In this document: positions 1-64,000 of the stretch, piece after piece
Position numbering within the stretch: the first letter of the stretch is position 1
Layout of the letters: every line of letters starts with the position of its first letter
NCBI GenBank assembly: GCA_965214705.1
Contig: OZ243972.1
Location: 576,001 to 640,000 of the forward strand
Length of the DNA stretch: 64,000 nt
Direction of reading: 5' to 3'
Source: Alphaproteobacteria bacterium
Lineage (GTDB): Bacteria; Pseudomonadota; Alphaproteobacteria; UBA828
Program-made: the position numbers and the translations under genes
The notes under the pieces: generated by a model
Told to the model about the DNA's origin: nothing
What the model saw: the letters and a program-made list of their open reading frames with translations, nothing else
The model's database searches: none

Positions 1-31
1 TGTCCGAGCCAGACGAAGAACGTCGCTCTCA

Positions 32-1753
32 TTAAAAGCCGCAGTCCTCTTTCGTTGTCGCGATCCATGCTCGCCCAACGCCCGACTTCGAAAAACAGCC
101 GTCGGTCCAGTTACCCTCGTACCGGTCGCCAGACGCAGTCGCGTATACACCGGAGCCGTGCGGCCTGCCGTTGCGGTATTCGCCTTCGTAGCGGTCACCG
201 TCGGGCCAAACGTAGGTCCCGTGTCCGTACTTCTTGCCATTGCGGAAACTGCCTTCGGACACATGCACTCCACTAGGCGTTCGCCAAACCGCGCGTCCTT
301 GACCGGATGCCTTTCCGTTGACGCAGGCGCCGGACCACGTGACGACCTCATCTCCGGTCACGCCGGAGGAGTCCCATAGCTGACACGGCTGGTTCTCGGC
401 GATAATCCAGTCGGGGCCGAACGGCTCGAGTGCCGCCTCCCCCGCTGCTAGCAGAGTCCTGGCGGCGTCGGTGTCAAGGTAGCCGGTTGCTACCATCCCT
501 CGTGTTGACACCTGCCATCGGCTGATCGCTTCCCTTGTGCGTTGGCCAAACAATCCATCAGACGGGCCGGGGTCGAATCCCAGAACGGTGAGACCCTGTT
601 GAATTAGTCGACGTTCTTCTCGATTCAGCCTCAGCCCAGCTTCAATGAAATCCGGCGTGGGAGCCAAGGGCTCCGGCGACACTTCCTGCTTAGGCTCTTC
701 GGGCGTGACCGCCACCTGGACCGAAGGCTCTTCGTCTTGTGAATTGGTAGTGAGTCGCGCAAGCCGGTTCCGCGCGAGGGCTTCGTACGTCCCGCCGGGG
801 AACTGCCTCAGATAGGCCTCGAAGTCGGCCGCATGTTCGCTGTCGTTGATCGATTCCCAGAACAGCAGTTCCTTCTCCGCCGAGATGCGCCGATCCACGA
901 CTTGGTCCGGGTCCGGCGCCTTTGGTTCCTGGCCGCCTTGCACCTTCACCGTCTCGGGTTCGGGCGTTGGCTCCGGCTCAGGCCTCGCGGTCAGATAAGC
1001 TCCCTCGCTTGAGAGCGAGCCGTAGACGAAGGGCTCCTGACGGCCGCCCGTCGTAGCCAGCACCGCATCACGCACCTTGCGGAACATCAAGCCCACCTCG
1101 AGGCCCGGCTCCTCCAGATGCTTCAGCAATGCCGAGGTGTAGGGGCTGTTGCGGCCCTCGCCGTCGGCCGCGACCGTGCCCTCCTTCGCCGCATAGGCCA
1201 CCAGCGTCTCGCCCGAGGGCTCGACCCTCCCCAGCCCCCGCCCGATCGAGCGCGTCGCGCCCGAGCGCTGCATCGCCACTGCGAAGGGATTGTCGCGGCA
1301 GGCATCAAGGATGATCAGGCGCAGGCCCTTCGCCCGCTCCACCGCCCGCGAGAGCAGATCGAGCGGCACCGCTTCGAACTCCACGTCGGCGTCGCTCTGC
1401 AGGCGCGCGTCGACGGGGATCAGGAAGTTGCGCTTGTCCACCTCGATGCCGTGGCCCGCGTAGAACACCACCGCCATCTCGGAGGCCGATGCCGCGAGAC
1501 TGAACTTCTGGAGTCCGTCCCACAGCTCCGCCCGGCTCGCGTTCGGGAGCTGCGTGACGGCGAAGCCGAGGCGCTCCAGGGAGGCGCCGATGTCGTTTGC
1601 GTCGTTGAGGGGGTTCGCCAGGCTCGGCGCGTGGGCATAGGACGCATTCCCGATCACCAGCGCCACGCGCTGACCGGCCAAGGCCGGGGCCGCGAGAAGG
1701 TGCAGGCCGAGCAGCGCTGCACCTGCCAACAACACGGCACTTCTGAGTGACAT
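32..1753 (-). CDS. Secreted caspase-like (peptidase C14) protein with peptidoglycan-binding domain and C-terminal MORN repeats
   Basis: Signal peptide; RVALVIGN; catalytic YAGHG and LDACR; (EP)n linker; PG-binding motif LGFDPGPSDGLFGQRTREAI; MORN-like YEGEYRNGRPHGSG repeats. Confidence 0.9.
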   Translation of the reverse strand: MSLRSAVLLAGAALLGLHLLAAPALAGQRVALVIGNASYAHAPSLANPLNDANDIGASLERLGFAVTQLPNASRAELWDGLQKFSLAASASEMAVVFYAGHGIEVDKRNFLIPVDARLQSDADVEFEAVPLDLLSRAVERAKGLRLIILDACRDNPFAVAMQRSGATRSIGRGLGRVEPSGETLVAYAAKEGTVAADGEGRNSPYTSALLKHLEEPGLEVGLMFRKVRDAVLATTGGRQEPFVYGSLSSEGAYLTARPEPEPTPEPETVKVQGGQEPKAPDPDQVVDRRISAEKELLFWESINDSEHAADFEAYLRQFPGGTYEALARNRLARLTTNSQDEEPSVQVAVTPEEPKQEVSPEPLAPTPDFIEAGLRLNREERRLIQQGLTVLGFDPGPSDGLFGQRTREAISRWQVSTRGMVATGYLDTDAARTLLAAGEAALEPFGPDWIIAENQPCQLWDSSGVTGDEVVTWSGACVNGKASGQGRAVWRTPSGVHVSEGSFRNGKKYGHGTYVWPDGDRYEGEYRNGRPHGSGVYATASGDRYEGNWTDGCFSKSGVGRAWIATTKEDCGF

Positions 1754-2090
1754 CTCCCGCCTCCCCTCTTATTGCGGAGGCTTCACGGCCTTGCCTGTCC
1801 GGCGTCGCCTCCGGATTTGGGCGTCAGGGAGTCAGTGCGCCCTGCCCGTGACGCGTTGGCGGTCACAACTGCCGCCGCTCTCACCAATTTTATACATATT
1901 ATAATTGACTATATACGAATTTCAGATTTGACTAGTCGACGTGGCGTCGACGTCTTGGGGCGCCTTGCCGAACAAATGTAACGGCGAAGGGGCGGCGTCG
2001 AACGCACGTTAGCCACCGGGCTACTGCTTGCGCTGCTGCACAAGGCGCCCGGCCGGCGGGCGCAGCCACAGGCCGGGAGGCAAGGTGGCG

Positions 2091-3656
2091 ATGTCGAGAA
2101 TGGCAGCACCGGGACTGGTCCTGGCCCTCTCGGCGGCGCTCGCCGTGTCGAGTCTGTCGCGGAGTGCGCCGGCTGAGGAGGCGTACGACCCGGAAGACAC
2201 CGTCTACGCGACCGGTGCGGTCTTCGAGACCGAAGACGAGCTTGCGGACGTGCCGCGCACGCCGCTCTTTCGCGCGTACCTTCCGCCGTCCGTCGATCTC
2301 AGTGGACGCTTCCCGCCGGCGGGCGATCAGGGCGAGCAAGGCTCATGCGTAGGCTGGGCGGTCGGCTACGCGGCGCGCTCCTACTATAACAGCCCTGCAG
2401 GGGGAGGGGGACGCCTCTCCGCACACGAGATCCCGAGCCCAGCCTACATCTACGATGCGATCAGGGATCCTGGAGACACATGCGACGACGGATCGCGCAT
2501 CACCGCTGCCCTTGAGCTTCTGAAGACGGGCGCCCTAGCCTTCGCCGAATACCCCTACGACGAGAACCGTTGCCGGCGGCCGAGCGGCGGGATGCGTGCG
2601 CGCGCCTCGAAATTCAGGATCGCGGACTGGCAGGTGGTCGACACCGATCGCCTCGATCAGGTGAAGGGCGAGCTCGCCGGTAGGCATCCGGTGGTGATTG
2701 GCATGCGGCCCAACCGTGATTTTCATCGCTTGAGAGGCCGCAAGGTCTGGCGAGCGGGCTGGCCGAAAGCAGACGACGAAGGGGGCCATGCGGTTACCGT
2801 CGTCGGCTACTCGGAGCGGGGCCAGTACTTCACGGTCATGAACTCGTGGGGGCGACGGTGGGGCGAGCGCGGCTTCGGCCGCATCTCCTATGACACGTTT
2901 GGGAAGCGGGTGAAGTACGGCTTCTCGATGCGGCTTACCGAGCCCGAGCCGGTGCCCGAACCGCCTCGTCCCGAGCCGCCCGAACCGAAGCCCGAGCCTC
3001 CGATACCCGTTGTCCCCGAGCTGGTCCTTCCGGAGATCGGATGCGGACGCATCGCCATCGAGAAACGCGGCGAGGAGCAGGTCGTCGTGGGCTTCGTCGG
3101 CACCGCTGAGGATCTGGCGAAAATCCGGAAGGCGGCTACGGAGGCGAAGGCGCGTGCGGAAGTTGCCCTTCGCCCCTGGCCTCAGTGCGAGGCCCTCATG
3201 ACCATCGAGAAGCCCCTGGCGCAACCGAGCACGCCGTCCATCTCGCTGCCCAAGTCGTCGTACCGGGACGACGAGACGCTCGCGTTCGAGGTGGCGATGG
3301 CGGACTTCCAGGGCTACCTGCACGTGGCCTACATCCAGGCGGACGGTAACGTGGTCAATCTGGTGGACTCCGATGCCTCGACGCTCTCCACGCTACCGCC
3401 GCAGAAGCAGCTCACGTTCGGCGACGGACTGGAGGGGCGGGCCAAGTTCACCGTCTCCGCCCCCTTCGGCAACGAGATGATCGTGGCCCTGGCCTCGAAG
3501 AGCCCGCTCTTCGCAGACGGCCGCCCGCTGGTGGAGACCGAGCGCGAGTTCCTGACGGCGCTGCGCAAGGCCATCATCGCCCGGCCCGATCCCACGCAGC
3601 CGGAGCGGGTCGTGAGCGCGAGCTTCGTGACCCTGGAGACGACGTCGGGAGACTAG
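2091..3656 (+). CDS. Secreted papain-family (C1) cysteine peptidase with C-terminal DUF4384-like domain
   Basis: DQGEQGSCVGWA (catalytic Cys), GGHAVTVVGY (His), NSWG..WGERGF (Asn); Pro-rich linker; C-terminal YLHVAYIQADG..V..PFGNEMIVALAS typical of DUF4384; start chosen at ATG 2091. Confidence 0.85.
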   Translation: MSRMAAPGLVLALSAALAVSSLSRSAPAEEAYDPEDTVYATGAVFETEDELADVPRTPLFRAYLPPSVDLSGRFPPAGDQGEQGSCVGWAVGYAARSYYNSPAGGGGRLSAHEIPSPAYIYDAIRDPGDTCDDGSRITAALELLKTGALAFAEYPYDENRCRRPSGGMRARASKFRIADWQVVDTDRLDQVKGELAGRHPVVIGMRPNRDFHRLRGRKVWRAGWPKADDEGGHAVTVVGYSERGQYFTVMNSWGRRWGERGFGRISYDTFGKRVKYGFSMRLTEPEPVPEPPRPEPPEPKPEPPIPVVPELVLPEIGCGRIAIEKRGEEQVVVGFVGTAEDLAKIRKAATEAKARAEVALRPWPQCEALMTIEKPLAQPSTPSISLPKSSYRDDETLAFEVAMADFQGYLHVAYIQADGNVVNLVDSDASTLSTLPPQKQLTFGDGLEGRAKFTVSAPFGNEMIVALASKSPLFADGRPLVETEREFLTALRKAIIARPDPTQPERVVSASFVTLETTSGD

Positions 3657-3660
3657 CGCC

Positions 3661-4218
3661 ATGAAGACATCCGGCATTGCCCTCGTTCTGGCGGCGGCAA
3701 TCGCCGCGCCCGCAATCCTCGTGACCGGCGCTGCTGCGCAGACGACGCTGACGGAGCAGGACATCATCGACGCACTGCAGAAGCACGGCGATGAGTCCGA
3801 CAAGTTTACCAATGTGCGCAGCCTTTCCGGCGACCGAGGCGTGACCGTCACCGGCGGCGAAAAGACCGTTCCCTCGATCGACCTGAAGGTGAATTTCGCG
3901 TTCGATTCCGCTCAACTAAACAACGAATCCCTGCTGACGCTCGACGTGCTGGGCCGGGCGCTCTCCAGCGAGGAGCTCAAGGGGCAGGCCATCGAGATCG
4001 TCGGCCATACGGATGCGAAGGGCACGCTGGAGTACAACGACGCACTGTCGCAACGCCGGGCCGCCGCCGTCGTGACCTACATCGTCCGGAACTTCACGCT
4101 GGACCCCGCCCTCCTCTCGTCGAAGGGCATGGGCGAACGCCAGCTTATGAACAAGGACAACCCGGAAGCCGCGATCAACAGACGGGTCGAGATTCGGAAC
4201 GTGACCCAGACGCCGTAG
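3661..4218 (+). CDS. OmpA-family (OmpA C-like) periplasmic protein
   Basis: Signal peptide; VNFAFDSA, IVGHTDAKG, YNDALSQRRA, NRRVEI motifs. Confidence 0.9.
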   Translation: MKTSGIALVLAAAIAAPAILVTGAAAQTTLTEQDIIDALQKHGDESDKFTNVRSLSGDRGVTVTGGEKTVPSIDLKVNFAFDSAQLNNESLLTLDVLGRALSSEELKGQAIEIVGHTDAKGTLEYNDALSQRRAAAVVTYIVRNFTLDPALLSSKGMGERQLMNKDNPEAAINRRVEIRNVTQTP

Positions 4219-4415
4219 ATTTGGTCCCAGATCCTTTGTTGCAAGGGGGCGCTGTCCTCCTCTGTCCGTTCCTGCCGCCGGCTCACGTATGCGCTTTACT
4301 CGACGCGCACCCTCCGGCACGACGCCCGAGATCCCAAGGCCGCCTGTATCTCGCACACAGCCGCGTTGATGCGTTCCCCGTTTGTGGTACGTTGGGACGC
4401 AAGAGGAGAGAGCCC

Positions 4416-4673
4416 ATGGCCAAGACAGAAATGATCCGCGCCCGCGTCGAACCCGCGCTCAAGCACGAGGCGGAAGCAGTGTTCTCCCGGCTCGGGCTCT
4501 CGGCGACCGAGGCGATCACGTTGTTCTACAAGCAGGTGACGCTGCAACACGGCCTGCCCTTCGCCGTGAAGCTCCCCAACGCGGAGACCCGCGAGGCGCT
4601 GACGCAGGCCCATGAGAACGAAAACCTGACCGAATACGACGATGTGGAGGACCTGAAGGCAGCGCACAGGTGA
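4416..4673 (+). CDS. dinJ: RelB/DinJ family antitoxin
   Basis: MAKTEMIRARVEPALKHEAEAVFSRLGLSATEAITLFYKQV...GLPF..PNAET; GAGGAG RBS before ATG 4416; directly upstream of a YafQ-like toxin. Confidence 0.9.
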   Translation: MAKTEMIRARVEPALKHEAEAVFSRLGLSATEAITLFYKQVTLQHGLPFAVKLPNAETREALTQAHENENLTEYDDVEDLKAAHR

Positions 4674-4676
4674 GCG

Positions 4677-5211
4677 ATGCGGCTGCTGACGACGAGGCGC
4701 TTCGAACGAGACCTCAGGCGATCGAAGAAGCGGGGCAAGAACCTCGACAAGCTGTGGACCGTCGTCGACCTGCTCTTGCAGGAACAGCCGCTCGATCCTC
4801 GTCACCGGGTCCATCGCCTGTCGGGCGGGTGGTCCGGCTCCTGGGACTGCCACATCGAGGCCGACTGGCTGCAAGCCCGCATTTCTCACCACGGTCACGG
4901 CCTGCGTCACGTCCAGGCGTTCGATCCGCAAGGAGCGGACCGAAAAGCGTAGCGGTGCCTACGGTTGAGGTCCGCGACGACGCGGGCGGGCGCTTGGGCG
5001 CGACCCGAAGGGCGGCGCTCTCCGGCTCGCAGGCCGCGTCAAGACGCTGGCCCGATGTCCCCGCATCGCGCTGCGCGCCTTTCCTCACCTGCGGGCCGGA
5101 CAGCGCCGCGCAGACCATGACCGTGGTAAGAATTGCGGGCTAATCTGGCACCGCCGTGACGATGCGCTGGTGCTGGTGAGAACCGGCACCCATTCCGACC
5201 TGTTCGGCTGA
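4677..5211 (+). pseudogene. yafQ: YafQ-family toxin interrupted by a MITE
   Basis: The N-terminal part ends ...H.LSG.W...DCHIEADWL at about 4873. The missing C-terminus IWHRRDDALVLVRTGTHSDLFG* is at 5143-5211. Removing 4874-5141 restores the frame. Confidence 0.9.
4874..5141. mobile_element. Non-autonomous MITE (268 bp)
   Basis: Imperfect 33-bp terminal inverted repeats: AGCCCGCATTTCTCACCACGGTCACGGCCTGCG versus the reverse complement of the right end AGCCCGCAATTCTTACCACGGTCATGGTCTGCG; no transposase; splits yafQ. Confidence 0.85.
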
Positions 5212-5441
5212 CCGGCCCCGTCCGCGCGCGATACGTTCCGGGCGCCGGCGGTGCGCCCCGCCCCACCCCGCAAACCTCCCGAATTCCCGGCGCCGGGCCG
5301 GCGAACTCCCCGGAATACCCGCCTCAGCACGGGGTCGGCGGCTTCCGTCCCGGTCCGTGCCGCCGCATCCTGCCCTGTGTTCGGGCGGGGCGAGTCGCGC
5401 CCCGACACGGCGCAAGCACCGTTCATGAAGGAGCCCTCGCA

Positions 5442-6326
5442 ATGCCGGCTGACGATCTGACCCTCGCGCTCCGCATCCGCGCCGACGCACAGCAGGCGGT
5501 GGACGCGCTGCGCGACGTGAACGCGCGCCTCGACGCCACCCAGGGGAGCGGCCGCCGCGCCGGGCGCTCACTCGGCGAGCTGAGGCAGGCCGCGCGCAGT
5601 GCCGGCGACGCGCACGAGGAACTGGGCGCACGCACCGAGGCCGTCTACGCCGCCATGGTCGAGAGCGCACGCGAGGCGGCGCAGGAGCAGGCGAAGGCCG
5701 GCGAGAGCTGGACCGAGAGCATGCGTGCAGGCCTGGAGCGGCTGCGCCGGGATGCCGGGGAGAGCGCCCACGAGACGCGCGCTGCAACCGTCGGCGCCTT
5801 CCGCGCCATGGAAGACGCCATCGCCGCGTTCGCGACCACGGGCAGGCTCTCGTTCGCCGGCTTCGTCGATTCCGTCATCGCCGATCTGGCCCGGCTCGCG
5901 GTGCGCCGCACGATTACCGCGCCGCTCGCCGATATCCTCACCGGTGCTCTGTCCGGCGTCACGGCCGATGGCGCGGGCGGCAGGCGCACGCTTCCACCGG
6001 CGCTCTTCGACGGCGCGCCGCGCTACCACTCTGGCGGTGTTGCCGGCCTCCGGCCGGACGGCGGCATCGCCGGGCTGCCGCCGGAGGAGGTGCCGGTAAT
6101 CCTGCAGCGCGGCGAAGGGGTCTTCACGCCGGCGCAGATGCGCGCGCTGGGCACGCCCAACGTCACGGTGCAGATCGAGAACCGGGGCACGCCGCAGCGC
6201 GTGGTGAGCCGCGCGGTGCGCTTCGATCCGCGCGACCTGGTGGTCACCATCGTGACCGAGGATCTGATGCGCGGCGGGCCGATCCGCCAGACCCTCGCCC
6301 GGGAGGTGCTGGGCGGGGTCGGATGA
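5442..6326 (+). CDS. Short phage tail tape-measure-like protein (lambda-type C-terminal region)
   Basis: N-terminal LALRIRADA; AF.AMEDAIA.F..TG.LSF..F..S.IADLARL; YHSGG..G...EVPVILQRGEGVFTPAQM; AAGGAG RBS. Confidence 0.75.
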   Translation: MPADDLTLALRIRADAQQAVDALRDVNARLDATQGSGRRAGRSLGELRQAARSAGDAHEELGARTEAVYAAMVESAREAAQEQAKAGESWTESMRAGLERLRRDAGESAHETRAATVGAFRAMEDAIAAFATTGRLSFAGFVDSVIADLARLAVRRTITAPLADILTGALSGVTADGAGGRRTLPPALFDGAPRYHSGGVAGLRPDGGIAGLPPEEVPVILQRGEGVFTPAQMRALGTPNVTVQIENRGTPQRVVSRAVRFDPRDLVVTIVTEDLMRGGPIRQTLAREVLGGVG

Positions 6327-6388
6327 CGGGCGGTCGTGCGCGCCCGCACGGGTGCCAGACCGGGCTCGTTACAACCGAGGAGTCGACG

Positions 6389-6958
6389 ATGCAGATGAAT
6401 GTGGGGCTTCACCGGCTCGCCGAGAGGCTTGAGAGCACGCGCGGCTTCTCCGACGAGAAGCAGGCGCTGCGCGACGAATGGGCCGCCGAGACCGAGGGCG
6501 CGGTGCTGCCGGCGCTGGATGCGCTCACCGGCTCGCTCGCGACGCTCGCGCGCGAGCTGGACGCGGCCGAGGCGGCCGCAGGCGCGCTCGAACGCCTCGC
6601 GGCGGCGGTGGACGCGCTGGGCGATGCGCCGGAGAGCGCGGGCTACGTCGCGCCCTACAACGCCGCGCTTCAAGCCCTGGAGCGGCGGCTCGCCGACGAC
6701 GGGCCGGTGGTCGACGCCGTCAACGCCGTGATCGGGCGGGTCGAGCCCGCCGGGGCGGAGGCGGAGGCCGAGATCGAACGGCGCTATCGCGAGGCGGCGG
6801 AGCAAGCGGCCGCGCGCAAGGAGGCCGAAGAGCGCCGGGAAGCGGAGGAACGGAAGCGTAATGCCCTGGCCGAGGCTGATGCCGCGCTGGCGGTGCTGGC
6901 CGGGTCGATCCCCGAGGTCGAGGCCGCGCGTGCGGCGGAACTCGCGCAGGCCGCATAA
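6389..6958 (+). CDS. Hypothetical Ala/Glu-rich coiled-coil protein
   Basis: GAGGAG RBS before ATG 6389; co-oriented in operon; helical composition. Confidence 0.65.
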   Translation: MQMNVGLHRLAERLESTRGFSDEKQALRDEWAAETEGAVLPALDALTGSLATLARELDAAEAAAGALERLAAAVDALGDAPESAGYVAPYNAALQALERRLADDGPVVDAVNAVIGRVEPAGAEAEAEIERRYREAAEQAAARKEAEERREAEERKRNALAEADAALAVLAGSIPEVEAARAAELAQAA

Positions 6959-6961
6959 GCG

Positions 6962-7546
6962 ATGACGGAGACCGTCTGCCTGGTCATGCCCGCCGCAGAG
7001 CTGGCCGCGCCTGCGCCGCCGCGCGCGGGCAACCCTTCAGGCGCGCGGGACGCAGCGGCATCGCTCGCCGCGGCGGAAGCCCGCCTCCGTGAGGTCGAAG
7101 TCCGCGCCCGTGCGCGGGTGGATACGCGGGCAGCCGCGTCCAACGAGGCGATCGTGGCGCACGCGCGCGCGTTGATGGCGGAGGCCGGCGGCGCGTTGAC
7201 CGCGATCGAGGCCGTGGACCGGGCGCGGGCGGAGTCGGCAACTCTGGGATCGAGCGACAGAGTCAGGCGCGGGCAAGAGGCGATGGAGCGCCGCCACGCG
7301 CAGTGGGATCGCGTCGCCGAGGTGATCGAAGACACCGCCGATGCGTTGGAGCGCCGACTCATGAGCCACGCCCGCGAGCTGATCGCGGATGCGCGGCGCG
7401 TGATCGCCAGCGACCCGTTCGAGGCCCGAGAGCTCGCGATTCGCGCACGGGAGGCGATGGAAGCAATCAGCCCGTTGCACGGCAAGACGCCGGACCACGG
7501 GCCGGCCCGGCGCATCCTGGAGGGCGCGGGTCGCCGGCCGGCCTGA
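6962..7546 (+). CDS. Hypothetical helical protein
   Basis: Starts 3 nt after the previous stop; GC-rich third codon positions. Confidence 0.6.
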   Translation: MTETVCLVMPAAELAAPAPPRAGNPSGARDAAASLAAAEARLREVEVRARARVDTRAAASNEAIVAHARALMAEAGGALTAIEAVDRARAESATLGSSDRVRRGQEAMERRHAQWDRVAEVIEDTADALERRLMSHARELIADARRVIASDPFEARELAIRAREAMEAISPLHGKTPDHGPARRILEGAGRRPA

Positions 7547-7561
7547 CGCCCGCGAGCTGCG

Positions 7562-8011
7562 GTGCGATCGGGTGACGTGACCGCCCCGGACCTGGAGCGC
7601 GTCCTGTACGACGTGTCGGCGCTCGCGCGCCGTGCAAGCGATCATGCGTTGCGCTCGCCGGACTTCCCGGCCCACGAGGCCGCGGCCGTCCTGGAGGCGT
7701 TGACCGGCGCGCGTCTCGACCGGCGGCGGGCCGGCGAGCTCGGGCCGGAGCGCGCCGGCGCCGTGCACTTCGCCAAGGCCGTCGTCGTGCTGGCCTCCAT
7801 GTTGGGGGCGCGGCACGGGCTCAGCATCGGCATGGCGGGCATCCTGGACGATCTGCGGGCGCCGGAGGGGGCGTGCGCCGGCAACGGCTACGATCCGGCG
7901 CGCCGGCTCTGCCTGCGCTGTCGGCAGCCGTTCGAGAGCGACTGGCGCGGGCACCGCATATGCGACGCCTGCGCCCGGACGATGGGAGTCGAGCCCCATG
8001 CGCCGCTCTGA
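7562..8011 (+). CDS. Hypothetical protein with C-terminal Zn ribbon
   Basis: CLRCRQPFESDWRGHRICDAC (CxxC...CxxC); start uncertain. Confidence 0.6.
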   Translation: MRSGDVTAPDLERVLYDVSALARRASDHALRSPDFPAHEAAAVLEALTGARLDRRRAGELGPERAGAVHFAKAVVVLASMLGARHGLSIGMAGILDDLRAPEGACAGNGYDPARRLCLRCRQPFESDWRGHRICDACARTMGVEPHAPL

Positions 8012-8480
8012 TGCAGCGCCGGTAAGCCCGGTGCAAGGACCTTGCACGGCGGGTGACGGCGGCTGGCAGGAGGCGGTTGCGACGCTCTCCCGCGCGGCCG
8101 GGCGCTACGGCGCTCTGTTGGCGGCGGCGGGCGGGGACCGGGCGGAGGCGGCGTCTCGGCTGTGGCTGCGGAGCCGCGACGATGCGGCGCTCCGCGATGA
8201 CCTCGCCAGGGCCGCCTGTGCGCTTCTGGCGTTGGCGCCGGGCGGAGGCGAGACCACGAGGCCGGCCTCGAAGCCAGCGGGGCGGCGCCGGCCGGGGCGC
8301 CTGTCGCGCTTCGATCTGGACCCGGAGGTCGCGGCCTTCGTGCGCGAGCGGCTGGGGACGATGCCGGTCGTCAGGATCGCAGACGCGGCCCTGGCGCGGT
8401 TCGGTCCGGATCGCGCGCCGCGCAAGACCGCGATCTGCCGCTACTGGCACCGGCTCGAAGAGGGGCGCCGCGAGACGTAA
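7998..8480 (+). CDS. Hypothetical protein with possible C-terminal HTH-like DNA-binding domain
   Basis: Overlaps the upstream ORF; C-terminal DPEVAAFVRERL...IADAALARFG..RAP.KTAI.RYW. Confidence 0.55.
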   Translation: MRRSDAAPVSPVQGPCTAGDGGWQEAVATLSRAAGRYGALLAAAGGDRAEAASRLWLRSRDDAALRDDLARAACALLALAPGGGETTRPASKPAGRRRPGRLSRFDLDPEVAAFVRERLGTMPVVRIADAALARFGPDRAPRKTAICRYWHRLEEGRRET

Positions 8481-8624
8481 GTTGGCGGTTCGCTCATGCA
8501 CTGGACGCATGGCCAAGGGCAGCCCAGGCCGAAGTGCAGGGTTCTCATGGCGCGCCGGTTTGTGTTGCGCGGGGTGCGCTGAGGATGGCGGCGGCACTCG
8601 CAATCGGTGTGAGGCAGCCGGCCC

Positions 8625-8696
8625 ATCCCATGGTATCTCACTCGATCCCACCCCATCCCTTCCGGCATAGTCCAGAAACTTCCAGCATCTTCCAGC
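8625..8696. repeat. Two adjacent arrays of four 6-bp repeats at exact 10-bp period
   Basis: ATCCCA 8625, ATCTCA 8635, ATCCCA 8645, ATCCCT 8655; then TCCGGC 8661, TCCAGA 8671, TCCAGC 8681, TCCAGC 8691. Confidence 0.75.
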
Positions 8697-8888
8697 CAAA
8701 CTGGACCTGCCAGTGACAAACTAAAGAGTCCATTCCATCGGTGGGACGGTTGTTATCAAGCGTGGGAAATTGCCCCCATGGTCTGTGCCCATAATCACGC
8801 CCCGTCGTTGGGAAGACGGGGTGGGGGATCACCGGAACCTGCTGCAATCAGGGTCCTATGGACGCCGCAGGAGAGGCGGATCGCGTCG

Positions 8889-10115
8889 TCAAAGCTCGTT
8901 CTTGTGGAAGCGGCCGTCCTTCATGATGACCGGGATGTGGCGGCCCTGCTCCTGAAGCAGTCCTAGGTCGCTCAGGGGGTCGCCCTCCACCACCAGGATG
9001 TCCGCCACCGCGCCCGGCGCGATAGTGCCGAGCTCGCCCGAGCGCTGCATCAGCGCGGCGTTGATCGAGGTTGCGGAGCGCAGGACCTCTACTGGCGCCA
9101 GCACCTGTCCCCGGATCAGGAACTCCTGGCTCTGCCGGTCGTGCAGCGGCCCGACGAGATCGGTGCCGAAGCCCATCGGCACGCCGGCGGCGCGGCAGAT
9201 GTCGAGCGAGCGCAGCCCGTCCTCGCCGAGGCCCTGGAGCTTCTCGGCAAAGATTTTGGGCAGCCCGAACTGGTCGCCGGACTCGATCATCGCGAAGAGC
9301 GTCACCAGGGTCGGCACCACGAAAGCGCCCGCCGCCGCCGCCTCCGCCGCCTCGGCGTCGATCAAGGTGCCGTGCTCGATCGAGCGCACGCCGAGCTCGG
9401 CGCAGCGGCGCACCGCACTCGCCGTGTGCGCGTGCGCCATCACATAGGTGCGCCGGGTTGCGGCTTCCTCCACGCCGACACGGATTTCCTCGTCGGAATA
9501 CTGGTCCATCCAGATGGGGTCGGTTGGCGAGAGCACGCCGCCCGAGACCATCATCTTGATCTGGTGGGCGCCCTTGCGGAGTTCCTCCCGCACCACCTGA
9601 CGCACGGCGTCGACCCCGTCCGCCACCTGGGTCAGCGGCCCGTGGTAGCCGGCGCAGCCGCAGGGCTCGAACCGGGTCTGCTTGCGCATGTCGCCGTGTC
9701 CGCCGGTCTGGCTCAGCCCGCGGCCCGCGAACAGGATGCGGGGGCCCGCGATCAGGCCGCGCTCCACGGCCAGCGCGAGGCCGAGGTCGGCGCCGCCCGC
9801 ATCGCGCACGGTGGTGAAGCCCCGCCTGAGTGCGCCTTCGAGATTGTGCCGCGCGTGCTGGTGGAGCAGCGAGGCCGGCATGTCGTCGAGGGCCGGGATG
9901 TTGAGGTCGACCAAGAGGGCGTGGAAGTGCGCGTCGATCAGCCCCGGCATCAGCGTGCGGCCGCCGCAGGCCACGCGCTCCGCATCGGCCGACACCCGCA
10001 CCGCGCCGTCGGCGACCTCCTTGATCCGGCCGTCCTCGACCACCACGGTCGCATTCTCGCGCGGCTCGGCCGAGACCCCGTCGAAAACCCGGCAGCCTTC
10101 AAAGACGATGGTCAC
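8889..10115 (-). CDS. Metal-dependent amidohydrolase family protein
   Basis: MPGLIDAHFH, GFTTVRDAGG, VMAHAH, SIEHG, FGTD, GAVADILVV. Confidence 0.9.
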   Translation of the reverse strand: MTIVFEGCRVFDGVSAEPRENATVVVEDGRIKEVADGAVRVSADAERVACGGRTLMPGLIDAHFHALLVDLNIPALDDMPASLLHQHARHNLEGALRRGFTTVRDAGGADLGLALAVERGLIAGPRILFAGRGLSQTGGHGDMRKQTRFEPCGCAGYHGPLTQVADGVDAVRQVVREELRKGAHQIKMMVSGGVLSPTDPIWMDQYSDEEIRVGVEEAATRRTYVMAHAHTASAVRRCAELGVRSIEHGTLIDAEAAEAAAAGAFVVPTLVTLFAMIESGDQFGLPKIFAEKLQGLGEDGLRSLDICRAAGVPMGFGTDLVGPLHDRQSQEFLIRGQVLAPVEVLRSATSINAALMQRSGELGTIAPGAVADILVVEGDPLSDLGLLQEQGRHIPVIMKDGRFHKNEL

Positions 10116-10142
10116 GGTGCTACCCCCAGCCCAATCTGCTGT

Positions 10143-11906
10143 CTACCAGGCGAGCCCGTAAGCCGGCCGCCGCGGGTCCGCCCCGCCCGAGAGCGTGCCC
10201 CGCGCGCCGTCCTTGACCAGCACGCACATGGCGCCGGCCGGCCAGGCCCACTCCGGCCACCACTCGACCCCGTGGCCCCAGGCGGCGAGGGTGTTGCCGG
10301 CCTCCTCGGAGATGCGCGCCTCCAGCATCAGCTTGCCCGGATGGTACTCGTGCGGCTCGAAGGAATTGGGAAAGCTCATGGTCGCAAGGCGCGGCGCTTC
10401 CACCGCGGCCTGCGGGTTCATGCCGTAGACCACGATGTTCACGAAGGTCTGCAGCATCGCCTGGATCTGAACGTCGCCGCCCGGCGTGCCGAAGGGCATG
10501 GCGAATCCGTCGTCACCTATGGCGAGCGCGGGGTTGGGTGTGAGCCGCGGCCGCTTGCCGGGTGCCACGCTCGAGGTGTGCGCCGGATCGGCCCAGGACT
10601 GCGCGCCCCGCGAGGAGGCGCAAAGTCCAGTGCCCGGTATCACCGGTGAATCGAAGGAGATATCGCTCGGCGTCGCCGAGAACACGTTGCCTTCGCTGTC
10701 GATGGTACAGACGTAGGAGGTATCGTGCGCGGCCTCGACCGGCCCCGCTGCGGCGGCGCCCACTGACGCCCGGCCCGCGTCCACCGCGACGCCAAGGGGA
10801 TCGCCCGCCGGCGGCATCTCGGGCCACGCTTCGCCGGGCCGGATGAGGGCGCGGCGGCGGGTGGCGTAATCGTCGGAAAGCAGCGCTTCAGTGGGCACGT
10901 CGACGAAGCGCGGGTCGCCGATCCAGCGCTCGCGGTCGGCGAAGGCCAGTTTCAGCGCCTCCGCCATCATGTGCAGCGTTTCCGGGCTGTTGTGGCCGTG
11001 CGCGGCCAGCGCCTTCGTGTCGAGCAGGCGGAGCGCCTGGAGCAGCGTCGGTCCCTGGCACCAGGGGCCGCAAGCATAGACGTCGATGCCCTCGATGGTG
11101 ACCCGCTCGGGCGGCTCCACCCCCACCCTGAAGGAGGCAAGGTCATCCGCCGTGAGCAGGCCGCCGTTCTCCCGATGGTAGTTCACGATGGCCTGGGCGA
11201 TATCGCCCCGGTAGAAGGCGGCGCGGGCGGCGTCGAGGCCGGCGGCGCGGTCGCCGCCGGCGGCGCGCTCCTCGTCCGCCATGTACTGGAGCGAGCGTCC
11301 GAGGTCGGCCTGCACGAAGACATCGCCCACGGCAGGCGGGCTGCCGCCGGGCAGATAGATCGCGGCGTTCGACTGCCAGCGGGCGTAGTTTTCCGCCTTC
11401 TTGGCGATGACGCTCGCCATCAGCGGGTACATCACGAAACCGTCCCGCGCGAGCCGGATCGAGGCCTCCGCCACCTCGCCGAAGGTCATGGTGCCGTGGC
11501 GTTCGAGCGCGGTGATCCAGGCGTCCGGCGCGCTCGGCACCACCGTGCGCAGCGGGCTCACCGGGATGTGCCCGTCGTGCTCGCGCACGAAGAGATCGGG
11601 AGTGATTGCGGCCGGCCAGGTGCCGAGGCCGCTGATGGTCTCCACCTGCCCGGTCTTCGCACTGTAGAGAATGATCGGGGCGACGCCCGCGACATTGACG
11701 AGGTCGCTGTGTACGACACCTAACGCGATGCCGGCTGCCACGCCCGCATCGATGGCGTTGCCGCCCGCTTCCAGGACCGCGAAGCCCGCTTCTGTGGCGA
11801 GGTAGTGCCCGGCGACGATTGCGTGCTTGTGGCCGCGGATCACCGGCCGCATGGCGTCGATCGCCTCCGGATCGAACAGTGCGTATTCGCTTCTGCGTTC
11901 GCTCAT
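10143..11906 (-). CDS. ggt: Gamma-glutamyltransferase family protein
   Basis: GGNAIDAGVA, LAFADRERWIGDP, HDTSYVCTID (Thr nucleophile), PGKRP, GTPGGD.Q, GGADPRR. Confidence 0.9.
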   Translation of the reverse strand: MSERRSEYALFDPEAIDAMRPVIRGHKHAIVAGHYLATEAGFAVLEAGGNAIDAGVAAGIALGVVHSDLVNVAGVAPIILYSAKTGQVETISGLGTWPAAITPDLFVREHDGHIPVSPLRTVVPSAPDAWITALERHGTMTFGEVAEASIRLARDGFVMYPLMASVIAKKAENYARWQSNAAIYLPGGSPPAVGDVFVQADLGRSLQYMADEERAAGGDRAAGLDAARAAFYRGDIAQAIVNYHRENGGLLTADDLASFRVGVEPPERVTIEGIDVYACGPWCQGPTLLQALRLLDTKALAAHGHNSPETLHMMAEALKLAFADRERWIGDPRFVDVPTEALLSDDYATRRRALIRPGEAWPEMPPAGDPLGVAVDAGRASVGAAAAGPVEAAHDTSYVCTIDSEGNVFSATPSDISFDSPVIPGTGLCASSRGAQSWADPAHTSSVAPGKRPRLTPNPALAIGDDGFAMPFGTPGGDVQIQAMLQTFVNIVVYGMNPQAAVEAPRLATMSFPNSFEPHEYHPGKLMLEARISEEAGNTLAAWGHGVEWWPEWAWPAGAMCVLVKDGARGTLSGGADPRRPAYGLAW

Positions 11907-11908
11907 GG

Positions 11909-13171
11909 CTACTCCTGGTTGGCGAGATCGACGAGGCAGGCGGCCAGCGTCTGGGCGCCCGCAGCAAGGTCGGCCGGCGTCGCGTTCTCCGCCTCGTTAT
12001 GGCTGACGCCCTTTTCGCAGGGCACGAAGATCATGCCCGTGGGGCAGAGGTGGTTGATGTGGCCCGCATCGTGGCCCGCGCCGGAGGGCATGCGCATGAC
12101 CGGATGGCCAAGAGTCTCGGCGTAGCGCTCCACCATGTCGATCAGCGTTGGATCGAACACGAGGGGTGCATGCTCCATGATTGACCGGACCGAGACCATG
12201 CAGCCCCTGGCGTGCGCCTCGCAGGTGGGCGCGATCTGCGCGCTAATGCGAGCGATCAGGTCCGGGTCGGGATGGCGGAAATCGATGGTGAAGTACGCGC
12301 GGCCCGGCACGGTGGCGGGCGAGCCGGGGTGACACTCGAAGCGGCCCACGGTGAAGCGCACCGTGTCGCTCTCGTCGGCCATCAGCTCTTCCAGCGCGGT
12401 CACCATGGCGACCGCCGCCTTGAGCGCGTCCCTGCGCACCCGGAGCGGGGTGGTGCCCGCGTGCGCCTCGGCGCCACTCACCTCCACAGTGAACCAACGG
12501 ATACCCTGGATCCCGGTCACTGCGCCGATGGTCAGGCCCTCGTTCTCGAGGCGCGGTCCCTGCTCGATGTGCGCCTCGACATAGGCCGCGAAGGGATGGC
12601 CGAAGGGGCGGTGCGACAGCCCCGGCGTGGATGCAAGCGTTTCGGTGAGCGCGTCCTCGAGTGTCACCCCCTGAAGGTCCACGAGGCCGAGCTGGTCTTC
12701 GAGCCTGAGCACACCGGAAAAGACGGCCGAGCCCATGGCGCCCGGCTGGAAACGCCCGCCCTCTTCGTTGGTCCAGGCGACGACGTCGATGGGCCGCGCG
12801 GTCTCGATCCCGGCCTGCGCGATGGCTTCGAGTGCCTCGAATCCGCCGATCACGCCATAGGAGCCGTCGAACTTGCCGCCCCGCGGCTGACTGTCGAGGT
12901 GGCTTCCTGTTACAACGGGCGCCGCATCCGCTTTGCGACCGGGGCGGCGGATGTAGAGGTTTGCAATGTCGTCGGTCGCGACCTCGAAGCCGAGATCGTC
13001 CGCCCACTCCACCATCAGGGCCCTGGCGCGCCGGTCCTCGTCGGAGAGTGCGGCGCGGTTGACCCCGCCGCGTTCGGTCGCGCCGATCTCCGCCATCGCC
13101 ATCTGGCGGGACCAGAGCCTGGCTTCGTCCACCGCTGCCGCAGCGGCTAGCGCCTCGGCCCTTGCATCCAT
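11909..13171 (-). CDS. M20 Zn-dependent hydrolase (N-carbamoyl-amino-acid/allantoate amidohydrolase family)
   Basis: GSHLDSQPRGGKFDG, WTNEEG.RF, EAHIEQGP, HAGTTP, SGAGHDA, GVSHN; start at MDARAE after GGAGG. Confidence 0.9.
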   Translation of the reverse strand: MDARAEALAAAAAVDEARLWSRQMAMAEIGATERGGVNRAALSDEDRRARALMVEWADDLGFEVATDDIANLYIRRPGRKADAAPVVTGSHLDSQPRGGKFDGSYGVIGGFEALEAIAQAGIETARPIDVVAWTNEEGGRFQPGAMGSAVFSGVLRLEDQLGLVDLQGVTLEDALTETLASTPGLSHRPFGHPFAAYVEAHIEQGPRLENEGLTIGAVTGIQGIRWFTVEVSGAEAHAGTTPLRVRRDALKAAVAMVTALEELMADESDTVRFTVGRFECHPGSPATVPGRAYFTIDFRHPDPDLIARISAQIAPTCEAHARGCMVSVRSIMEHAPLVFDPTLIDMVERYAETLGHPVMRMPSGAGHDAGHINHLCPTGMIFVPCEKGVSHNEAENATPADLAAGAQTLAACLVDLANQE

Positions 13172-13252
13172 CGCCCACCTCCCGCCGCGCACCGTAGAGC
13201 ATAGCGCTGTGCAAGCAAAGCTGGGGCGGGCCAACTAATAGATACGGCGAAC

Positions 13253-13346
13253 AAAGGGGCCGGGCCGAAGGCCCGGACGGCGCGACTGCGCCGCGCGCGA
13301 AGCGCGGAGCCAAGCGAGCGGAACGAGCGCCCGGCGTCTGAGGGAA
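13253..13346. repeat. Probable small palindromic dispersed repeat or structured intergenic element
   Basis: Nested hairpins CCGGGCC-GAA-GGCCCGG, GGCGC..GCGCC and CCGCGC..GCGCGG between two genes; only one copy in the window. Confidence 0.35.
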
Positions 13347-13352
13347 ATGAAA

Positions 13353-14015
13353 TTAACCTTTACGGCAGATGGTGAGGCCGTCGCCGATGGGCAGCATGAC
13401 CATGGTCACCCGCTCGTCGCCCTTGATCTTCTTGTTCAGGGCATCGACCACGGCGCCCGACTCCTGCCAGCGGTCGGGCTCCGCGATCCGGCCCATGTAG
13501 AACGTGTTGTCGAGCAGGATCAGGCCGCCGGGGCGCACGAGGGCGAGGCAGTGCTCATAGTAGATGTCGTAGCCCGACTTGTCGGCGTCGATGAAGGCGA
13601 AGTCGTATGCGCCCTCAAGGCCCTCGGCGCGCAGAGCCGCGAGGCTCTCTCGCGCATCGCCGAGGCGCAGCTCAATGCGCTCGGCAACGCCCGCCTCGGC
13701 CCAGAAGCGCAGCGCGATCTCGGCATAGTCTGCGTTGATATCGAGCGCCGTGAGCCGACTGTCCGCGCCCATGGCGTCTGCCACGACCAGCGCGCTGTAG
13801 CCGGTGAAGACGCCGATTTCGAGTGCGCGCGTGGCCCCGATCGACTGCGCCAATAATGCCATCAGCGCACCCTGCTCGGGCGAGATCTGCATCCGCCCCA
13901 TCTCGTGGCGGGCGGTTTCCTCGCGCAGGCGGCGCATCACCGCGCTCTCGCGCACGCCGTGGGCCAGCAGATAGTCGTGCAACGCGTCGGTGAGCGCGGT
14001 CGGGCGAGCGGACAT
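13353..14015 (-). CDS. Class I SAM-dependent O-methyltransferase (caffeoyl-CoA OMT-like)
   Basis: MQISPEQG, LEIGVFTGYS, DFAFIDADK, GGLILLDN, LPIGDGLT. Confidence 0.9.
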   Translation of the reverse strand: MSARPTALTDALHDYLLAHGVRESAVMRRLREETARHEMGRMQISPEQGALMALLAQSIGATRALEIGVFTGYSALVVADAMGADSRLTALDINADYAEIALRFWAEAGVAERIELRLGDARESLAALRAEGLEGAYDFAFIDADKSGYDIYYEHCLALVRPGGLILLDNTFYMGRIAEPDRWQESGAVVDALNKKIKGDERVTMVMLPIGDGLTICRKG

Positions 14016-14039
14016 GGCGTCTCCTGCAGGCGGCGGGTG

Positions 14040-15035
14040 TCAGCGCGCGGCGCGCCAGACGAGGCCGATCGCCTCGATCACGTCGAGGGTTCGCGCGACG
14101 TAGTGGTCGCGTACGGTGAAGCGGCTGTCGCCCTGCCCGGTCAACTCGCGCTCCAGGCAGTCGATCAGGCGCCTGAGGCGGCGCTGGTGCAGGCCCAGCC
14201 CACGCTGGATCGGGTCGGTGACCACGCCCGAGAACGCGGCGATCACCGCACCTGCCGCCAGGAGGCCGCCGGTGAGACCGATGCTGAGCGCGGCCGGCGC
14301 CGCGGCAGGGAAGACGCCGTACCAGAGCGCCCCGGCCCCGCTGCCCAGCGGGAAGCCCGCAATTGCCGCATGCTGCACCAGCATCTGGGCCGTCGCCGGG
14401 CCGAGCGACAACATCCCCGGCGTGAGTTTCTTGAAGGCCAGCGCGCCCACGCTGGCACTCACTGCCGCGGTAGTCAGGTCAGCCGCCGAAACCCGCGTCC
14501 CCTCGTAGGTGCTCACGGCGCCGGCGAGCCAGGCGCGGAACGCCTCCTGCTCGGCCGGCGACTGCAGGGTATCTTCGCTGCCGTGTGCAATGCGGGGATC
14601 GCACAGTATCTCCTCCGCCAGCGCGTCGCGTTCCGACACGCGCTCGCCCTGTCGGATGGGGAGCTCCAGAAGCTCGGTGAAGAGCCGCCATTCGAGCTCC
14701 CGCGCGACATCGGTCTGGAAGAAGTAGCGTCGGCTATCGAGCCAATCAGCCGCCGGCGCGAGGCCCGCGCGCCGCGCGAGCCCGGCGCTGACCCGCGCCG
14801 CAAGGTGGGGGGCGGAGAGAGCCAGGTTCGCCGGCGAGCGCGCCAGGTCCCAGCCGACCGCCCGGCGGTGGAGCCGGAGGCTGCCCGAGAGCGAGAAGGT
14901 GCGGTCCACGAAGTCGTCGATCTTCGCCCGCCGCGCGGCGCAGTAGCGCACCGCGGCCTCTTCGACGATCTGGCGCGCTTGCGCGTCGCCGTCGTCCGCC
15001 GGCGCTGCGGCAGGGGCGGCGGGAGTCCCGCTCAT
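14040..15035 (-). CDS. Conserved hypothetical protein (DUF6635-like)
   Basis: Operon-like spacing with the amidase and OMT genes; motifs LHRRAVGWDL.R.P.N and DP.Q..LG.H.RRL; family name recalled, not verified. Confidence 0.7.
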   Translation of the reverse strand: MSGTPAAPAAAPADDGDAQARQIVEEAAVRYCAARRAKIDDFVDRTFSLSGSLRLHRRAVGWDLARSPANLALSAPHLAARVSAGLARRAGLAPAADWLDSRRYFFQTDVARELEWRLFTELLELPIRQGERVSERDALAEEILCDPRIAHGSEDTLQSPAEQEAFRAWLAGAVSTYEGTRVSAADLTTAAVSASVGALAFKKLTPGMLSLGPATAQMLVQHAAIAGFPLGSGAGALWYGVFPAAAPAALSIGLTGGLLAAGAVIAAFSGVVTDPIQRGLGLHQRRLRRLIDCLERELTGQGDSRFTVRDHYVARTLDVIEAIGLVWRAAR

Positions 15036-15041
15036 GGGCCC

Positions 15042-16433
15042 CTATGTGGCGCCTGCGCCGCCCTCGTCAAGGCAGGGGGCGCGGCGGAGGTGCCAGTCCG
15101 TCACCTGCTGATAGGCGTGGCCGACCCGGAACAGCAGCGGCTCCGCCCCCCAGGCGGCCTCCAGCATCATGCCGATGGGCAGACCGTCCGAGGAGAAACC
15201 GCAAGGGACCGAAAGGCCCGGAATGGACGCGAGCGCGCCGCCGTAGGTGAAGCGCGTCGCATCCTGGGTGGCGCGGTGGAGGCTGCGGTCGTCGGCGATG
15301 GGCGGTGCCGGCCGGGGCGTGGTCGGCGCCAGCAGCACGTCGACCGCCTCGAATACTTGCGCCAGCGCGCGACGCCACGCCTCGCGCCCGCGTATGGCCT
15401 CGGCGTAGTCCACGGCGCTGAACTCGCGGCCCATGATCATACGCTCGTAGACCGGCTTGGAGAGCGCGCCGGGGCCGGCATCGAGCCGTTCCTTGTGGTA
15501 GGCGCAGGCATCGGCGTAGGCCATGATCGTGGTCCAGCGCTGGGCAGTCTCGGCGCCCGGCAGGGTCACGTCAACGAGTTGCGCGCCCAGGGCCTCCAAG
15601 GTGCGGGCTCCGGTCCGGACCGCGGCCTCGACTTCGGAGTCGACGTTCCCGAAGAAGAAGTTGCGCGCGAGCCCGATGCGCACGCCCTCGATCCCGTCGT
15701 CGAGCCGGGGCAGGAAGTTGTCAAGCGGCACGTCCCGCGAGACCGGATCGAGCGGGTCGTAGGCGGCGAGCGCGGCGAAGAGGCGTGCGACATCCGCCAC
15801 AGTGCGCGCCATAGGCCCGACGGTATCGTGCGCGACGCTGACAGGCGTGATGCCGCGGATCGAGATGCGTCCATGGGTGGGGCGCAGGCCGGCGACGCCG
15901 GTCATCGAGGCTGGAATTCGCACCGAGCCGCCAGTGTCGGTGCCGAGCGAGGCCTCGGCCATCTCAGCCGCGACGACGGCGCCGGAGCCGCCACTGGAAC
16001 CTCCCGGTATGCGCGCCGGGTTCCACGGGTTGCGGCATTGGCCGACCACCGGGTTGGTCGAGACCACGCCCCAGGCCAGCTCCTGCATGTTGGCCTTACC
16101 GATCAGCACGGCGCCCTGCGCCTTGAGCCGGCCGACCACCGGGGCATCGCTGTTGGGGATGTGATCGGCAAGGTAGGCGGCGGCGCTGGTGGTGCGCACG
16201 CCTGCGGTCTCGATATTGTCCTTGAGCGCGATGGGCAAGCCGTGCAGGAGGCCGAGCCAGCGCCCCTCGGCAGCGGCCCGGTCGCAGGCGTCGGCTTCCT
16301 CCCGCGCCCGCTCCGCCGTGGTCGTGATCATGGCGTTGAGCGCCGGATCGAGCTGCTCGATCCGCGCGAGGCATCGCTCGACCGCCTCCCGCGCGGCGCC
16401 CGGCGCGGGCCGGTCGGGTATCCCCTCGCTCAT
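15042..16433 (-). CDS. Amidase-signature family amidase
   Basis: LHGLPIALKD, PGGSSGGS, LGTDTGGSVRIPA (Lys-cisSer-Ser triad). Confidence 0.92.
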   Translation of the reverse strand: MSEGIPDRPAPGAAREAVERCLARIEQLDPALNAMITTTAERAREEADACDRAAAEGRWLGLLHGLPIALKDNIETAGVRTTSAAAYLADHIPNSDAPVVGRLKAQGAVLIGKANMQELAWGVVSTNPVVGQCRNPWNPARIPGGSSGGSGAVVAAEMAEASLGTDTGGSVRIPASMTGVAGLRPTHGRISIRGITPVSVAHDTVGPMARTVADVARLFAALAAYDPLDPVSRDVPLDNFLPRLDDGIEGVRIGLARNFFFGNVDSEVEAAVRTGARTLEALGAQLVDVTLPGAETAQRWTTIMAYADACAYHKERLDAGPGALSKPVYERMIMGREFSAVDYAEAIRGREAWRRALAQVFEAVDVLLAPTTPRPAPPIADDRSLHRATQDATRFTYGGALASIPGLSVPCGFSSDGLPIGMMLEAAWGAEPLLFRVGHAYQQVTDWHLRRAPCLDEGGAGAT

Positions 16434-16472
16434 GCTCGGGAGCTGCCTCTCGCCCGCGCGTGTCGCCGGCGC

Positions 16473-17477
16473 CTAATCGTCGCCATAGACCGCGATGCTG
16501 CGGATGGCGTAGTCGCCGCCGCTGTTGACCAGCGACAGGCCGCCGAATGGATCTTCAAGAGCGCTGCTCTTCACCCGGATAAGCTCTTCACCGTCGACGG
16601 ATGCGGTCATCGTCCCGTCGCCGTCGCGCACCAGAGTGACCGCGTGACTGCGGCTGTCCTCAAGGTTCACATCGTCGCGGGAATCGCCGATCACCTCCGC
16701 GCCGCGCCTGCTGAAGCGCGAGAGCACCAGCCCAGGATCGCTGCCAGGCAGATAGGAGAGGCGATAGCCTGAAGTGCCGGCCCTGCCCTGAAACAGGTCG
16801 ATCTCGAACTGAGCGTCCTTGTGCGTAATGCCCGACATCAGCTCCAGCTCGAGGGCGAAGGCGTTGGGAATGTCCGCTTCCAGGACGATCTCGGCGGGTT
16901 CGGGACCGGCCGGCCCGGTGTCCTCCTTCTCGTCCTCGTCGTCACCGCCAAAGAGGTCGTCGAGCTTCTTCTCGCCGCTCAGCAAGTCGCCGATCGTGTC
17001 CTTGCTCTTGTCAAAGAGTTCGCCGCCCTTGTCGAGCAGTTCATCCCCCTTGTCCCGGATGGTGTCGAGAGTAAGTCTCATTGCCTCCGCATCGGCCCCG
17101 CTCAGCGGAATCGTCGTGCGCAGGCCGAGCCTGCCATCGACCGAGAAGTCGCCGCTCACCACCTCCCAGCGAGGATCGTCCGTGTAATTGCCATCGGAAA
17201 AGTCGTCCCGTATCAGGGCCGTCCGAGGTCGGGAGTCAGCAACGTGCGTGGCGATCAGGTCCCGCAGGTCCTGGAGAAAACGCGGGTCAGCCGCCCGCGC
17301 ATCTTCGGCCTGGTCGATCAGCGCCTCGAGCTCCCGCGCGAGCGCCTCGAGCGCGGCGGGGTCCGCGGCCTCGGCGCCCTCCGGTTGCCATTCCGAATAG
17401 CGCGACCCGTCATCAGCGGCGGCTGGCACAGCCATCGCACTGGCGAGAAGGGCGGGGACGAGGAGCCTGCGCAGCAT
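16473..17477 (-). CDS. Hypothetical secreted protein (acidic, beta-rich C-terminal region)
   Basis: GGAGG RBS then signal peptide MLRRLLVPALLASAMAVPAAA. Confidence 0.75.
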   Translation of the reverse strand: MLRRLLVPALLASAMAVPAAADDGSRYSEWQPEGAEAADPAALEALARELEALIDQAEDARAADPRFLQDLRDLIATHVADSRPRTALIRDDFSDGNYTDDPRWEVVSGDFSVDGRLGLRTTIPLSGADAEAMRLTLDTIRDKGDELLDKGGELFDKSKDTIGDLLSGEKKLDDLFGGDDEDEKEDTGPAGPEPAEIVLEADIPNAFALELELMSGITHKDAQFEIDLFQGRAGTSGYRLSYLPGSDPGLVLSRFSRRGAEVIGDSRDDVNLEDSRSHAVTLVRDGDGTMTASVDGEELIRVKSSALEDPFGGLSLVNSGGDYAIRSIAVYGDD

Positions 17478-17654
17478 GGAACGCCTCCGGTCAGATTGCA
17501 TGGCCTCGATGCTCCGTGGTCTAGCCCGGATTTCCCGGCGTTGTCGAGCGACTGCGCCACGAATTGACCCAAATTCTCGCATTTCTTGACTCGTTGTGCT
17601 TTCGACGACGAGCCGGAAGGCGCTATAGTTCAGTCACCAGTAGGGAGGCGTGAC

Positions 17655-18554
17655 ATGAGGATCTTCAAGAGAAGCAGGGTCTCTTCGACAGGGCTCCGCC
17701 TCGCCGCAGTGGTGGGGCTCGCGGCGGTGCTTGGCGCGTGCCACGGAATGGAGCTCGAAGGCGTCAAGGATCTCGAGCCCCAGGGATCGGAATTCAACCA
17801 ACAGCTTTTCGCCGGCTACGTCGAGCTGTCGGCAAGAGAGCGCGCGGAGTACGACTTTCGGGATTCGGATCGCTTTGCACTGAGAGCGGCAGCGGCGGCG
17901 AGAGGCGATGACGTGAGGCCGACCGCCGTCGACGAGCGCCTGGTTGCAGCCGACAAGCAGGAAGAGCTCTCGAAGGCGAGAGGCAGACTCATGGCGGCGC
18001 TGTTTGGAAGCGCTAAAGGCAAGGCGCCCGCCATCGCCGCCAGCGCCCAGATCAGTTACGAATGTTGGTTGCAGGAGCAGGAGGAAGGGCACCAGCCGGA
18101 CGACATCTCGGATTGCCGCAACGCCTTCTATGGCCAGGTGATCGCCGCCGAGGTCGCAATACGGCCCGCGCCGCCCCCGCCGCCTGAGCCCGAGCCTGAG
18201 CCGGAACCCGAGCCGGTCTATGCGACCTATTACGTGGTGTTCTTCGACTTCGATAGTTCGGAGCTGTCGAACGCCGCGAAGCAGACGCTGGACGAGGCTA
18301 CCGAAGCGGCGCTGGCGATGCGGCCCTACAAGATCATCATTCGGGGCCATACCGACCGCGCCGGTCCAGACAAGTACAACTTGGGTCTTTCTGAGAGGCG
18401 CTCTCTCTCGGTGGCGGGTTACATGATCGACCAGGGCGCAGGTCGCTTCGTGATCGACGCCGAAGGCCTCGGTGAATCGGAGCCGATCGCCAAGACTGCC
18501 GACAACGTGCGTGACGGCCGCAACCGGCGGGTCGAGGTCACGCTGAGTGAGTGA
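17655..18554 (+). CDS. OmpA-family lipoprotein
   Basis: GGAGG RBS; lipobox LGAC; Pro/Glu linker; VFFDFDSS, GHTDRAG, YNLGLSERR, NRRVEV. Confidence 0.9.
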   Translation: MRIFKRSRVSSTGLRLAAVVGLAAVLGACHGMELEGVKDLEPQGSEFNQQLFAGYVELSARERAEYDFRDSDRFALRAAAAARGDDVRPTAVDERLVAADKQEELSKARGRLMAALFGSAKGKAPAIAASAQISYECWLQEQEEGHQPDDISDCRNAFYGQVIAAEVAIRPAPPPPPEPEPEPEPEPVYATYYVVFFDFDSSELSNAAKQTLDEATEAALAMRPYKIIIRGHTDRAGPDKYNLGLSERRSLSVAGYMIDQGAGRFVIDAEGLGESEPIAKTADNVRDGRNRRVEVTLSE

Positions 18555-18579
18555 TGGCGACGAGAGGCCGTAGAGGTCT

Positions 18580-19635
18580 CTATTCGTCGTAGTGGTAAGT
18601 GCGGGCGACCATTCTCTCCGAGTGGTCGCCCGCTTTGATTGGTTCGTAGCGCCACGGATTGTCCGGGCTGACGCAGGTCGGGATCGCCTCGACCTCCACG
18701 TCGTAATCGACGCCGAAGAACTGCACCAGGGAGTAGCGCCTGCCGCCTGAGGTGTTGATGACCCGGTGCATGGTCGAGACGAACGTGTCGTTGGTCCATT
18801 GCTGCATAAGATCGCCCAGATTGACGGCGAAGCTGCCGTCCACCGGCGGTACGATCAGCCACTCGCCCTCCGGGCTCAGCATTTGCAGACCTTCCCGGTC
18901 CTGCCAGACGGTGGTGAAGCACTCGTAGTCGGTGTGCGCGCCGAGCCCAATATGGGCGATGTCGAGGGGCTCCGGCTGCGGCTCGTAGTAGCAGACGCGG
19001 AGCCGGGCCAGCGGCTTGGTGTACTTGGCGGTGAAGTAGCCCTCCTCCACATCCAGCGCGTATTCGAACGCGCGGAAGATCTGTCGGCCTAGCTCGAGCT
19101 GACAGTCGAAATACGTACCGAGCGCCCAACGAAAATCAGCCGGTTCCGCCGGCCAGTTGTTGGGGCCGTAGAAGCGGATGCCGCGCACGTGGTCGGGATC
19201 GTCCGCCGGCAGGTCGTGCGCCATCTCGATGGCCTCCGAGATGTCGCTTGAGCCTTCGAGGCTGTGGTCGGCCGTGATTCCGCCCGCCGGCACGTAGCCC
19301 CGGTGATTGGGCCAGTCGAGGTAGTGGTTGCGCATCTTCCGCTCGACCGGGAGCGCGAAGAAGCGCTGCATGGCGGCCTGGGCCCGCGCGATCACCGCTT
19401 GCGGGAACTGATGGTTGACGATGTAGAAGAACCCCGGACCCGCACAGGCGGTGTGGATCGCCCGCGCCACGGCCTTGCGCTCGGCCAGGCTCGGCGAATA
19501 GAGCGCGCCGAAGTCCACGATGGGCACCTCTGCAAGCGAGGCGCGCCGCACCGCCGGCGCGTGCATGCCCTCCCTGATCTGAAACGGTGTTTCGGTGGCC
19601 ATGGCGCGTCCCCCGCCGCTCTTCATTTCTGGCAT
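18580..19635 (-). CDS. 2-oxoglutarate/Fe(II) dioxygenase, isopenicillin N synthase family
   Basis: VPIVDF, GFFYIVNH, HTD, MHRV, RYS; start at 19635 or 19602. Confidence 0.9.
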   Translation of the reverse strand: MPEMKSGGGRAMATETPFQIREGMHAPAVRRASLAEVPIVDFGALYSPSLAERKAVARAIHTACAGPGFFYIVNHQFPQAVIARAQAAMQRFFALPVERKMRNHYLDWPNHRGYVPAGGITADHSLEGSSDISEAIEMAHDLPADDPDHVRGIRFYGPNNWPAEPADFRWALGTYFDCQLELGRQIFRAFEYALDVEEGYFTAKYTKPLARLRVCYYEPQPEPLDIAHIGLGAHTDYECFTTVWQDREGLQMLSPEGEWLIVPPVDGSFAVNLGDLMQQWTNDTFVSTMHRVINTSGGRRYSLVQFFGVDYDVEVEAIPTCVSPDNPWRYEPIKAGDHSERMVARTYHYDE

Positions 19636-19673
19636 GATAGTGTGAACCGGCTGTTCACGACGGCGTGCCTATA

Positions 19674-21590
19674 CCCAAGTTGGCACTTTTCCGCTGCCTG
19701 TGTTCCCTATTGGTTTGATTCAACGCGATATTTTTCTCGGTCGATTCCAACATGGCCCCACATTTTGTGAGATTCTGTCAGCTCATCAGACGGGTCCTCG
19801 TGCGGTGGATGGCGGGGTCCACGCCCGCCGCCGAGGAGATTGCGGCAACCTCGGCGGCCGGGCGCGTGTCCTGGCGGTTGACGATCAAGGTGCCGTCGGT
19901 CTGGCGCAGGCGCGTGGTGATCCGCACCCAGGTCCGCATGCTCTCGCGGATCGACGCCCAGCACTTGTGGATGCCGCGCGCGGCCAGCCGGGTACGGATC
20001 AGATGCACGGCGTGGTAGGCCAGCACGGCGATCAGCAGGTGGGCCGCGATGCGCCGGTCGAGCTGGTGCCAGATCGGGCGAAGGCCGAGCTCGGATTTCA
20101 GGCTCCGGAATGTCGCCTCGATATCCGTGATCCGCCAGTACGTCCGCAGGACCGTCTCGATGTCCCAGTCGACGTGGCTGGTGCGCAGCACATAGGCACC
20201 GGCGCCCTCATCGGCCTCGTCGTATCGCGGCCTGCGCTTGAAGCGCACGGCGGTGGCATTGGGGCCGGTTTTCGCCCTCTCGACCGTGATCTCGTAGTGC
20301 CTGGCGACGGCGGAGAAGCGCTGCTTGAGGCGGCCTATGCTCTCCAGCACCTTGTCGTAGCGCTTGAGGCGGCCCTTGACCGGGAGGCCGCCGTGGAGCC
20401 TTTCCAGCGCCGCCTCGAAGCGGTTCCGCCTCAGGCCGATGATCGCGTTCTCGGCCTTCTTCTTGCCCTCGCTGACGACGTAGAGCCGCGCCTCGCCGTC
20501 CTCGCTGGCAAGCCGCCAGGCCCGCACCTCGTGGCGCGCGCTGGTGATCAGCAGGGCCTCGGGTCCGCCCTCGGGCGGCGCAGGCCTGGCACCGCGGCTG
20601 ACCGCGATCCAGTCGTAGCCCTGCTCGCCCAGCCACGCGATGTTTTTCTCGGTGGCGATGCCCGCGTCCATGACCACCGTGGGCTTCGGCGCCGTGCCGC
20701 CGCACACCGCCTCGAGCCGCGCCAGCGCCTCGTGCAGCGTGCCCGGCTCGCTCACGTTGCCCGGCAGGATCTCGCAACTGCGCGGGAAGCCCGCGCCGTC
20801 GAGCGCCAGCGCCAGCGTGATGAGGGGACAGTCGTCGCGCTTCTGCTTGGAGCGCCCGAACCTGGGAAGCTCGCCGCCCGTGTGGCCGTGGTAGTGGACG
20901 TTGGTGAGATCGTAGAAGGCGATCGTCTCGGGCAGGTCGAGCAGTGCGCGCTCACGGTTGAACAGCTCCCGCTGGATGGCGGCGCGGTGGCGCCAGAGCA
21001 GGTCGCCGATGCGGTAGAGCGTCTTGCGCCGCAGCGCCTTGCGGTCGCCCTCCAGGCCCAGGAGCTCGGCGGCCGCGCTGTCGTGGCGGAGCCAGCGGCT
21101 GGTATCACGCTCGCTGGCGGGATGGACCATCCTGGCGACGATCAGCGCGCTGGCGATGCGCCCGTCGCGGCCCTTGATGTCGAGGCCGTGGAGGATTTCG
21201 GCGAAGCCGAGGGCGTCGAGGGCCTTGAGGCACAGGCGCTCGCAGCCGACCGTGCGCGGGTTCTCGTGCTCCAGGGTATCGAGGTCGACGGTGGCGATGT
21301 CGGGCTTGCGCGCCTCTTCCTGCATCGCCTCGACGCGGAACCCCCTGGCCCTGAGCTTGGCGACGATGTCCTCGGCTGCGGCCCGCACATCCGCCTCGCC
21401 CTCGAACAGCGGCGGCTTGCCGTGAAGCAGCGCCTCGGCGAGTTCGGTGACGGCCTTCCACTTCTCGCGCGGCACCGGATAGTCGGTGCCGAGATTGAGC
21501 AGCGTCCTGTGGCGCACCTTGTCGCCGACGCGCTGGGCGAGCACGAGGCGATGGCTTCGGACCGGCTGGCCGGCCTTGTCGGTGTGACAA
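19674..21590 (-). mobile_element. IS1634-family element, 5'-truncated
   Basis: Terminal CCCAAGTTGGCA at 19674. The transposase frame runs upstream to CHTDKAGQPVRSHRLV, then enters unrelated AT-rich DNA with no second end. Confidence 0.75.
19778..21544 (-). CDS. IS1634-family DDE transposase (native start lost)
   Basis: RTLLNLG, YDLTN, FGRSKQKRDDC, PGNVSE, VMDAG, YVLRT, IEATFRSLKSELGLRPIWH. Confidence 0.85.
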   Translation of the reverse strand: MLAQRVGDKVRHRTLLNLGTDYPVPREKWKAVTELAEALLHGKPPLFEGEADVRAAAEDIVAKLRARGFRVEAMQEEARKPDIATVDLDTLEHENPRTVGCERLCLKALDALGFAEILHGLDIKGRDGRIASALIVARMVHPASERDTSRWLRHDSAAAELLGLEGDRKALRRKTLYRIGDLLWRHRAAIQRELFNRERALLDLPETIAFYDLTNVHYHGHTGGELPRFGRSKQKRDDCPLITLALALDGAGFPRSCEILPGNVSEPGTLHEALARLEAVCGGTAPKPTVVMDAGIATEKNIAWLGEQGYDWIAVSRGARPAPPEGGPEALLITSARHEVRAWRLASEDGEARLYVVSEGKKKAENAIIGLRRNRFEAALERLHGGLPVKGRLKRYDKVLESIGRLKQRFSAVARHYEITVERAKTGPNATAVRFKRRPRYDEADEGAGAYVLRTSHVDWDIETVLRTYWRITDIEATFRSLKSELGLRPIWHQLDRRIAAHLLIAVLAYHAVHLIRTRLAARGIHKCWASIRESMRTWVRITTRLRQTDGTLIVNRQDTRPAAEVAAISSAAGVDPAIHRTRTRLMS

Positions 21591-21996
21591 ACAAGAGGCG
21601 AGGATCACCAACTTGGTAGCTCTGTTTAGCGCTGCAGCATCCTCCTGATATTGTTTATCATACAATGGGTTGGCGGTGTCGTCAACGAGTTTCTGGTGGG
21701 GGCGCGGGGTCCATAAGGCAGAACCCTCGATAGCTCCATAGCTGCATTCGGGGAATTAACGTATTTCATTCGAATGTCGCAGGAGCACTTTGGTATCTCT
21801 CCGGTGAAAGGCAGTGATGAGCTCGATTTTGGGAGACATAACATATGTGTAATAGTGTCTCTTGTAGCTATGGGGCCTATAGGCGAGTCGTTGCCAGCGT
21901 TCGCGCGAATGTCGCGGCGTGTTTCGCGCGGAATTCGCTCATCTTGTGGCGCAGATGCGTGCGGGCGGAGCGATCATATCACGGGAGGCGGACGGC

Positions 21997-22323
21997 ATGA
22001 ACGAGACAGCGGAGAGGCGCAAACGGCAGCGGACAGTGATGGCCACGGATAGCGACTGGCAGGCGCTCAAGGAGCGTGCCGACGCTGCGGGAATGGACGT
22101 TTCGCGCTTTGTGTTGGAACGCCTGACAGCGCCTGTTGCGGTGCCGGATGATATGGACTTGAGGCGCGATCTCGCGGGAGCGGTTGCGCGCATCGAGCGC
22201 ATGGTCAGGGTGCTCTACGAGGTCGAGAAAGAGCGCGTCGAGGGTTCCGCAGGGGCGGACACCTGGCAGGCTCTGGTGCGCCGTGCCGGGGCACGGACCG
22301 ATACCGAGGAGGCGCTCGGGTGA
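21997..22323 (+). CDS. Ribbon-helix-helix / MobC-like protein 1
   Basis: RQRTVMATDSDWQALKERADAAGMDVSRFV; GGAGG RBS. Confidence 0.75.
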   Translation: MNETAERRKRQRTVMATDSDWQALKERADAAGMDVSRFVLERLTAPVAVPDDMDLRRDLAGAVARIERMVRVLYEVEKERVEGSAGADTWQALVRRAGARTDTEEALG

Positions 22324-22679
22324 CGGCTATCGAGGGTGGTGGGAAGCGGGAGATTGCGCGTATTCGCAGCATCTACTGCTCGCCCGAGAACCGCGCATTG
22401 ATCGGACGGCGGGCGAAGGAAGCGGGGATGAGCTTCTCGCGCTTCATGGTCGCCTGCGCGCTTCATGGCGCGGACGACGGCGATGACGAGGGTCCTCGTC
22501 TGGTCTTGAGCGAGGATGAGCAGCGGCAGCTGTACGAGCGCGTGGCGCTTCTGAACCGGTGCAACGAGGCGCTGCTTTCGCGTCTGCCGGGGACGGAGAT
22601 ATCGGCGCTCGGCGCACTCGCCTTCCTGGCCCGGGAGGCGGCCGCCAGGTCCGGCGGCGAGGGCGGGGACGGTTCATGA
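22320..22679 (+). CDS. Ribbon-helix-helix / MobC-like protein 2
   Basis: RSIYCSPENRALIGRRAKEAGMSFSRFMVACAL; GTGA overlap with the previous gene. Confidence 0.75.
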   Translation: MTAIEGGGKREIARIRSIYCSPENRALIGRRAKEAGMSFSRFMVACALHGADDGDDEGPRLVLSEDEQRQLYERVALLNRCNEALLSRLPGTEISALGALAFLAREAAARSGGEGGDGS

Positions 22680-23122
22680 GGAGGCGTGACCGGACCCGGC
22701 CGAAGGCGTATTCGCTGTCATGCACCGACTCCGACTGGGGACGCGTGCGGGTGCTGGCCGAGCGGAAGGGCTTGTCCATCTCGCGATACATGGTCGAGCG
22801 CGGGCTCACCGTTAACCCGGAAATCGAGCCTGAACCGCCGCCCCGCCTCGTGCTGGACGAGGCGGAGCAGCGCACCCTTCTGGACCGTGTGGTCGCCATT
22901 GCCGAGCGCACGGCGGAGGCCGATTCAGAGGAAGCGCTGCTGACGCGCATCCGAAACTCTCTCTCCTTCCTGGTCGATGAGGCGATGCGAACCATGATGC
23001 GCGCGGGCCGCGAGGAGGAGCTGCGGGAGATGCTGACGGACCTCTTTGGCGAGCAGGTTGCGGCGGCAACCGTCGACCGGCTCCGCGCGCGCACGAGCGC
23101 CGAGAGTTCCGCCTCGCCATGA
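22676..23122 (+). CDS. Ribbon-helix-helix / MobC-like protein 3
   Basis: YSLSCTDSDWGRVRVLAERKGLSISRYMVERGL; ATGA overlap with the previous gene. Confidence 0.75.
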   Translation: MRRRDRTRPKAYSLSCTDSDWGRVRVLAERKGLSISRYMVERGLTVNPEIEPEPPPRLVLDEAEQRTLLDRVVAIAERTAEADSEEALLTRIRNSLSFLVDEAMRTMMRAGREEELREMLTDLFGEQVAAATVDRLRARTSAESSASP

Positions 23123-26100
23123 TCGAGAGGCAGTCCGCCGCCGGTTGTGGGGGCCGGCTGCCGTGCCGGAAGTTCGTGCCAAGGACGATCGAAGGGCGGG
23201 CCGGCGGGACGAGTCACAGCTCGAGGCCCATGTCGATGTCGCGCTCCTTCGCCTTGCTGGCTTCGAGCTCCTGCTGACGGCGTTCGATCTCGGCCTTGTC
23301 CGATGCCAGGGTGGATTCGATCCGCGCGGAAAGGCGCCTGCTCTCGTCCTCCGCGCCCGGACGGCGGTCGAGATGCCTGCCGTAGGTCTCGGGGTCGTCC
23401 AGGATGCGGCGGCAGCCGTCGAGGGCGCGGAGGGCGCCATCGCGCCATTCGCCGTAGGCGGGATCCTCGGTGACATGGGCGCTGTTACTGGCAGCAATCG
23501 TCGCGTGCTCTTCGCGCTGCCGGATCGAGGCGGCGGCCGCTGACAGGGCGCGCTCCAGGAAGCGTTCCGCCGCCTTGCGGTTCTCCCTTTCCGCCTCGTC
23601 CAGGACCGTTGCCTTCTCCGCAGGCGGCATCGGCCAGTCGGTTTCCGGCGAGCCGCCGAACTGTTCGCCGATGGCCTTCAGCGCCGACATCTGCTCCGCA
23701 GGCGAAGTCTCCAGGGCCTCGATCAGCGCCTCGCGGTCGTCGGTCAGCAGCACCACGTTGTCGCGGGCGCGGGTGAGTTCCACATAGAAGGTCGCCTGGT
23801 CGGCAACTCCCCCGCGCTCGGTATCCAGGACAGCGATGGCCCGATCGCAGGTGATGCCCTGGGCAGCGTGCACGGTGGACGAGTAGGCGTGGTCCAGGTG
23901 GTGAAGCTGTGGGTCGTCGCGGGCCATGACGATCTCACTTCCGTCCTGGGTGCGTATCGTGACGTTCACCCGGCGGATGGACAGCACTTCCGCATGTTCG
24001 CCGTTGATCAGGCCGCGCGCAGAATCGTTGCGAGTCCAGCGCACCCGGTCTCCCGCCTTGAGCACCATCGGCCGGGTCTCGAAGAGGTCGAGGCGGTAGC
24101 GGATATAGCCGGAGGGGTCGATTGTGCGCTCCTTACCGCCGGGGAGGGTGAGCACGAGGCGCTCGTCTCCCACCTCCGTCACACGGCAGGCATCGCCGGC
24201 CTTCGCACGGACGCCGTAGACGTCGTGGTGGAATATGGCGACATCGCCCTCCCGGTAGTTGGCGATGTCGCCCTTCTGGGAGCGGGTCAGGTGGAGGTTG
24301 ACGTAGCGCTCGATCTCGAGCTCTGGGCCGTGCAGCACCCCTTCGTCCTCCAGGCCGTGACGGACGGCGGCGTTGATCTCGGCCCTGAGCTCGTGCGTGG
24401 GCGCGAGGATGGCCGTTCCGGGTCGCAGGTCGGGATCGAGGTCGAGCCAGAGTTGTGCCGCCTTCCTGCCGAGTTCGTCGCTCGCCGTCTCCAGGACGCC
24501 GTTGCCGAGTTCCTCGACCGCAAGGCGCGGCTCGTCCGCCACCATGTGCAGCACCGCCTGCCGCAGGTCCGCATCGCGCTGGCGTACCACCTCCTCCATC
24601 CTGGCGGTGGGCAACCCTGCGTCCTGCAGCAGGGCGAAGGGCTGGCCGGCCTCCACGGCCCGCAGCTGCCTCCTGTCGCCGATCAGCGCGAGGCGCTCGA
24701 CGCCGGTCTCGGCGGCGATCCGGGTCAACGCCCGCATCTGGGTGTTGCCGACCATCGAGGCCTCATCGAGGATCAGCACCGAGCCGCCGAGCGCCTTGCG
24801 CGCTTCCTCCGTCCTCTCGGGCGAGGCGATGCCGTCGCCCACGTCGCGATAGCGCGTGAGGAACCATTGCAGGGTGCGGGCCGGGATATCGGCTTCGCCT
24901 TCGAGCACGCGCGCGGCGCTTGCCGAAGGAGCCAGTCCGATAATCGGCCTCTCGCCAGCCAGCGCCGCCACCGTGCGCAGCATGGTGGTCTTGCCCGAGC
25001 CCGCGTGCCCCTGCACGCCCACGGTGACATGAGGCGAGAGCAGGATTCCGCGCACCGCGTCGCGCTGGCCGGGGTTCAGCCCGGCCGCGTCGAGCCTCGC
25101 CTCCACTGCCTCCGCCGGCGCCAGGCTTCGTCCGGCGTCCAGGCCGGCGCGCATGCCGGCGACAATGTCGCGCTCGGCGTTGCGCGCCTGGTCGGTGACG
25201 AAGGCCAGGTCGGCCCTTCGCGCCGTCACCTCGATCAGGTGTCCGTCGCGCCGGAGCCGGGCGATGCCGACGTCCAGCGCTTCGAGCGAGTGCCGGCCGC
25301 CCCCATGGGCCAGAGCCCAGGCGCGCAGGTCGTTGGCGGAGAACACAGTGCGCCGCTCCTCCAGGTGCTCGACGGCCTGCCGCACCACGGCAAGCGCCGA
25401 CGGCTGCGCCCGCGGCTCGGGCATAGGGGTTGCCGATGCGCCGATCCCGTCGCGGCCCCTTGCGATGTCCCGGTCGCGCGCCGGGCCGAGTTCTTGCGCC
25501 CGTTCCTTCCATGTCCGGTGCAGGACCTGCCGATCCGGCTCGGCCTTGCGCTGCCGTGTGTAAAGCGCCGCCTGCTGTGCTCTCGCCGGCGTGTTCTCCC
25601 AGCCACGCTCCTGCATGTAGTCCAACAACTCGCGGCGGCGGGTCGAGAAGGCGTCCAGCATCGGCTTGCCGTAGCCCGCGATCTCGAACCCCGGCATCCG
25701 CCCCACAAGCGTCGGCACCGTGGCGTAGCCGATTTTTTCGAGCCCCATGCGCAGCTCGTTGCGGTAGTAGGCGCCGATCAGCAGCTTCGAGCGCTCCACC
25801 GCGGTGAACTCGGCGCTCCGCCACTCCCCGTTCCGGCCGCGCGTCATGTTGGCGATCACCGCGTGCGTGTGCAGCTGCGGGTCGAGGTTGCGGCTCGCGA
25901 GATGCCGGAAGGTCGCCGCCGCCATGCCGTCGGCCTCCACCCTGGGCCTGCGGCCGGTCTCGGGCTCGTAGCTCCGAGTCTGCAACAGCGCGGTCTCAAT
26001 GAAGCCCAACGTGGCGCGCACCGCCTCGTCGTGCGCCCTCACCACCCGCGCGCCGGTCTTCGGCGCCGCGTAGATCAGCGCTTCCAGGGATACCGACTTG

Positions 26101-26418
26101 GGAGCGGAAAAGGTCACGTCCACGCCGGGCCTGTGCTGGTGCTCGCCGTCGCGGAGGCGGCCGAGGCGAATGTCGGTGCCGGGCACGTAGCCCGCAAGCA
26201 GGGCCTCGAAGCGTTTCGGCTTGACCGGCCCGTGCAGGCCCATCAACGCCGCTGCCTCGCCGTACCAGATGCCGTAATGGGGCGCGGCATCAACCGGCAC
26301 CGTTGGAGCCTGTACCGATGACGGCGAATCGGGGTGTCGTTGCCCTTACACGCTGAGCGTGTCCACGGGGTCTTGCCGGAAGGCGCGCCCCAATTCCTCG
26401 AAAGGAAAGGGCAACGAC

Positions 26419-27462
26419 ATGGATGTCTATATCGGGCTGGATGTATCGCTGGCAAGCACGACAATCTGCGTGATCGGCGAGAAGGGCAAGATCGTGACCG
26501 AGGCGCAGATCGCCAGCACGCCTGAAGCGCTGGTCGTGTTCATGGGCAAGCTGGAGCACGAGATCGCGGCGATCGGTCTTGAGGCCGGTCCCCTGTCCCA
26601 CTGGCTGCACAAGGGGCTGACCGACGCCGGCTTCGAGGCCGTGCTGATGGAGACCCGGCGGGTGAAGGCGGCGCTGAAGGCGATGCCGATCAAGACGGAT
26701 CGGCGGGATGCCGAGGGCATCGCGCGTCTTCTGCAGATGGGCTGGTTCAGGCCGGTGCACTGCAAGTCGGTGTCGTCGCAGGAGATGCGCGCACTTCTGA
26801 CCTCGCGCAGCTCCGTGAGGGACGCGCTCACCGATATGGAACTCTCGGCGCGCGGCGTGTTGCGCAACTTTGGCCTGAAGCTGGGCCAAGTCTCGAAGGG
26901 CCGCTGGGAGGCCCGCGTCCGGGAGTTGATCGCAGGCAACGCGATGCTGGAGGCCGCCGTCGAACCGATCCTGCGCGCGCGGTCGGCTCTGCGCCGCGAG
27001 CTGGCCGGCCTGGAGAAGCTGGTCCGCGACCTGGCCAGGGAGGATCCGGTATGCCGGCTCCTGATGACCATGCCCGGCGTGGGCGCGGTCGTGGCCCTGA
27101 CCTTCAAATCGGCGATCGACGATCCCGAGCGGTTCCGGAGATCGAAGGATGTCGGCCCCTGGGTGGGACTGACGCCGGGACGGGACCAATCCGGCGAGCG
27201 AGATATTGTCGGCGGCATCACGAAGTGCGGCGACGCAGGTCTGCGGGCCGCGCTCTATCAGGCGACCACGGTGATGCTGAACCGCACCGCCGGGCCGAAC
27301 TGGCTGAAGGCCTGGACGCTGCGTCTGGCGAAGCTCCGCGGCAAGAAGCGGGCGACCGTCGCCTTGGCCCGGCGCATCGGCGTGGTACTTCACCGGATGT
27401 GGCGGGACGGCACCGAGTTCCGCTTCACGCGCGAGGAGGCAATGGCGCTCCAGACGGCATAG
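26419..27462 (+). CDS. IS110 DEDD recombinase/transposase
   Basis: YIGLDVS, GLEAG, KTDRRDA, PGVG, GLTP...QSG, A.VALAR. Confidence 0.95.
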   Translation: MDVYIGLDVSLASTTICVIGEKGKIVTEAQIASTPEALVVFMGKLEHEIAAIGLEAGPLSHWLHKGLTDAGFEAVLMETRRVKAALKAMPIKTDRRDAEGIARLLQMGWFRPVHCKSVSSQEMRALLTSRSSVRDALTDMELSARGVLRNFGLKLGQVSKGRWEARVRELIAGNAMLEAAVEPILRARSALRRELAGLEKLVRDLAREDPVCRLLMTMPGVGAVVALTFKSAIDDPERFRRSKDVGPWVGLTPGRDQSGERDIVGGITKCGDAGLRAALYQATTVMLNRTAGPNWLKAWTLRLAKLRGKKRATVALARRIGVVLHRMWRDGTEFRFTREEAMALQTA

Positions 27463-27539
27463 GCGCGGCTGCATCCCACCGACAATCAGCAGCGAGAGGA
27501 GGAAAGAGCCGCGCCTGAAGGTGGCGATCCACCGCTATC

Positions 27540-27780
27540 CCCTCGCCGGGACGCGGTTCCCGATGATGCACGTGCGAGCGGCTGTTGCCGAATCGCTTCT
27601 TGGCATTCGAGCACGCATACCAGATCGGCACTCGGGAATCGTCTTGGACCGGGTATGAAGTTGGCAGCCGCTCTGCGCTGACCACGGACGGAAGCGAGAG
27701 CCTGGCGACGGGGACATATCCGGGGGTCCCGCTTCCTGCACCGTGCCGCGTCGACGAGCCCGTTAGCCGCCAAGGCAACC
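27540..27780 (+). ncRNA. Putative bridge/seek RNA of the IS110 element (boundaries approximate)
   Basis: GCGAGCGGCT (27574-27583) is the reverse complement of the right flank 27912-27921; TACCAGA (27618-27624) equals the left flank 26263-26269; a hairpin lies between them. Confidence 0.7.
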
Positions 27781-28026
27781 ACCTGTGTCGATCATGCTGA
27801 CCATGCCTGCGAGAGGCCCTGCCGCAGGCGACGGTGCCCCATGTTCGAGTGGCCGTGCCAGGCCGGAACGTTGTGAAGATCCCTGCTTGACATCAACCGC
27901 CCCATTACGGAAGCCGCTCGCCTTGCGGTGCTCCGGGTCATTTCTGGCGTAGTAGCCGTCCGCCTCGAAGTAGTGCACCGTCGTGGCGGCGGCCTTCAGG
28001 CGGATGACGGTCGCGACCATGGTTGC

Positions 28027-28899
28027 CTACCGGTCCGTCGTGCCGTCGAATTCCTCTTCGGGCGGCACCTTGGTCACGCCAACGTCAGGGTAGAGGGGGA
28101 CCGTCAACTCCGGTGTGGGTCCCACGTGCATCTGGCACCTGACAAACTCGTCGAGTTGACGCGCCCTGGACGTGCAGGCGGCGAGCGTCGGGGAGTAGTG
28201 CTCCGCCACGAAATCGTTCCACGCGTACCGCGGATCGCCGAAGGACATGACGTTCGCCTCCCGCTGCAGCACCGCACCCAGCACGAAAAAGACGAACGCG
28301 GCGGCCGCCACTGCGAGACCGAACCGCCAGTGCCGCCACCGCAGTCTGCCGGAGATGCGGGACAAGTCGTTGCGGAGGGAGCGCAGCTGGTCGCCGAGCG
28401 CCGTCGCCGATTGGATCATGTCCTCAAGACTGTGGGCGGCCACGGCCGACTGCCGGTCCGTGGCGTGGATACGCTGGTCGAGGGCCTCGCCCTGCGTCTT
28501 CAGCGCGGCGGCGGCCCCGGCCAAGGCGCGCGCTGTCTCCGCCGCCCCGTCCCGGCCCGCGGCCAATTCTGCAGCCTTGGCAAGCGCGCGGCGCGCGTTG
28601 GCAACCGCCTGAGCCAGCGCCGCCGTCTCACGAACCAACTCCTTGGCCGTGTCGTGCTTCGGCAACCGGGCGTCCTGGAGTGCGTCGATGCGGGAAGCCG
28701 TCGCCCTTACCGTCGCGAGGATCTCGGCGATGGCGTTGTCGTGCGCATCGGGTTGCGGGGATGGCGCCGCCGCAGGTGCCTTCTCGACCGCATCAGCCGG
28801 CCGGCCTGCCGCCCCTTCCGGTCGGCCGACCAGCAGGTCGCGGCCATCAAATGCGTCTTTGCCGGATTTCGGACCGCTGCGCCTCTCCTCCGGCGCCAT
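28027..28899 (-). CDS. Hypothetical coiled-coil protein with one TM helix, directly upstream of the relaxase
   Basis: GGAGG RBS before ATG 28899; TM segment FGLAVAAAAFVFFVLGAVL; ends 6 nt before the relaxase start. Confidence 0.7.
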   Translation of the reverse strand: MAPEERRSGPKSGKDAFDGRDLLVGRPEGAAGRPADAVEKAPAAAPSPQPDAHDNAIAEILATVRATASRIDALQDARLPKHDTAKELVRETAALAQAVANARRALAKAAELAAGRDGAAETARALAGAAAALKTQGEALDQRIHATDRQSAVAAHSLEDMIQSATALGDQLRSLRNDLSRISGRLRWRHWRFGLAVAAAAFVFFVLGAVLQREANVMSFGDPRYAWNDFVAEHYSPTLAACTSRARQLDEFVRCQMHVGPTPELTVPLYPDVGVTKVPPEEEFDGTTDR

Positions 28900-29007
28900 G
28901 ATCGCCTCCCCGCTCAAAAAAACGTTGTTCGTGGTTTGCTTAGTGAGAGATATCGGAACCGGCAGGCCGAATGACAAGAGCCTCGGACGTTCAAGTCCGG
29001 GTCGGAT

Positions 29008-30536
29008 GAGCCACTTGCAAAACTCTCGGGCACGGTGCGTTCGTCCCGGGAGTTCGATATGAGGGCAGCGGTTGGTCGAACGTAACGCGAACGATCGGTC
29101 GAATCGACGGTTCGACATGCCGCATGGCCACCGTCGGGGAGCCGATTTGTCGCGAGCGAGGGCCGTTGCGGTCACATTCGTGGCCCGGCGCCGGGATGCG
29201 GGCGCGGCTCACCGTGCCCCCATCGAGGGAGGCGTGTTCCGGCATGACAGGGACAGAACCGAAAGTGAGGTTCAAGTCAGAAGGCGCACCAATTGGTCTA
29301 CCGTCAGCGCCAGGATGCCGAACATCGCGTGGCAGTAGACTTTGGCATGGCCGCGCACGTGGACATGGCGTCCACCGCAGTTGTCCTTCAGCCCGCCATT
29401 GATGCGCTCGACGTTCGAGCGTTCGCTGTAACGGTCGTCCGCCGGGTGGCTGTGGCCGATACGGCGCCGCGCCTTGGCCTCCCGCGCCAAGTCCTCTTTG
29501 AAGCCCCTGTCCCGAGGAATTGATGTCGATGATTGGGACGTGGCCCAACAGATAGCTGTGCCAGCCGATCTCAGGCGCGTCGTAGGCTGAGTCCATGAGA
29601 TCGTACAGATTGGTCACGCGTTCGGCGCTCATGGTCGCCAGCGGGATCGCGACCTGACTGTCGTGCAGCGAGGCAGACGTCAGGATGCAACTGACCGGGA
29701 TGCCGCCATCGGCGGCATCGATGTGCAGCTTGTAGCCGATCCACGACGTGGTGTGGCCCTTGGCGTTTCGCTTGGTGCCGACATCGCAGGCTCTGGGCAG
29801 ATCGTCGAGCATCTGCGGCAGGGTCATGTCGAGCTGGCGCTCCACGCGGCGCTGCTCCTTGGGCCGCTCCTCACCCTTGCGCGGGCGACCGCGCTTGCGC
29901 TTCGGCTTCTCCTTCTTGCGTTTGCGCTGAGGCTTCTCGCGCGCCTCGACCGCCGTCGAATCGCGCGAGACATGCCCCACCAGGTGGTCGCCGAGGGTCT
30001 GCTTGATCAGCGCCTCGTGCAGGCGTGCGGGCAGGGCACTCTCGGAGAACTCGGCGAAGGCCCGTGAAAAGGTCGCCTCGCTCGGCACTTCTCCGGCATA
30101 GTTCCAGCCGCACAATCGGCGCAACGTCTTGTCGACCTCAAGGCGCTCGATCAGTGCGCGTGTCGTGGGTACGTCGAACACCGCCTTGGCGATGAAGGCG
30201 CGCGCCAGCGCCGCACGGTCCTCGACCGGCCGACCGGGCAGGCCATGAAAATGGGGAAGGAAGCTCTCGACCCGCGCAAACTCAAGCACAGTGACGAAGC
30301 GCCGATACCTCTCGCCGAGTGGCCCGAGCTCCTCCTCAAGCCACGGGAAGAGATCGCCTTGAAGGGAGTTCAAGAATCTGGTTAGTGTCTGTCCCAGCGA
30401 CATGGGACCGGGGACCGCTCTCCCTGTCGATGTCTTCGGAAGCCCGACAGGAACAGAGAGCGGTCCCGATTCCCAGAACAATCTGCATCACATGGCGGCA
30501 AAATCCCGCTCAACGGCGAAACTCTGCAAGTGGCTC
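29008..30536 (-). mobile_element. IS5/IS1182-like insertion sequence
   Basis: Terminal inverted repeats GAGCCACTTGCA at 29008 and TGCAAGTGGCTC ending at 30536; no clear TSD. Confidence 0.8.
29272..30403 (-). pseudogene. DDE transposase with a frameshift near 29518
   Basis: PSEATFSR, SRDSTA, WIGYKLH, LHDSQ, LMDSAYD; the C-terminus (RY.ERSNVERINGGLKD..G...VRGHAKV.CH.MFG) is in another frame; could be a sequencing indel. Confidence 0.8.
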
Positions 30537-30592
30537 TCTCGTATGGTAATTTTGTGACAGGACATGGTCTTTGCCAATATCGATCACCTCTA

Positions 30593-31770
30593 GTGTCCTG
30601 ATTCCGAAGTTCGCATAGCTATGATTGGGCTGGCGCGAGTTCGAGGGTTCTCAGGCAGAAGCGCTTGATGGAAGCCAGGATTTCGTCGGCTGACTTGTGC
30701 CAGCGGAACGGCTTGGGGTCCTCGTTGACGGCCTCGATGTACGCGGTGATCGCCTGCTCCAACTCGACGGTCGAGCGGTGAACCCCGCGACGGATCTGCT
30801 TCTCCGTCAGATCGGAGAAGAACCGCTCCACTTGGTTGAGCCACGACGCCGAGGTCGGCGTGAAGTGGACATGCCAGCGAGGCCGCTTGGCGAACCAGGC
30901 GCGGACTTCCTTCGTCTTGTGCGTCGAGTAGTTGTCCATGACGATATGGATGTCGAGATCCTCGGGCACGTTGGCCTCGATGTGGTCCAGGAACTTGCGG
31001 AACTCTCGGCTTCGGTGACGGTGGAAACACTTGCCGATGACCTCGCCGGTGGCGACGTCGAGGGCGGCGAACAACGAGGTCGTGCCGTTGCGCTTGTAGT
31101 CATGGGTGCGCCGCTCAACCTGGCCGGGCCGCAGCGGCAGCAGGGGCTGGGTGCGGTCGAGGGCCTGAACCTGGGACTTCTCGTCCACACAGAGAACCAT
31201 GGCATGCTGCGGCGGGTCCACGTACAGGCCGACGATGTCGCGCACCTTGTCCACGAAGTACGGGTCCGCCGACAGCTTGAAGGTCTCGCTGCGGTGCGGT
31301 TGCAGGGAAAAGGCCTGCCAGATGCGATGGATGGTCGAGGCGCCGTAACCGGTGGCGCGCGCCATCGAGCGCAGGCTCCAGTGGGTGGCGTCGGGCGGTG
31401 TTTCCTCCAGCGTCATGCGAACGACCTCGGCAACCTCGTCGTCGCCGATGCGCCGGGGCGCGCCCGAACGCGGTGCGTCGTGCAGACCGTCGAGGCGGTG
31501 TGCGGCGAAGCGGCGGCGCCACTTGCCGACGGTCAACTCCGTGACATCCAACAAGGCCGCAATCTCCTTGTTGGAGAGCCCGTCCGCTGCCGCCAGCACG
31601 ATCCGTGCCCTCAGCGCCAAGGCCTGCCACGACTTGCGGCTCCGGCTCAGCCGATCCAGCTCCTTGCGCTCTTCATCTGTCAGGATGATGTCCACCGCTG
31701 TTCTCGCCACGGAATGAGCCTCCTCGCTTCAATCAACAATGCAGTAATACGAACTTATGGATCAGGACAC
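30593..31770 (-). mobile_element. IS630-family element, complete
   Basis: Inverted repeats GTGTCCTGAT...ATCAGGACAC, each flanked by TA within CTAG. Confidence 0.92.
30619..31710 (-). CDS. IS630 transposase
   Basis: [42 protein letters not shown]. Confidence 0.95.
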
Positions 31771-31893
31771 TAGCTCTGTATCGCCGAGGAATGCTGTCAG
31801 GTCTTCGTCGGACGTGTCGAGGACAAACTAGGAGAGGGAAGGCGATTGCACATGTTCCGGTTCCGGCTAGTCGCTTAAGGAGGCTCTGAACAG

Positions 31894-32589
31894 ATGAAGC
31901 GAGAGGCAAATGTTCACCAATCCATAGGCCCATTTACGATCACGGTAGACCAACTGGAGCATCTTATCTTCTATGTAGAAAGCGAGCTAACGGGTGAATG
32001 TCTGAGGCTTTCCGACATTGAAATAAATTCGAAGGATACTAAACTCTCTTATGAAGATGTCACCGAGTTCAAAAACCACCAGCCATGGAACGATAGGATT
32101 GACAAATTTGCTGTTAAATTTCGAAACGATGATTTTTCGAAGTACATTTCCATTAGTGGAGGGACGGAGAATGACAACGACATTTATGTTTCTGGCGATG
32201 ACGCTGCATGGGTGACGGGCGCATCTAAAGAGATACGGAATAAAATGAGAAGATATACAAGGTGGTACGGAGTATTTTTCAAAGACATTTTTTCGGGGTT
32301 TCTCTCGTTCGCATTCGCATACATTGCAATCTTGGCATTGATAATATTCATGTATTCTGAATTTGCAGAATCTGAGATCGTGAATAGGAACTACACGTCG
32401 GACAAAATATCATGGCCCGCCATATTGGTGTGGATAGCTCCTTTCCCAATTCTAATGTTGATGTTTCGTTTTGCTCCAAAGACATCGAAGATCGTTCAAG
32501 ACAAGAAAAAACATAACGTTCTCGCAATATGGGGTCTATTGATAGGTCTCGGTGGGCTTGCGGTTGGCCTCGCAAAACTCTTCTTCTAA
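31894..32589 (+). CDS. AT-rich orphan membrane protein (three C-terminal TM segments)
   Basis: 231-aa open frame in clearly AT-richer DNA; hydrophobic segments FLSFAFAYIAILALIIFMY, WPAILVWIAPFPILMLMF and VLAIWGLLIGLGGLAVGL. Confidence 0.75.
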   Translation: MKREANVHQSIGPFTITVDQLEHLIFYVESELTGECLRLSDIEINSKDTKLSYEDVTEFKNHQPWNDRIDKFAVKFRNDDFSKYISISGGTENDNDIYVSGDDAAWVTGASKEIRNKMRRYTRWYGVFFKDIFSGFLSFAFAYIAILALIIFMYSEFAESEIVNRNYTSDKISWPAILVWIAPFPILMLMFRFAPKTSKIVQDKKKHNVLAIWGLLIGLGGLAVGLAKLFF

Positions 32590-32784
32590 TCCGCGTGGTT
32601 TCCTCTATGGCAGAGAGACTGACGATGACTGATCGAGAAGGGCGCGTACTGGCAGAAACGCGGTGTCCCCAAGTTCTTTGGCGCCCTCTTAGACCAGAGG
32701 CTCGCTCACCAACCATTTGGAAATGTCAGTCTCGAATCTCTGGCGAAGAGCGGCAAATGGAGCTTCTTGCTTCGGGTGTCGGGA

Positions 32785-32967
32785 AAAGGTGAGGAGTGTA
32801 CCGCCGTAGTGGGCTGCATCTAGGCCTCGGACCGCGACGGTGAGGAGATCTTAGACCAGCCGCTCAATGTCGGCCTGGCCCCAACGGTATCAACGCTGCC
32901 AGCGGGGCACGACGTACTGGACCTGTCCGTTCAGGAGCTCCAAGAACTCGATGTGGTGGGCGTGCAT
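32785..32967 (-). pseudogene. DUF262 (GmrSD-type) N-terminal remnant
   Basis: MHAHHIEFLELLNGQVQYVVPRWQR*YRWGQADIERLV*DLL...HYGGTLL matches the DUF262 P.(Y/W)QR.Y.W motif; two stops; truncated. Confidence 0.7.
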
Positions 32968-32973
32968 GGGTTT

Positions 32974-33015
32974 ACCATTTTCTGTCTACAGTGCACCATT
33001 TTCTGTCTACAGTGC
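32974..33015. repeat. Perfect 21-bp tandem duplication
   Basis: ACCATTTTCTGTCTACAGTGC twice, covering the stop codon of the R-M gene. Confidence 0.9.
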
Positions 33016-36000
33016 GATCTCCGCGTCCGGGTCGCCGGCGGTCAAGGCGTTCATCCAGGCGAGGCATAGGTCGCGGGAACGGTAGGTGCCGTAGGCGGCG
33101 GTCTCCTCGCGCTCGACAGTTGGGAAGGTGGAATAGATGTAGCGGACTTCGTCGCGGTCGGTGACGCCGTAGAGGTAGAAGTATACGGCGTCCAGCTTCG
33201 CGCGCAGATGGAGGCGGCGTTCCTCGTCCCATGCAAAGGGCGGCAGCACGTTGCCAGCGGCATCGACATGGCCCATGTCGAGGGCGAAGGGGGCCATGTC
33301 GTAGGCCGTATAGGTGAGCTCCAGTACCGCCTCGCGCACGATCTCGCCCGCCACCTTCGGCCCAAAGCCGACATTCTCGTAACGGTCGGGTGGGACGACG
33401 GGGAGCTGTTCGACGGCGAAAAGACTAAGATGGTTAGTTTGCACTTTTTGACGTGTTACAAAGTCCATGGGAATGGCGTTTAGATTGGCTGAAAGCAGCC
33501 ACTCGTTACGATCCGATGTTTCGGGAATAAGAATAGGAACAAGATCATTGAAGCCGACTGCCGGAAACAATGAAGCAATAAATGTTCGAATATTTGTAGT
33601 CGATGTGACCCTCTTAAATCCCAAAATCCACCTTGATGTCGGGGGGCAGATGCACCGAGACTCTGGAACCCAATACTGCGGGTCGGGAAGCCAGTGTGGA
33701 TCTCTTTTCTGCTCTGGAGTTGACGGAAATGGCTGAGCAGGTCTGTGCAAATTTTCTGGGTTAATTTTCACACTTGCAGCGCGATGGTCAAATGCCTGCA
33801 CCATCTTGCCTTCGTAGAGAGGCACCCAGTCGCCGGTCGGACTGGAAAAACGATTGCTGCCAATAGGCCATGCTCCCTCCGCATTCTCCAGCTCTTCGCG
33901 TGTACGGAACAAATGAGAGTCTTTATCGCTATCGAACATGCGAACATGTTTCAATGGCCACGCCTTCACTTCCTCACCAGACGAGCGGTCCACCAACACC
34001 GGCAGACGACTGTACATCACGGTGGCGAGCGCGGCGTCGCGCCTGCTACGAAAGATCGGGGCCGTACCTGTGTTGGGATTGACACGGGCGAAGGCTTCTG
34101 CCGTCAGCGGGAAGCGGCGCTCGGCGTCGTCAAGTTCAGCGACATCCTGAAGAAAGAAAGCACACTGCGCGGCGTCGGGGAGTGGGGACGGGCTGGCGAC
34201 GAAGGCACAAAATTTGAAGCGGCTGTCGACGTCAGGGAAGAAGGGCGGTGCGTCGTAGCGCGTACGCCGGTTCTCGAAATCGTAAAGCGCCTTCAGCCGC
34301 CCTTCCGTAGCCACTCCCCTGAAGAAACGTGAGGCGGTTTTGCCTGATGCGACGACCGACGGTACAAGAAGACCGACCATGCCGTCGTGTTTTGCCAGCG
34401 TCATCGCGCGCTCGACGAAGAGCGAATAGAGATTCACATCGCGGCTGGAGAGTAGCGGATAGTCTCCCGAACACCGCGCCACGCGCGTGGCCATCACCTT
34501 CCGTTCGCTAGCCCACGCAAATTCCTGCGCAAGCGGATCGTCGTTCCGCTCCAAATCTGCGATCATGCGATCGCGTTTAGCGGGCCGTGGAGCCAGCGCG
34601 ATCTCCGGTCGCCGCGTGGCGAACCACTCGACCTGTTGCAGCTTCATCCGGTCCCAGGGCGGATTGCCGATCACCGCGTCGAAGCCGCCTTTGAGGTAAG
34701 CGCTCTCCCAATTCGTCCACACGCCGGGGAACGCCGCCTGCCAGTTGAGAAAGCGCTCTTCCGCGATGAGGCGCCGGGCATCACCCAACAGTTCGATGAA
34801 CGGTGCACTCTCCGCTCGCTCCGTCGATACCTCTACTCGGCCCAGCGCGATGTCGATGGGATCGCCAAGCAGGCCGCCGAAGAAGGATTGCAGTGCGGTC
34901 CTGCCCTCGTGGTCCTTGACCTCCAGCCAGTCGAGGGCGTGCACGAGGGAAAGGACGGCATTCAGCGGCGCCGTGGCCTCCTCCACTTCGGCGAAGGCTT
35001 CGGCGGATCGATGCGCCTCCGCGATCTCGGCATCCGTCAGGCCTTCGATCGTCTGCATCGATTGCGCGGCCCGCTCAGCCTCGGTAACGGAGCCGTGCAG
35101 GAGCAACGGGCTGCCATAGTCGGTCGCCTTGTCGACCCCACTGCGCGCCCAGGCGCCGAACAAGCTGTCGCCGCAGCGGAGGTGGTGATCCAGGAAGCTG
35201 AGCGGCGCGCCCACCGTGAAGGTGTGCAGCCAGAGCGCCACCTTGGCGAGCTCCACAGCCATCGGGTTCTTGTCGACGCCGTAGACGCAGCGCTTCAGCA
35301 CCATGCGACGGACGATGTGGCGGTCGTCGAGCCGGTCGCGGTCAATGGTCCAGTTGCGCTCTTCCGCGTTTGCGACGATCCGCTCGCGGATGGCCTGAAT
35401 GCGGCCTGCGAGCGGCGAGGCGTAACCCTCCACGTCCGCTTCCGCTTCTGCCATGGCCGCGATCACCCGGTCGGCGAGGTAATCCACCAGGCTGACCAGG
35501 AAGTGTCCCGACCCCATGGCGGGATCGCAAACCTTGAGGGAGAGGATCGCCTCGGCAGGGTCGTGTTCCGCTAGGCGCGCCACGGCCCGCTCGCGGGCGT
35601 GTCCTGCTCCGGGCGCTCGCCCGGCTCTTTCCATGAAGCCGTCCACGCGAGCCTGGACCAGGGGGCCGATGGTCTCCTCGACGATCAGTCCCACTAGGTC
35701 GTCGGGCGTGTAGTAGCTGCCCGAACCCTTGCGGGCGAAGATGTTGGGGCGCACGGCCACCGCGTCGCCTTCGCGGATGAGTTCATGCTCCAGCAAGCGC
35801 TCGTAGATCGAGCCGAGCTGGCGCACGCCGAGGTCGCGATAGTTGATGTAGTGGCGGCGCCCTGCCTCGTCCTGTTCGAACGAAAGCGCGTCGATGACGT
35901 CCGCCATCACCCGGTCGCCGAGCCGGATGCGGTCGAGCAGCGGCACGCGCGCACGGTCGAACAGGCCGCCGTTGTACGGCGGCAGCCCGATGGCGGCGTC

Positions 36001-37086
36001 GCCACGGTCCACGGCCCGGCAGAGATCGTCTACCGCCGACCAGTAGCGGGCAGCGTGTTCCGAGAATACGTCCCCGCGGTCCTTGCGGTCGCCGATATCG
36101 CCGCGCACCTTGTCGCGCAACCCGTAGTCGTCGTAGCGCTCGTCCCGGACCGGCAGCAGGTCGCGGTCCTCGGCATAGAGGATGAACAGCAGCCGGTAGA
36201 GCAGGATCAGCGCGGCCTCGCGCACCTCGGGCAGGGGCGCGTCCGGCGCGGCAGCGGCAATCGCACTGGCGAGTTCGGGGAAGACCTGGCCGAAGACCAG
36301 ATCGGAGAGGCTGGCGGCAACACGCTCCTCGTAGAAGCGGCCTTCCTCGATGGCGCGCTGATGGAAGGTGCGCTCGTCTACCGCGCCGGGCAGGAAGGCC
36401 TCGCGCCGGAAGACCAGCGCGAACAGCTTGAGGCAGTGGCGCCGCTCCTCGACATCTAGGGCGAAGAGGCCGTCGTTGTGGCCGGGAAGGTCGAGGATCG
36501 CTGGGAGATCGACCTCGAAGAACTGTTCGGAAACCGAGCGCGCTCCTTGGTAGTAGAGCCGCCAGCGTGCGCCGTTGGTGAGAATGGCCCAGCGCAGCCT
36601 GCCAGTGGTCAGATCGTCGACACGCCGCAGATAGCGCAGCATCTGGGTCGATGGCGCCGTCTCTTCGCCAGCCCTGCCGGAGCGACGGTCGAGCGGGCGC
36701 CGCCAGCGCTTCGACTCCACCACCGCAAGACCGTGCTCGTAACGCCGCCACTCTTGGGCGAAGCGGTTGGCTCGGCCCTTCGCCGCATCGTCTGCGAACA
36801 GCAGGCCGTCCGGCACGTCGTCCCGCCTGATCGCGCTCAGATTCTGCTGCCGCAGGCTCGCCGTCCAGCCGATGGTCCTGAGCACGGGCCAGATCAGGTC
36901 GTCTTCGGTCTGGCTCTCGTTGGGTGCGGCGGCGAAGGGGAAGCCATCGAAAACGGTCCGCAGCGCGGCTTGGAGTTTGTCGAGCACAGCGTCGTCAATG
37001 GCTTCCCAATCAGCCGTCTCGGCAACGGAGTCGCACAGAAAGTCGTTGGCGAAGAGACTGCCCTGGAATACAGCGTCGAGGCTCAT
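33007..37086 (-). CDS. Type IIG (Eco57I-like) fused restriction endonuclease / N6-adenine methyltransferase
   Basis: N-terminal PD...ESK nuclease motif (VPDGLLF..VVESKRW), LTNG..WRLY, GSYYTP, DPAMGSGHF, GNPPW; AT-richer C-terminal TRD. Confidence 0.88.
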   Translation of the reverse strand: MSLDAVFQGSLFANDFLCDSVAETADWEAIDDAVLDKLQAALRTVFDGFPFAAAPNESQTEDDLIWPVLRTIGWTASLRQQNLSAIRRDDVPDGLLFADDAAKGRANRFAQEWRRYEHGLAVVESKRWRRPLDRRSGRAGEETAPSTQMLRYLRRVDDLTTGRLRWAILTNGARWRLYYQGARSVSEQFFEVDLPAILDLPGHNDGLFALDVEERRHCLKLFALVFRREAFLPGAVDERTFHQRAIEEGRFYEERVAASLSDLVFGQVFPELASAIAAAAPDAPLPEVREAALILLYRLLFILYAEDRDLLPVRDERYDDYGLRDKVRGDIGDRKDRGDVFSEHAARYWSAVDDLCRAVDRGDAAIGLPPYNGGLFDRARVPLLDRIRLGDRVMADVIDALSFEQDEAGRRHYINYRDLGVRQLGSIYERLLEHELIREGDAVAVRPNIFARKGSGSYYTPDDLVGLIVEETIGPLVQARVDGFMERAGRAPGAGHARERAVARLAEHDPAEAILSLKVCDPAMGSGHFLVSLVDYLADRVIAAMAEAEADVEGYASPLAGRIQAIRERIVANAEERNWTIDRDRLDDRHIVRRMVLKRCVYGVDKNPMAVELAKVALWLHTFTVGAPLSFLDHHLRCGDSLFGAWARSGVDKATDYGSPLLLHGSVTEAERAAQSMQTIEGLTDAEIAEAHRSAEAFAEVEEATAPLNAVLSLVHALDWLEVKDHEGRTALQSFFGGLLGDPIDIALGRVEVSTERAESAPFIELLGDARRLIAEERFLNWQAAFPGVWTNWESAYLKGGFDAVIGNPPWDRMKLQQVEWFATRRPEIALAPRPAKRDRMIADLERNDDPLAQEFAWASERKVMATRVARCSGDYPLLSSRDVNLYSLFVERAMTLAKHDGMVGLLVPSVVASGKTASRFFRGVATEGRLKALYDFENRRTRYDAPPFFPDVDSRFKFCAFVASPSPLPDAAQCAFFLQDVAELDDAERRFPLTAEAFARVNPNTGTAPIFRSRRDAALATVMYSRLPVLVDRSSGEEVKAWPLKHVRMFDSDKDSHLFRTREELENAEGAWPIGSNRFSSPTGDWVPLYEGKMVQAFDHRAASVKINPENLHRPAQPFPSTPEQKRDPHWLPDPQYWVPESRCICPPTSRWILGFKRVTSTTNIRTFIASLFPAVGFNDLVPILIPETSDRNEWLLSANLNAIPMDFVTRQKVQTNHLSLFAVEQLPVVPPDRYENVGFGPKVAGEIVREAVLELTYTAYDMAPFALDMGHVDAAGNVLPPFAWDEERRLHLRAKLDAVYFYLYGVTDRDEVRYIYSTFPTVEREETAAYGTYRSRDLCLAWMNALTAGDPDAEIAL

Positions 37087-37346
37087 GCACCCATAGTCCG
37101 CGAATCGGCCCATCGTTTCAGCGTGACGCCATAAGCCTTCATCGCCATGGGAGGGTCAATAGCGATGCGATCCAACGAAATAACGAGCTGTTCGTTTCAA
37201 CGGCGGCAGAACTGAAGGTCACGAATAATCCGGGGTAGCGGATGTTCTTCAGCAGGCAACCCGGCAGGGTGGGTACCCAACGCCGCCGAGGCCGAACTCT
37301 GACCAACCGCGGCGGGAACTCGACATATCGCTAGAGCATGCAAACC

Positions 37347-38513
37347 TCACGAACGAGACACTGAGATGGGCTCACCGCCATGCATTGCCCGCGCGACGGC
37401 AACGCCAATACGCTCCGCCGCCGCCTCGGTCTCGCGGTCACCGACGTGGGCGTAGCGCAGTGTCATGCTCGGATTTTTGTGACCCAGAAGGCGGGAGACA
37501 ACCGGCAGCGGGACGCCTTGCAGGACGGCGTGGCTGGCGAACGAATGTCTGAGGTCGTGAATCCGCACGTCCTCGATCCCGGCTTCCCTTCGCACAGAAC
37601 GCCAGAGCGGCAGGTGATGCGAAAGAGGACGACCGGGGTTCGACGGCGCAGGGAAGACGTAGGCGCTCTCCGAGCGCGACTGGCGCTCCAGAATGGCGCG
37701 AGCCTGCACGTTCAGAAAAACCCGCCGCGGCCCGGTCTTCGCATCGATCAGATTGAGCGTGTCCCCGTCCACGTCCTGCCAGCGCAGAGTCAGGACCTCG
37801 CTCTTCCGGCAGCCGGTGAGCAAGAGAAGACGGATGACGTCCGCCTGTCGCGCGCGCGACGGTCGCGCGTGATCGTGGCGATCCAGGGCGTGATGAAGTC
37901 GGCGGACTTCCTCGCGCGACAAGAAGCGGGTGAGCTTGGCACCGGGGTTCCACTTGATGCCACGCGCGGGGTTCGCCTGGATATGGCCGCAGACGATCGC
38001 ATGATTGAGAACCCGGCTGAGCAGGTTCAACGCCTTGTTGGCCGCGCCCGGCGTGGTCCGGCTGCATTCGTCGAACCAGCGGGTCACATCGGCGCGGGTA
38101 ATCCGGTCCAGCGGCAACGAGCCGAAGGCGGGCAGCAGTCGCACGGAGACGATCCTGGCAAAGACTTTCCGCGTCGACGGCTTGCCCCGCTCGAAACACG
38201 TCCGCCCCGGACCCGCGACAAATTCCTCGAAGGTGGGCACCTTGTCGCGCCGCGCCTGGCCGGATCGTGCGCCGCTCTCAATGGAGACGCACTGGCTGCG
38301 CGCCTCCTCGATCTTCATCAACGACGCAGGCCCGAGCGTGATCCTGCGCGCACTGTCCTCGCCCTTCCGCCAGTATATGAAGCTCCGGTGCCCCGACGGC
38401 CGCACCCGAACGCCGAGACCCGCATGGCGCGTGTCCCAAACGGTATACTCGCGGGCCGCCGGTACCAGCTTCGCGACACTTGCGTCAGTCAGACGCCTCC
38501 TCTTCACGGCCAC
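37347..38513 (-). CDS. Tyrosine integrase with N-terminal arm-binding domain (pair 1, gene B)
   Basis: WD...GLGVRVRPSG; catalytic TGCR, K, HDLRH, LGH, Y. Confidence 0.92.
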   Translation of the reverse strand: MAVKRRRLTDASVAKLVPAAREYTVWDTRHAGLGVRVRPSGHRSFIYWRKGEDSARRITLGPASLMKIEEARSQCVSIESGARSGQARRDKVPTFEEFVAGPGRTCFERGKPSTRKVFARIVSVRLLPAFGSLPLDRITRADVTRWFDECSRTTPGAANKALNLLSRVLNHAIVCGHIQANPARGIKWNPGAKLTRFLSREEVRRLHHALDRHDHARPSRARQADVIRLLLLTGCRKSEVLTLRWQDVDGDTLNLIDAKTGPRRVFLNVQARAILERQSRSESAYVFPAPSNPGRPLSHHLPLWRSVRREAGIEDVRIHDLRHSFASHAVLQGVPLPVVSRLLGHKNPSMTLRYAHVGDRETEAAAERIGVAVARAMHGGEPISVSRS

Positions 38514-38516
38514 GGA

Positions 38517-38740
38517 TCAACCCTCGAGGGCTGCGCCGACAACGTCCACCGCCTCGCGCACCATGGCGTCGGACAGGTGGATGTACTTCAGCGTCGTCGC
38601 CGGATTGCGGTGTCCGAGAAGCCGGCCGATGGTCAGCACCGTCTCGCCCTGCGCGAGCGCCATGCTGGCATGCGTGTGTCGGAGATCGTGAAGGCGGACA
38701 TCGTGCAGGTCAGCTTCTTCCCTTACACGATGCCACGCAC
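38517..38740 (-). pseudogene. C-terminal fragment of a tyrosine integrase (pair 1, gene A)
   Basis: WHRVREEADLHDVRLHDLRHTHAS..GRLLGH..TTLKY; N-terminal part replaced by the pair 2 element. Confidence 0.85.
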
Positions 38741-38853
38741 CTTCGGTTCTAAGTGACTGATTCGATTGCAATGGTCTTCCGTTTCTATTGCCACAGGGCG
38801 CGGAATGCAAGCCCGTTCCGCACCCCGCTGCAACAGATCGGAGACGCGCGATC

Positions 38854-39981
38854 ATGCCGACCATCCACCTCACCCAGCGCCGGGTCGACGCCCTTCGGCC
38901 CCGCCGCAAGGTGCGCGATGTCCGGGACGCCGAACTCAAGGGATACGGCGTCCGGGTCATGCCCTCCGGCACCAGGCGCTACTTCATCCACAGCCAGCAC
39001 AGGGGCAAACGGGTCTGGAAGATCATAGGCGACGCGGCGGCGATCACCGAGCCCGAAGCACGGGCCAGGGCCAGATTGATGCTGGCTGCGCTGCGCGACG
39101 GTCGGGAGCCAGATGCGGCGGACGCCGGCGGCACCCTCTTCGAGACCGTCGCCGAGGAGGTCTTCGAGCGCTACGGGCGGCGCTGGAAGCCCCGCACCCT
39201 GGAAGTGAACCGGGCCTACCTGCGAAGGCAGATACTGCCTTTCTTCGCGGGCAGGCCCATCGGAGAGATAACACGGGAGGACGTGCGGGCCTGGTTCCGC
39301 GGGCTCCACGCGACGCCCGCCGCCGCAAACCGCTCGGCGCCCATCCTCTCGGTCATCATGCAGCAAGCCGAGGTCTGGGGATACCGCCCGGAGGACAGCA
39401 ACCCCTGCGCCGGCATCCGTCGCTACCGGCAGGGGCGGTCCGAGCGCTTCCTCACCCCCGAGGAGTATCGCCGCCTCGCCTGCGTGCTCACCCGGCACGA
39501 GGCCAGCCGCCCCCTGCACGTGGCCGCCCTGCGCCTGCTGCTGCTCACCGGGTGCCGCAAGTCGGAGATCCTCACCCTCCAATGGTTCTCCTACCGGGAG
39601 GGGCGGCTCTATCTGCCGGACAGCAAAGTCGGCCCGCGCACGGTCTGGTTGTGCGAGGCGGCACGCGATGTCCTCGACCGCCTGCCCCGGTCGTCCGGAT
39701 GGGTCTTTCCAGTCGGCGGTTTGCGCACCCCGTGGCTGTGGCTGGATTACTTCTGGCGCGGCGTGAGGGAGGAAGCCGGGCTGCAGGATGTCCGCCTGCA
39801 CGACACCAGACACTCATACGCCAGCATGGCGCTGCTCTGCGGCGAGAGCGTGCGCACCGTCGGCCGCCTGCTCGGTCACGAGAAGGCGTCGACCACCCTG
39901 AAATACGCCCACCTGTCCGACGCCACAGTCCGCGAAGCGGTCGAGACCCTGTCTCCCGTTCTGTCGGGGAGGCAGGCGTGA
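38854..39981 (+). CDS. Tyrosine integrase (pair 2, gene A)
   Basis: GYGVRVMPSG; TGCRKSEI, DSK, HDTRH, LLGH, TLKY. Confidence 0.92.
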   Translation: MPTIHLTQRRVDALRPRRKVRDVRDAELKGYGVRVMPSGTRRYFIHSQHRGKRVWKIIGDAAAITEPEARARARLMLAALRDGREPDAADAGGTLFETVAEEVFERYGRRWKPRTLEVNRAYLRRQILPFFAGRPIGEITREDVRAWFRGLHATPAAANRSAPILSVIMQQAEVWGYRPEDSNPCAGIRRYRQGRSERFLTPEEYRRLACVLTRHEASRPLHVAALRLLLLTGCRKSEILTLQWFSYREGRLYLPDSKVGPRTVWLCEAARDVLDRLPRSSGWVFPVGGLRTPWLWLDYFWRGVREEAGLQDVRLHDTRHSYASMALLCGESVRTVGRLLGHEKASTTLKYAHLSDATVREAVETLSPVLSGRQA

Positions 39982-41150
39982 AGGGGCGGAGGGTCCGACT
40001 GACCGACGCGGGCGTCGGCAGGTTGAAGCCGGGCACCACGGAATACGCGGTCTGGGACAGCGAGGTGTCCGGCCTCGGCGTGCGGGTGCGCCCATCCGGG
40101 CATCGCAGCTTCGTCTGGCACGGGCGCGTCCGGGGAGAGCCGGTCAGAGAGACCGTCGGCCCGGTCGCGCTCATGACCGTCGAGGACGCCCGGAAGGAGG
40201 CCCTGGCGCTCCGCCTGGGAACCGCCCCGCGCGCGGCGGAAGGACGTTCCGGCGTACAGCTGTTCCGCGACTTCGTCCTCGATGAGTGGTTGCCAGCGTA
40301 CCGCCGCCGCTGCGCGCCATCGTCCTGCCAATTCGCCAATCGTGTGTTGGAACGGCAGCTGATCCCCGCCTTCGGCCGCCTCCCGCTGGACGCCATCCGG
40401 CGTATCGACATCGAACGATGGTTCGACGCCTACAGCCGCACCGCGCCGGGCGGAGCCAACAAGGCGCTCGAGATCCTCGGCCAGATCATGAACGCCGCCC
40501 TCGCCGCCGGCCATGTCGGGACCGCTCCCGTCAAGGGCATCGCCAAGAACCCCCGCCCGAAACTCACCCGGTTCCTCTCCGCCGAAGAGATCGAAAGGCT
40601 TCACCGCGTCCTTGATCGGCAGGTCAGTGAGCGGCCCTCCCGCCGGCAACAGGCCGACGTCATCCGGCTACTTCTGCTCACTGGCTGCCGGGTGGGCGAG
40701 ATCCTGAAGCTCCGATGGTCCGAGGTCGACGGTGACCGCCTCGATCTCGCCGACACCAAGACCGGGCCGCGAAGGGTCTGGTTGAGCCAAGCCGCGCAGG
40801 CCATCCTCGCCCGCCAGCCGCGTGCCGCAAGCCCTTACGTGTTCCCGTCCCGGAGGCATCCCGACAAGCCGCTCTCGCACTCCCTGTGCCTCTGGCGCCG
40901 GGCACGGAGGGAGGCCGGGCTCAGCGACGTCCGCCTGCACGATCTCAGGCATACCGTAGCCAGCCAGGCCGTCGCCCGGGGCGTTCCCCTGTCCACCGTG
41001 GCGGGCATGCTCGGCCACGCCGATCCCACAATGACCCTGCGATACGCCCATGTCGCCGATCGCGACCTGCAGGCCGCCGCCGAGCGCATTGGAAAGAGCA
41101 TTGAGGCCGCAATGGCGGGTGGCGAGCCGCCGGCAGAAGCGTCGTCCTGA
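39978..41150 (+). CDS. Tyrosine integrase (pair 2, gene B)
   Basis: GTG start overlaps the gene A stop (GTGA) after GGAGG; TGCRVGEI, DTK, HDLRH, MLGH, TLRY. Confidence 0.9.
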   Translation: MKGRRVRLTDAGVGRLKPGTTEYAVWDSEVSGLGVRVRPSGHRSFVWHGRVRGEPVRETVGPVALMTVEDARKEALALRLGTAPRAAEGRSGVQLFRDFVLDEWLPAYRRRCAPSSCQFANRVLERQLIPAFGRLPLDAIRRIDIERWFDAYSRTAPGGANKALEILGQIMNAALAAGHVGTAPVKGIAKNPRPKLTRFLSAEEIERLHRVLDRQVSERPSRRQQADVIRLLLLTGCRVGEILKLRWSEVDGDRLDLADTKTGPRRVWLSQAAQAILARQPRAASPYVFPSRRHPDKPLSHSLCLWRRARREAGLSDVRLHDLRHTVASQAVARGVPLSTVAGMLGHADPTMTLRYAHVADRDLQAAAERIGKSIEAAMAGGEPPAEASS

Positions 41151-41224
41151 AGACACGATGTGCGGGCAACAGTTCGACGTCCACGACCGTGAATTCAGCG
41201 TGTGTCAGAGAACGAATTCGGCAC

Positions 41225-41352
41225 TTTCGTTGGAGCAGAGTGTCCGAGTCGAGGGCGGCAGTTTCGCCGAGCATGCTGACAGCGGTGGCGAAGCACACGG
41301 TATGCCCCTCCAGGACGGCGCGGTGACTGATATTGGCGGCGATGGTGGACTT
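41225..41352 (-). pseudogene. IstB-like ATPase remnant
   Basis: KSTIAANISHRAVLEGHTVCFATAVSMLGETAALDSDTLLQR resembles the IstB segment just after Walker A. Confidence 0.6.
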
Positions 41353-41616
41353 AGGCTGCCGCCAGGATGCGCCGGAACAGGAAGGCGGCATTGCTACCGA
41401 ACACAGCCTCGAGTGTCAATCGGCTTTCAAAATTGACCCCCTATCGGCGTCCAAAATTGACCCCCCTGAGTGGCACGTCGGAGGTTGTCCCGGTAGCCAA
41501 TAGGGGGGACCCGCGCGGCTTCGCGTAGCGCTCGCCGCTACGCGGAGCGAAGCCGCGCGGGGGGTCCCTGTTGGCCCACCGGGGCAAGCGGGCCGCAGGG
41601 GAGGCCCGCGTTGGGG

Positions 41617-42345
41617 TCAGGAGCGGTTCTTGAAGCGCCAGCTCTCGTTGCCGGTCTCGATGATCTCGCAATGGTGAGTGAGACGATCGAGCAGGGCCGT
41701 GGTCATCTTGGGGTCGCCGAAGACGGACGGCCACTCGCCGAAGGCGAGGTTGGTGGTGATGATGGTGGAGGTGCGCTCGTAGAGCCGGCTCATGAGGTGG
41801 AAGAGCATCTGCCCGCCGGTCTGAGCAAAGGGCAGGTAGCCGAGTTCGTCGAGGATGACGAAGTCGCGGCGGCCGAGCTGGTCTGCGGTGCGGCCCTGGC
41901 GTCCGGCGCGGACCTCGGCCTCGAGGTGGTTGACCAGGTCGACGACGTTGAAGTACCGGCCGCGCGCGCCCTTTCGGATGCAGGACCGCGCGGTGGCTGT
42001 GGCAAGATGGGTCTTGCCGGTGCCGGTACCGCCGACCAGGACGATGTTGCGCTTGCTCTCCAGGAAGCCGCCCGTGGCGAGCTCCCGGATCAGGGGCTCG
42101 TTGACCGGCGAGGCGGCGAAGTCGAAGTCGGCCAGCTCCTTGGCGGTGGGCAGCTTGGCGGAGGCCATCTGGTACTTGATCGAGCGCGCCTTCTTGTCGG
42201 CGATCTCGGCCTTCAGCAGCGCACCGATGATCTGCTGCACCGGGTGACGGCGCTTGAGGCCGTCGGCGAGGATGTCGTCGTAGACGGCGCGCATGCCGGC
42301 GAGCTTGAGCCGGGTCATCATCTCCAGCACCTCATGACGCTCCAT
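41617..42345 (-). CDS. istB: IS21 helper ATPase IstB
   Basis: [31 protein letters not shown]. Confidence 0.95.
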
Positions 42346-43849
42346 GACCGGCCTCCCTCAGGCTGTCGTAGCGCTGACAATCGGCAACCGGGGTGTGGCG
42401 AAGCTGCAGGCTCTCGGGCGTCGGAATGTCTGCCGGCGGCGCCGGCTCACGCTGCCGGGCGAGGATGTTGAGCACGACGTCGGCACTGCAGACACCATCG
42501 GCCAGCGCTTCGGCACAGGCCGCGTCTACCGCCTCCAGCCCGTCCTCCAGAACCGCTGCGAGGATCCTCACGATCTGCCTGTCGCCGTCGTCGCGGCCGG
42601 AAAGCCGGCCGCGCATGCGCCCCAGCGCGCCGGGCAGGTCCCAGTCCTTGAAGGGCGCGCCGTTGCGCAGCGCGCCGGGCTTGCGCTCCAGAACCGGCAC
42701 GTAATGCCACGGATCGTAGGCGATCTCCCCGCGCCCGAAGCGCCGGGAATGTTCAGCGACGGTCTCGCCATCCTGGCGGATGACGATCCGATCGGCATAG
42801 GCCCGCACATCCACAGGCTGCCCCACCGCGCGGGCGGCGACGCTGTAGTGGTTGTTGTCGAAGCGCACCAGACAGGTCTTGGAGACAGACGCGCCATTGG
42901 TGGCATGGAAGCCGTCGAAGGGGCCGCGGTAGGCCATCAGGAAGCGCTGCTCCTCCTCGAACACCTGCCACACCGTCTTGCCCGCAATCGTCGGATGCGG
43001 CCGCTTCTTGGCGTCCTCGATGCACCGATCCATAAGCCAGGCGTTGATCTCGTCGTAGGAGCGGCCCCGCGGGCTGGGCACGAACATGCGGCCGCGGACG
43101 TGGTCTACCTGCTTCTCGACCTGACCCTTCTCCCACGCCGCGCCAGGCGTGCAGGCCACCGGCTCGACCAGATGATGCGAGCACATCTCAAGGAAGCGGC
43201 GGTTGAAGACGCGCTCCTTGCCCACGAACACTGTCTGCACCGCCGTCTTCATGTTGTCGTAGATGCCCCGGGTGCAGACCCCGCCGAAAAAGCGGAAGGC
43301 ACGATCGTGCGCCTCGAACACCATCTCCTGACCTTCGCGGGGAAAGATCTGGACCAGATACATCCGGCTGTGGCACAGCCGGATGTGCGCCGCCTTCACC
43401 CGGGTCGTGGTGCCAGACAGAACCGCGTACTCGTGGCTCCAGTCGAACTGGTAGGCCTCGCCGGGATCGAAGACCAGCGGCACACAGGCCTCGGACGGCG
43501 TCAACAGCCGCCGCCGACGCCGCCAGGCCTTGGCATAGCGGCGTACCGCGTCATAGCCGCCCTCATAGCCCAGCGCCGCAAGGCCCTCATGAAGCCGCAG
43601 AAGAGACAGCCGATCACGGCGCTTCTTCTTCTCGTTGGCCTCCAGTTGCCGCTCAAGCTCGTCCACCCACGGCCCCAGCTTCGGCATCGGCTGGATCGCG
43701 CGCTCGTAGCTCGACGAGGTCTCGTCGCCGCGCAAAACCTTGCGCACCGTGTTCCGGGAAACCCTCAAATCCCGAGCGATCTTCTTGATCGGAACGCCCT
43801 TCACGAAATGATCCCGACGGATCCGTGCAATCGTCTCCACAGTCAGCAT
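42332..43849 (-). CDS. istA: IS21 transposase IstA
   Basis: N-terminal [26 protein letters not shown]. Confidence 0.95.
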
Positions 43850-44547
43850 CTCCCCCTCGCCTCGTCCGTCCAACGACGAGGCGTGTTCATGGTCACCAAT
43901 CCAAGGGGGGTCAATTTTGGACGCCGATCACCCCCAAGAGGGGGGCACTTTTCCACGCTTAACAACAGCCTCGAGGATGTGCGCTTCGTCCACGATCAGC
44001 AGATTCAGGCGCGCGAGGAACCGCTTGAAGGCGGGAACGGCGAGGTTGCGCATCAGCCACGCGTGACCGACATCTGGAGTGGCGATGACGATCCGCGCCC
44101 TCTCAAGCGCTTCCTTGCGATCCGGTTGCGGCACGTCGCCGGTGACGATTGCAATCCACTCCCCGGGCATCCCCGCCATCTCGAGAGCCCGCCGCCAGCT
44201 TACATCCTGGTCGGCCGCGAGCGCCTTGAGCGGATAGAACACCAGGATCCGGGCATCACCGTCATCCTGAAGCGTCTTGAAAGCCGCGGCCTGGAACACA
44301 AGCGACTTGCCAGACGCGGTTCCCGTTGAAAGCACCACGTTGCTGCCGGCCGCAAATGCTTCCAGTGCGAGGGCCTGATGCCGCCAGAGAGCGCCTTTGA
44401 GCGCGTCGTACGCCAGTAGCCAGCTGCTGACGGAGCCTCTCCGGCAAGTATCCGGGACTGGCAAGATCCTCTCTTCGCGCGCCGATAGCTCAAGCCGAGC
44501 GACGACGGAGTGACCCGCGTCCCTCAGTTGTCCCTCGAATACCTCAA

Positions 44548-44559
44548 CCCAAGTTGGCA
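44548..44559. mobile_element. Isolated IS1634-type terminus
   Basis: CCCAAGTTGGCA identical to 19674-19685; sits exactly where the helicase frame is cut. Confidence 0.6.
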
Positions 44560-44750
44560 GTGCGCCGTGGAAAGGCGCTCTCTTTCAGCGGGTGCGAATC
44601 CCGCCCGACAACTGTCGCTCCGGTTGGTAGCAGCCAGGGCGGTTCATGGAGGTGACGACATGGGCTGAAGCACCTTGGTGGAAAAGGGCCACCATTGGGT
44701 GGCTCAGCGACCGTGCGGGCCGGAACGTGAGTGAACGCAGCTTAGCCAGG
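44560..44750 (+). ncRNA. 5' fragment (domain I) of a group II intron
   Basis: Starts GTGCG; hairpin GCGGGT-GCGA-ATCCCGC; GGAGGTGAC...TGAAGC segment resembling bacterial group II intron domain I; no RT ORF or domains V/VI. Confidence 0.6.
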
Positions 44751-45128
44751 GGCCGCGCCACCACCGTCGAAGAGCACAAACCGAAGGCGCACCAACGCGC
44801 CGGCGTCGAGGCCACCCGCGCCCAGCTGGAGAAGAACGCGCGCGATATCGGGCCCCATGTCCACGCCTACATCGTCGCGCTCATGAAGCGGCAGAACAAT
44901 CCGGAGTTCGGCTTCCGTGCCTGCTACGGCGTCCTCCGGCTGGCCAAAAGCTACGAGCAGGACCGCTTCGACGGCGCCTGCCGCTACGCGCTCGAACTCG
45001 GCACGCGGAGCTACCGCGGGCTCGAGAACATCCTGCGCACCGGCGCGGACCGCGCCGCCGCCGAGCAGGAACCCGAGACCATGCCCATCGATCATTCCAA
45101 CATCAGAGGACCGGAGGCCTACCGATGA
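44751..45128 (+). pseudogene. istA: IstA C-terminal fragment
   Basis: TT..EH.P.AHQR, FRACYGVLRLAK.Y...R...AC..AL, H.NIRGPE.Y. Confidence 0.8.
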
Positions 45129-45886
45129 CCGAAAACCCCGTCTCCCACCCGCTGGCCGAGCGCATCGCCTCGCTGCGCCTGCCAGGCATGCACGCCGCCT
45201 TCCTCGAGCAGGTGGCGCGCAACGACCTCGACGACATGCCCTTCGAGGATCGGCTCGCGCTGCTGATCGATCGCGAGATCGCCGAGCGCCGCTCCAGGGC
45301 CCTGCAGCGGCGCCTCAAGAGGGCGCAGCTGCGCCATCAGGACGCCTGCTTCGAGGATATCAACCTGAGCCGTCCGCGCGGCCTCGACCGCAGTCTCGTG
45401 CTCGGCCTCGCAGACTGCGCCTGGGTCCGCAACGGCGCCAACATCCTGATCACTGGACCGTGCGGCACGGGCAAGAGTTGGATCTCCTGTGCCCTTGGCC
45501 ACAAGGCCTGCCTCGAGGGCCACATCGCCCAGTACCACCGCGTGCCCAGGCTGCTCACCGAGCTGCGCATCGCCCATGGCGAGGGCACGACCCCGAAGCT
45601 CTACCGCGACCTCGCCCGCATTGAGGTGCTGATCCTCGACGACTGGGGCATCGCGCCCATTGATGCGGCTCGCGCGCGCGATCTCCTCGAAATCCTCGAC
45701 GACCGCTTCGGCCGGCGCTCGGTGATCGTCACCAGCCAGTTGCCGGTGGCCGATTGGCACCGCCAGCTCAACGATCCCACGGTCGCCGATGCCATCCTCG
45801 ACCGCCTCGTCCATGGTGCCATCCGCATCGAGCTGCACGGCACGTCCATGCGTATCGACGACGCTGCCGCAGGGAAAAAGGCATGA
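45125..45886 (+). CDS. istB: IS21 helper ATPase IstB
   Basis: GPCGTGKS, LILDDWG, TSQLP..W, ADAILDRLVH. Confidence 0.92.
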   Translation: MTENPVSHPLAERIASLRLPGMHAAFLEQVARNDLDDMPFEDRLALLIDREIAERRSRALQRRLKRAQLRHQDACFEDINLSRPRGLDRSLVLGLADCAWVRNGANILITGPCGTGKSWISCALGHKACLEGHIAQYHRVPRLLTELRIAHGEGTTPKLYRDLARIEVLILDDWGIAPIDAARARDLLEILDDRFGRRSVIVTSQLPVADWHRQLNDPTVADAILDRLVHGAIRIELHGTSMRIDDAAAGKKA

Positions 45887-46317
45887 ACGCGACTACAGAG
45901 CGCCGCGCTGCGCGCGGCGTGATCGTCGCTCCGCTCCGGGGCGTCGGAGGGGCGGGACGGATGGTGCCAGGCATGGCGCGCGCGCCGCCAGACGCGTGAG
46001 ATGTCTCACGCGCCGCGCGCGCACCATGCTCCACCGCCTTGCCACCGGGCCTTCGGCGGTGGTACCGATCACGGAGAAATCGCGGAGGGAGAACCGCCCA
46101 CAAAAACGTAACCGCGTCGCTTCGCTCCGGGGTGGCTACTTTGCTGAGATCGGGTGGCTACTTTGGATGAGATTCGCCGGCTACTTCGGGTGAGATTCAC
46201 CGGCTACATTGGTGAGACTGGGCAAACCCGCAGGTGCGGAAGAAGATTGAGGACGCTTATCCGGAACTCTGTGCAACAGGGCTGTACAAGAGCCGGAGTG
46301 CGTGGGCTTCGTAGTAG

Positions 46318-49300
46318 TCAACTGTGGAGCTTGGGAATCCGTCCATGCTCGAGCAACTCAAATGCTTCGAGCACGTAGCGCTGCGTCCGATACTCGCCGA
46401 AAGCCCGCATTTCGTTCTGCTTGAGGGATGGGAAGGATGAGCTTGGTGCCTGTGCATCCAAGATCCACTCGAGATCGGAACGAGTGATCCCGTACATCTG
46501 AGCAAAGATCGCATCCAATTCGCAGCGGAGACCGTGGCGGCGGTCATCATTCCAAGAAAATGGCGGCCCATCAAAACCAAGATCGTTGGCGAAGCTCCTA
46601 ATTTCCTCGGATGTATAAGTCAATTCCAAAACCCGCGGAACTATAAGTTGGACGTACGGATGGCCGGTGCTGCTTTCCCTTAAGTACGCATTTGGCGGCA
46701 AGAGAGGAAGTTGCTTGAGAATGAAAAAATTCATGTGGACACCACCAACGGAAAAGCGTGCGGCCCAGTCGAGAGGGAGACTGTTCAGATTTGCCAGTAT
46801 CAATGCAGATGAGATTGAGCGACCGAAGGCGTATTCTATCGTTGGGGCACTATTGCCCAAACCGCTTTTGGGCGCATTTGCTGTGACAAGAGTCCGTTCG
46901 TTTGTGGCGTTCGTAATGTCGCGAAACGCGTGAAACCACCTCGCAATTTCCGTTCGAACGAGGGGCCCTCCGTCGCTCACAGCTGCGGCTCGCAGGAAGG
47001 TGGCGATGGATGTTCGTTCGTTGGTTGCGTTTGTAACTTTCCTGAATACGAGGATCCAACTGTAATCACTACCGCTGTATTGCCCACTGCTGCAATCGGA
47101 ATCATGGCTACGACCCCAGTCCGTTGGTCGGTCGCTCGGACGATATCCCGAAGAGTGAGTTGCGAGCCAGTTCCGTAAGAGTGTCGAATACAGCTCGGCT
47201 CGGCTCGGCTCGGCTCGGCTCAACAATTGCGTAGTGTTTCCGCTTATGTCAAGTCTTTCCGCAACTTCTTCTTCCGGAACCCAGTATCTCGGAGTGGCGA
47301 CCGCGGACGGATCGGACTTCTCGTCCGCCGTCATCGGTCTGGCATTTCCGTTTCGGATGTCACGGTCGGAGACGCCGTCGAATGTGGCAAACCTGTGGTC
47401 GTACTGATGGAAGAGCTTCGCCTCATAGAGCGGCAGATATCTCTCGTCGCCTCGGACGAACACGTTATTGTCGAGTTCCCATCCTTCCTCCTCCATTTCC
47501 TGTCGGGTCTTGAACAGACCCGAGTCGTTGGACATATCGAACATACGCTGGAAACTCACGCCCCACGGGTTCTTTTCGGGCTGAGAACCGGTGGTTTCCT
47601 TCCAGAACACTCCGGCTCTCCGGTACATCTTGCGTGCGATGTCCATGTCTCGTCTCGTGCGGAAGATTGGGCAGGTCCGGGTGTTGGGGTTGAACAGCGA
47701 GAAGTCTTCGGCGCTGAGCGTGAAACGTCGCTCGGGTTCCTTTAATTGCTCCGCCTGATGCAGGAAGAACGCGAACTCGGCTTCAGGTACGGGGTTGCCC
47801 TTGCCGCTCAATGCGAGGAGGCAGAACTTGATCCTGCTATCAATGCCTGGGAAGACTTTCTCGCGGTTCTCAAAGTCATACAGGCTGACAAGCCGTGACT
47901 GGGTTACGGTGTGCTCGAAGAACGCCCTGGTGGAGTGGTCCGTGGCGATGCCCGTGGGCACGATCAACCCGGCCCGGCCCTGAGGCTTGACAAGCTGCAG
48001 GAACGTCTCGGCGAAGACGGCATAGGTGTTCAGGTCGCCGACGCCAGTGAGCGGGTATCGGCCTGCGGTCCGGGCAAACTGGGTCGTCGCCTCGGCTTCC
48101 CGCTTTGCGGCTTCAAACTCCTGGTACAGAGCTCTTTCCGCCGGGAGCGCGTCATCGCGATTCAATTGTTGGATGAGACGATCACGCGCAGCCTTGTTCG
48201 GCGCCGCTGCGATCTCCGGGGAACGAGAAGCGAAAAACTCCTGCTCCTGCAGCTTGATGCGTTCCCACGGCGGGTTTCCGAGAATAGCGTCGAATCCGCC
48301 GTCCTGCATGATCTCGGCGAACGCGAGATGCCAGTGATGAAAGCGGTAGGTGTGGCTGAGGTCTCGGACAAGGTTTTCGACACCGGGGCGCCGTGGGACG
48401 TTGCGGTCGAGGCGATCGATATCCTCGCTGAGAGGCACGATGTCGAGGCTGTCGCGCGTCTTTGGCGCGAAGTACGTCCCGACGAAGAGGTCGGCGCGCA
48501 TGGCCTCGCGGGCGCGGGTCTCGTCGCGCAGCACGGCATGCCAGGTCGCGCGCTTGCGCTCCACTTCTTCCAGTGTTTCCTCGGGCATGGCGTCCAGGTC
48601 GAGGCTCGAGATGGCGACCTCCATGACGGCATCCTGATCGAAGAGGCCGCGTTGCCCCCGATGCCGGTTGTTCCTCTTGAGGTCCCTGCAGACGGCCTTG
48701 TCATCGCCAGTCAAGGGCTTGTATGCGTCAGGAGTAACGCCGTTCGCCATGATCTCGGGATCGAGAATGCCGACCAGGCTGTCGCCCTGAAGGATGTGGG
48801 GATCGAGGAACGTGAGCGGCTTGCCGGGCTCGACCGTCTCCATCCAGAGCGCAGTCTTGCAGAGTTCGACGGCGAGCGGGTTCCGATCGACGCCATAGAT
48901 GCAGTGCTGGACCACCTCGCGCAGCGCGTGCTGGCGGGTACTTTCGTCCGACGTGTCCGCGCCGGACTCGATACGGGCGATCTCGGCGGCAAGGCGGCGG
49001 GCCGCAGCCAGCAGGAAATGCCCGGAGCCGCAGGCTGGGTCGACCACCTTCAGGTCGAGAATCGCGGCGCGCGGATCCTCGGGGCGTGCTTTGACGGCGT
49101 CCGCGATAACGGGGTCGAGCGTCGACTTGATGAGCTCGCTGACCAGCGACGGCGGCGTGTAGTAGGAGCCGGTGAGCTTTCGCTCGGACCCCTTGGCGCG
49201 TTCGCCATTTCCTTCACCGGTGAAGGCGAATGTCCAGGGCGAGGCGTCCACGTCGATGACCGGACGAAGCTCCAGAAGGCTCTCGTATACGGAACCCAAC

Positions 49301-50568
49301 TCCTCCGTATCCATGTCCCGGTAGTTGACGCGGGCGAGGCTGTTGCCGGAACGGAAGAACGCGAGGGTGCGGACGGCTTTGAGAAGATGATTGTTGGCGA
49401 TGGCGGCACCGTCGAGGTCGGGACATTCGCCGTCTCGGAACAGGCCACCGAGTGGCGGCAGCCCCAGTCCAGGAGCGCCCTGGGCTAGCGCGCCAAAGGT
49501 GATCTGAAGCCCTTGCCAGAGGTCGCGGTTCTCGTCGTAATGGCGGCGGCGCAGCGCGCGCTCGCGCAGCCGCGAGAGCGCGTAGCCGTTCACGAACACT
49601 GCTCTTTGTTCGTCCGCGGCGTCCGGCGCGTGAAGCAGGTTGCGCTCCTCGGCGGTGAAGAGAAAGAGCAGGCGATAGATGAGCCGAAGGAGCTGCTGGA
49701 AGTAGAGCTCCGATGAAAGCGCGCCGGTTTCGAGCGCTTCGCGCAGCTCGGTGTTCGCCGGATGGCGAAGGAACCCGTTTCCGATTTGACGCAGCGCGTC
49801 GGTGACGCCGTCACGGAGATTCTCCCGAATGCGTTCACCGGTCTCCTGCGCCTTGGCCCGCCAGGACTCGATGATGCAGCTCGACGGCTTGTCGTCGAGG
49901 GGCCGGAGGCGGCTTGAATGGGCGGTGAGCCAGAGGGCGGCGAAGTCGGGGTAGAGCTCTTCCGCGAAGACGAGGTCAAGGTCGGCCTCGATGTAGGACG
50001 GCCGGGTCAAGCTCGGATTGTCGCGCAGGATCCGGAGCTTGGAACCGTTGGAGATCATGCCCCACAGCGCAGCGTCCTCGGCATTGAGGTACTCCTGCAT
50101 CATGCCCTGTGGCGCCTGCCGTCGGCCGTCGTGACCGAGACGCGGATCGGCCCTGTCGAGGTCAAAATCGTGCGTGACGAGCAGCAGCGGCACGGCGCCT
50201 TCGCAGGCGCGGTGTGTCAGCCGGAACACGCGGCCTTCCAGCACGACGCTGTCGGCCGCTATAAGATCGTCGTAGCCGAGGAGCGAACGCAGGAAGGGGA
50301 CGAGCCATTCTTCGACGTCGACCTGGGGCGCGGTGAGATCCCGGCGGGGACGGCGCTCTGAATAGCGTCCGTAGAGATCGTTGGCGATGCGCCAGTAGCG
50401 GGCAAGCTCCTCCTTGATTGCAAGCGATTTCGAGAGGCCGTAGTCGGCGCCGGTCTGACGGGAGGCTTCCAGCGCGGCGACAGCGTGCAGGAATTCCGAG
50501 GGGAGGATGCCCCCTTCAATCTTCAGGGCCGTGAAGCCGCGGCTAGCTCGGACGTTCGCCATGGTCAC
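46318..50568 (-). CDS. Large N6-adenine DNA methyltransferase (Eco57I/DrmMI-like) with internal SSR and triplicated TRD segment
   Basis: SNG..LR.LRD, GSYYTP, DPACGSGHF, GNPPWE, PLYEAK; overlaps the SNF2 gene stop. Confidence 0.9.
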   Translation of the reverse strand: MTMANVRASRGFTALKIEGGILPSEFLHAVAALEASRQTGADYGLSKSLAIKEELARYWRIANDLYGRYSERRPRRDLTAPQVDVEEWLVPFLRSLLGYDDLIAADSVVLEGRVFRLTHRACEGAVPLLLVTHDFDLDRADPRLGHDGRRQAPQGMMQEYLNAEDAALWGMISNGSKLRILRDNPSLTRPSYIEADLDLVFAEELYPDFAALWLTAHSSRLRPLDDKPSSCIIESWRAKAQETGERIRENLRDGVTDALRQIGNGFLRHPANTELREALETGALSSELYFQQLLRLIYRLLFLFTAEERNLLHAPDAADEQRAVFVNGYALSRLRERALRRRHYDENRDLWQGLQITFGALAQGAPGLGLPPLGGLFRDGECPDLDGAAIANNHLLKAVRTLAFFRSGNSLARVNYRDMDTEELGSVYESLLELRPVIDVDASPWTFAFTGEGNGERAKGSERKLTGSYYTPPSLVSELIKSTLDPVIADAVKARPEDPRAAILDLKVVDPACGSGHFLLAAARRLAAEIARIESGADTSDESTRQHALREVVQHCIYGVDRNPLAVELCKTALWMETVEPGKPLTFLDPHILQGDSLVGILDPEIMANGVTPDAYKPLTGDDKAVCRDLKRNNRHRGQRGLFDQDAVMEVAISSLDLDAMPEETLEEVERKRATWHAVLRDETRAREAMRADLFVGTYFAPKTRDSLDIVPLSEDIDRLDRNVPRRPGVENLVRDLSHTYRFHHWHLAFAEIMQDGGFDAILGNPPWERIKLQEQEFFASRSPEIAAAPNKAARDRLIQQLNRDDALPAERALYQEFEAAKREAEATTQFARTAGRYPLTGVGDLNTYAVFAETFLQLVKPQGRAGLIVPTGIATDHSTRAFFEHTVTQSRLVSLYDFENREKVFPGIDSRIKFCLLALSGKGNPVPEAEFAFFLHQAEQLKEPERRFTLSAEDFSLFNPNTRTCPIFRTRRDMDIARKMYRRAGVFWKETTGSQPEKNPWGVSFQRMFDMSNDSGLFKTRQEMEEEGWELDNNVFVRGDERYLPLYEAKLFHQYDHRFATFDGVSDRDIRNGNARPMTADEKSDPSAVATPRYWVPEEEVAERLDISGNTTQLLSRAEPSRAELYSTLLRNWLATHSSGYRPSDRPTDWGRSHDSDCSSGQYSGSDYSWILVFRKVTNATNERTSIATFLRAAAVSDGGPLVRTEIARWFHAFRDITNATNERTLVTANAPKSGLGNSAPTIEYAFGRSISSALILANLNSLPLDWAARFSVGGVHMNFFILKQLPLLPPNAYLRESSTGHPYVQLIVPRVLELTYTSEEIRSFANDLGFDGPPFSWNDDRRHGLRCELDAIFAQMYGITRSDLEWILDAQAPSSSFPSLKQNEMRAFGEYRTQRYVLEAFELLEHGRIPKLHS
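46820..47169 (-). repeat. Three divergent tandem copies of a 37-40 codon TRD segment
   Basis: Copy 1 (shifted frame) LRDIVRATDQRTGVVAMIPIAAVGNTA; copy 2 WILVFRKVTNATNERTSIATFLRAAAVSDGG; copy 3 WFHAFRDITNATNERTLVTANAPKSGLGNSA; unit starts at 47169, 47058 and 46938. Confidence 0.8.
47193..47221. repeat. Pentanucleotide simple sequence repeat (GCTCG)5 + GCTC inside the MTase
   Basis: Directly visible; encodes SRAEPSRAE just before the TRD copies. Confidence 0.92.
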
Positions 50569-53423
50569 AGGGATGCCATGGGCATGAAGACGTACACGCC
50601 GATTTTGTCGACGGGTAGTGCCGGAACGACGTCGTAGCGCAGCCCCCTGGCGTCGCTCGCCTCGCGGACGCGGCGATGGTCTGCGAGCAACCCGCGGGCC
50701 TGCTCATGGGCAACGCGTGCGAATGCGTCTTCCATCCCCGGCAACGCGTCGAGGGCCTGCCGTACGAGGTGGACCTTCTGGCCGTCCGCCATGTTTCGTC
50801 CGGGCTCCAGCGTGAGAAGCGACAACGCGTCGTCCTCGGTCATTATTTCGGGACTGGCGCCGCCCCGGACCGCAACGCCCAGACACTCCTCGGCGAGAAG
50901 TGACCTGAGCGGCGAGAAGCGGCCGTCCGGCCCGCGCCGCTCTATCTGGAGTTGGCAGCGCAGGCGCAGGAGATAGAGCACGGTGCGGGTGTCGACCGCG
51001 CGCGTGAACATCGCCCCCGCGCGGGCGCCGATTTTCGGATTGGTAGCGTCGAGCGCCTTCTCGGCGACATAGTCCGCCAGCACTGCCACAAGCGGATGCG
51101 CACGGTGGATATAGTCCGCACCGGCCGGGGCGGGCTGGGCGAAAGCGATCTTCGCCGATGCATCGAATCCGATGGCGTCGAGACGATCCTGAAGGGGCTT
51201 CGGGAAATGAACGACCGGCATCCGGCAATAGCCGTCCCGTCGGTCAATAGCAGCGCCCAGGCGCTCTGCGGACAGACGCACGAAGCGGTCGACATCGCTG
51301 GGACCGCCCAACACCGATACGGCTTTGCGCCATTCGGGAAGCACGTCGTCCGGGGTCAGGCGGCGCTGGGCGAAGACCGTGCGCGTCATCCGGTTGCTGG
51401 CCGTGCGCCATGCGTCGTCCACTTCGGTCTCGGTCTCGGCGAATTCGAAGGCCATTTGGTCGGCCCGGGAATGTCTGCCGCGGTGAAGCAGGACGGCCTT
51501 CATGATGGCGTCGATCACCTTGTTGTTGTCCGCGGGCAAGGGCACGGCGACGCCGAGTTCCTTGCGGATCTTTTCGGCCTTGCGAAGGATCACGCGGAGG
51601 ACGGCGCCGTCGACGGGATTGTTCTCGCCGTAGAGCATGAGCGCGCGAACGGTGCGGGAAGCTTGGCCGAAACGGTCGGCTCTGCCCTCGCGCTGTTCGT
51701 GGCGGGTCGGATTCCAAGTGAGGTCGTAGTGGACCACGGCGTTGAAGTGGTTCTGGAGGTTGACACCTTCGGACAGGCAGTCAGTGGCAACCAGGACGGG
51801 CGTAATCTTCTCATCGAGTTCACCGAGCGCCTCGACCCGCTCTTCGCGTTGATCGGAAGTGAGCTCCCCGGTGACCACGGCGACATGGGCATTTCCGGCA
51901 CCCAACGCCTGCTTCAGTTCGTGGCCAACATAGTGCGCGGTGGCGATGTAGCGGCAGAAGACGACGGGCCGGAAACCGTCGAGCACGAGCCGGCCGACCT
52001 CGTCGATCAGCGCCGTGAGCTTGGGATCGTTCCTCGGACCGCGCAACGAATCCGCCCGGTCGATGAGCTGGCGCAGGGCCTTGGCATCCTCGGCCTCGAC
52101 GGTGCCGGCGGGAACGCTCTCGGTGAGGGCGAGTGAGTCGTCGGCCGTCTCGTCCATCACGGTTTCGCCTGCCTTCCGGTCCAGGTGTTCGACCTGCGCA
52201 TCCTCCGTGTCGCCCTCGGTTGCCTGGAGACGGGTTCGAAGCGCGAGCGACGCGGCGGCCGGGCTTGAGGAAGCGCAGCGCAGCAGCGCGAGCGCGGCCC
52301 ACCAAGACATTCGTTGCTGAAGCCTGGTCCCTTCCGAAGTGCGGTCGACCATGGTTCTTGCGTAGTCGAGGACGTCGTCGAACAGGCCGCCCCATTCGCC
52401 GGTCAGGCGGTAGGTCGCTTCCCGGCTTTCGCGGACCGGAAAGCCTGCCTCGTCCTTCCACTCGGCGATGTCGCCGCGTCGGCGCTGCACGAAATGCAGC
52501 GCGAGTTCTTCGCGCAAGCGGCGGCGCATCTCGCCTTCGGGTGCGTCGGCCAACGCCATGAATTTCGTTTCCAGCAAGCCAAGCAGGTTGTGAAAGGCGG
52601 TGTCATCGCCCGAATGCGGTGTCGCGGTGAGGAACACCATGTGCCGGCGCGGCTCGCTGCCCGCGAGGCCTTTGAGAAGCTGGTAGCGCTGGTGTCGGGT
52701 ATCCGTGTTCGATCGCACGCAGGCGTGCGCCTCGTCGACGATGACGAACTCCGGGCAGGCGCGAAGGAAATCGCTGCGGCGCCGATCCGACTTGATGTAG
52801 TCGAGGGAGACGACCGTATAGGGATGCACCTCGAACACTGACTCATCCGGGCGAAGACCCCGCTCCAGGCGGGTGGCGGTGCCGGTGCGCACGACCTCGG
52901 CGTCGATGGCGAACTTCTCCGAGAGTTCCCGTTGCCACTGTTCGCACAGGTGGGGCGGGCAGATGACGGAAAGGCGCTCGATCTCGCCCCGGTCGAGCAG
53001 TTCCCGCGCGATCAGGCCTGCCTCAATGGTCTTGCCGATACCGACGTCGTCGGCGACGAGCAACCGGATGGTGTCGAGCTTCAGGGCCATGAGCAAGGGA
53101 ACGAACTGATAGGCGCGCGGTTCGACATTAAGATTGCCGAAGCTGCGGAAAGGTCCCGCGCCGGCACGCAACTTGAGGCGAAGCGCGTCGCGCAACAGCA
53201 GCGCTGCCTGCTGGGAGCCTGGCGCGTCGGGATTGGGAAGATCGAACGTCGCGGGCACCGGCGCCTCGGGTTCGAGCGGAAGGTAGATGAGCGTCGCATC
53301 GTCTTCCGCGCCGCCGAGCGGACGAAGCTTGAGGAGATCGTCGCGCGGCTCGGGGAGGACCACCCACTCGCGGTGCCTCGCCCTGACTAGGTCTCCCGGC
53401 ATGAAGGTGATCGCCGCGTCCAT
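50565..53423 (-). CDS. SNF2-family helicase (DrmD-like)
   Basis: PRAYQ, LVADDVGIGKT, IVDEAH, LTATPH, SEGVNLQ, WNP.RHEQREGRADRFGQ; GGAGG RBS before ATG 53423. Confidence 0.9.
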   Translation of the reverse strand: MDAAITFMPGDLVRARHREWVVLPEPRDDLLKLRPLGGAEDDATLIYLPLEPEAPVPATFDLPNPDAPGSQQAALLLRDALRLKLRAGAGPFRSFGNLNVEPRAYQFVPLLMALKLDTIRLLVADDVGIGKTIEAGLIARELLDRGEIERLSVICPPHLCEQWQRELSEKFAIDAEVVRTGTATRLERGLRPDESVFEVHPYTVVSLDYIKSDRRRSDFLRACPEFVIVDEAHACVRSNTDTRHQRYQLLKGLAGSEPRRHMVFLTATPHSGDDTAFHNLLGLLETKFMALADAPEGEMRRRLREELALHFVQRRRGDIAEWKDEAGFPVRESREATYRLTGEWGGLFDDVLDYARTMVDRTSEGTRLQQRMSWWAALALLRCASSSPAAASLALRTRLQATEGDTEDAQVEHLDRKAGETVMDETADDSLALTESVPAGTVEAEDAKALRQLIDRADSLRGPRNDPKLTALIDEVGRLVLDGFRPVVFCRYIATAHYVGHELKQALGAGNAHVAVVTGELTSDQREERVEALGELDEKITPVLVATDCLSEGVNLQNHFNAVVHYDLTWNPTRHEQREGRADRFGQASRTVRALMLYGENNPVDGAVLRVILRKAEKIRKELGVAVPLPADNNKVIDAIMKAVLLHRGRHSRADQMAFEFAETETEVDDAWRTASNRMTRTVFAQRRLTPDDVLPEWRKAVSVLGGPSDVDRFVRLSAERLGAAIDRRDGYCRMPVVHFPKPLQDRLDAIGFDASAKIAFAQPAPAGADYIHRAHPLVAVLADYVAEKALDATNPKIGARAGAMFTRAVDTRTVLYLLRLRCQLQIERRGPDGRFSPLRSLLAEECLGVAVRGGASPEIMTEDDALSLLTLEPGRNMADGQKVHLVRQALDALPGMEDAFARVAHEQARGLLADHRRVREASDARGLRYDVVPALPVDKIGVYVFMPMASL

Positions 53424-53440
53424 TTCCTGTCCTCCAGATC

Positions 53441-56400
53441 TCATTTCGGGGCCGACGACGCGCCCGGCCCGAAAACCCAAGCGTACTCGTCAACAACGCG
53501 GGCCCACGATGTCCGATCCTCGTCGAAGCGCACGACCGTGAGTCCGGCGTCGTGGAGGCGTCGGGTTACCTCGGCGTCGAGGGTCTGTTGGCGATCGCCT
53601 CGATGGTGAGGGCCGTCGATATAGACCAGGGTCTGATCAGCGGTGTAGGCGAAATCGGGCCGAGTATCGAATTCCTCCAGGTAGGGCTGCGCCCGGTCGG
53701 GGAGGCGGTAACCGTTGTCCTTGATGTAGCGCAGCCAAGCCTTCTCCAGAGCGGAGCCGGCGACGTTGTTCAGTTCCTCGAAGTCGTCGCCGGCGCTTGC
53801 GGAATGGCCGAGGCTCCTTCGCTCGCCGCGGGTCAGCCGGCATAGCAGATCGAGCATGGCTTCGTCGCGCCGGTCGATCATCGGATGGTCGGGCTGATTG
53901 TAGTAGCTCAGCAGGCAGCGGTAGCAACCAGCCTCGCAATCACTATCGCGGTTGTCGAGGTCATCCCATCCGGTCCAGCGTCCGGAGCGCGATGTGTAGT
54001 GGCAGACTTCGAGCGCCTTGCGGGCGATCCGGCCAAGCGCGCCGGGATCGCTGGCGAGACGCGTAAGAACGCCCGCGCCGCCTTCGGCGGACTCGTAGAA
54101 CAGGATGGTGGTGCGGTTATCGCGGTCGGGCAGCGGCTCGGCGGCAAGCTCCGCTTCCTCAAGTTGAAACTCTTGCTCGATGCCACGCTTGATGGCGTAT
54201 TGCAGGGAGACCATGGCCGTCTCGCTGAGATCGACCGTCGGACGAAGCACGAGGACGTTGCGGGTATCTTCGACGAAGGGGGTGATGCGCTGGACGCTTT
54301 TTCCGTCCCGCACGGCGTCGTCTTCCGCGTCGGTGGGCGCCTGCGAGTCTTTGGTCCATTCGCCGGTGTTGGCATCCACGCTGAAGCCGTAGACGGATTT
54401 CTCCTCGCGACGGCGCCAGCCGAGATTGATGCGCCAGAGCGTCGAGGCCGGGCCGTAGCGCAATTCCAGCAGGGTCTGGCCGCTTTCCTCGACGGCGAAA
54501 CTCTCGACGCGGGCGCGGCCGTTCTCTTCGCTGTAGCGAAGCGTGGTAACCATTTCGTAACCTTGGCGCTGGCGTTCTTCCTCGTCCGAAGTGATTCGGT
54601 TCACCCGCTGGGTCGACACCTGTTCGATGCGGTAGAGATTGAGAATCGCTCTCCCGCCATCCAGACGCGCGTCGCAACTGACGCAGCGTTCATAGTCCTT
54701 CTGATCGCCGAAGTGGCCGTAGCCGCAGGCGGGACAGATGCGCGCGGCCTGAACCGGGAGCCTGGCCGACGCGGTCACGCCGGCTTCGTCGCGAATGGAC
54801 AGGATGGCGCGGCGCACGCGGTAGGTGCTTCCCTCGTGATAGATGATGGACTGGGGGCCGAACTCGGTGAGGCCGAGAAAGCGGGGCCGGCTCAGGAACG
54901 AGTCGCGGGCCACCTTCTCGCGGCGGCCCGGAACGAAGGCCATCAGCGGCAGGCGCGGGAAGTTGTAGCCTGGCAGGAACCCTTCGGCGGCTAGATAGCG
55001 ATAGGTGTAGAAGTCGGAATTCATCGTCGGCCTGCTGTGCAGAAGCAGGTTTTGCTGGGTGTACGCTTCGTCGTACCGTGCCTTGGCTTCGCGGCGCTCC
55101 TGTTCGGTCGAGGCGGCGTTGTTGACGACATCGTTGGCGAACTTCATCTGGTTCGCCGTCGCGCGAAACAGCGAACGCCAGCGGCCGAACGCGTCGTCGA
55201 AGCGACGATCGGCGGAATTCATCGCGTTGGCCAACCATGTGTCGGTGTACCAGGGGGCGGCTTGCCGCGAGAGATCCGGCGTGAGTGTTGAAAGAATGCG
55301 CTGCGCGCGGACGCTCGCATCGCTGACCGCCCGGGGGGATCGGATCTGCTCGGCGATCTGGTCGTGCAGGGGCAGCGTGTCAGGCTTTTCCCGGTCGAGC
55401 ACGTCACGCACGGAGGAGCCGAGCATGATGCCGGTTTCCGCGAGCCAGACGGCCTGAAGGTGGCTGCGGATCAGGTCCTCGTTCGCGAGATCGATGTTCG
55501 GGGGATTGACGGCGCCAGCCACCATGCGCGTCGGGTCGGCGAAGAAGTATTGGTCATGCGGCGACTTCGCGGCGCAGTAGGTGACGACCAGCGCAGGCTG
55601 GCCGCTGCGCCCGGCCCGCCCGCTGCGTTGGGCGTAATTCGCGGGCGTGGGCGGCACGTTGCGCATGTAGACTGCGTTCAGCGTCGAGATGTCGACGCCG
55701 AGTTCCATGGTCGGTGAGCAGAACAGTATGGGCAGCCCGGCGGGTTCGAGACCCTTGCGGAAACGGAGCTCACGCTCCTCACGGGCATCGGTGTCGACCT
55801 GGGCGGTATGTTCGCGCGCCTCGAGCTGGTGGAGAAGGCGGTCGTCGCTGTTGAGGAGCACGGCCACGTTCTCGTAGAGGTTGCGGAAAAACACATTGGC
55901 CGCGCCCAGGTCCGCCGTGGCCTCTCCGGCGAGGCGCCATTCAAGCACCGAACCGTCGATGCGGTAGCCGGTGCGATCGCCGTCGAGGTCCTGTGGCTCG
56001 ACATAGCCGTAGGTGGCAAGCACGCTCAGGAGGTCGTCGATGACGGTGTTGTAGACGTCCTCGTCGAACTTGGGCGGATAGCAGGGATTACCCTGCCCCC
56101 AAAATGACTGGGACTTCACCTTGCGGCCGAAAGCTGATCGGTGAGACATATGAAGAATGCGAAAATCCCGCCGGGGTCCGCGGCCGCCGGGTCTGGGCAC
56201 CATGAAGGCATGAGAGAACAGGCGCTCTTCCTCCGATAGTCCCCACGGCTCCTTCAACTGGTTGAAGCTTCGGTTGCGTATCTGTTCTTGAAAGTTCGGA
56301 TCGAGGTAAATGGTCTTGATGCACAGCGCTCTTCGCATGCGCTCAAGAAGGTCACTTACTAATTCGAAGCGGCGCGTGGGCTCGATGGAGCCGAGCAGCG

Positions 56401-58669
56401 GATGCCGTGCGCGCCATTCCTCTTCATCTTCGCAGCAATCCATGAGGCCTCGGTAGCCGATGTCCAGCAACTCCAGCTGCTCAAGATTGGGGTTGGTGAT
56501 GCGCCAGCCGCGCTGCAAATCGAAGTAGAGCCGGTAGCCGAGTACGTCGCGAAGCGTCTTGATCGTGTTCTGGGCCTTGATGCCCTTGGCCTCGGCATTG
56601 GCTGAGTAGTCCCACGCGTCTAGGTGCAGGCGGGCGAGCACGGCCTGGGTCAGAACGTCGTCGGTGAGCAATCCGCCGGGCTCGGCCCGAATGGCAGAAA
56701 GGAGCGCGCCCCGCAGCAGCAGAATCTGTATGAAGTCGTTGAAGTGGCCGGCCTGGAGGCTTGCGTCCTGACGGTTGTCGGTGAACGCGAGTAGCTTCTT
56801 GGTCTGCTCGTCGAGGTCTGCGCCAATGAGATGCTTCAGCGAGGAGAGCGCCAGCACCGTCGTGGCGGAGCTCCGGCCCTCGCTAGAGAGCCCCGAGAGC
56901 TTGGTCATGTCGCTCCGAACGCTGCCGTCGTAGTAGGCGTCGCAATCCGGATGCAAGCAGAAGCGGAAGGGTCCCGGGATGAACCAGGCGGGCAGGCCGT
57001 CCACAGACACGGCACCTCGCGTATCGACCCGGACACCGAAGGGCCGGTAGCGGCGGAAATGGGACTTGAGCCGGGTCTCGTCGCCGCGGAATTCCAGCCA
57101 GTCCTCCGGGTACTGGTTCTCGGTGTCCGTAGGATCGAACAGTCCGAAAGGGTCCGGCATGAGATAGCCGAACTGGACGTCCTCGTCGTCGTTGGATCGT
57201 TCGGACAGGTCGCGGGGTTCGAAGGCGTGCGGCTGCTTGCCGACATGCTTCGCCCAGACCGGCAGGTATTCCTGGCCGCAGGCGCGGCAGAAGGCGAGGG
57301 AGAAAAGAGAACGGTCGCGGTCTCCGGGTTTGAATTGCTGCCCGTGCAGGGTGAGATACCGCTCGTCCGGCGCTTCAAGCGTCGTGTAGGCGTTCCAGGC
57401 GCCGCTGATGAACTGGTGCAGCCGGAAGGCGAAGAAGCTCTGGCCTCGCTCATTCCGGCTTCGGTGGGCGGTCAGGAGAAAGTTCGCTAAATAGTCGCGG
57501 CAATGCTGCGCGTCGAGTCCGCTGTCGACGGAAAGACGATCCGAAGCCTGGAGAACGGTCAGCGGACGCGAAATTCGCACGAGCTTGCCGCCTTGCTCTT
57601 CGAGCCCGAGATTGCGCTCCACCCAGGTCGCGGCCGGGTGGGCCGCGAGCGCTTGATGTGTCGGATTCGCGGGAACGCCCCGCTCGATGGAGGCGCGCAG
57701 ATCGGAGCTGCTCAGGCTCGCGTCGTGGTCGGTGACCGGCCGTAAAGTTTCCGAAACGACATTGCCGGGATCGACAGTTGCACCGAACAGGCGGCTTGCG
57801 ATGGCCGCAACGGCGGCGTTCCGGTCGTCGGGCGAGCCTTCGGAGGCCATCGTCGCCGAGGTGCCGATACAGAGAAGGCGCTCGTTGAACCTCTCCCGGA
57901 CGCGTCGGACGAGCATGGCGACATCGGCCCCCTGCCGCCCGCGATAGGTGTGCAACTCGTCGAGAACCAGGAACCGGAGTCCCTTGGCGTGTTCGCGGAT
58001 CGCCTTGTCAGTCTCGTGGAACCGCGTCATGACCAGCTCGAGCATGACGTAGTTGGTCAGCAGAATGTCAGGAGGGTTCTTTGCGATCCGCTCGCGTTCA
58101 TCCTGCGATTCCTGCCCGGTGTATCGGGCGAACGTGACCGGCTCGCCGCCTTCGCCGTAACCGAGCCGCAGATACTTCTCCAGTTCCTCGCGCTGGCTGT
58201 TGCAGAGCGCGTTCATCGGATACACGACGATGGCGGTGATGCCCTTGCAGGCGTCGCCGGCACGCTTTCGCCGCAATACGTTGTCGACGATCGGGATGAA
58301 GTAGGCGAGCGATTTGCCGGAGCCGGTGCCTGTGGTCAGGACGTAGCTTTCGACCCGTCTAGCGATTTCGATGGCCTCAGTCTGGTGCCGGTGGAGCAGG
58401 AGTCGCTCGCCGAATGTGTTGTACCCACGCTTCAGCCGGAACACCTTCGCGCACTCAGCATCGAGCGTGCCGTCAGCGACCAGGTCGTCGATATATCCGC
58501 CGGGCTCGAAGTTCGGATTGAGCTGGATAAGCGGGGCGGGCCAGAAGTGGCCCTCGGCGTAGGCCGCATCGACTTCGCGGGAGATGTCCTCGGAGCGGAT
58601 CCTGGCGAAGCTTCGGGAGAAACGCCCGTACTCGGCGACGAGTTCCTCCCGGAAGGCGAATACGTCCAT
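53441..58669 (-). CDS. YprA-type DEAD/DEAH helicase with DUF1998 and C-terminal Vsr/DUF559-like nuclease domain
   Basis: HQ, TGTGSGKS, YPMNAL, LDELHTY.G.QG, SAT, TMELGVDI, YAQRSGRAGR, GGAG, C..GCY.CL; C-terminal RPDFAY..VYIDGPHH. Confidence 0.9.
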   Translation of the reverse strand: MDVFAFREELVAEYGRFSRSFARIRSEDISREVDAAYAEGHFWPAPLIQLNPNFEPGGYIDDLVADGTLDAECAKVFRLKRGYNTFGERLLLHRHQTEAIEIARRVESYVLTTGTGSGKSLAYFIPIVDNVLRRKRAGDACKGITAIVVYPMNALCNSQREELEKYLRLGYGEGGEPVTFARYTGQESQDERERIAKNPPDILLTNYVMLELVMTRFHETDKAIREHAKGLRFLVLDELHTYRGRQGADVAMLVRRVRERFNERLLCIGTSATMASEGSPDDRNAAVAAIASRLFGATVDPGNVVSETLRPVTDHDASLSSSDLRASIERGVPANPTHQALAAHPAATWVERNLGLEEQGGKLVRISRPLTVLQASDRLSVDSGLDAQHCRDYLANFLLTAHRSRNERGQSFFAFRLHQFISGAWNAYTTLEAPDERYLTLHGQQFKPGDRDRSLFSLAFCRACGQEYLPVWAKHVGKQPHAFEPRDLSERSNDDEDVQFGYLMPDPFGLFDPTDTENQYPEDWLEFRGDETRLKSHFRRYRPFGVRVDTRGAVSVDGLPAWFIPGPFRFCLHPDCDAYYDGSVRSDMTKLSGLSSEGRSSATTVLALSSLKHLIGADLDEQTKKLLAFTDNRQDASLQAGHFNDFIQILLLRGALLSAIRAEPGGLLTDDVLTQAVLARLHLDAWDYSANAEAKGIKAQNTIKTLRDVLGYRLYFDLQRGWRITNPNLEQLELLDIGYRGLMDCCEDEEEWRARHPLLGSIEPTRRFELVSDLLERMRRALCIKTIYLDPNFQEQIRNRSFNQLKEPWGLSEEERLFSHAFMVPRPGGRGPRRDFRILHMSHRSAFGRKVKSQSFWGQGNPCYPPKFDEDVYNTVIDDLLSVLATYGYVEPQDLDGDRTGYRIDGSVLEWRLAGEATADLGAANVFFRNLYENVAVLLNSDDRLLHQLEAREHTAQVDTDAREERELRFRKGLEPAGLPILFCSPTMELGVDISTLNAVYMRNVPPTPANYAQRSGRAGRSGQPALVVTYCAAKSPHDQYFFADPTRMVAGAVNPPNIDLANEDLIRSHLQAVWLAETGIMLGSSVRDVLDREKPDTLPLHDQIAEQIRSPRAVSDASVRAQRILSTLTPDLSRQAAPWYTDTWLANAMNSADRRFDDAFGRWRSLFRATANQMKFANDVVNNAASTEQERREAKARYDEAYTQQNLLLHSRPTMNSDFYTYRYLAAEGFLPGYNFPRLPLMAFVPGRREKVARDSFLSRPRFLGLTEFGPQSIIYHEGSTYRVRRAILSIRDEAGVTASARLPVQAARICPACGYGHFGDQKDYERCVSCDARLDGGRAILNLYRIEQVSTQRVNRITSDEEERQRQGYEMVTTLRYSEENGRARVESFAVEESGQTLLELRYGPASTLWRINLGWRRREEKSVYGFSVDANTGEWTKDSQAPTDAEDDAVRDGKSVQRITPFVEDTRNVLVLRPTVDLSETAMVSLQYAIKRGIEQEFQLEEAELAAEPLPDRDNRTTILFYESAEGGAGVLTRLASDPGALGRIARKALEVCHYTSRSGRWTGWDDLDNRDSDCEAGCYRCLLSYYNQPDHPMIDRRDEAMLDLLCRLTRGERRSLGHSASAGDDFEELNNVAGSALEKAWLRYIKDNGYRLPDRAQPYLEEFDTRPDFAYTADQTLVYIDGPHHRGDRQQTLDAEVTRRLHDAGLTVVRFDEDRTSWARVVDEYAWVFGPGASSAPK

Positions 58670-58860
58670 CAGCGGCTCCTCGACCCCGCGTCGTTGGCGC
58701 GCGCCTCGATCGCGGCGCACCGCTCCATCAGCGCATCGCACGCTCCGGCGTCATCAAGCAGCATGCCATCGGCCAACATCCGTGCATAGTCATCGGCGAG
58801 TACGGCAAGCGCGGCGCCGGCGGGCACGAGTTGCAGGTCGCCGGATACCGCTGCTTCGTA

Positions 58861-60526
58861 GTAACTGCCCAGGTCGCTTACTGAGGTGATTCCGGTGTTG
58901 GGGAGTTCTTGCCCGGTAGGCTCACGCGCACTTGACGGTGGCGATGAGTTGGTCCGATGGGCTGATCAGGGCTTCGATGATGTTCCAGCCCTGCTTTCTG
59001 GCGGTGGTGATCACGCTGCGCAGGATGGCGAAGTTCTCGGCCCCCTTTGCGGATCGGAAGCCGCCGGAGATCTTCTGGCGCAGCTTCATCATCCGCAGGT
59101 CGCGCTCGGCCTCGTTGTTGGTAAACGCCACTTCGGGGTCGGTCAGGAAGCGGAGAACCGCGCATTTTCGATCGCGCAGGCGCAGGGCGAGGTTGTGGCC
59201 GATCCGCCGCTTCTTGCGTCCCCGCTTTCCGGGCTTGGGAGGCGAGAGCGGCGGCTGGCTCTCGTGGAAGGCCAGCGCCTCGGCAATGATCTCGTCGTAT
59301 CGGCGCTCGATCAGCGCCACAAGCGTCGCCGGAACGGCGATATCCTTGTCCTGCGCGATCCGGGCGGCGCGATTGGCCCGGCGCAGGAGCTGCTGCATGC
59401 GTCCGGCCCAGCCTTCCCCTTCGATGTCCACCAGCGCCTGCAACTCCCGCAGGTGGTGGGCGTTGCACAAGCCGTGCTCCACCCCCTCCAACGTGAAGTA
59501 CGGCTTCCAGTGATCGTGAACGACGATACCGGAAACACCCAAGAGCAGGTCGCCGCGCTTGGCGCTGACCCGGAATGCCGCCAGATGCGGCGTGCAGATC
59601 ACATGGAGCCACTGCGTTTGCCCGCCAATCCGGAACCCGGTCTCGTCGAGGTGCTTCACCCGCGCCGTGCCCGCCGCAAGCTCCTGTATGTGGGTGGCAA
59701 CTCCCCGCAGCCGATCGGCCGCCCTCTCGCTCATCGCCGCCAGTGTCGCAGCCGTCACCGGCGCGCCGAACAGCTCCGCCATCACCTGCGACAGCCGGTC
59801 CTCCGGCAGGAAGTGGGCGTGCTGAAGGTAGACCGCCACGCCTGCAATGCGCGACCCGTACTGCACCGGTGCCGACACCCCCTCGGGGAACGCTGCACGG
59901 GTCAGCGTGCCGCAATGCCCGCAGCACTTGGCATGCGCCCGGTGCTCGGTCACCTCCAGCGCACGCGCCTCGGGCAGGTCGAAGACCTGGCGGGCGTGCG
60001 ACACCCCTGCCGTGGCCGCCGCCGACAGGGACGAACCGCATCCCTCGCAGGCAGCCGGAACGTGGTTCTCCACCCGGTCCGGGTGATCCGTGCGGCGCAA
60101 CGTCTCGCCCTTGTGGCCGGGCTGACCGCCCGGCTTGCGCCCCGATTTGCCCCGCTGGCTTTGGGTCCGCCGCTTGGCCCTCGGCTTCTTCAACCCATCG
60201 CTCGACGGCGGCTTGGCGCTGTTGCGACTGCTCAGTCCGAGACGGCGTTCCAACTCCTCGATACGCTCGACAAGACGCGTGTTTTGTTCCTCCAGCCGCG
60301 CATTCTGCTGCCGAAGCCAGGCGTTCTCCTCCTCCAGGCGAGCGATCTTCTGCTCGGAACTTTCGGGCCGTGCCCCCGTTGAAGGGCCGCGCGGCGACTC
60401 GGGATTGCTCATGTCGTTGTTGAGTCATTTTCCGAAACTTCCGTCAACCCCCTCGTGTCAACTCCAAACTGGCCGTGCCTCAACCCCAAGGTTCAAAATG
60501 ACAAATCAGACAACCTGGGCAGTTAC
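58861..60526 (-). mobile_element. IS66-family (single-ORF, ISBst12-like) element, complete
   Basis: Inverted repeats GTAACTGCCCAGGT / ACCTGGGCAGTTAC; 8-bp TSD GCTTCGTA (58853-58860 and 60527-60534). Confidence 0.95.
58922..60412 (-). CDS. IS66 transposase
   Basis: NSAKPPSSD, GGQPGH.G, Zn-finger Cys pairs, HLDETG, VHD, LCNAH..REL, TNNEAERDLR..K.RQKISG. Confidence 0.95.
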   Translation of the reverse strand: MSNPESPRGPSTGARPESSEQKIARLEEENAWLRQQNARLEEQNTRLVERIEELERRLGLSSRNSAKPPSSDGLKKPRAKRRTQSQRGKSGRKPGGQPGHKGETLRRTDHPDRVENHVPAACEGCGSSLSAAATAGVSHARQVFDLPEARALEVTEHRAHAKCCGHCGTLTRAAFPEGVSAPVQYGSRIAGVAVYLQHAHFLPEDRLSQVMAELFGAPVTAATLAAMSERAADRLRGVATHIQELAAGTARVKHLDETGFRIGGQTQWLHVICTPHLAAFRVSAKRGDLLLGVSGIVVHDHWKPYFTLEGVEHGLCNAHHLRELQALVDIEGEGWAGRMQQLLRRANRAARIAQDKDIAVPATLVALIERRYDEIIAEALAFHESQPPLSPPKPGKRGRKKRRIGHNLALRLRDRKCAVLRFLTDPEVAFTNNEAERDLRMMKLRQKISGGFRSAKGAENFAILRSVITTARKQGWNIIEALISPSDQLIATVKCA

Positions 60527-60586
60527 GCTTCGTAGTTGATTCGCGTGCCGCTCGCGTCGTTTTCGAAGTGGATAAAATTCCAAAGT

Positions 60587-62190
60587 GTAACTGCCCAGGT
60601 CGCTTACTGAGGTAATTCCGGTGTTGGGGAGTTCTTGCCCGGTAGGCTCAGGCGCACCTGACGGCAGCGATGAGGCGATCGGAGGGGCTGATCAGGGCTT
60701 CGATGATGTTCCAGCCCTGCTTCCTGGCGGTGGTGATCACGCTGCGCAGGATGGCGAAGTTCTCGGCCCCCTTTGCGGATCGGAAGCCGCCGGAGATCTT
60801 CTGGCGCAGCTTCATCATCCGCAGGTCGCGCTCGGCCTCGTTGTTGGCAAACGCCACTTCGGGGTCGGTCAGGAAGCGGAGAACCGCGCATTTTCGATCG
60901 CGCAGGCGCAGGGCGAGGTTGTGGCCGATCCGCCGCTTCTTGCGTCCCCGCTTTCCGGGCTTGGGAGGCGAGAGCGGCGGCTGGCTCTCGTGGAAGGCCA
61001 GCGCCTCGGCAATGATCTCGTCGTATCGGCGCTCGATCAGCGCCACAAGCCTCGCCGGAACGGCGATATCCTTGTCCTGCGCGATCCGGGCGGCGCGATT
61101 GGCCCGGCGCAGGAGCTGCTGCATGGGTCCGGCCCAGCCTTCCCCTTCGATGTCCACCAGCGCCTGCAACTCCCGCAGGTGGTGGGCGTTGCACAAGCCG
61201 TGCTCCACCCCCTCCAACGTGAAGTACGGCTTCCAGTGGTCGTGAACGACGATACCGGAAACACCCGAGAGCAGGTCGCCGCGCCTGGCGCTGACCCGGA
61301 ATGCCGCCAGATGCGGCGTGCAGATCACATGGAGCCACTGCGTTTGCCCGCCAATCCGGAACCCGGTCTCGTCGAGGTGCTTCACCCGCGCCGTGCCCGC
61401 CGCAAGCTCCTGTATGTGGGTGGCAACTCCCCGCAGCCGATCGGCCGCCCTGTCGCTCATCGCCGCCAGTGTCGCAGCCGTCACCGGCGCGCCGAACAGC
61501 TCCGCCATCACCTGCGACAGCCGGTCCTCCGGCAGGAAGTGGGCGTGCTGAAGGTAGACCGCCACGCCTGCAATGCGCGACCCGTACTGCACCGGTGCCG
61601 ACACCCCCTCGGGGAACGCTGCACGGGTCAGCGTGCCGCAATGCCCGCAGCACCTGGCATGCGCCCGGTGCTCGGTCACCTCCCGCGCACGCGCCTCGGG
61701 CAGGTCGAAGACTTGGCGGGCGTGCGACACCCCTGCCGTGGCCGCCGCCGACAGGGACGAACCGCATCCCTCACAGGCAGCCGGAACGTGGTTCTCCACC
61801 CGGTCCGGGTGATCCGTGCGGCGCAACGTCTCGCCCTTGTGGCCGGGCTGACCGCCCGGCTTGCGCCCCGATTTGCCCCGCTGGCTTTGGGTTCGCCGCT
61901 TGGCCCTCGGCTTCTTCAACCCATCGCTCGACGGCGGCTTGGCGCTGTTGCGACTGCTCAGTCCGAGACGGCGTTCCAACTCCTCGATACGCTCGACAAG
62001 ACGCGTGTTTTGTTCCTCCAGCCGCGCATTCTGCTGCCGAAGCCAGGCGTTCTCCTCCTCCAGGCGAGCGATCTTCTGCTCGGAACTTTCGGGCTGTGCC
62101 CCCGTCGAAGGGCCGCGCGGCGACTCGGGATTGCTCATGTCGTTGTTGAGTCATTCTCCGAAACTCCCGTCAAGCCCTTCGCGTCAATTC
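60587..62190 (-). mobile_element. Second, near-identical IS66 copy; its other end is interrupted by ISAs1
   Basis: Starts GTAACTGCCCAGGT at 60587; similarity to copy 1 stops at about 62190. Confidence 0.9.
60648..62138 (-). CDS. IS66 transposase (copy 2)
   Basis: 496 aa; a few substitutions relative to copy 1. Confidence 0.95.
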   Translation of the reverse strand: MSNPESPRGPSTGAQPESSEQKIARLEEENAWLRQQNARLEEQNTRLVERIEELERRLGLSSRNSAKPPSSDGLKKPRAKRRTQSQRGKSGRKPGGQPGHKGETLRRTDHPDRVENHVPAACEGCGSSLSAAATAGVSHARQVFDLPEARAREVTEHRAHARCCGHCGTLTRAAFPEGVSAPVQYGSRIAGVAVYLQHAHFLPEDRLSQVMAELFGAPVTAATLAAMSDRAADRLRGVATHIQELAAGTARVKHLDETGFRIGGQTQWLHVICTPHLAAFRVSARRGDLLSGVSGIVVHDHWKPYFTLEGVEHGLCNAHHLRELQALVDIEGEGWAGPMQQLLRRANRAARIAQDKDIAVPARLVALIERRYDEIIAEALAFHESQPPLSPPKPGKRGRKKRRIGHNLALRLRDRKCAVLRFLTDPEVAFANNEAERDLRMMKLRQKISGGFRSAKGAENFAILRSVITTARKQGWNIIEALISPSDRLIAAVRCA

Positions 62191-64000
62191 CAGGGCGGAT
62201 TTGTACTTCAGCCTTTGGCCTGGCCGGCCAGCGAGTTGCCTGAAATAGCGGACTTGCTCCCCGTGTCCTGATATGAGTGCCGCGAGGCAGCCGTGGGGAC
62301 TGGCAAGCTGTGGCAGCTCTATCGGAGGTGGTGGTCGACATCGTGGCGGCGGAGGACGAGGCCCGCTTCCGCGACTTGATGCAGACACACCACTACCTCG
62401 GCGCGGTGCCGGGGATGGGCGAGACCGTGCGCTATGTCGCGCACCATCGAGGGCGATGGCTGGCGTTGGCGGTCTTCTCGGCAGCGGCGCTGAAGTGCGG
62501 TGCGCGCGATCGCTGGATTGGCTGGGACCGCGGCCTTCAGTTCGGTCGTCTTCACCTGGTCACCAACAACTCGCGCTTCCTGATCCTGCCCGGTGGTCCA
62601 CGCAATCTCGGCTCGCGGGTGCTCTCGCTGTGCACGCGCCGTCTGGTCAGCGATTGGCCGATCCGCTTCGGTCACGACGTGCTGCTGGCGGAGACGTTCG
62701 TGGACCCGGCGCTCTTCCGGGGCACGGTCTACCGCGCGGCCAACTGGATCGAGGTCGGGCGCACCCGCGGCTTCGCTCGCGGTGGGGCCGGCTACAGCGA
62801 GCACGCACGGCCCAAGCGCGTGTTCCTTCTTCCCCTGTCCCGCACCGCGCGGGCCCGGCTGCGGGCCGACGATCTCGACCCCCGTCTGCGACATGGAGTG
62901 CCGAAGATGACGCTCACCGCCGCACAGATGCGATCCCTCCCCGAGTTCTTCCAGGGCATCGACGATCCCCGCCGCCGCCAGGGCCGGCGCCATGCGCTGC
63001 CGACGGTACTGGCGCTCGCCGCCGCCGCGACGTTCTGTGGCATGCGCGGCTACAAGGCGATCAGCGAATGGGTCGACGACCTCAGTCCCAGGGTGCTGCA
63101 GCGCTTCCGCGTGCGCCGCCGCGACGGCCGGTACCGCCCGCCCAGCCTGTCGGCGATGCGCAGCCTGCTGATCCGCGTCGATCCGGTCCAGCTCGACGCC
63201 GCGCTCAGGGCCTGGCACGAGGCCCACGGCTCGGGCGACAGCGCGCTGGCCATCGACGGCAAGACCATCCGCGGCGCCATCGATGACGATGGCACGCAGG
63301 CTCATGTGCTCGGCATCATAGGCCACGACACCAAGGCGCCCTGGGGTCAAAAAAAGTCGGCATGAGGCCCGACGCCGACGACGGGGAGAAGCGCACCAAC
63401 GAGATCGGCACCATCATCCCCCTGCCCGGACTTGATCCGGGTATCGAGACGGTGCCCGACATCGCGGGCCGCACCGTCACCGCCGATGCTCTGCTCACCC
63501 AGCGGGCGCTGGCCTCCTATCTGCGCGACCGCGGTGCCGACTATCTGTTCACCGTCAAGGGCAACCAGCCCACCTTGCTCGACGACATCCGGCTCACTCT
63601 CGACGAGGCCATCGCAGGCCGCGCGCCGGACTTCGCGGACGAGAGCCCCAAGCCCGAGCACGGCCGCCGCGAGCGGCGCTCCATCTGGGTCTCCAGCGAG
63701 CTCAACGACTACCTCAACTTCCCCGGCGTCGGACAGATCTTCGCCGTGCGGCGCGAAACCCGGCACGTCAAATCCGGCAAGAGGAGCTGCGAGACGGCTT
63801 ACGGCGTCACCAGCCTGACCCCGCAGGCCGCATCGCCGGAACGCCTGCTCACCCTCAATCGCGGGCACTGGACCATCGAGGCGGCCCATCACATCCTCGA
63901 CTGGAGCTTCGACGAGGACCGATGCCGTATCCGTTCAGGCTACGGTCCGGAGAACATGACCCTGCTGCGGCGCTTCGCCATCGGCGTTATCAAAGGGCGC
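62191..64000 (+). mobile_element. ISAs1-family element (runs off the window)
   Basis: Begins CAGGGC exactly where IS66 similarity ends; carries ISAs1 transposase motifs. Confidence 0.8.
62277..64000 (+). CDS. DUF4338-ISAs1 transposase fusion, probably via a -1 frameshift at AAAAAAAG (63349-63356); partial
   Basis: DUF4338-like HHYLG, RDRWIGW, NNSRFLIL, ETFVD, GTVYRAANW; then DPR..G.RH.L and AIDGKT.RG; the -1 frame continues TNEI, TADALLTQ, VKGNQP.L, HGR.E.R, RGHW.IE..H..LD..F.ED. Confidence 0.8.

Follow-up and report, generated by a model that had tools for sequence, protein, structure and literature searches.

An IS1111-group insertion sequence in a relaxase gene, with a 3' non-coding region that very probably encodes a two-module bridge (seek) RNA

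A stretch of 64,000 nucleotides from an alphaproteobacterial genome (contig OZ243972.1, positions 576,001 to 640,000; hereafter the window) was analysed. We consider it very probable that an IS1111-group element has inserted here at the relaxase 14-mer TACC-AG-CCGCTCGC, and that its 3' non-coding region encodes a two-module bridge (seek) RNA. The observations that carry this reading are the anatomy of the element, its exact empty site, the covariation of guides with target and with donor, and the loop structure. The element is an ordinary member of the known IS1111/IS110 RNA-guided class. It spans 1,645 bp (window 26269-27913, one core copy counted), and its parts, together with those of the interrupted gene, are as follows.

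26269..27911, + strand: element body, ATGCCGTAATGGGG...CCCCATTACGGA
26272..26284, + strand: left subterminal inverted repeat CCGTAATGGGGCG (from the sequence and an inverted-repeat scan of relatives)
26419..27462, + strand: transposase, 347 aa, with a DEDD/RuvC-like N-domain and a Transposase_20 C-domain
27887..27892, + strand: TTGACA, candidate -35 box; the promoter would be complete only once the ends meet at the circle junction
27898..27910, + strand: right subterminal inverted repeat CGCCCCATTACGG (from the sequence and the same scan)
23214..26266, - strand: relaxase C-terminal part of about 1,016 codons beyond the break, without internal stop (open reading frame list)
27914..28020, - strand: relaxase N-terminal part, about 36 codons, MVATVIRLKAAATTVHYFEADGYYARNDPEHRKASG (open reading frame list; tblastn to paralog N-termini)

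The transposase matched the Pfam families DEDD_Tnp_IS110 (PF01548, E 4.2e-14) and Transposase_20 (PF02371, E 4.3e-22), scored 243.8 bits against the NCBIfam model NF033542, 'IS110 family RNA-guided transposase' (cut-off 140), and was similar to the IS621 transposase structure 8wt6 (E 1.3e-12). Its translation contains GLTPGRDQSG, which corresponds to GL-P----SG; the available part of one report defines the IS1111 group by a GL-P----S(T)G motif in a transposase of 330-350 aa (PMC11187229). Non-coding sequence amounts to 150 nt upstream of the gene (26269-26418) versus 449 nt downstream of it (27463-27911). CCGTAATGGGGCG and CGCCCCATTACGG form a perfect 13-bp inverted repeat, with terminal extensions of 5 and 1 nt, left core copy counted, or of 7 and 3 nt if an 11-bp repeat is considered; the published IS1111 criterion, as given in the accessible portion of the same source, consists of subterminal inverted repeats of 11-13 bp with extensions of 7 or 6 nt on the left and 3 nt on the right (PMC11187229). 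The assignment to the IS110 family made in the original prediction, here refined to the IS1111 group, is thus borne out by the Pfam and NCBIfam domains, the 3' non-coding region and the inverted repeats.

The interrupted gene is a MOBF/TrwC relaxase. Its C-terminal part matched the Pfam families TrwC (PF08751, E 2e-72) and AAA_30 (E 5.9e-46) as well as SF1 helicase domains, and scored 226.7 bits (cut-off 100) against NCBIfam NF041492 MobF in a match that starts at profile position 41. The element separates the N-terminal piece from this remainder, the insertion lying inside codons 34-38 (ASGWY). The 36-aa N-terminal piece contains Y17, Y23 and Y24, the putative catalytic tyrosines of a TrwC-type relaxase. 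From the viewpoint of the host, one of more than 30 relaxase genes has been disabled by an insertion that might in principle be lost scarlessly.

The insertion site was resolved into the following components.

26263..26266, + strand: left target (LT) TACC, the part that the left target guide reads; present in the L102 and L105 empty sites
26267..26268, + strand: core dinucleotide AG, left copy (2-nt overlap of flank matches; empty sites)
27912..27913, + strand: core dinucleotide AG, right copy (2-nt overlap of flank matches; empty sites)
27914..27921, + strand: right target (RT) CCGCTCGC (sequence; L102 and L105 empty sites)

The left junction reads ...CGTACCAGA/TGCCGTAATGGGG and the right junction CCCCATTACGGA/AGCCGCTCGC. 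Presence of GA at both junctions, noted earlier, was seen again; its assignment as the core was not upheld, since uninterrupted sites in sister genomes and in host repeats identify the core as AG, which is also present at both junctions, shifted from GA by one base leftward at the left junction and by two bases rightward at the right junction. Nine loci were searched for empty sites, seven of which gave a seed match and two an exact one: at L102 and L105, from sister genomes, uninterrupted relaxase genes read CGCCGTACC-AG-CCGCTCGCCTTGCGG, the same as the two flanks in the window. For the other two full copies of the element in this genome, BLAST placed both the left and the right flank on dozens of host repeats without an insertion, and there the two matches share exactly 2 nt, AG. 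In run X15, one contig passes from 26267 to 27914, skipping 1,646 positions with one letter inserted. Target duplication is absent, uninterrupted sites showing only the shared AG. Combined, the core is AG and the empty site is the 14-mer, encoding ASGWY; the closest intact relaxase paralogs of the same genome read ASGWYGE and ASGWCGE, without F. A longer empty site had been proposed, the 17-mer TACCA-GA-AGCCGCTCGC (ASGFWY), as part of a reading in which a bridge RNA is programmed against the W-x-G region of MOBF relaxases and the element acts as a mobilisation switch. The 17-mer agrees with GA at both junctions and keeps the frame, but the uninterrupted sites are 3 nt shorter. A reconstruction from the junctions of a single copy can be one codon off and yet keep the frame.

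Two segments of the 3' non-coding region correspond to the two halves of this site.

27574..27584, + strand: right target guide GCGAGCGGCTG, complement of the C-AG-CCGCTCGC top strand (11/11)
27618..27625, + strand: left target guide TACC plus core AG, then AT; TACC-AG is identical to the target (6/6)

The AT after the left guide equals the first two bases of the left end of the element. Both segments had been pointed out before, as GCGAGCGGCT at 27574-27583 and TACCAGA at 27618-27624; both were found as described, and with the AG register the right guide extends to 11/11 (27574-27584). That the two guides read opposite strands likewise held, in the order published for IS1111 elements, in which, according to the available part of the report, the top-strand complement lies 5' of the bottom-strand match (PMC11187229). 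Judged on the single sequence, 300 shuffles of the non-coding region gave a run of at least 11 for the right guide once and an 8-mer match for the left guide 30 times, so that the left match alone is not beyond chance; the putative left target guide is made solid only by covariation across relatives.

Covariation was assessed in an alignment of 62 related elements with canonical ends, comprising 33 guide sets; ten elements were dropped (flanks too short, or guides and site duplicated), leaving 52 unique element/site pairs. The two guide positions are the only hypervariable blocks in the conserved scaffold of the 62-element alignment. The longest run of complementarity between a right guide and its own site averaged 6.4 nt in the 52 pairs versus 3.55 nt in 2,560 mismatched pairs, and left guides were identical to their own left flank at 3.88 of 5 positions versus 1.26 of 5 for the flanks of other elements. 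Among 10,000 permutations of the 33 guide sets, none reached the observed mean of either target guide, the relatedness of the elements being uncorrected. The guide-target covariation suggested as a check in the original prediction was thus observed. Four elements (L030, L033, L041 and L044) sit at sites that match their guides poorly. These comparisons fix the guide lengths used in nature at about 8-11 nt on the right and 4-6 nt on the left. The matches might instead be a by-product without any role in targeting, either pieces of flank copied by imprecise excision or recombination, or chance. The frequency of the left match in shuffles fits this notion, and tandem or nested right ends exist, showing aberrant recombination. 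Against it, the two guides keep fixed places in the conserved scaffold, about 290 and 330 nt inward of the right end and on opposite strands, the 11-nt match is rare in shuffles, and guides change together with flanks across the 33 guide sets. We regard such an origin as barely credible.

The alignment also pointed to a structure around the guides, with the following predicted elements.

27537..27552, + strand: conserved 5' hairpin (helix 1), before the target-binding loop; 98.6% of cells paired, no compensatory change
27553..27569, + strand: 5' arm of the outer stem, GCGGTTCCCGATGATGC (helix 2), closing the target-binding loop
27587..27612, + strand: inner hairpin GCCGAA...TTCGAGC (helix 3) of the target-binding loop; 7 pairs, 6 with compensatory changes
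27628..27642, + strand: 3' arm of the outer stem (helix 2) of the target-binding loop
27662..27684, + strand: hairpin of the donor module (helix 4); 7 pairs, 99.5% paired, 2 with compensatory change

Two stems named earlier, TGCCGA/TTGGCA and CCGAT/ATCGG, proved unsupported, with 68.4% of cells paired and 202 of 500 shuffles reaching this level; a different predicted structure, with two internal loops, is supported instead. It comprises 32 pairs with 97.6% of cells paired, 11 of them with compensatory changes; helix 2 contributes 13 pairs (97.3% paired, 3 with compensatory change). None of 500 shuffles reached it and slid controls gave 26-41% paired, the structure being derived from the same alignment used to score it and the relatedness of the elements being uncorrected. 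The guides occupy unpaired strands, and helices 2 and 3 bound the target loop. Other folds were also considered. A single-sequence minimum-energy fold of the window copy (27529-27739), no more stable than shuffles (z -1.17), paired the right target guide with the loop of the donor hairpin, CAGCCGCTC (27665-27673), which mimics the target; it was discarded, since the same hairpin recurs in relatives whose guides differ and the alignment favours another fold. A candidate stem closing the donor loop, made by RNAalifold of three-pair helices (6-8/169-171 and 173-175/186-188), showed no compensatory change, and one of these helices would bury the donor guide. A search of the non-coding region against Rfam 15, which may hold no such model, gave only chance-level matches (E at least 1.1, with values up to 10 considered), none of them in the guide region.

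Covariation between a sequence and its target cannot by itself separate RNA from DNA, and the guide segments might act as DNA, single-stranded or melted in the synapse, pairing directly with the target as guides of IS200/IS605 elements do. The transposase gene and 27378-27711 are covered by contigs of RNA libraries. These are sequences of relatives that differ by about 5%, and each of the four RNA runs consists of assembled contigs, without ends, strand or level, from libraries of a kind that can hold DNA; they do not establish a transcript here, and uncovered stretches, such as 27580-27639 in three of the four runs, are uninformative. Nevertheless, guidance by DNA appears highly improbable. 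The guides lie in loops of a structure kept by compensatory changes, a pattern typical of single strands folding with G.U pairs (pair 27/123 is GU 15 times and GC 10 times), and both the annotation and the solved structures of the recombinase family present it as RNA-guided. Furthermore, for four IS1111 elements, the accessible part of one report describes RNA from this region that was purified along with the transposase and was required for transposition (PMC11187229). In the available part of another, 93% of IS1111 elements have a bridge RNA predicted in their right end (PMC11208160).

A second pair of segments, matching the ends of the element itself, completes the bridge RNA that we favour.

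27652..27656, + strand: right donor guide GGTAT, pairing with left-end ATGCC through one G.U
27688..27694, + strand: left donor guide ACGGA with core AG, the same sequence as the right end and core

In copy 2, which differs from the window copy at position 27654, and in most relatives, the right donor guide is GGCAT. It is the exact complement of the left end in 54 of the 62 elements, and GGTAT accompanies ATACC left ends in five of seven. This guide lacks core pairing, reading GGCAT-GA and not GGCAT-CT. In 59 of 62 elements the left donor guide agrees with the right end of the same element, and its variants follow those of the right ends (ACAGA in 8/10, ATGGA in 3/4, ACCGA in 2/2); the candidate near 27688 that had been described as weaker is therefore real, ACGGA-AG co-varying with right-end variants.

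Synthesis and binding of the RNA, formation of a circle and excision of the element are inferred. The RNA, about 150-170 nt long and encoded in the 3' non-coding region, would consist of a target-binding loop (27553-27642), an internal loop between the outer stem and the inner hairpin, and a donor-binding module (about 27643-27700), in which GGTAT/GGCAT would pair with left-end ATGCC and ACGGA-AG would match the right end and core. According to the mechanism published for the family, the RNA-bound DEDD recombinase would bring the circle junction, CATTACGGA-AG-ATGCCGTAAT, to the target, and strands would be exchanged at the AG core. The reverse reaction would give back the exact relaxase reading frame, leaving TACCAGCCGCTCGC as the product of excision at the locus; that excision would be scarless follows from the family mechanism.

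Other copies of the element bear on what is recognized. In the same genome, copy 2 lies in an IS66 transposase gene, at GTCC-AG-ACGCTCGC, and copy 3 in an IS1634 transposase gene, at GACC-AG-CCGCTGGC. Three full copies and one right-end fragment sit at nnCC-AG-(C/A)CGCT(C/G)GC, in one orientation, and a divergent copy with the guide GGGCCCACT adjoins AG-TGGGCCCCT (9/9). The element also occurs in sponge and coral metagenomes. Target choice follows the 14-mer, not the gene. The original prediction had held that copies in unrelated targets would speak against it: the genes are indeed unrelated, whereas the 14-nt sites are nearly alike, which favours RNA-guided targeting. The flanks of other copies, which it had proposed to check for the same 17-mer, carry near-identical 14-mers. 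As separate observations in this genome, one right end adjoins a copy's own non-coding region, and another adjoins some further sequence.

These sites also decide whether the RNA is aimed at relaxases. The right guide of the window copy fits the relaxase site perfectly, and the siblings, which differ by one base in each target guide (27576 and 27618), fit it worse; CC-AG is kept at the insertion position in 17 of 19 relaxase paralogs, and the exact 14-mer is found in two sister genomes. However, the sibling copies reside in IS66 and IS1634 genes, the 11-mer read by the right guide has 139 exact copies in the genome, 44 of them in IS66 copies, and the exact 14-mer is found in none of the other 19 relaxase paralogs examined, which show 1 to 5 mismatches and no insertion there. 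At 50 sites of relatives, none of 77 junction-abutting frames carried a TrwC domain. No type IV coupling protein or secretion gene was found among the 17 neighbouring open reading frames scanned. Taken with the length of the uninterrupted sites, this makes a relaxase-directed mobilisation switch with a GA core most improbable, and the aim at the W-x-G region was not borne out. As to other genes at relatives' sites, 9 of the 77 frames (8 sites: L022, L028, L030, L031, L033, L045, L056, L057) had domain matches in a first listing, a rough count, since frames are the longest open ones in GC-rich DNA. The L056 frame encodes an ABC transporter, which is not mobile, and a count restricted to transposase or integrase domains leaves 7 frames at 7 of the 50 sites; the remaining frames include some ordinary genes, most being without a match. 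A family-wide preference for mobile genes is not claimed. At most of these sites no mobile-element domain was seen.

Compared with two siblings 97% identical to it, the window copy differs by one base in each of three guides (27576, 27618 and 27654), 3 of the 45 differences thus falling in the 25 guide positions. The two changes in target guides are exactly those fitting the window copy to the relaxase site (11/11 and 4/4), and the sibling guides, GCUAGCGGCUG and AGACC, fit their IS1634 site (11/11 with one G.U, and 5/5). A tentative interpretation, which we consider rather unlikely, is micro-evolution of guides within one genome, with retargeting by point mutation on a very short time scale and preferential colonising of mobile elements. 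If so, the mobile elements of this repeat-laden symbiont genome (relaxase, IS66, IS1634 and the element's own non-coding region) could be harmless landing pads; alternatively, colonising other mobile elements could be a form of conflict between elements.

RNA-guided targeting by IS1111/IS110 elements was shown in 2024, and the present result leaves existing knowledge unchanged. As far as the available part of the report on seekRNA elements ISEc11, ISPa11, ISKpn4 and ISPst6 goes (Siddiquee et al. 2024, PMC11187229), the window element shares with them a DEDD transposase of 330-350 aa with the GL-P----S/TG motif, a long non-coding region downstream of the gene, subterminal repeats of 11-13 bp, the absence of target duplication and the order of guides. 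Retargeting by a swap of two guide blocks is seen alike between ISEc11 and ISXne4 and among relatives of the window element; its target module (27553-27642, 90 nt) resembles in length the published seekRNAs of 82-96 nt, and its two modules together the 154-nt long form (PMC11187229). By contrast, the seekRNA elements described there use attC, REP or transposon ends, whereas the target CC-AG-CCGCTCGC lies in mobile-element coding sequence, and the window element, unlike them, is known from sequence alone (PMC11187229). With IS621 of the IS110 group, in the accessible part of its description (Durrant et al. 2024, PMC11208160; structures 8wt6-8wt9), it shares a target module, a donor module and a 2-nt core common to target and donor. 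It differs in that the core is included in three of the four guides, versus all four in the published IS621 scheme, in that the RNA region is in the right end, 3' of the gene, versus the left end, in the reversed order of guides, in the core itself (AG versus CT), and in having long subterminal repeats (PMC11208160). IS4321/IS5075 and IS1111-attC elements, in the sources as available, also target the inside of other mobile elements in one orientation; their target is a structural end, a transposon inverted repeat or attC, in contrast to the 14-mer of the window family, which happens to occur in the coding sequence of a relaxase and two transposases.

The 62 related elements, with 33 guide sets and four guides readable from the alignment, constitute a natural data set that can be checked against real insertion sites and real empty sites. 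It fixes the core (AG), guide lengths and tolerated mismatches for this subfamily, and should be useful for annotating IS1111-group elements and choosing orthologues for engineering.

A further feature concerns the circle junction; in the IS1111 group, the abutted ends of the circular intermediate are expected to form a promoter. The TTGACA near the right end would be followed there, after a 17-nt spacer, by GAAG/AT, forming a candidate promoter. TTGAC lies at a constant distance from the right end in 35 of the 36 distinct ends listed, by manual count; a stricter scripted pattern scored 22.

The element at window 26269–27913, which splits a MOBF/TrwC relaxase gene, reads ...CGCCGTACCAGA|TGCCGTAATGGGGCG at its left junction and CGCCCCATTACGGA|AGCCGCTCGCCTTG at its right junction. 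Its assignment to the IS110 family in the original prediction was confirmed by Pfam and NCBIfam matches of the transposase, named 'IS110 family RNA-guided transposase' in NCBIfam (243.8 bits, cut-off 140). The protein contains GLTPGRDQSG, corresponding to the GL-P----SG motif, and is distantly similar to the solved transposases IS621 (E 1.3e-12) and ISCro4 (E 5.2e-14). Its start ATG is preceded by GGAAAGGG, and the element has 150 nt of non-coding DNA upstream of the ORF and 449 nt downstream.

26419–27462: transposase ORF, 347 aa (Pfam DEDD_Tnp_IS110 and Transposase_20)
26272–26284 and 27898–27910: subterminal inverted repeats, 13 bp, perfect

According to Siddiquee et al. (PMC11187229), members of the IS1111 group are told from the IS110 group by their transposase of 330–350 aa, their long subterminal repeats and the position of the non-coding region downstream. 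SeekRNAs are reported there as demonstrated by experiment for four IS1111 elements, and for 93% of IS1111 elements a bridge RNA has been predicted within the right end (PMC11208160). A system of an already known kind had been correctly identified; its register, stems and biological reading are corrected here. The genome holding the window (G000) contains two further full copies of the element, hereafter copies 2 and 3, and several fragments.

The empty site had been reconstructed as TACCA-GA-AGCCGCTCGC, which is 3 nt too long; four independent observations give TACC-AG-CCGCTCGC. At 97% and 94% protein identity, the two closest intact relaxase paralogs in the genome have no F at this point, reading ASGWYGE and ASGWCGE. 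Copies 2 (contig C3) and 3 (contig C1) are each inserted within a multicopy repeat; in dozens of uninterrupted copies of these repeats, BLAST matches of the two flanks (the left one with CCAG as its end, the right one starting with AG) share exactly 2 bases, and the sites read GTCC-AG-CCGCTCGC and TACC-AG-CCGCTGGC, respectively. Sister genomes within the genus have homologous relaxase genes that no insertion interrupts, and the search gave a seed match at 7 of 9 loci: two of them (L102 and L105) read CGCCGTACC-AG-CCGCTCGCCTTGCGG, identical to both window flanks, and in a third (L103) AT replaces that AG. Finally, a contig assembled from sequencing run X15 links 26267 to 27914 via a single T, as in the L103-type sequence; this joint is the weakest of the four observations because its shorter side has only 26 letters. 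Together, they define an element of 1,645 bp counting one AG, with core AG and no target duplication, whose precise reversal would give ASGWY.

Two guides for the target had been proposed in the downstream non-coding region. Both are present, in a shifted register: GCGAGCGGCTG (27574–27584) is complementary at 11 of 11 positions, rather than 10 of 10, to the top strand of C-AG-CCGCTCGC, and TACCAG (27618–27623) equals the left target plus core, directly followed by AT, with which the left end of the element begins. For this single sequence, shuffles of the non-coding region reached an 11-mer match in 1 of 300 cases and an 8-mer in 30 of 300; since the 8-mer is within reach of shuffles, the case for the guides rests on relatives. 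One genome per species was scanned, and the best 80 loci encoded transposases 67–95% identical. Sixty of these, with canonical ends AG|ATGCCGTAATGGGGC ... GCCCCATTACGGA|AG and flanks present, were combined with the window copy and copy 2 into a set of 62 elements. Alignment of their last 460 nt revealed a conserved scaffold and two hypervariable blocks exactly at both guide positions, each following the element's own flanks, as in the right guides of these relatives:

L024: guide GCTGCGTCTTG, site beside core A-AG-ACGCAGC
L043: guide CTATCCGCT, site beside core AG-CGGATAG
L077: guide TATCCGTCT, site beside core AG-ACGGATA
L087: guide ATCAGTGCT, site beside core AG-CACTGAT
L086: guide AAAGCCCGCT, site beside core AG-CGGGCTTT

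In 52 unique element/site pairs, the longest stretch of complementarity between a right guide and its own site was 6.4 nt on average, against 3.55 nt for unrelated sites (2,560 pairs), and the left guide agreed with the left flank of the same element at 3.88 of 5 bases, compared with 1.26 in the control. When sites were permuted among the 33 guide sets, ignoring kinship of the elements, the observed means were reached in 0 of 10,000 permutations for each guide, so that the anticipated guide–target covariation was borne out for both. Four relatives (L030, L033, L041 and L044) occupy poorly matching sites. In L030 and another public MAG contig, L031, the first right end or bridge-RNA region is followed, a few hundred bases further downstream, by a second; in L031 it is the outer flank, AG-GCGAGCTAT, that fits guide TAGCTCGCCT.

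RNAalifold on 29 diverse sequences, with pairs counted on a trimmed version of the resulting structure, gave four helices:

27537–27552: 5' hairpin
27553–27569 with 27628–27642: outer stem
27587–27612: inner hairpin, compensatory change in 6 of 7 pairs
27662–27684: second hairpin

In this structure 97.6% of cells are paired, a value reached by 0 of 500 shuffles and by slid controls only to 26–41%; the percentage is partly circular because the structure came from the same alignment, whereas the compensatory changes, found at 11 pairs, are not. The two stems originally named are 68.4% paired, no better than shuffles (202 of 500 reach that). In the folded model, the target guides form both strands of the internal loop between outer stem and inner hairpin, the architecture of a target-binding loop. 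None of the four helices closes the donor loop. The donor-module hairpin loop (27665–27673), CAGCCGCTC, duplicates 9 nt of the target (C-AG-CCGCTC), which explains its pairing with the right target guide in a single-sequence fold. This resemblance may be coincidental, because relatives with different guides (L020 and L021) have the same hairpin; a self-masking role is conceivable.

The donor guide near 27688 had been considered weaker. It does lie there: in 59 of 62 elements, the five bases before AG at 27688–27692 equal the last five of that element's right end. It follows right-end variants (ACAGA in 8/10, ATGGA in 3/4, ACCGA in 2/2), and its segment is conserved, like the element ends themselves. 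The block at 27652–27656 is the exact complement of the left end's first five bases in 54 of 62 elements; GGTAT there occurs together with ATACC ends in 5 of 7 cases, the window copy has GGTAT opposite ATGCC, giving a G.U pair, and copy 2 has GGCAT. In the published IS621 scheme the core is included in all four guides (PMC11208160), whereas the right donor guide here lacks it, being followed by GA and not CT.

Of 36 distinct right ends, 35 by hand count have a TTGAC box at a constant distance from the terminus (22 with a stricter script pattern). In the window copy, the candidate promoter box is:

27887–27892: TTGACA, then a 17-nt spacer and GAAG

Only at the circle junction is AT added, giving GAAGAT. 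TTGACA/GAAGAT is a predicted junction promoter that would fit the one described for these families (PMC11187229). The element is present in sponge, coral and marine metagenomes, and RNA-library contigs of relatives span the transposase gene and 27378–27711, although such coverage is no proof of transcription.

The view that the guide is aimed at relaxases did not hold. Copy 2 lies inside an IS66-family transposase gene, in the stretch encoding SERLDYEPAKF (Pfam DDE_Tnp_IS66, zf-IS66), and copy 3 inside an IS1634-family transposase gene (NCBIfam 257.2 bits). Among 77 open frames abutting junctions at 50 distinct sites of relatives, none had a TrwC domain and 7 had transposase or integrase domains; some were ordinary genes (e.g. 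ABC transporters, CheB, HlyD), and the majority of the frames were without a Pfam match. The target 11-mer of the right guide has 139 exact copies in the genome, against about 23 expected from composition, 44 of them in IS66 copies, as GTCCAGCCGCTCGC; TACCAGCCGCTGGC occurs in 64 copies in the IS1634 element. The exact 14-mer was found in none of 19 other relaxase paralogs (1 to 5 mismatches), of which 17 keep AG. One right-end fragment in the genome adjoins AG-CCGCTCGC, and another right end adjoins AG-CCGCCAAGG within the non-coding region of an element copy. The window copy is one base apart from copies 2 and 3 in each target guide (27576 G for T, 27618 T for G), both differences giving a better fit to the relaxase site; 3 of its 45 differences from copy 2 (27654 included) fall within the 25 guide positions. 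At sequence level, this single case is suggestive of retuning of the window copy's guides to the relaxase site. Copy 2 (G000:C3:3040426–3042092) has several single-base insertions in its transposase gene relative to the window copy, reflecting either decay or long-read indel errors, and its right flank begins with A (AG-ACGCTCGC), a C in 44 other IS66 copies.

The interrupted minus-strand gene encodes a MOBF relaxase-helicase (TrwC E 2e-72, AAA_30 E 5.9e-46, MobF 226.7 bits), located in a patch of mobile DNA:

27914–28020, minus strand: relaxase N-terminal part, about 36 codons
23214–26266, minus strand: relaxase remainder, about 1,016 uninterrupted codons
19778–21544: IS1634-type transposase
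28991–30481 and 30619–31710: DDE transposases
37347–39981: two tyrosine integrases
41617–43873: IS21 pair

With the first 36 residues split off, which we take to hold the catalytic tyrosines as in TrwC, the gene would be inactive; the lack of stops in the remainder suggests that the insertion is probably recent. By analogy with the family mechanism, excision could restore the frame, and a regain of transfer function is doubtful. No coupling protein, secretion or resistance gene was found among 17 scanned ORFs around the relaxase. Immediately upstream of the relaxase start lies a 382-aa ORF (28027–29175, minus strand), which matches no Pfam family and only faintly an NCBIfam one; it runs into the 3' end of the DUF772/DDE transposase ORF (28991–30481). 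The relaxase gene load of this 7.9-Mb genome, with more than 30 TrwC-type paralogs, is unusual; homologues occur in 17 of 18 searched genomes of the same genus.

The genome also harbors an unrelated 1,603-bp IS110-family element (421-aa ORF, core CT, ends CTTATGGGGC...GCCCCATAGGAT):

G000:C1:1326792–1328394 (inside copy 3)
G000:C1:2642147–2643749
G000:C3:617968–619570

Two diverged copies of the element studied here carry it at the same transposase-gene position (GAACTGG-CT-GAAGG), and elsewhere it occupies a similar site, GAACTGG-CT-GAAC; it would be an RNA-guided element whose target is the transposase gene of another such element. Another IS1111-like family, whose ends read GA|TGCGGTATTGGGG ... 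CCCCATACCG|GA, with at least 25 copies (e.g. C1:40897, C3:429912), lies in every copy beside the same flanks (CACCACCGCTTG / ATCTGGCTTGACTACGA), which may be a repeated target or a piece of a larger unit. Locus L099 (G000:C3:1724218–1724982) has two right ends in tandem, one adjoining AG-CCGCTCGCTGTCGGG and the other AG-CCGCCAAGGC, which is window 27765–27776 in the element's own non-coding region; this arrangement is the product of nested or half-site recombination, and its site is poorly matched to the guides. These tandem ends are adjoined by an ORF (L099:3156–4244; G000:C3, about 1725155–1726243) with a DruA (Druantia) domain (E 3.5e-22) and a DDE_Tnp_1-associated domain.

Follow-up and report, generated by a model that had tools for sequence, protein, structure and literature searches.

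The window, a stretch of 64,000 nt from an alphaproteobacterial genome (contig OZ243972.1, positions 576,001 to 640,000), carries on its minus strand a DISARM-like defence operon (Table 1). The methyltransferase gene P0001 is the subject of this analysis. Its product matches the Pfam families Eco57I (5e-19), N6_Mtase and MmeI_Mtase, and over part of its length the PADLOC model DrmMI (1.4e-75), so that the DrmMI-type N6-adenine methyltransferase of Class 1 DISARM is present. The helicase encoded next to it scores better in PADLOC as DpdE (4e-199) than as DrmD (3e-86), and reaches 329 bits with the NCBIfam DrmD model against a curated cut-off of 610. The 1766-aa protein further upstream holds DEAD, Helicase_C and MZB/DUF1998 domains in one chain according to Pfam; DruE heads its PADLOC names, and the NCBIfam DrmA model gives 18.6 bits against a cut-off of 950. 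A PLD domain, as in the phospholipase-D nuclease DrmC, was not found in the open reading frames scanned between 28 and 64 kb of the window, and we therefore name the system DISARM-like rather than DISARM.

Table 1. Features of the methyltransferase gene and its operon in the window (64,000 nt; positions are those of the window).
Feature	Position	Strand	Remarks
DrmMI-like / Eco57I-type N6-adenine DNA methyltransferase gene (P0001)	46318..50568	-	1416 aa; ORF list and translation
SNF2-type helicase (DrmD/DpdE-like)	50565..53480	-	upstream, in one operon with P0001; Pfam SNF2-rel_dom and Helicase_C
DEAD helicase fused to MZB (DUF1998) domain	53441..58741	-	1766 aa; resembles DrmA+DrmB and DruE
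PRYWVP motif	47275..47292	-	conserved; anchor for finding the repeat site in relatives
Pentanucleotide repeat (GCTCG)5.8, given for the + strand	47193..47221	-	period 5, 5.8 copies, 100% matches (Tandem Repeats Finder)
Linker of the full-length form, aa 1126-1170	47059..47193	-	copy 1 in the wrong frame; hydrophilic, stop-free; pLDDT below 50
Copy 1 of the unit, SQLTLRDIVRATDQRTGVVAMIPIAAVGNTAVVI	47058..47165	-	encoded in the +1 frame
Open +1 frame, 80 codons, would terminate the short isoform	46977..47219	-	repeat peptide, copy 1 and 27-aa tail
TAG, first stop of the +2 frame	47108..47110	-	where the product lacking a unit would end if one repeat unit were lost
Copy 2 of the unit, WILVFRKVTNATNERTSIATFLRAAAVSDGGPLVRTEIA	46942..47058	-	main frame; dN/dS 0.28; low model confidence, pLDDT 40-47
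Copy 3 of the unit, RWFHAFRDITNATNERTLVTANAPKSGLGNSAPTIEY	46831..46941	-	main frame; dN/dS 0.15; pLDDT 76-89
Remaining recognition domain and C-terminal helical part	46321..46830	-	pLDDT above 90; full-length phase only

The pentanucleotide repeat lies at about residue 1117 of 1416, within the recognition domain. On the coding strand it reads CGAGC/GCCGA and is translated as SRAEPSRAE. Three units of about 38 aa follow it. The gene is now in its full-length phase, open across all 1416 codons, and the main frame runs from the repeat on as ...SRAEPSRAE-LYSTLLRNWLATHSSGYRPSDRPTDWGRSHDSDCSSGQYSGSDYS-WILVFRKVTNATNERT... (copy 2) and next RWFHAFRDITNATNERT... (copy 3). In the +1 frame the repeat is followed by GSQLTLRDIVRATDQRTGVVAMIPIAAVGNTAVVI (copy 1), and this frame ends inside copy 2 at a TGA (46979-46977) that overlaps a GTG codon of that copy. 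From anchor to anchor, copies 1 and 2 are 107 nt apart and copies 2 and 3 are 120 nt apart. The DNA identity among the three units is only about 65% (mean column identity), which marks them as old duplicates. Tandem Repeats Finder did not detect them as a DNA tandem repeat; their DNA aligns weakly and they are recognisable only as protein.

By frame arithmetic, a gain of 5 nt shifts the downstream reading to the +1 frame of copy 1, and a loss of 5 nt shifts it to the +2 frame with its TAG. The original prediction had described the repeat, the three units and their frames, with copy 1 out of frame and copies 2 and 3 in frame, and was right in every point that could be checked. It had also foreseen that one unit gained leads into copy 1 and a stop inside copy 2, that one unit lost leads to an early stop, and that a paralogue of the enzyme has a single such segment; both outcomes occur naturally in relatives (below), and in this paralogue, P0002 (33007-37113, minus strand), there is one unit without any repeat.

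The region that follows the catalytic domain has, in the predicted model, the fold of the recognition domain of a gamma-class N6-adenine methyltransferase. VIA-align places M.BseCI on top (Z 15.2, rmsd 3.6, 246 residues aligned, chain residues 245-576), followed by CamA (Z 14.9), BpuSI (12.7), BrxX/PglX (12.4), M.TaqI (10.0) and MmeI (10.0); the matches extend to about model residue 460. Clear matches came from this aligner only: Foldseek on the recognition region gave no match at E 0.001 or better, Pfam on the last 486 aa no family at E 10 or better, and a PDB sequence search with the same C-terminal 486 aa no meaningful match. The units lie inside this recognition domain, where the original prediction had placed them, and form three strands of a single domain; copy 3 is the one that the predicted model builds into it. 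The unit may resemble the TaqI_C motif. For the natural short isoform the predicted fold has a mean pLDDT of 66, with copy 1 at 44-48. This poor prediction neither supports nor excludes a stable short protein; such a protein, lacking the domain's second half, might be unable to recognise DNA specifically.

The arrangement is widespread. A repeat lies within 300 nt after PRYW in 39 of 114 distinct related loci, all periods of 1-12 having been searched, and in 37 of these 39 it starts 63-85 nt past the first base of PRYWVP. The unit is 5 nt long in 19 loci, 4 in nine, 10 in three, 1, 2 and 7 in two each, and 8 and 11 in one each; its length is divisible by three in none of the 39. The site is thus conserved and the unit sequence is not. 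Peptide repeats of period 5, 7 or 10 mark the same site in 27 of the 118 PRYW-bearing proteins (120 listed). By record titles the loci come from Alphaproteobacteria, Rhodothermales, Latescibacterota, Dehalococcoidia, Thermodesulfobacteriota and others. They are related, partly by horizontal transfer, and so locus counts and p-values overstate their independence. The same repeat site, units and frame offsets recur in dozens of distant loci, which is far more than chance.

All three phases are found in nature. In the 28 loci readable on both sides of the repeat, the C-terminal frame is offset from the N-terminal one by 0 in nine, by +2 in eight and by +1 in 11, a phase read from an assembly of a mixed population being a consensus call; 19 of the 28 are thus in a state that excludes the C-terminal half of the methyltransferase. 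The copy 1 phase is seen at loci L011, L019 and L075, and the early-stop phase at L014, L015 and L021. Six database proteins of 804-1242 aa, one being the query's own record, end about 30 aa past copy 1. Of 122 listed proteins, 44 have two motif matches, which in most rows are separated by 40 residues; copies 2 and 3, the units in frame, are constant in the subfamily.

The tract itself is highly variable between genomes, as had been anticipated. The window's own unit recurs in differing counts in three genomes of the same family, two of which belong to the window's genus. In relatives it is found at 9, 13, 15, at least 16-25, and 38 copies, those with 9, 13, 15 and 38 being members of the genus or family. 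Genome G028 has 13 units and the full phase, G012 has nine, the copy 1 phase and an additional frame break upstream, and in G014 the contigs end inside the repeat. With 5.8 units the window's tract is the shortest among the loci found with this unit, and for that reason the window may switch rarely. In the window's organism, contigs of two other sequencing runs bridge the repeat at the same length with 0 differences and 0 gaps; those of a third run break at 47184-47228 and a fourth gives partial cover only, so that neither of the latter proves anything. No tract-length variant appeared in the Logan contigs of this organism. Among locus pairs with different tracts the closest was 88% identical over 460 nt, too distant to show a recent switching event.

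Selection acts on the DNA past the repeat in both frames. Read in its own frame in 27 loci from several phyla, copy 1 has a dN/dS of 0.29 with 0 stops in 918 codons (0.30 in a 14-locus set), and its differences at the three codon positions are 0.45/0.26/0.59. Purifying selection acts on the hidden unit when it is read in this frame; it is no junk, in line with its original description as a unit kept out of frame. The same DNA read in the main frame also has 0 stops in 918 codons, with a dN/dS of 2.1; in the third frame there are 86 stops. The main-frame reading evolves freely, yet it stays stop-free. In a sister subfamily each of the three units has a frame of its own: the DNA of unit A is stop-free whichever frame is read, that of unit B is open in two, with 31 stops in the third, and that of unit C is open in one, which is exactly what a three-frame design requires. 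The RDIxxATNERT core is nearly invariant even in homologues at 35-40% identity, and no unit shows diversifying selection (dN/dS 0.11-0.39). At 26 of 29 junctions the hidden frame closes with a TGA that shares bases with an ATG or GTG; where the overlap encodes valine, the codon is GTG in 11 of 11.

We consider it probable that the slippage-prone repeat and the frame-offset units together form a contingency locus within the recognition domain of a DISARM-like methyltransferase and act as a conserved three-state isoform switch. Two features looked for in contingency genes are present: a repeat within the coding frame whose unit is not a multiple of three (5 nt and 5.8 copies here; 0 of 39 divisible in relatives), and a tract length that differs between close genomes (5.8, 9, 13, 15 and 38 copies in the genus and family), together with the occurrence of different phases (9/8/11 among the 28 loci). 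The repeat, its unit never a multiple of three, is placed in a surface linker that immediately precedes a three-strand unit. The DNA past it codes in more than one frame, with each successive unit copy offset by one frame (spacing of 2 mod 3), and owing to these offsets each repeat phase joins the N-terminal body of 1,100 aa to a different unit. The repeat is then a gate that sets which unit joins the enzyme in frame, as the original prediction held. Only a single phase continues into the remaining domain and the C-terminal helical part.

In the current phase the window would yield the 1416-aa enzyme, with copy 1 read as a disordered, stop-free linker ahead of copies 2 and 3 and of the C-terminus. 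With one repeat unit gained, or two lost, the product would be about 1,200 aa long and would end in copy 1 and the 27-aa tail. With one unit lost, or two gained, it would be about 1,150 aa long and unit-less. We infer that slippage switches the phase within lineages often enough to be of use, and that the activity of the isoforms is not the same. Our guess is that the full-length form is methylation-competent, that the short forms ending in a unit are folded and partly or differently active, and that the unit-less form is null.

A bolder version, to which we give a small chance, makes the repeat a programmed three-position selector, in which each phase gives a functional enzyme whose recognition domain has a different hairpin at its centre, and in which a C-terminal fragment, produced when the ribosome terminates and re-initiates at the conserved ATGA/GTGA overlap, completes the short forms. 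If this were true, one gene with overlapping frames would give two or three methyltransferase or defence variants, the variants could differ in target preference or in helicase coupling, and the population could hedge against phages and their anti-defence proteins.

A split enzyme, which we hold to be rather unlikely, would use the same overlap. In the copy 1 phase the ribosome would stop at the TGA overlapping the GTG/ATG of copy 2 and restart, and the C-terminal fragment (the last part of copy 2, then copy 3 and what remains of the domain) would reassemble with the N-terminal one, so that the cell would alternate between copies 2+3 and copies 1+3, possibly with different target preference. 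The ATGA/GTGA overlap at 26 of 29 junctions speaks for it; however, the V/M codon is one homologous column, and the 26 cases are therefore not independent. The natural N- and C-terminal fragments of L019 are predicted to bind with an ipSAE of 0.85 against 0.00 for the best control; 58 of 80 solved complexes attain this mark, as do 2 of 110 mismatched pairs. At least 70% of contacts are the same between runs, the partner has a pLDDT of 79, and the copy 1 strands (residues 216-256) lie in the interface. The two fragments are halves of one domain, though, and the pass mostly reflects such likeness and the supplied alignments; it is also silent on whether the C-terminal fragment is made. Upstream pairing of Shine-Dalgarno type gives a mixed picture: only 7 of 16 loci have -5 kcal/mol or stronger, and the window has -2.2. 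The proteins P0004 and P0046 speak for the split enzyme, being natural single chains that have copy 1 in frame, next a part of copy 2 and finally copy 3.

Plain ON/OFF phase variation, with copy 1 as a functionless relic of an old tandem duplication, is in our view just as improbable as the split enzyme. Repeats that switch genes ON and OFF are documented for Type I and Type III methyltransferases (PMC5909438, PMC7383803), and a short isoform without half of its recognition domain, poorly folded in the model, would suit an OFF state. A relic is expected to decay, however, and the hidden unit instead keeps a dN/dS of 0.29 without a stop in 918 codons across 27 loci and several phyla; the position of the hidden-frame stop is conserved, and the sister subfamily maintains a unit in every frame. 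Decay is seen at L049, which has only an interrupted G tract at the site and has lost the RT motif of copy 1, as expected once switching stops, in this single case.

The idea of a library of specificity cassettes picked by slippage and by deletion or recombination between units, or of an enzyme with several recognition domains, was the interpretation originally offered, and it seems to us very improbable. The units do lie in the recognition domain, and their number varies by subfamily (one, three or four). Against this, the spacing of 107 and 120 nt is constant in 10 of 13 subfamily I loci, the ten with all three anchors, and no locus has a unit deleted between conserved flanks, so that the deletion and recombination part finds no footing. 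Neither does the part on specificity: a unit of about 38 aa is a fraction, a few strands, of one domain, and the core motif, nearly invariant family-wide and without diversifying selection, is unlike specificity-determining cassettes. The original prediction had set itself against homologues that all share the same two in-frame units at a fixed repeat length; the two units are indeed fixed, which counts against it, and the repeat length is not, which counts in its favour.

That the locus is an assembly artefact or a decaying pseudogene is in our view extremely unlikely: repeats are error-prone in assemblies and G012 has its further frame break upstream, but the window's gene has no stop within its 1416 codons, contigs of two other runs show the same tract, and assembly errors cannot produce the selection pattern.

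Slippage of repeats in restriction-modification genes is usually viewed as a binary switch. Two related cases go beyond this: in Neisseria NgoAV a polyG frameshift reportedly gives a truncated HsdS that is shorter yet functional, and the Haemophilus lic loci have start codons in several frames, so that more than one frame around the repeat is productive. Neither is known to have, unlike the present locus, tandem spare segments downstream of the repeat, each in its own frame and under purifying selection. Phasevarions, in which simple sequence repeats lie in Type III mod or Type I hsdM/hsdS genes, share the frame-shifting repeat in a defence methyltransferase gene and the strain-variable tract; as described in PMC5909438 and PMC7383803 they are ON or OFF, whereas here there are selected, frame-shifted spare domain segments and two or three phases would give distinct proteins. 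The programmed inversions in Class 1 DISARM drmMI and BREX pglX genes (Milman et al. 2023, PMC9881135) concern the same gene family and have the same apparent aim, population-level variation of a defence methyltransferase. In that account they are recombinase-driven and use silent partial gene copies, whereas here there are no inverted copies and the frame would be chosen by slippage. The Type IIG enzyme Cj0031 of Campylobacter jejuni, cited in the same paper, is likewise a large fused Eco57I/Type IIG methyltransferase with a hypermutable tract; the tract is a polyG homopolymer acting ON/OFF, and the citation there makes no mention of spare units in other frames. A literature search, with most subscription journals outside its reach, did not find spare domain segments in alternative frames behind a methyltransferase repeat. 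The nearest papers that it turned up were that on the inversions (PMC9881135) and a preprint of 2026 (10.64898/2026.04.01.715767), which treats a different subject, the suppression of frameshifts in mod genes of Mycoplasma.

In this family selection has shaped the sequence past the repeat so that the 'wrong' frames, too, would code for a folded piece of the recognition domain. A single stretch of DNA doubles as a structured unit and, read in a different frame, as a stop-free linker, a rare and clear natural example of selected dual or triple coding in bacteria. Many DrmMI-like genes annotated as 'frameshifted' or 'truncated' are probably alternative states and not pseudogenes. The locus also gives a handle on the role of the C-terminal half in these defence methyltransferases, a half that most of the phase-readable loci (19/28) exclude.

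The repeat and the units behind it sit in the 3' third of a methyltransferase gene, the last gene of a three-gene operon. Its product carries Eco57I, N6_Mtase and MmeI_Mtase domains (Pfam) and is assigned to DrmMI by PADLOC (1.4e-75). Because no phospholipase-D gene was found among the window ORFs scanned and no NCBIfam DISARM model reached its curated cut-off, we call the system DISARM-like. The operon is directly preceded by two IS66-family transposase genes in tandem; with the DruA ORF and two tyrosine integrases, the window as a whole resembles a defence island rich in insertion sequences. The imperfect 23-bp repeat between an IstB gene and the end of the methyltransferase gene is presumably the multi-repeat end of an IS21-family element. 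A DEAD helicase fragment adjoins an IS21-type pair (together 41617-44464), and this insertion seems to have interrupted a second helicase gene. G+C is 0.49-0.59 across the recognition-domain third of the methyltransferase gene (46300-47900) versus 0.62-0.67 in its remainder, and falls to 0.52 near the 3' end of the paralogue (32000-34000); both 3' parts may be of different origin, e.g. via recognition-domain exchange.

Coordinates of the features discussed (window positions)
Feature	Position	Strand	Details	Source
Methyltransferase gene	46318-50568	minus	1416 codons	ORF list, translation
Operon gene 2	50565-53480		SNF2 helicase	domain scan, PADLOC
Operon gene 1	53441-58741		1766-aa DEAD helicase fused to MZB/DUF1998 domain	domain scan, PADLOC
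Repeat	47193-47221		(GCTCG)5.8, 100% matches	Tandem Repeats Finder
Copy 1	47165-47058	minus	+1 frame	
Copy 2	47058-46942	minus	in frame	
Copy 3	46941-46831	minus	in frame	
Stop after gain of one unit	46979-46977		TGA, within copy 2	
Stop after loss of one unit	47110-47108		TAG	
Paralogue	33007-37113		one unit, no repeat	
Tyrosine integrases	37347-38513, 38766-41150			
IstB of IS21-type pair	41617-42345			
IS21-type transposase	42332-43873		rve and Mu-transposase C domains	
DEAD helicase fragment	43928-44464	minus	178 aa	
IstB gene	45125-45886			
Imperfect repeat	46134-46217		23-bp unit x3.7, 79% matches	
IS66-family transposases	58922-60412, 60648-62138		496 aa each	
ORF with DruA (Druantia) domain	62277-63365			

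The original prediction of a repeat, three units and their frames is borne out by Tandem Repeats Finder and frame translations. The coding strand reads the repeat as SRAEPSRAE, and the DNA of copy 1 (SQLTLRDIVRATDQRTGVVAMIPIAAVGNTAVVI) gives 45 hydrophilic, stop-free residues in the main frame. Gain of one 5-nt unit brings copy 1 into frame, and loss of one unit leads into the +2 frame and an early stop, both as foreseen; the paralogue indeed has a single unit, and it also lacks the repeat. Logan contigs of two runs span the repeat with the tract length of the window, those of one run break at 47184-47228, and a fourth run covers the flanks only.

The site was followed in 63 loci from species-representative genomes and 80 further loci from metagenomes, the latter fetched with a query wholly upstream of the repeat, so that phase cannot bias the sampling; relatives of the window itself were searched in addition. 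A repeat lies at most 300 nt behind the conserved PRYW anchor in 39 of 114 distinct loci, starting 63-85 nt past it in 37 of them. The unit is 5 nt long in 19 loci, 4 nt in nine, 10 nt in three, 1, 2 and 7 nt in two each, and 8 and 11 nt in one each; with all periods from 1 to 12 searched, no unit length in the 39 loci is divisible by three. The unit sequences are highly diverse (GCCGA, GACAG, GACAC, GACAA, CGGAT, CAGA, CGAC, ACCGAGA, polyC and others). Hence, selection keeps a frame-shifting repeat at this site and not a particular sequence.

The repeat itself appears, from pairs of loci with very similar units, to turn over fast: the repeat units differ (CGGAT in L018, GACAG in L023) or the counts are very different for such pairs (15 and 36 copies of GACAC in L017 and L024). 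The window's own unit occurs at differing counts in three genomes of its family, two of them in its genus. One genome has 13 copies and is in the full-length phase (G028), another has nine and is in the copy 1 phase (G012), and in a third (G014) contigs stop inside tracts with minimum lengths of 16 and 25 units. Several other short-read contigs of relatives also terminate within the repeat. The tract of the window is the shortest among loci with a GCTCG/GCCGA unit. No long repeat stands at the site in three loci: L022 has a G9 run; L049 has a G tract with interruptions, and its copy 1 has lost the RT motif; L103 has roughly three GCCGA units in degenerate form and is fixed in the copy 1 phase. 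The G012 orthologue (L075), from the window's genus, has a second frame break some 160 codons before PRYW and may be decaying.

Phase, defined as the C-terminal versus the N-terminal frame, is readable on both sides in 28 of the 39 repeat loci; in the other 11, either the C-terminal motif or the sequence past the repeat is missing. All three phases occur naturally: nine loci are in frame 0 (full-length), eight in frame +2, where the N-terminus reads into copy 1 or its equivalent, and 11 in frame +1, the early-stop phase or, in a sister subfamily, the unit A phase. The proposed role of the repeat as a gate choosing the unit is supported.

In subfamily I, to which the window belongs, copy 1 is offset by one frame from the C-terminal frame, in which both copies 2 and 3 stand; the spacings are 107 and 120 nt. 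In subfamily II, units A, B and C stand in three different frames, 110 and 113 nt apart; frame A stops 7-9 codons past unit A, frame B about 25 codons past unit B, and only frame C continues into the remaining protein. Unit B is similar to copy 1 and unit C to copy 2. One locus (L092/L093) apparently has four units, in frames 1, 0, 2 and 2 relative to the N-terminus, the third placed from spacing alone; it looks like the subfamily I layout with a fourth unit, which would give a unit in every frame. Two subfamily II loci are irregular, L020 (~4870) and L095 (~1000 nt past PRYW), each with an extra unit resembling copy 3, some 670 nt past unit C and in another frame again; their 3' ends may be duplicated or rearranged.

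Residues 1000-1416, used as a protein query, gave a list of 120 relatives. All the closest of those listed (45-67% identity) have copies 2 and 3, 40 residues apart, which makes the pair a fixed feature and no variable array; a loose motif count gives two matches in 44 of 122 proteins. The variation sought among homologues is found in the length of the repeat, but not in copies 2 and 3, nor in the unit spacing, which is constant in subfamily I. Peptide repeats of period 5, 7 or 10 occupy the repeat site in 27 of 118 proteins (e.g. AEPSR, AEQSR, NRTEQ, DQTRP, KPSQA, SSKLEAR), with up to 29 copies, and the main-frame 'junk' behind them is recognisably conserved (NWLATRSQEDH.GDRRADGNLRHDS...). In two relatives without the repeat (P0004, P0046), copy 1 is in frame and leads on into copy 2. 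Queried with the tail of a naturally occurring product of the copy 1 phase, the database gave six proteins of 804-1242 aa that end about 30 residues past copy 1, one being the query's own record.

Stop codons and median dN/dS in the unit regions; the loci are kin, so the figures overstate independence, yet they leave no doubt on the direction of the effect
Region	Loci	Frame	Stops	dN/dS
Hidden unit just before C-frame unit	27	own	0 in 918 codons	median 0.29
Hidden unit	27	main	0 in 918 codons	median 2.1
Hidden unit	27	third	86 in 918 codons	median 0.74
Copy 2	13	own	0	median 0.28
Copy 3	14	own	0	median 0.15
Copies 2 and 3		off-frames	11-31 each	
Unit A, subfamily II	6	all three	0	0.39 (own frame)
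Unit B	7	own and C	0	0.17 (own frame)
Unit B	7	A	31	
Unit C	8	own	0	0.11

Low dN/dS and the lack of stops in its own frame indicate that the hidden unit is kept as protein; copy 1 is real, as proposed, and not junk. The main frame over it, stop-free with a dN/dS above two, is kept open only. For the hidden unit in its own frame, the three codon positions show mean pairwise differences of 0.45, 0.26 and 0.59 in turn, position 3 exceeding position 2 with p = 1e-7, a value that overstates the independence of related loci. The stop pattern of subfamily II is exactly what a three-frame design requires.

The hidden frame ends at a TGA overlapping an ATG (15) or GTG (11) of the next unit in 26 of 29 junctions, 67 or 70 nt past that unit's anchor, and a valine at the overlap column is always GTG. 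Judged from these junctions, the position of the end is constrained. Termination at this TGA followed by re-initiation at the overlapping start codon is a thinly founded explanation, which rests on one homologous column, and Shine-Dalgarno-like pairing is limited to 7 of 16 loci and lacking in the window. In its favour, the N fragment of L019 and the putative C fragment from that locus pass complex prediction (score 0.85, best control 0.00), at a mark that 58 of 80 solved complexes and 2 of 110 mismatched pairs also attain; the runs share at least 70% of contacts, partner pLDDT is 79, and copy 1 residues lie in the predicted interface. Since two halves of one domain were used, with alignments of our own making, this pass mainly reflects that likeness and is no evidence for production of the C fragment. 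The other part of the original proposal, a cassette library reshuffled by deletion or recombination, is unsupported because the spacing is constant, the core motif nearly invariant family-wide and no unit fast-evolving.

The AlphaFold2 model of residues 931-1416 (80-row alignment) has a mean pLDDT of 80.8, with values below 50 for model residues 180-278 (repeat peptide, linker, copy 2), 76-89 in copy 3 and above 90 in the C-terminal helices. Foldseek returned no match to this model at E 0.001 or better. The second-look aligner VIA-align matched recognition domains of gamma-class adenine methyltransferases: M.BseCI (Z 15.2, rmsd 3.6, 246 aligned), CamA (14.9), BpuSI (12.7), BrxX/PglX (12.4), M.TaqI and MmeI (10.0 each) and HsdS (7.7). 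The units therefore form strands within a single recognition domain. For the short isoform that occurs naturally at L019, the model is poor (mean pLDDT 66, 44-48 in copy 1), with strands predicted nonetheless.

Repeat-driven ON/OFF switching is well described for Type I and Type III methyltransferases (PMC5909438, PMC7383803). According to PMC9881135, DrmMI and PglX genes vary through programmed inversion, and Cj0031 through a polyG tract. The literature covered (main texts, mostly of open-access journals) yielded no account of a repeat followed by spare domain segments in other frames. The best-supported reading is a conserved isoform switch with three states, driven by slippage and encoded in frames that overlap, in which slippage of the repeat would set one of three phases and so a different isoform of the methyltransferase. 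The signs of selection show that the short isoforms matter, and the models suggest that these isoforms, taken alone, would lack half of the DNA-recognition domain.
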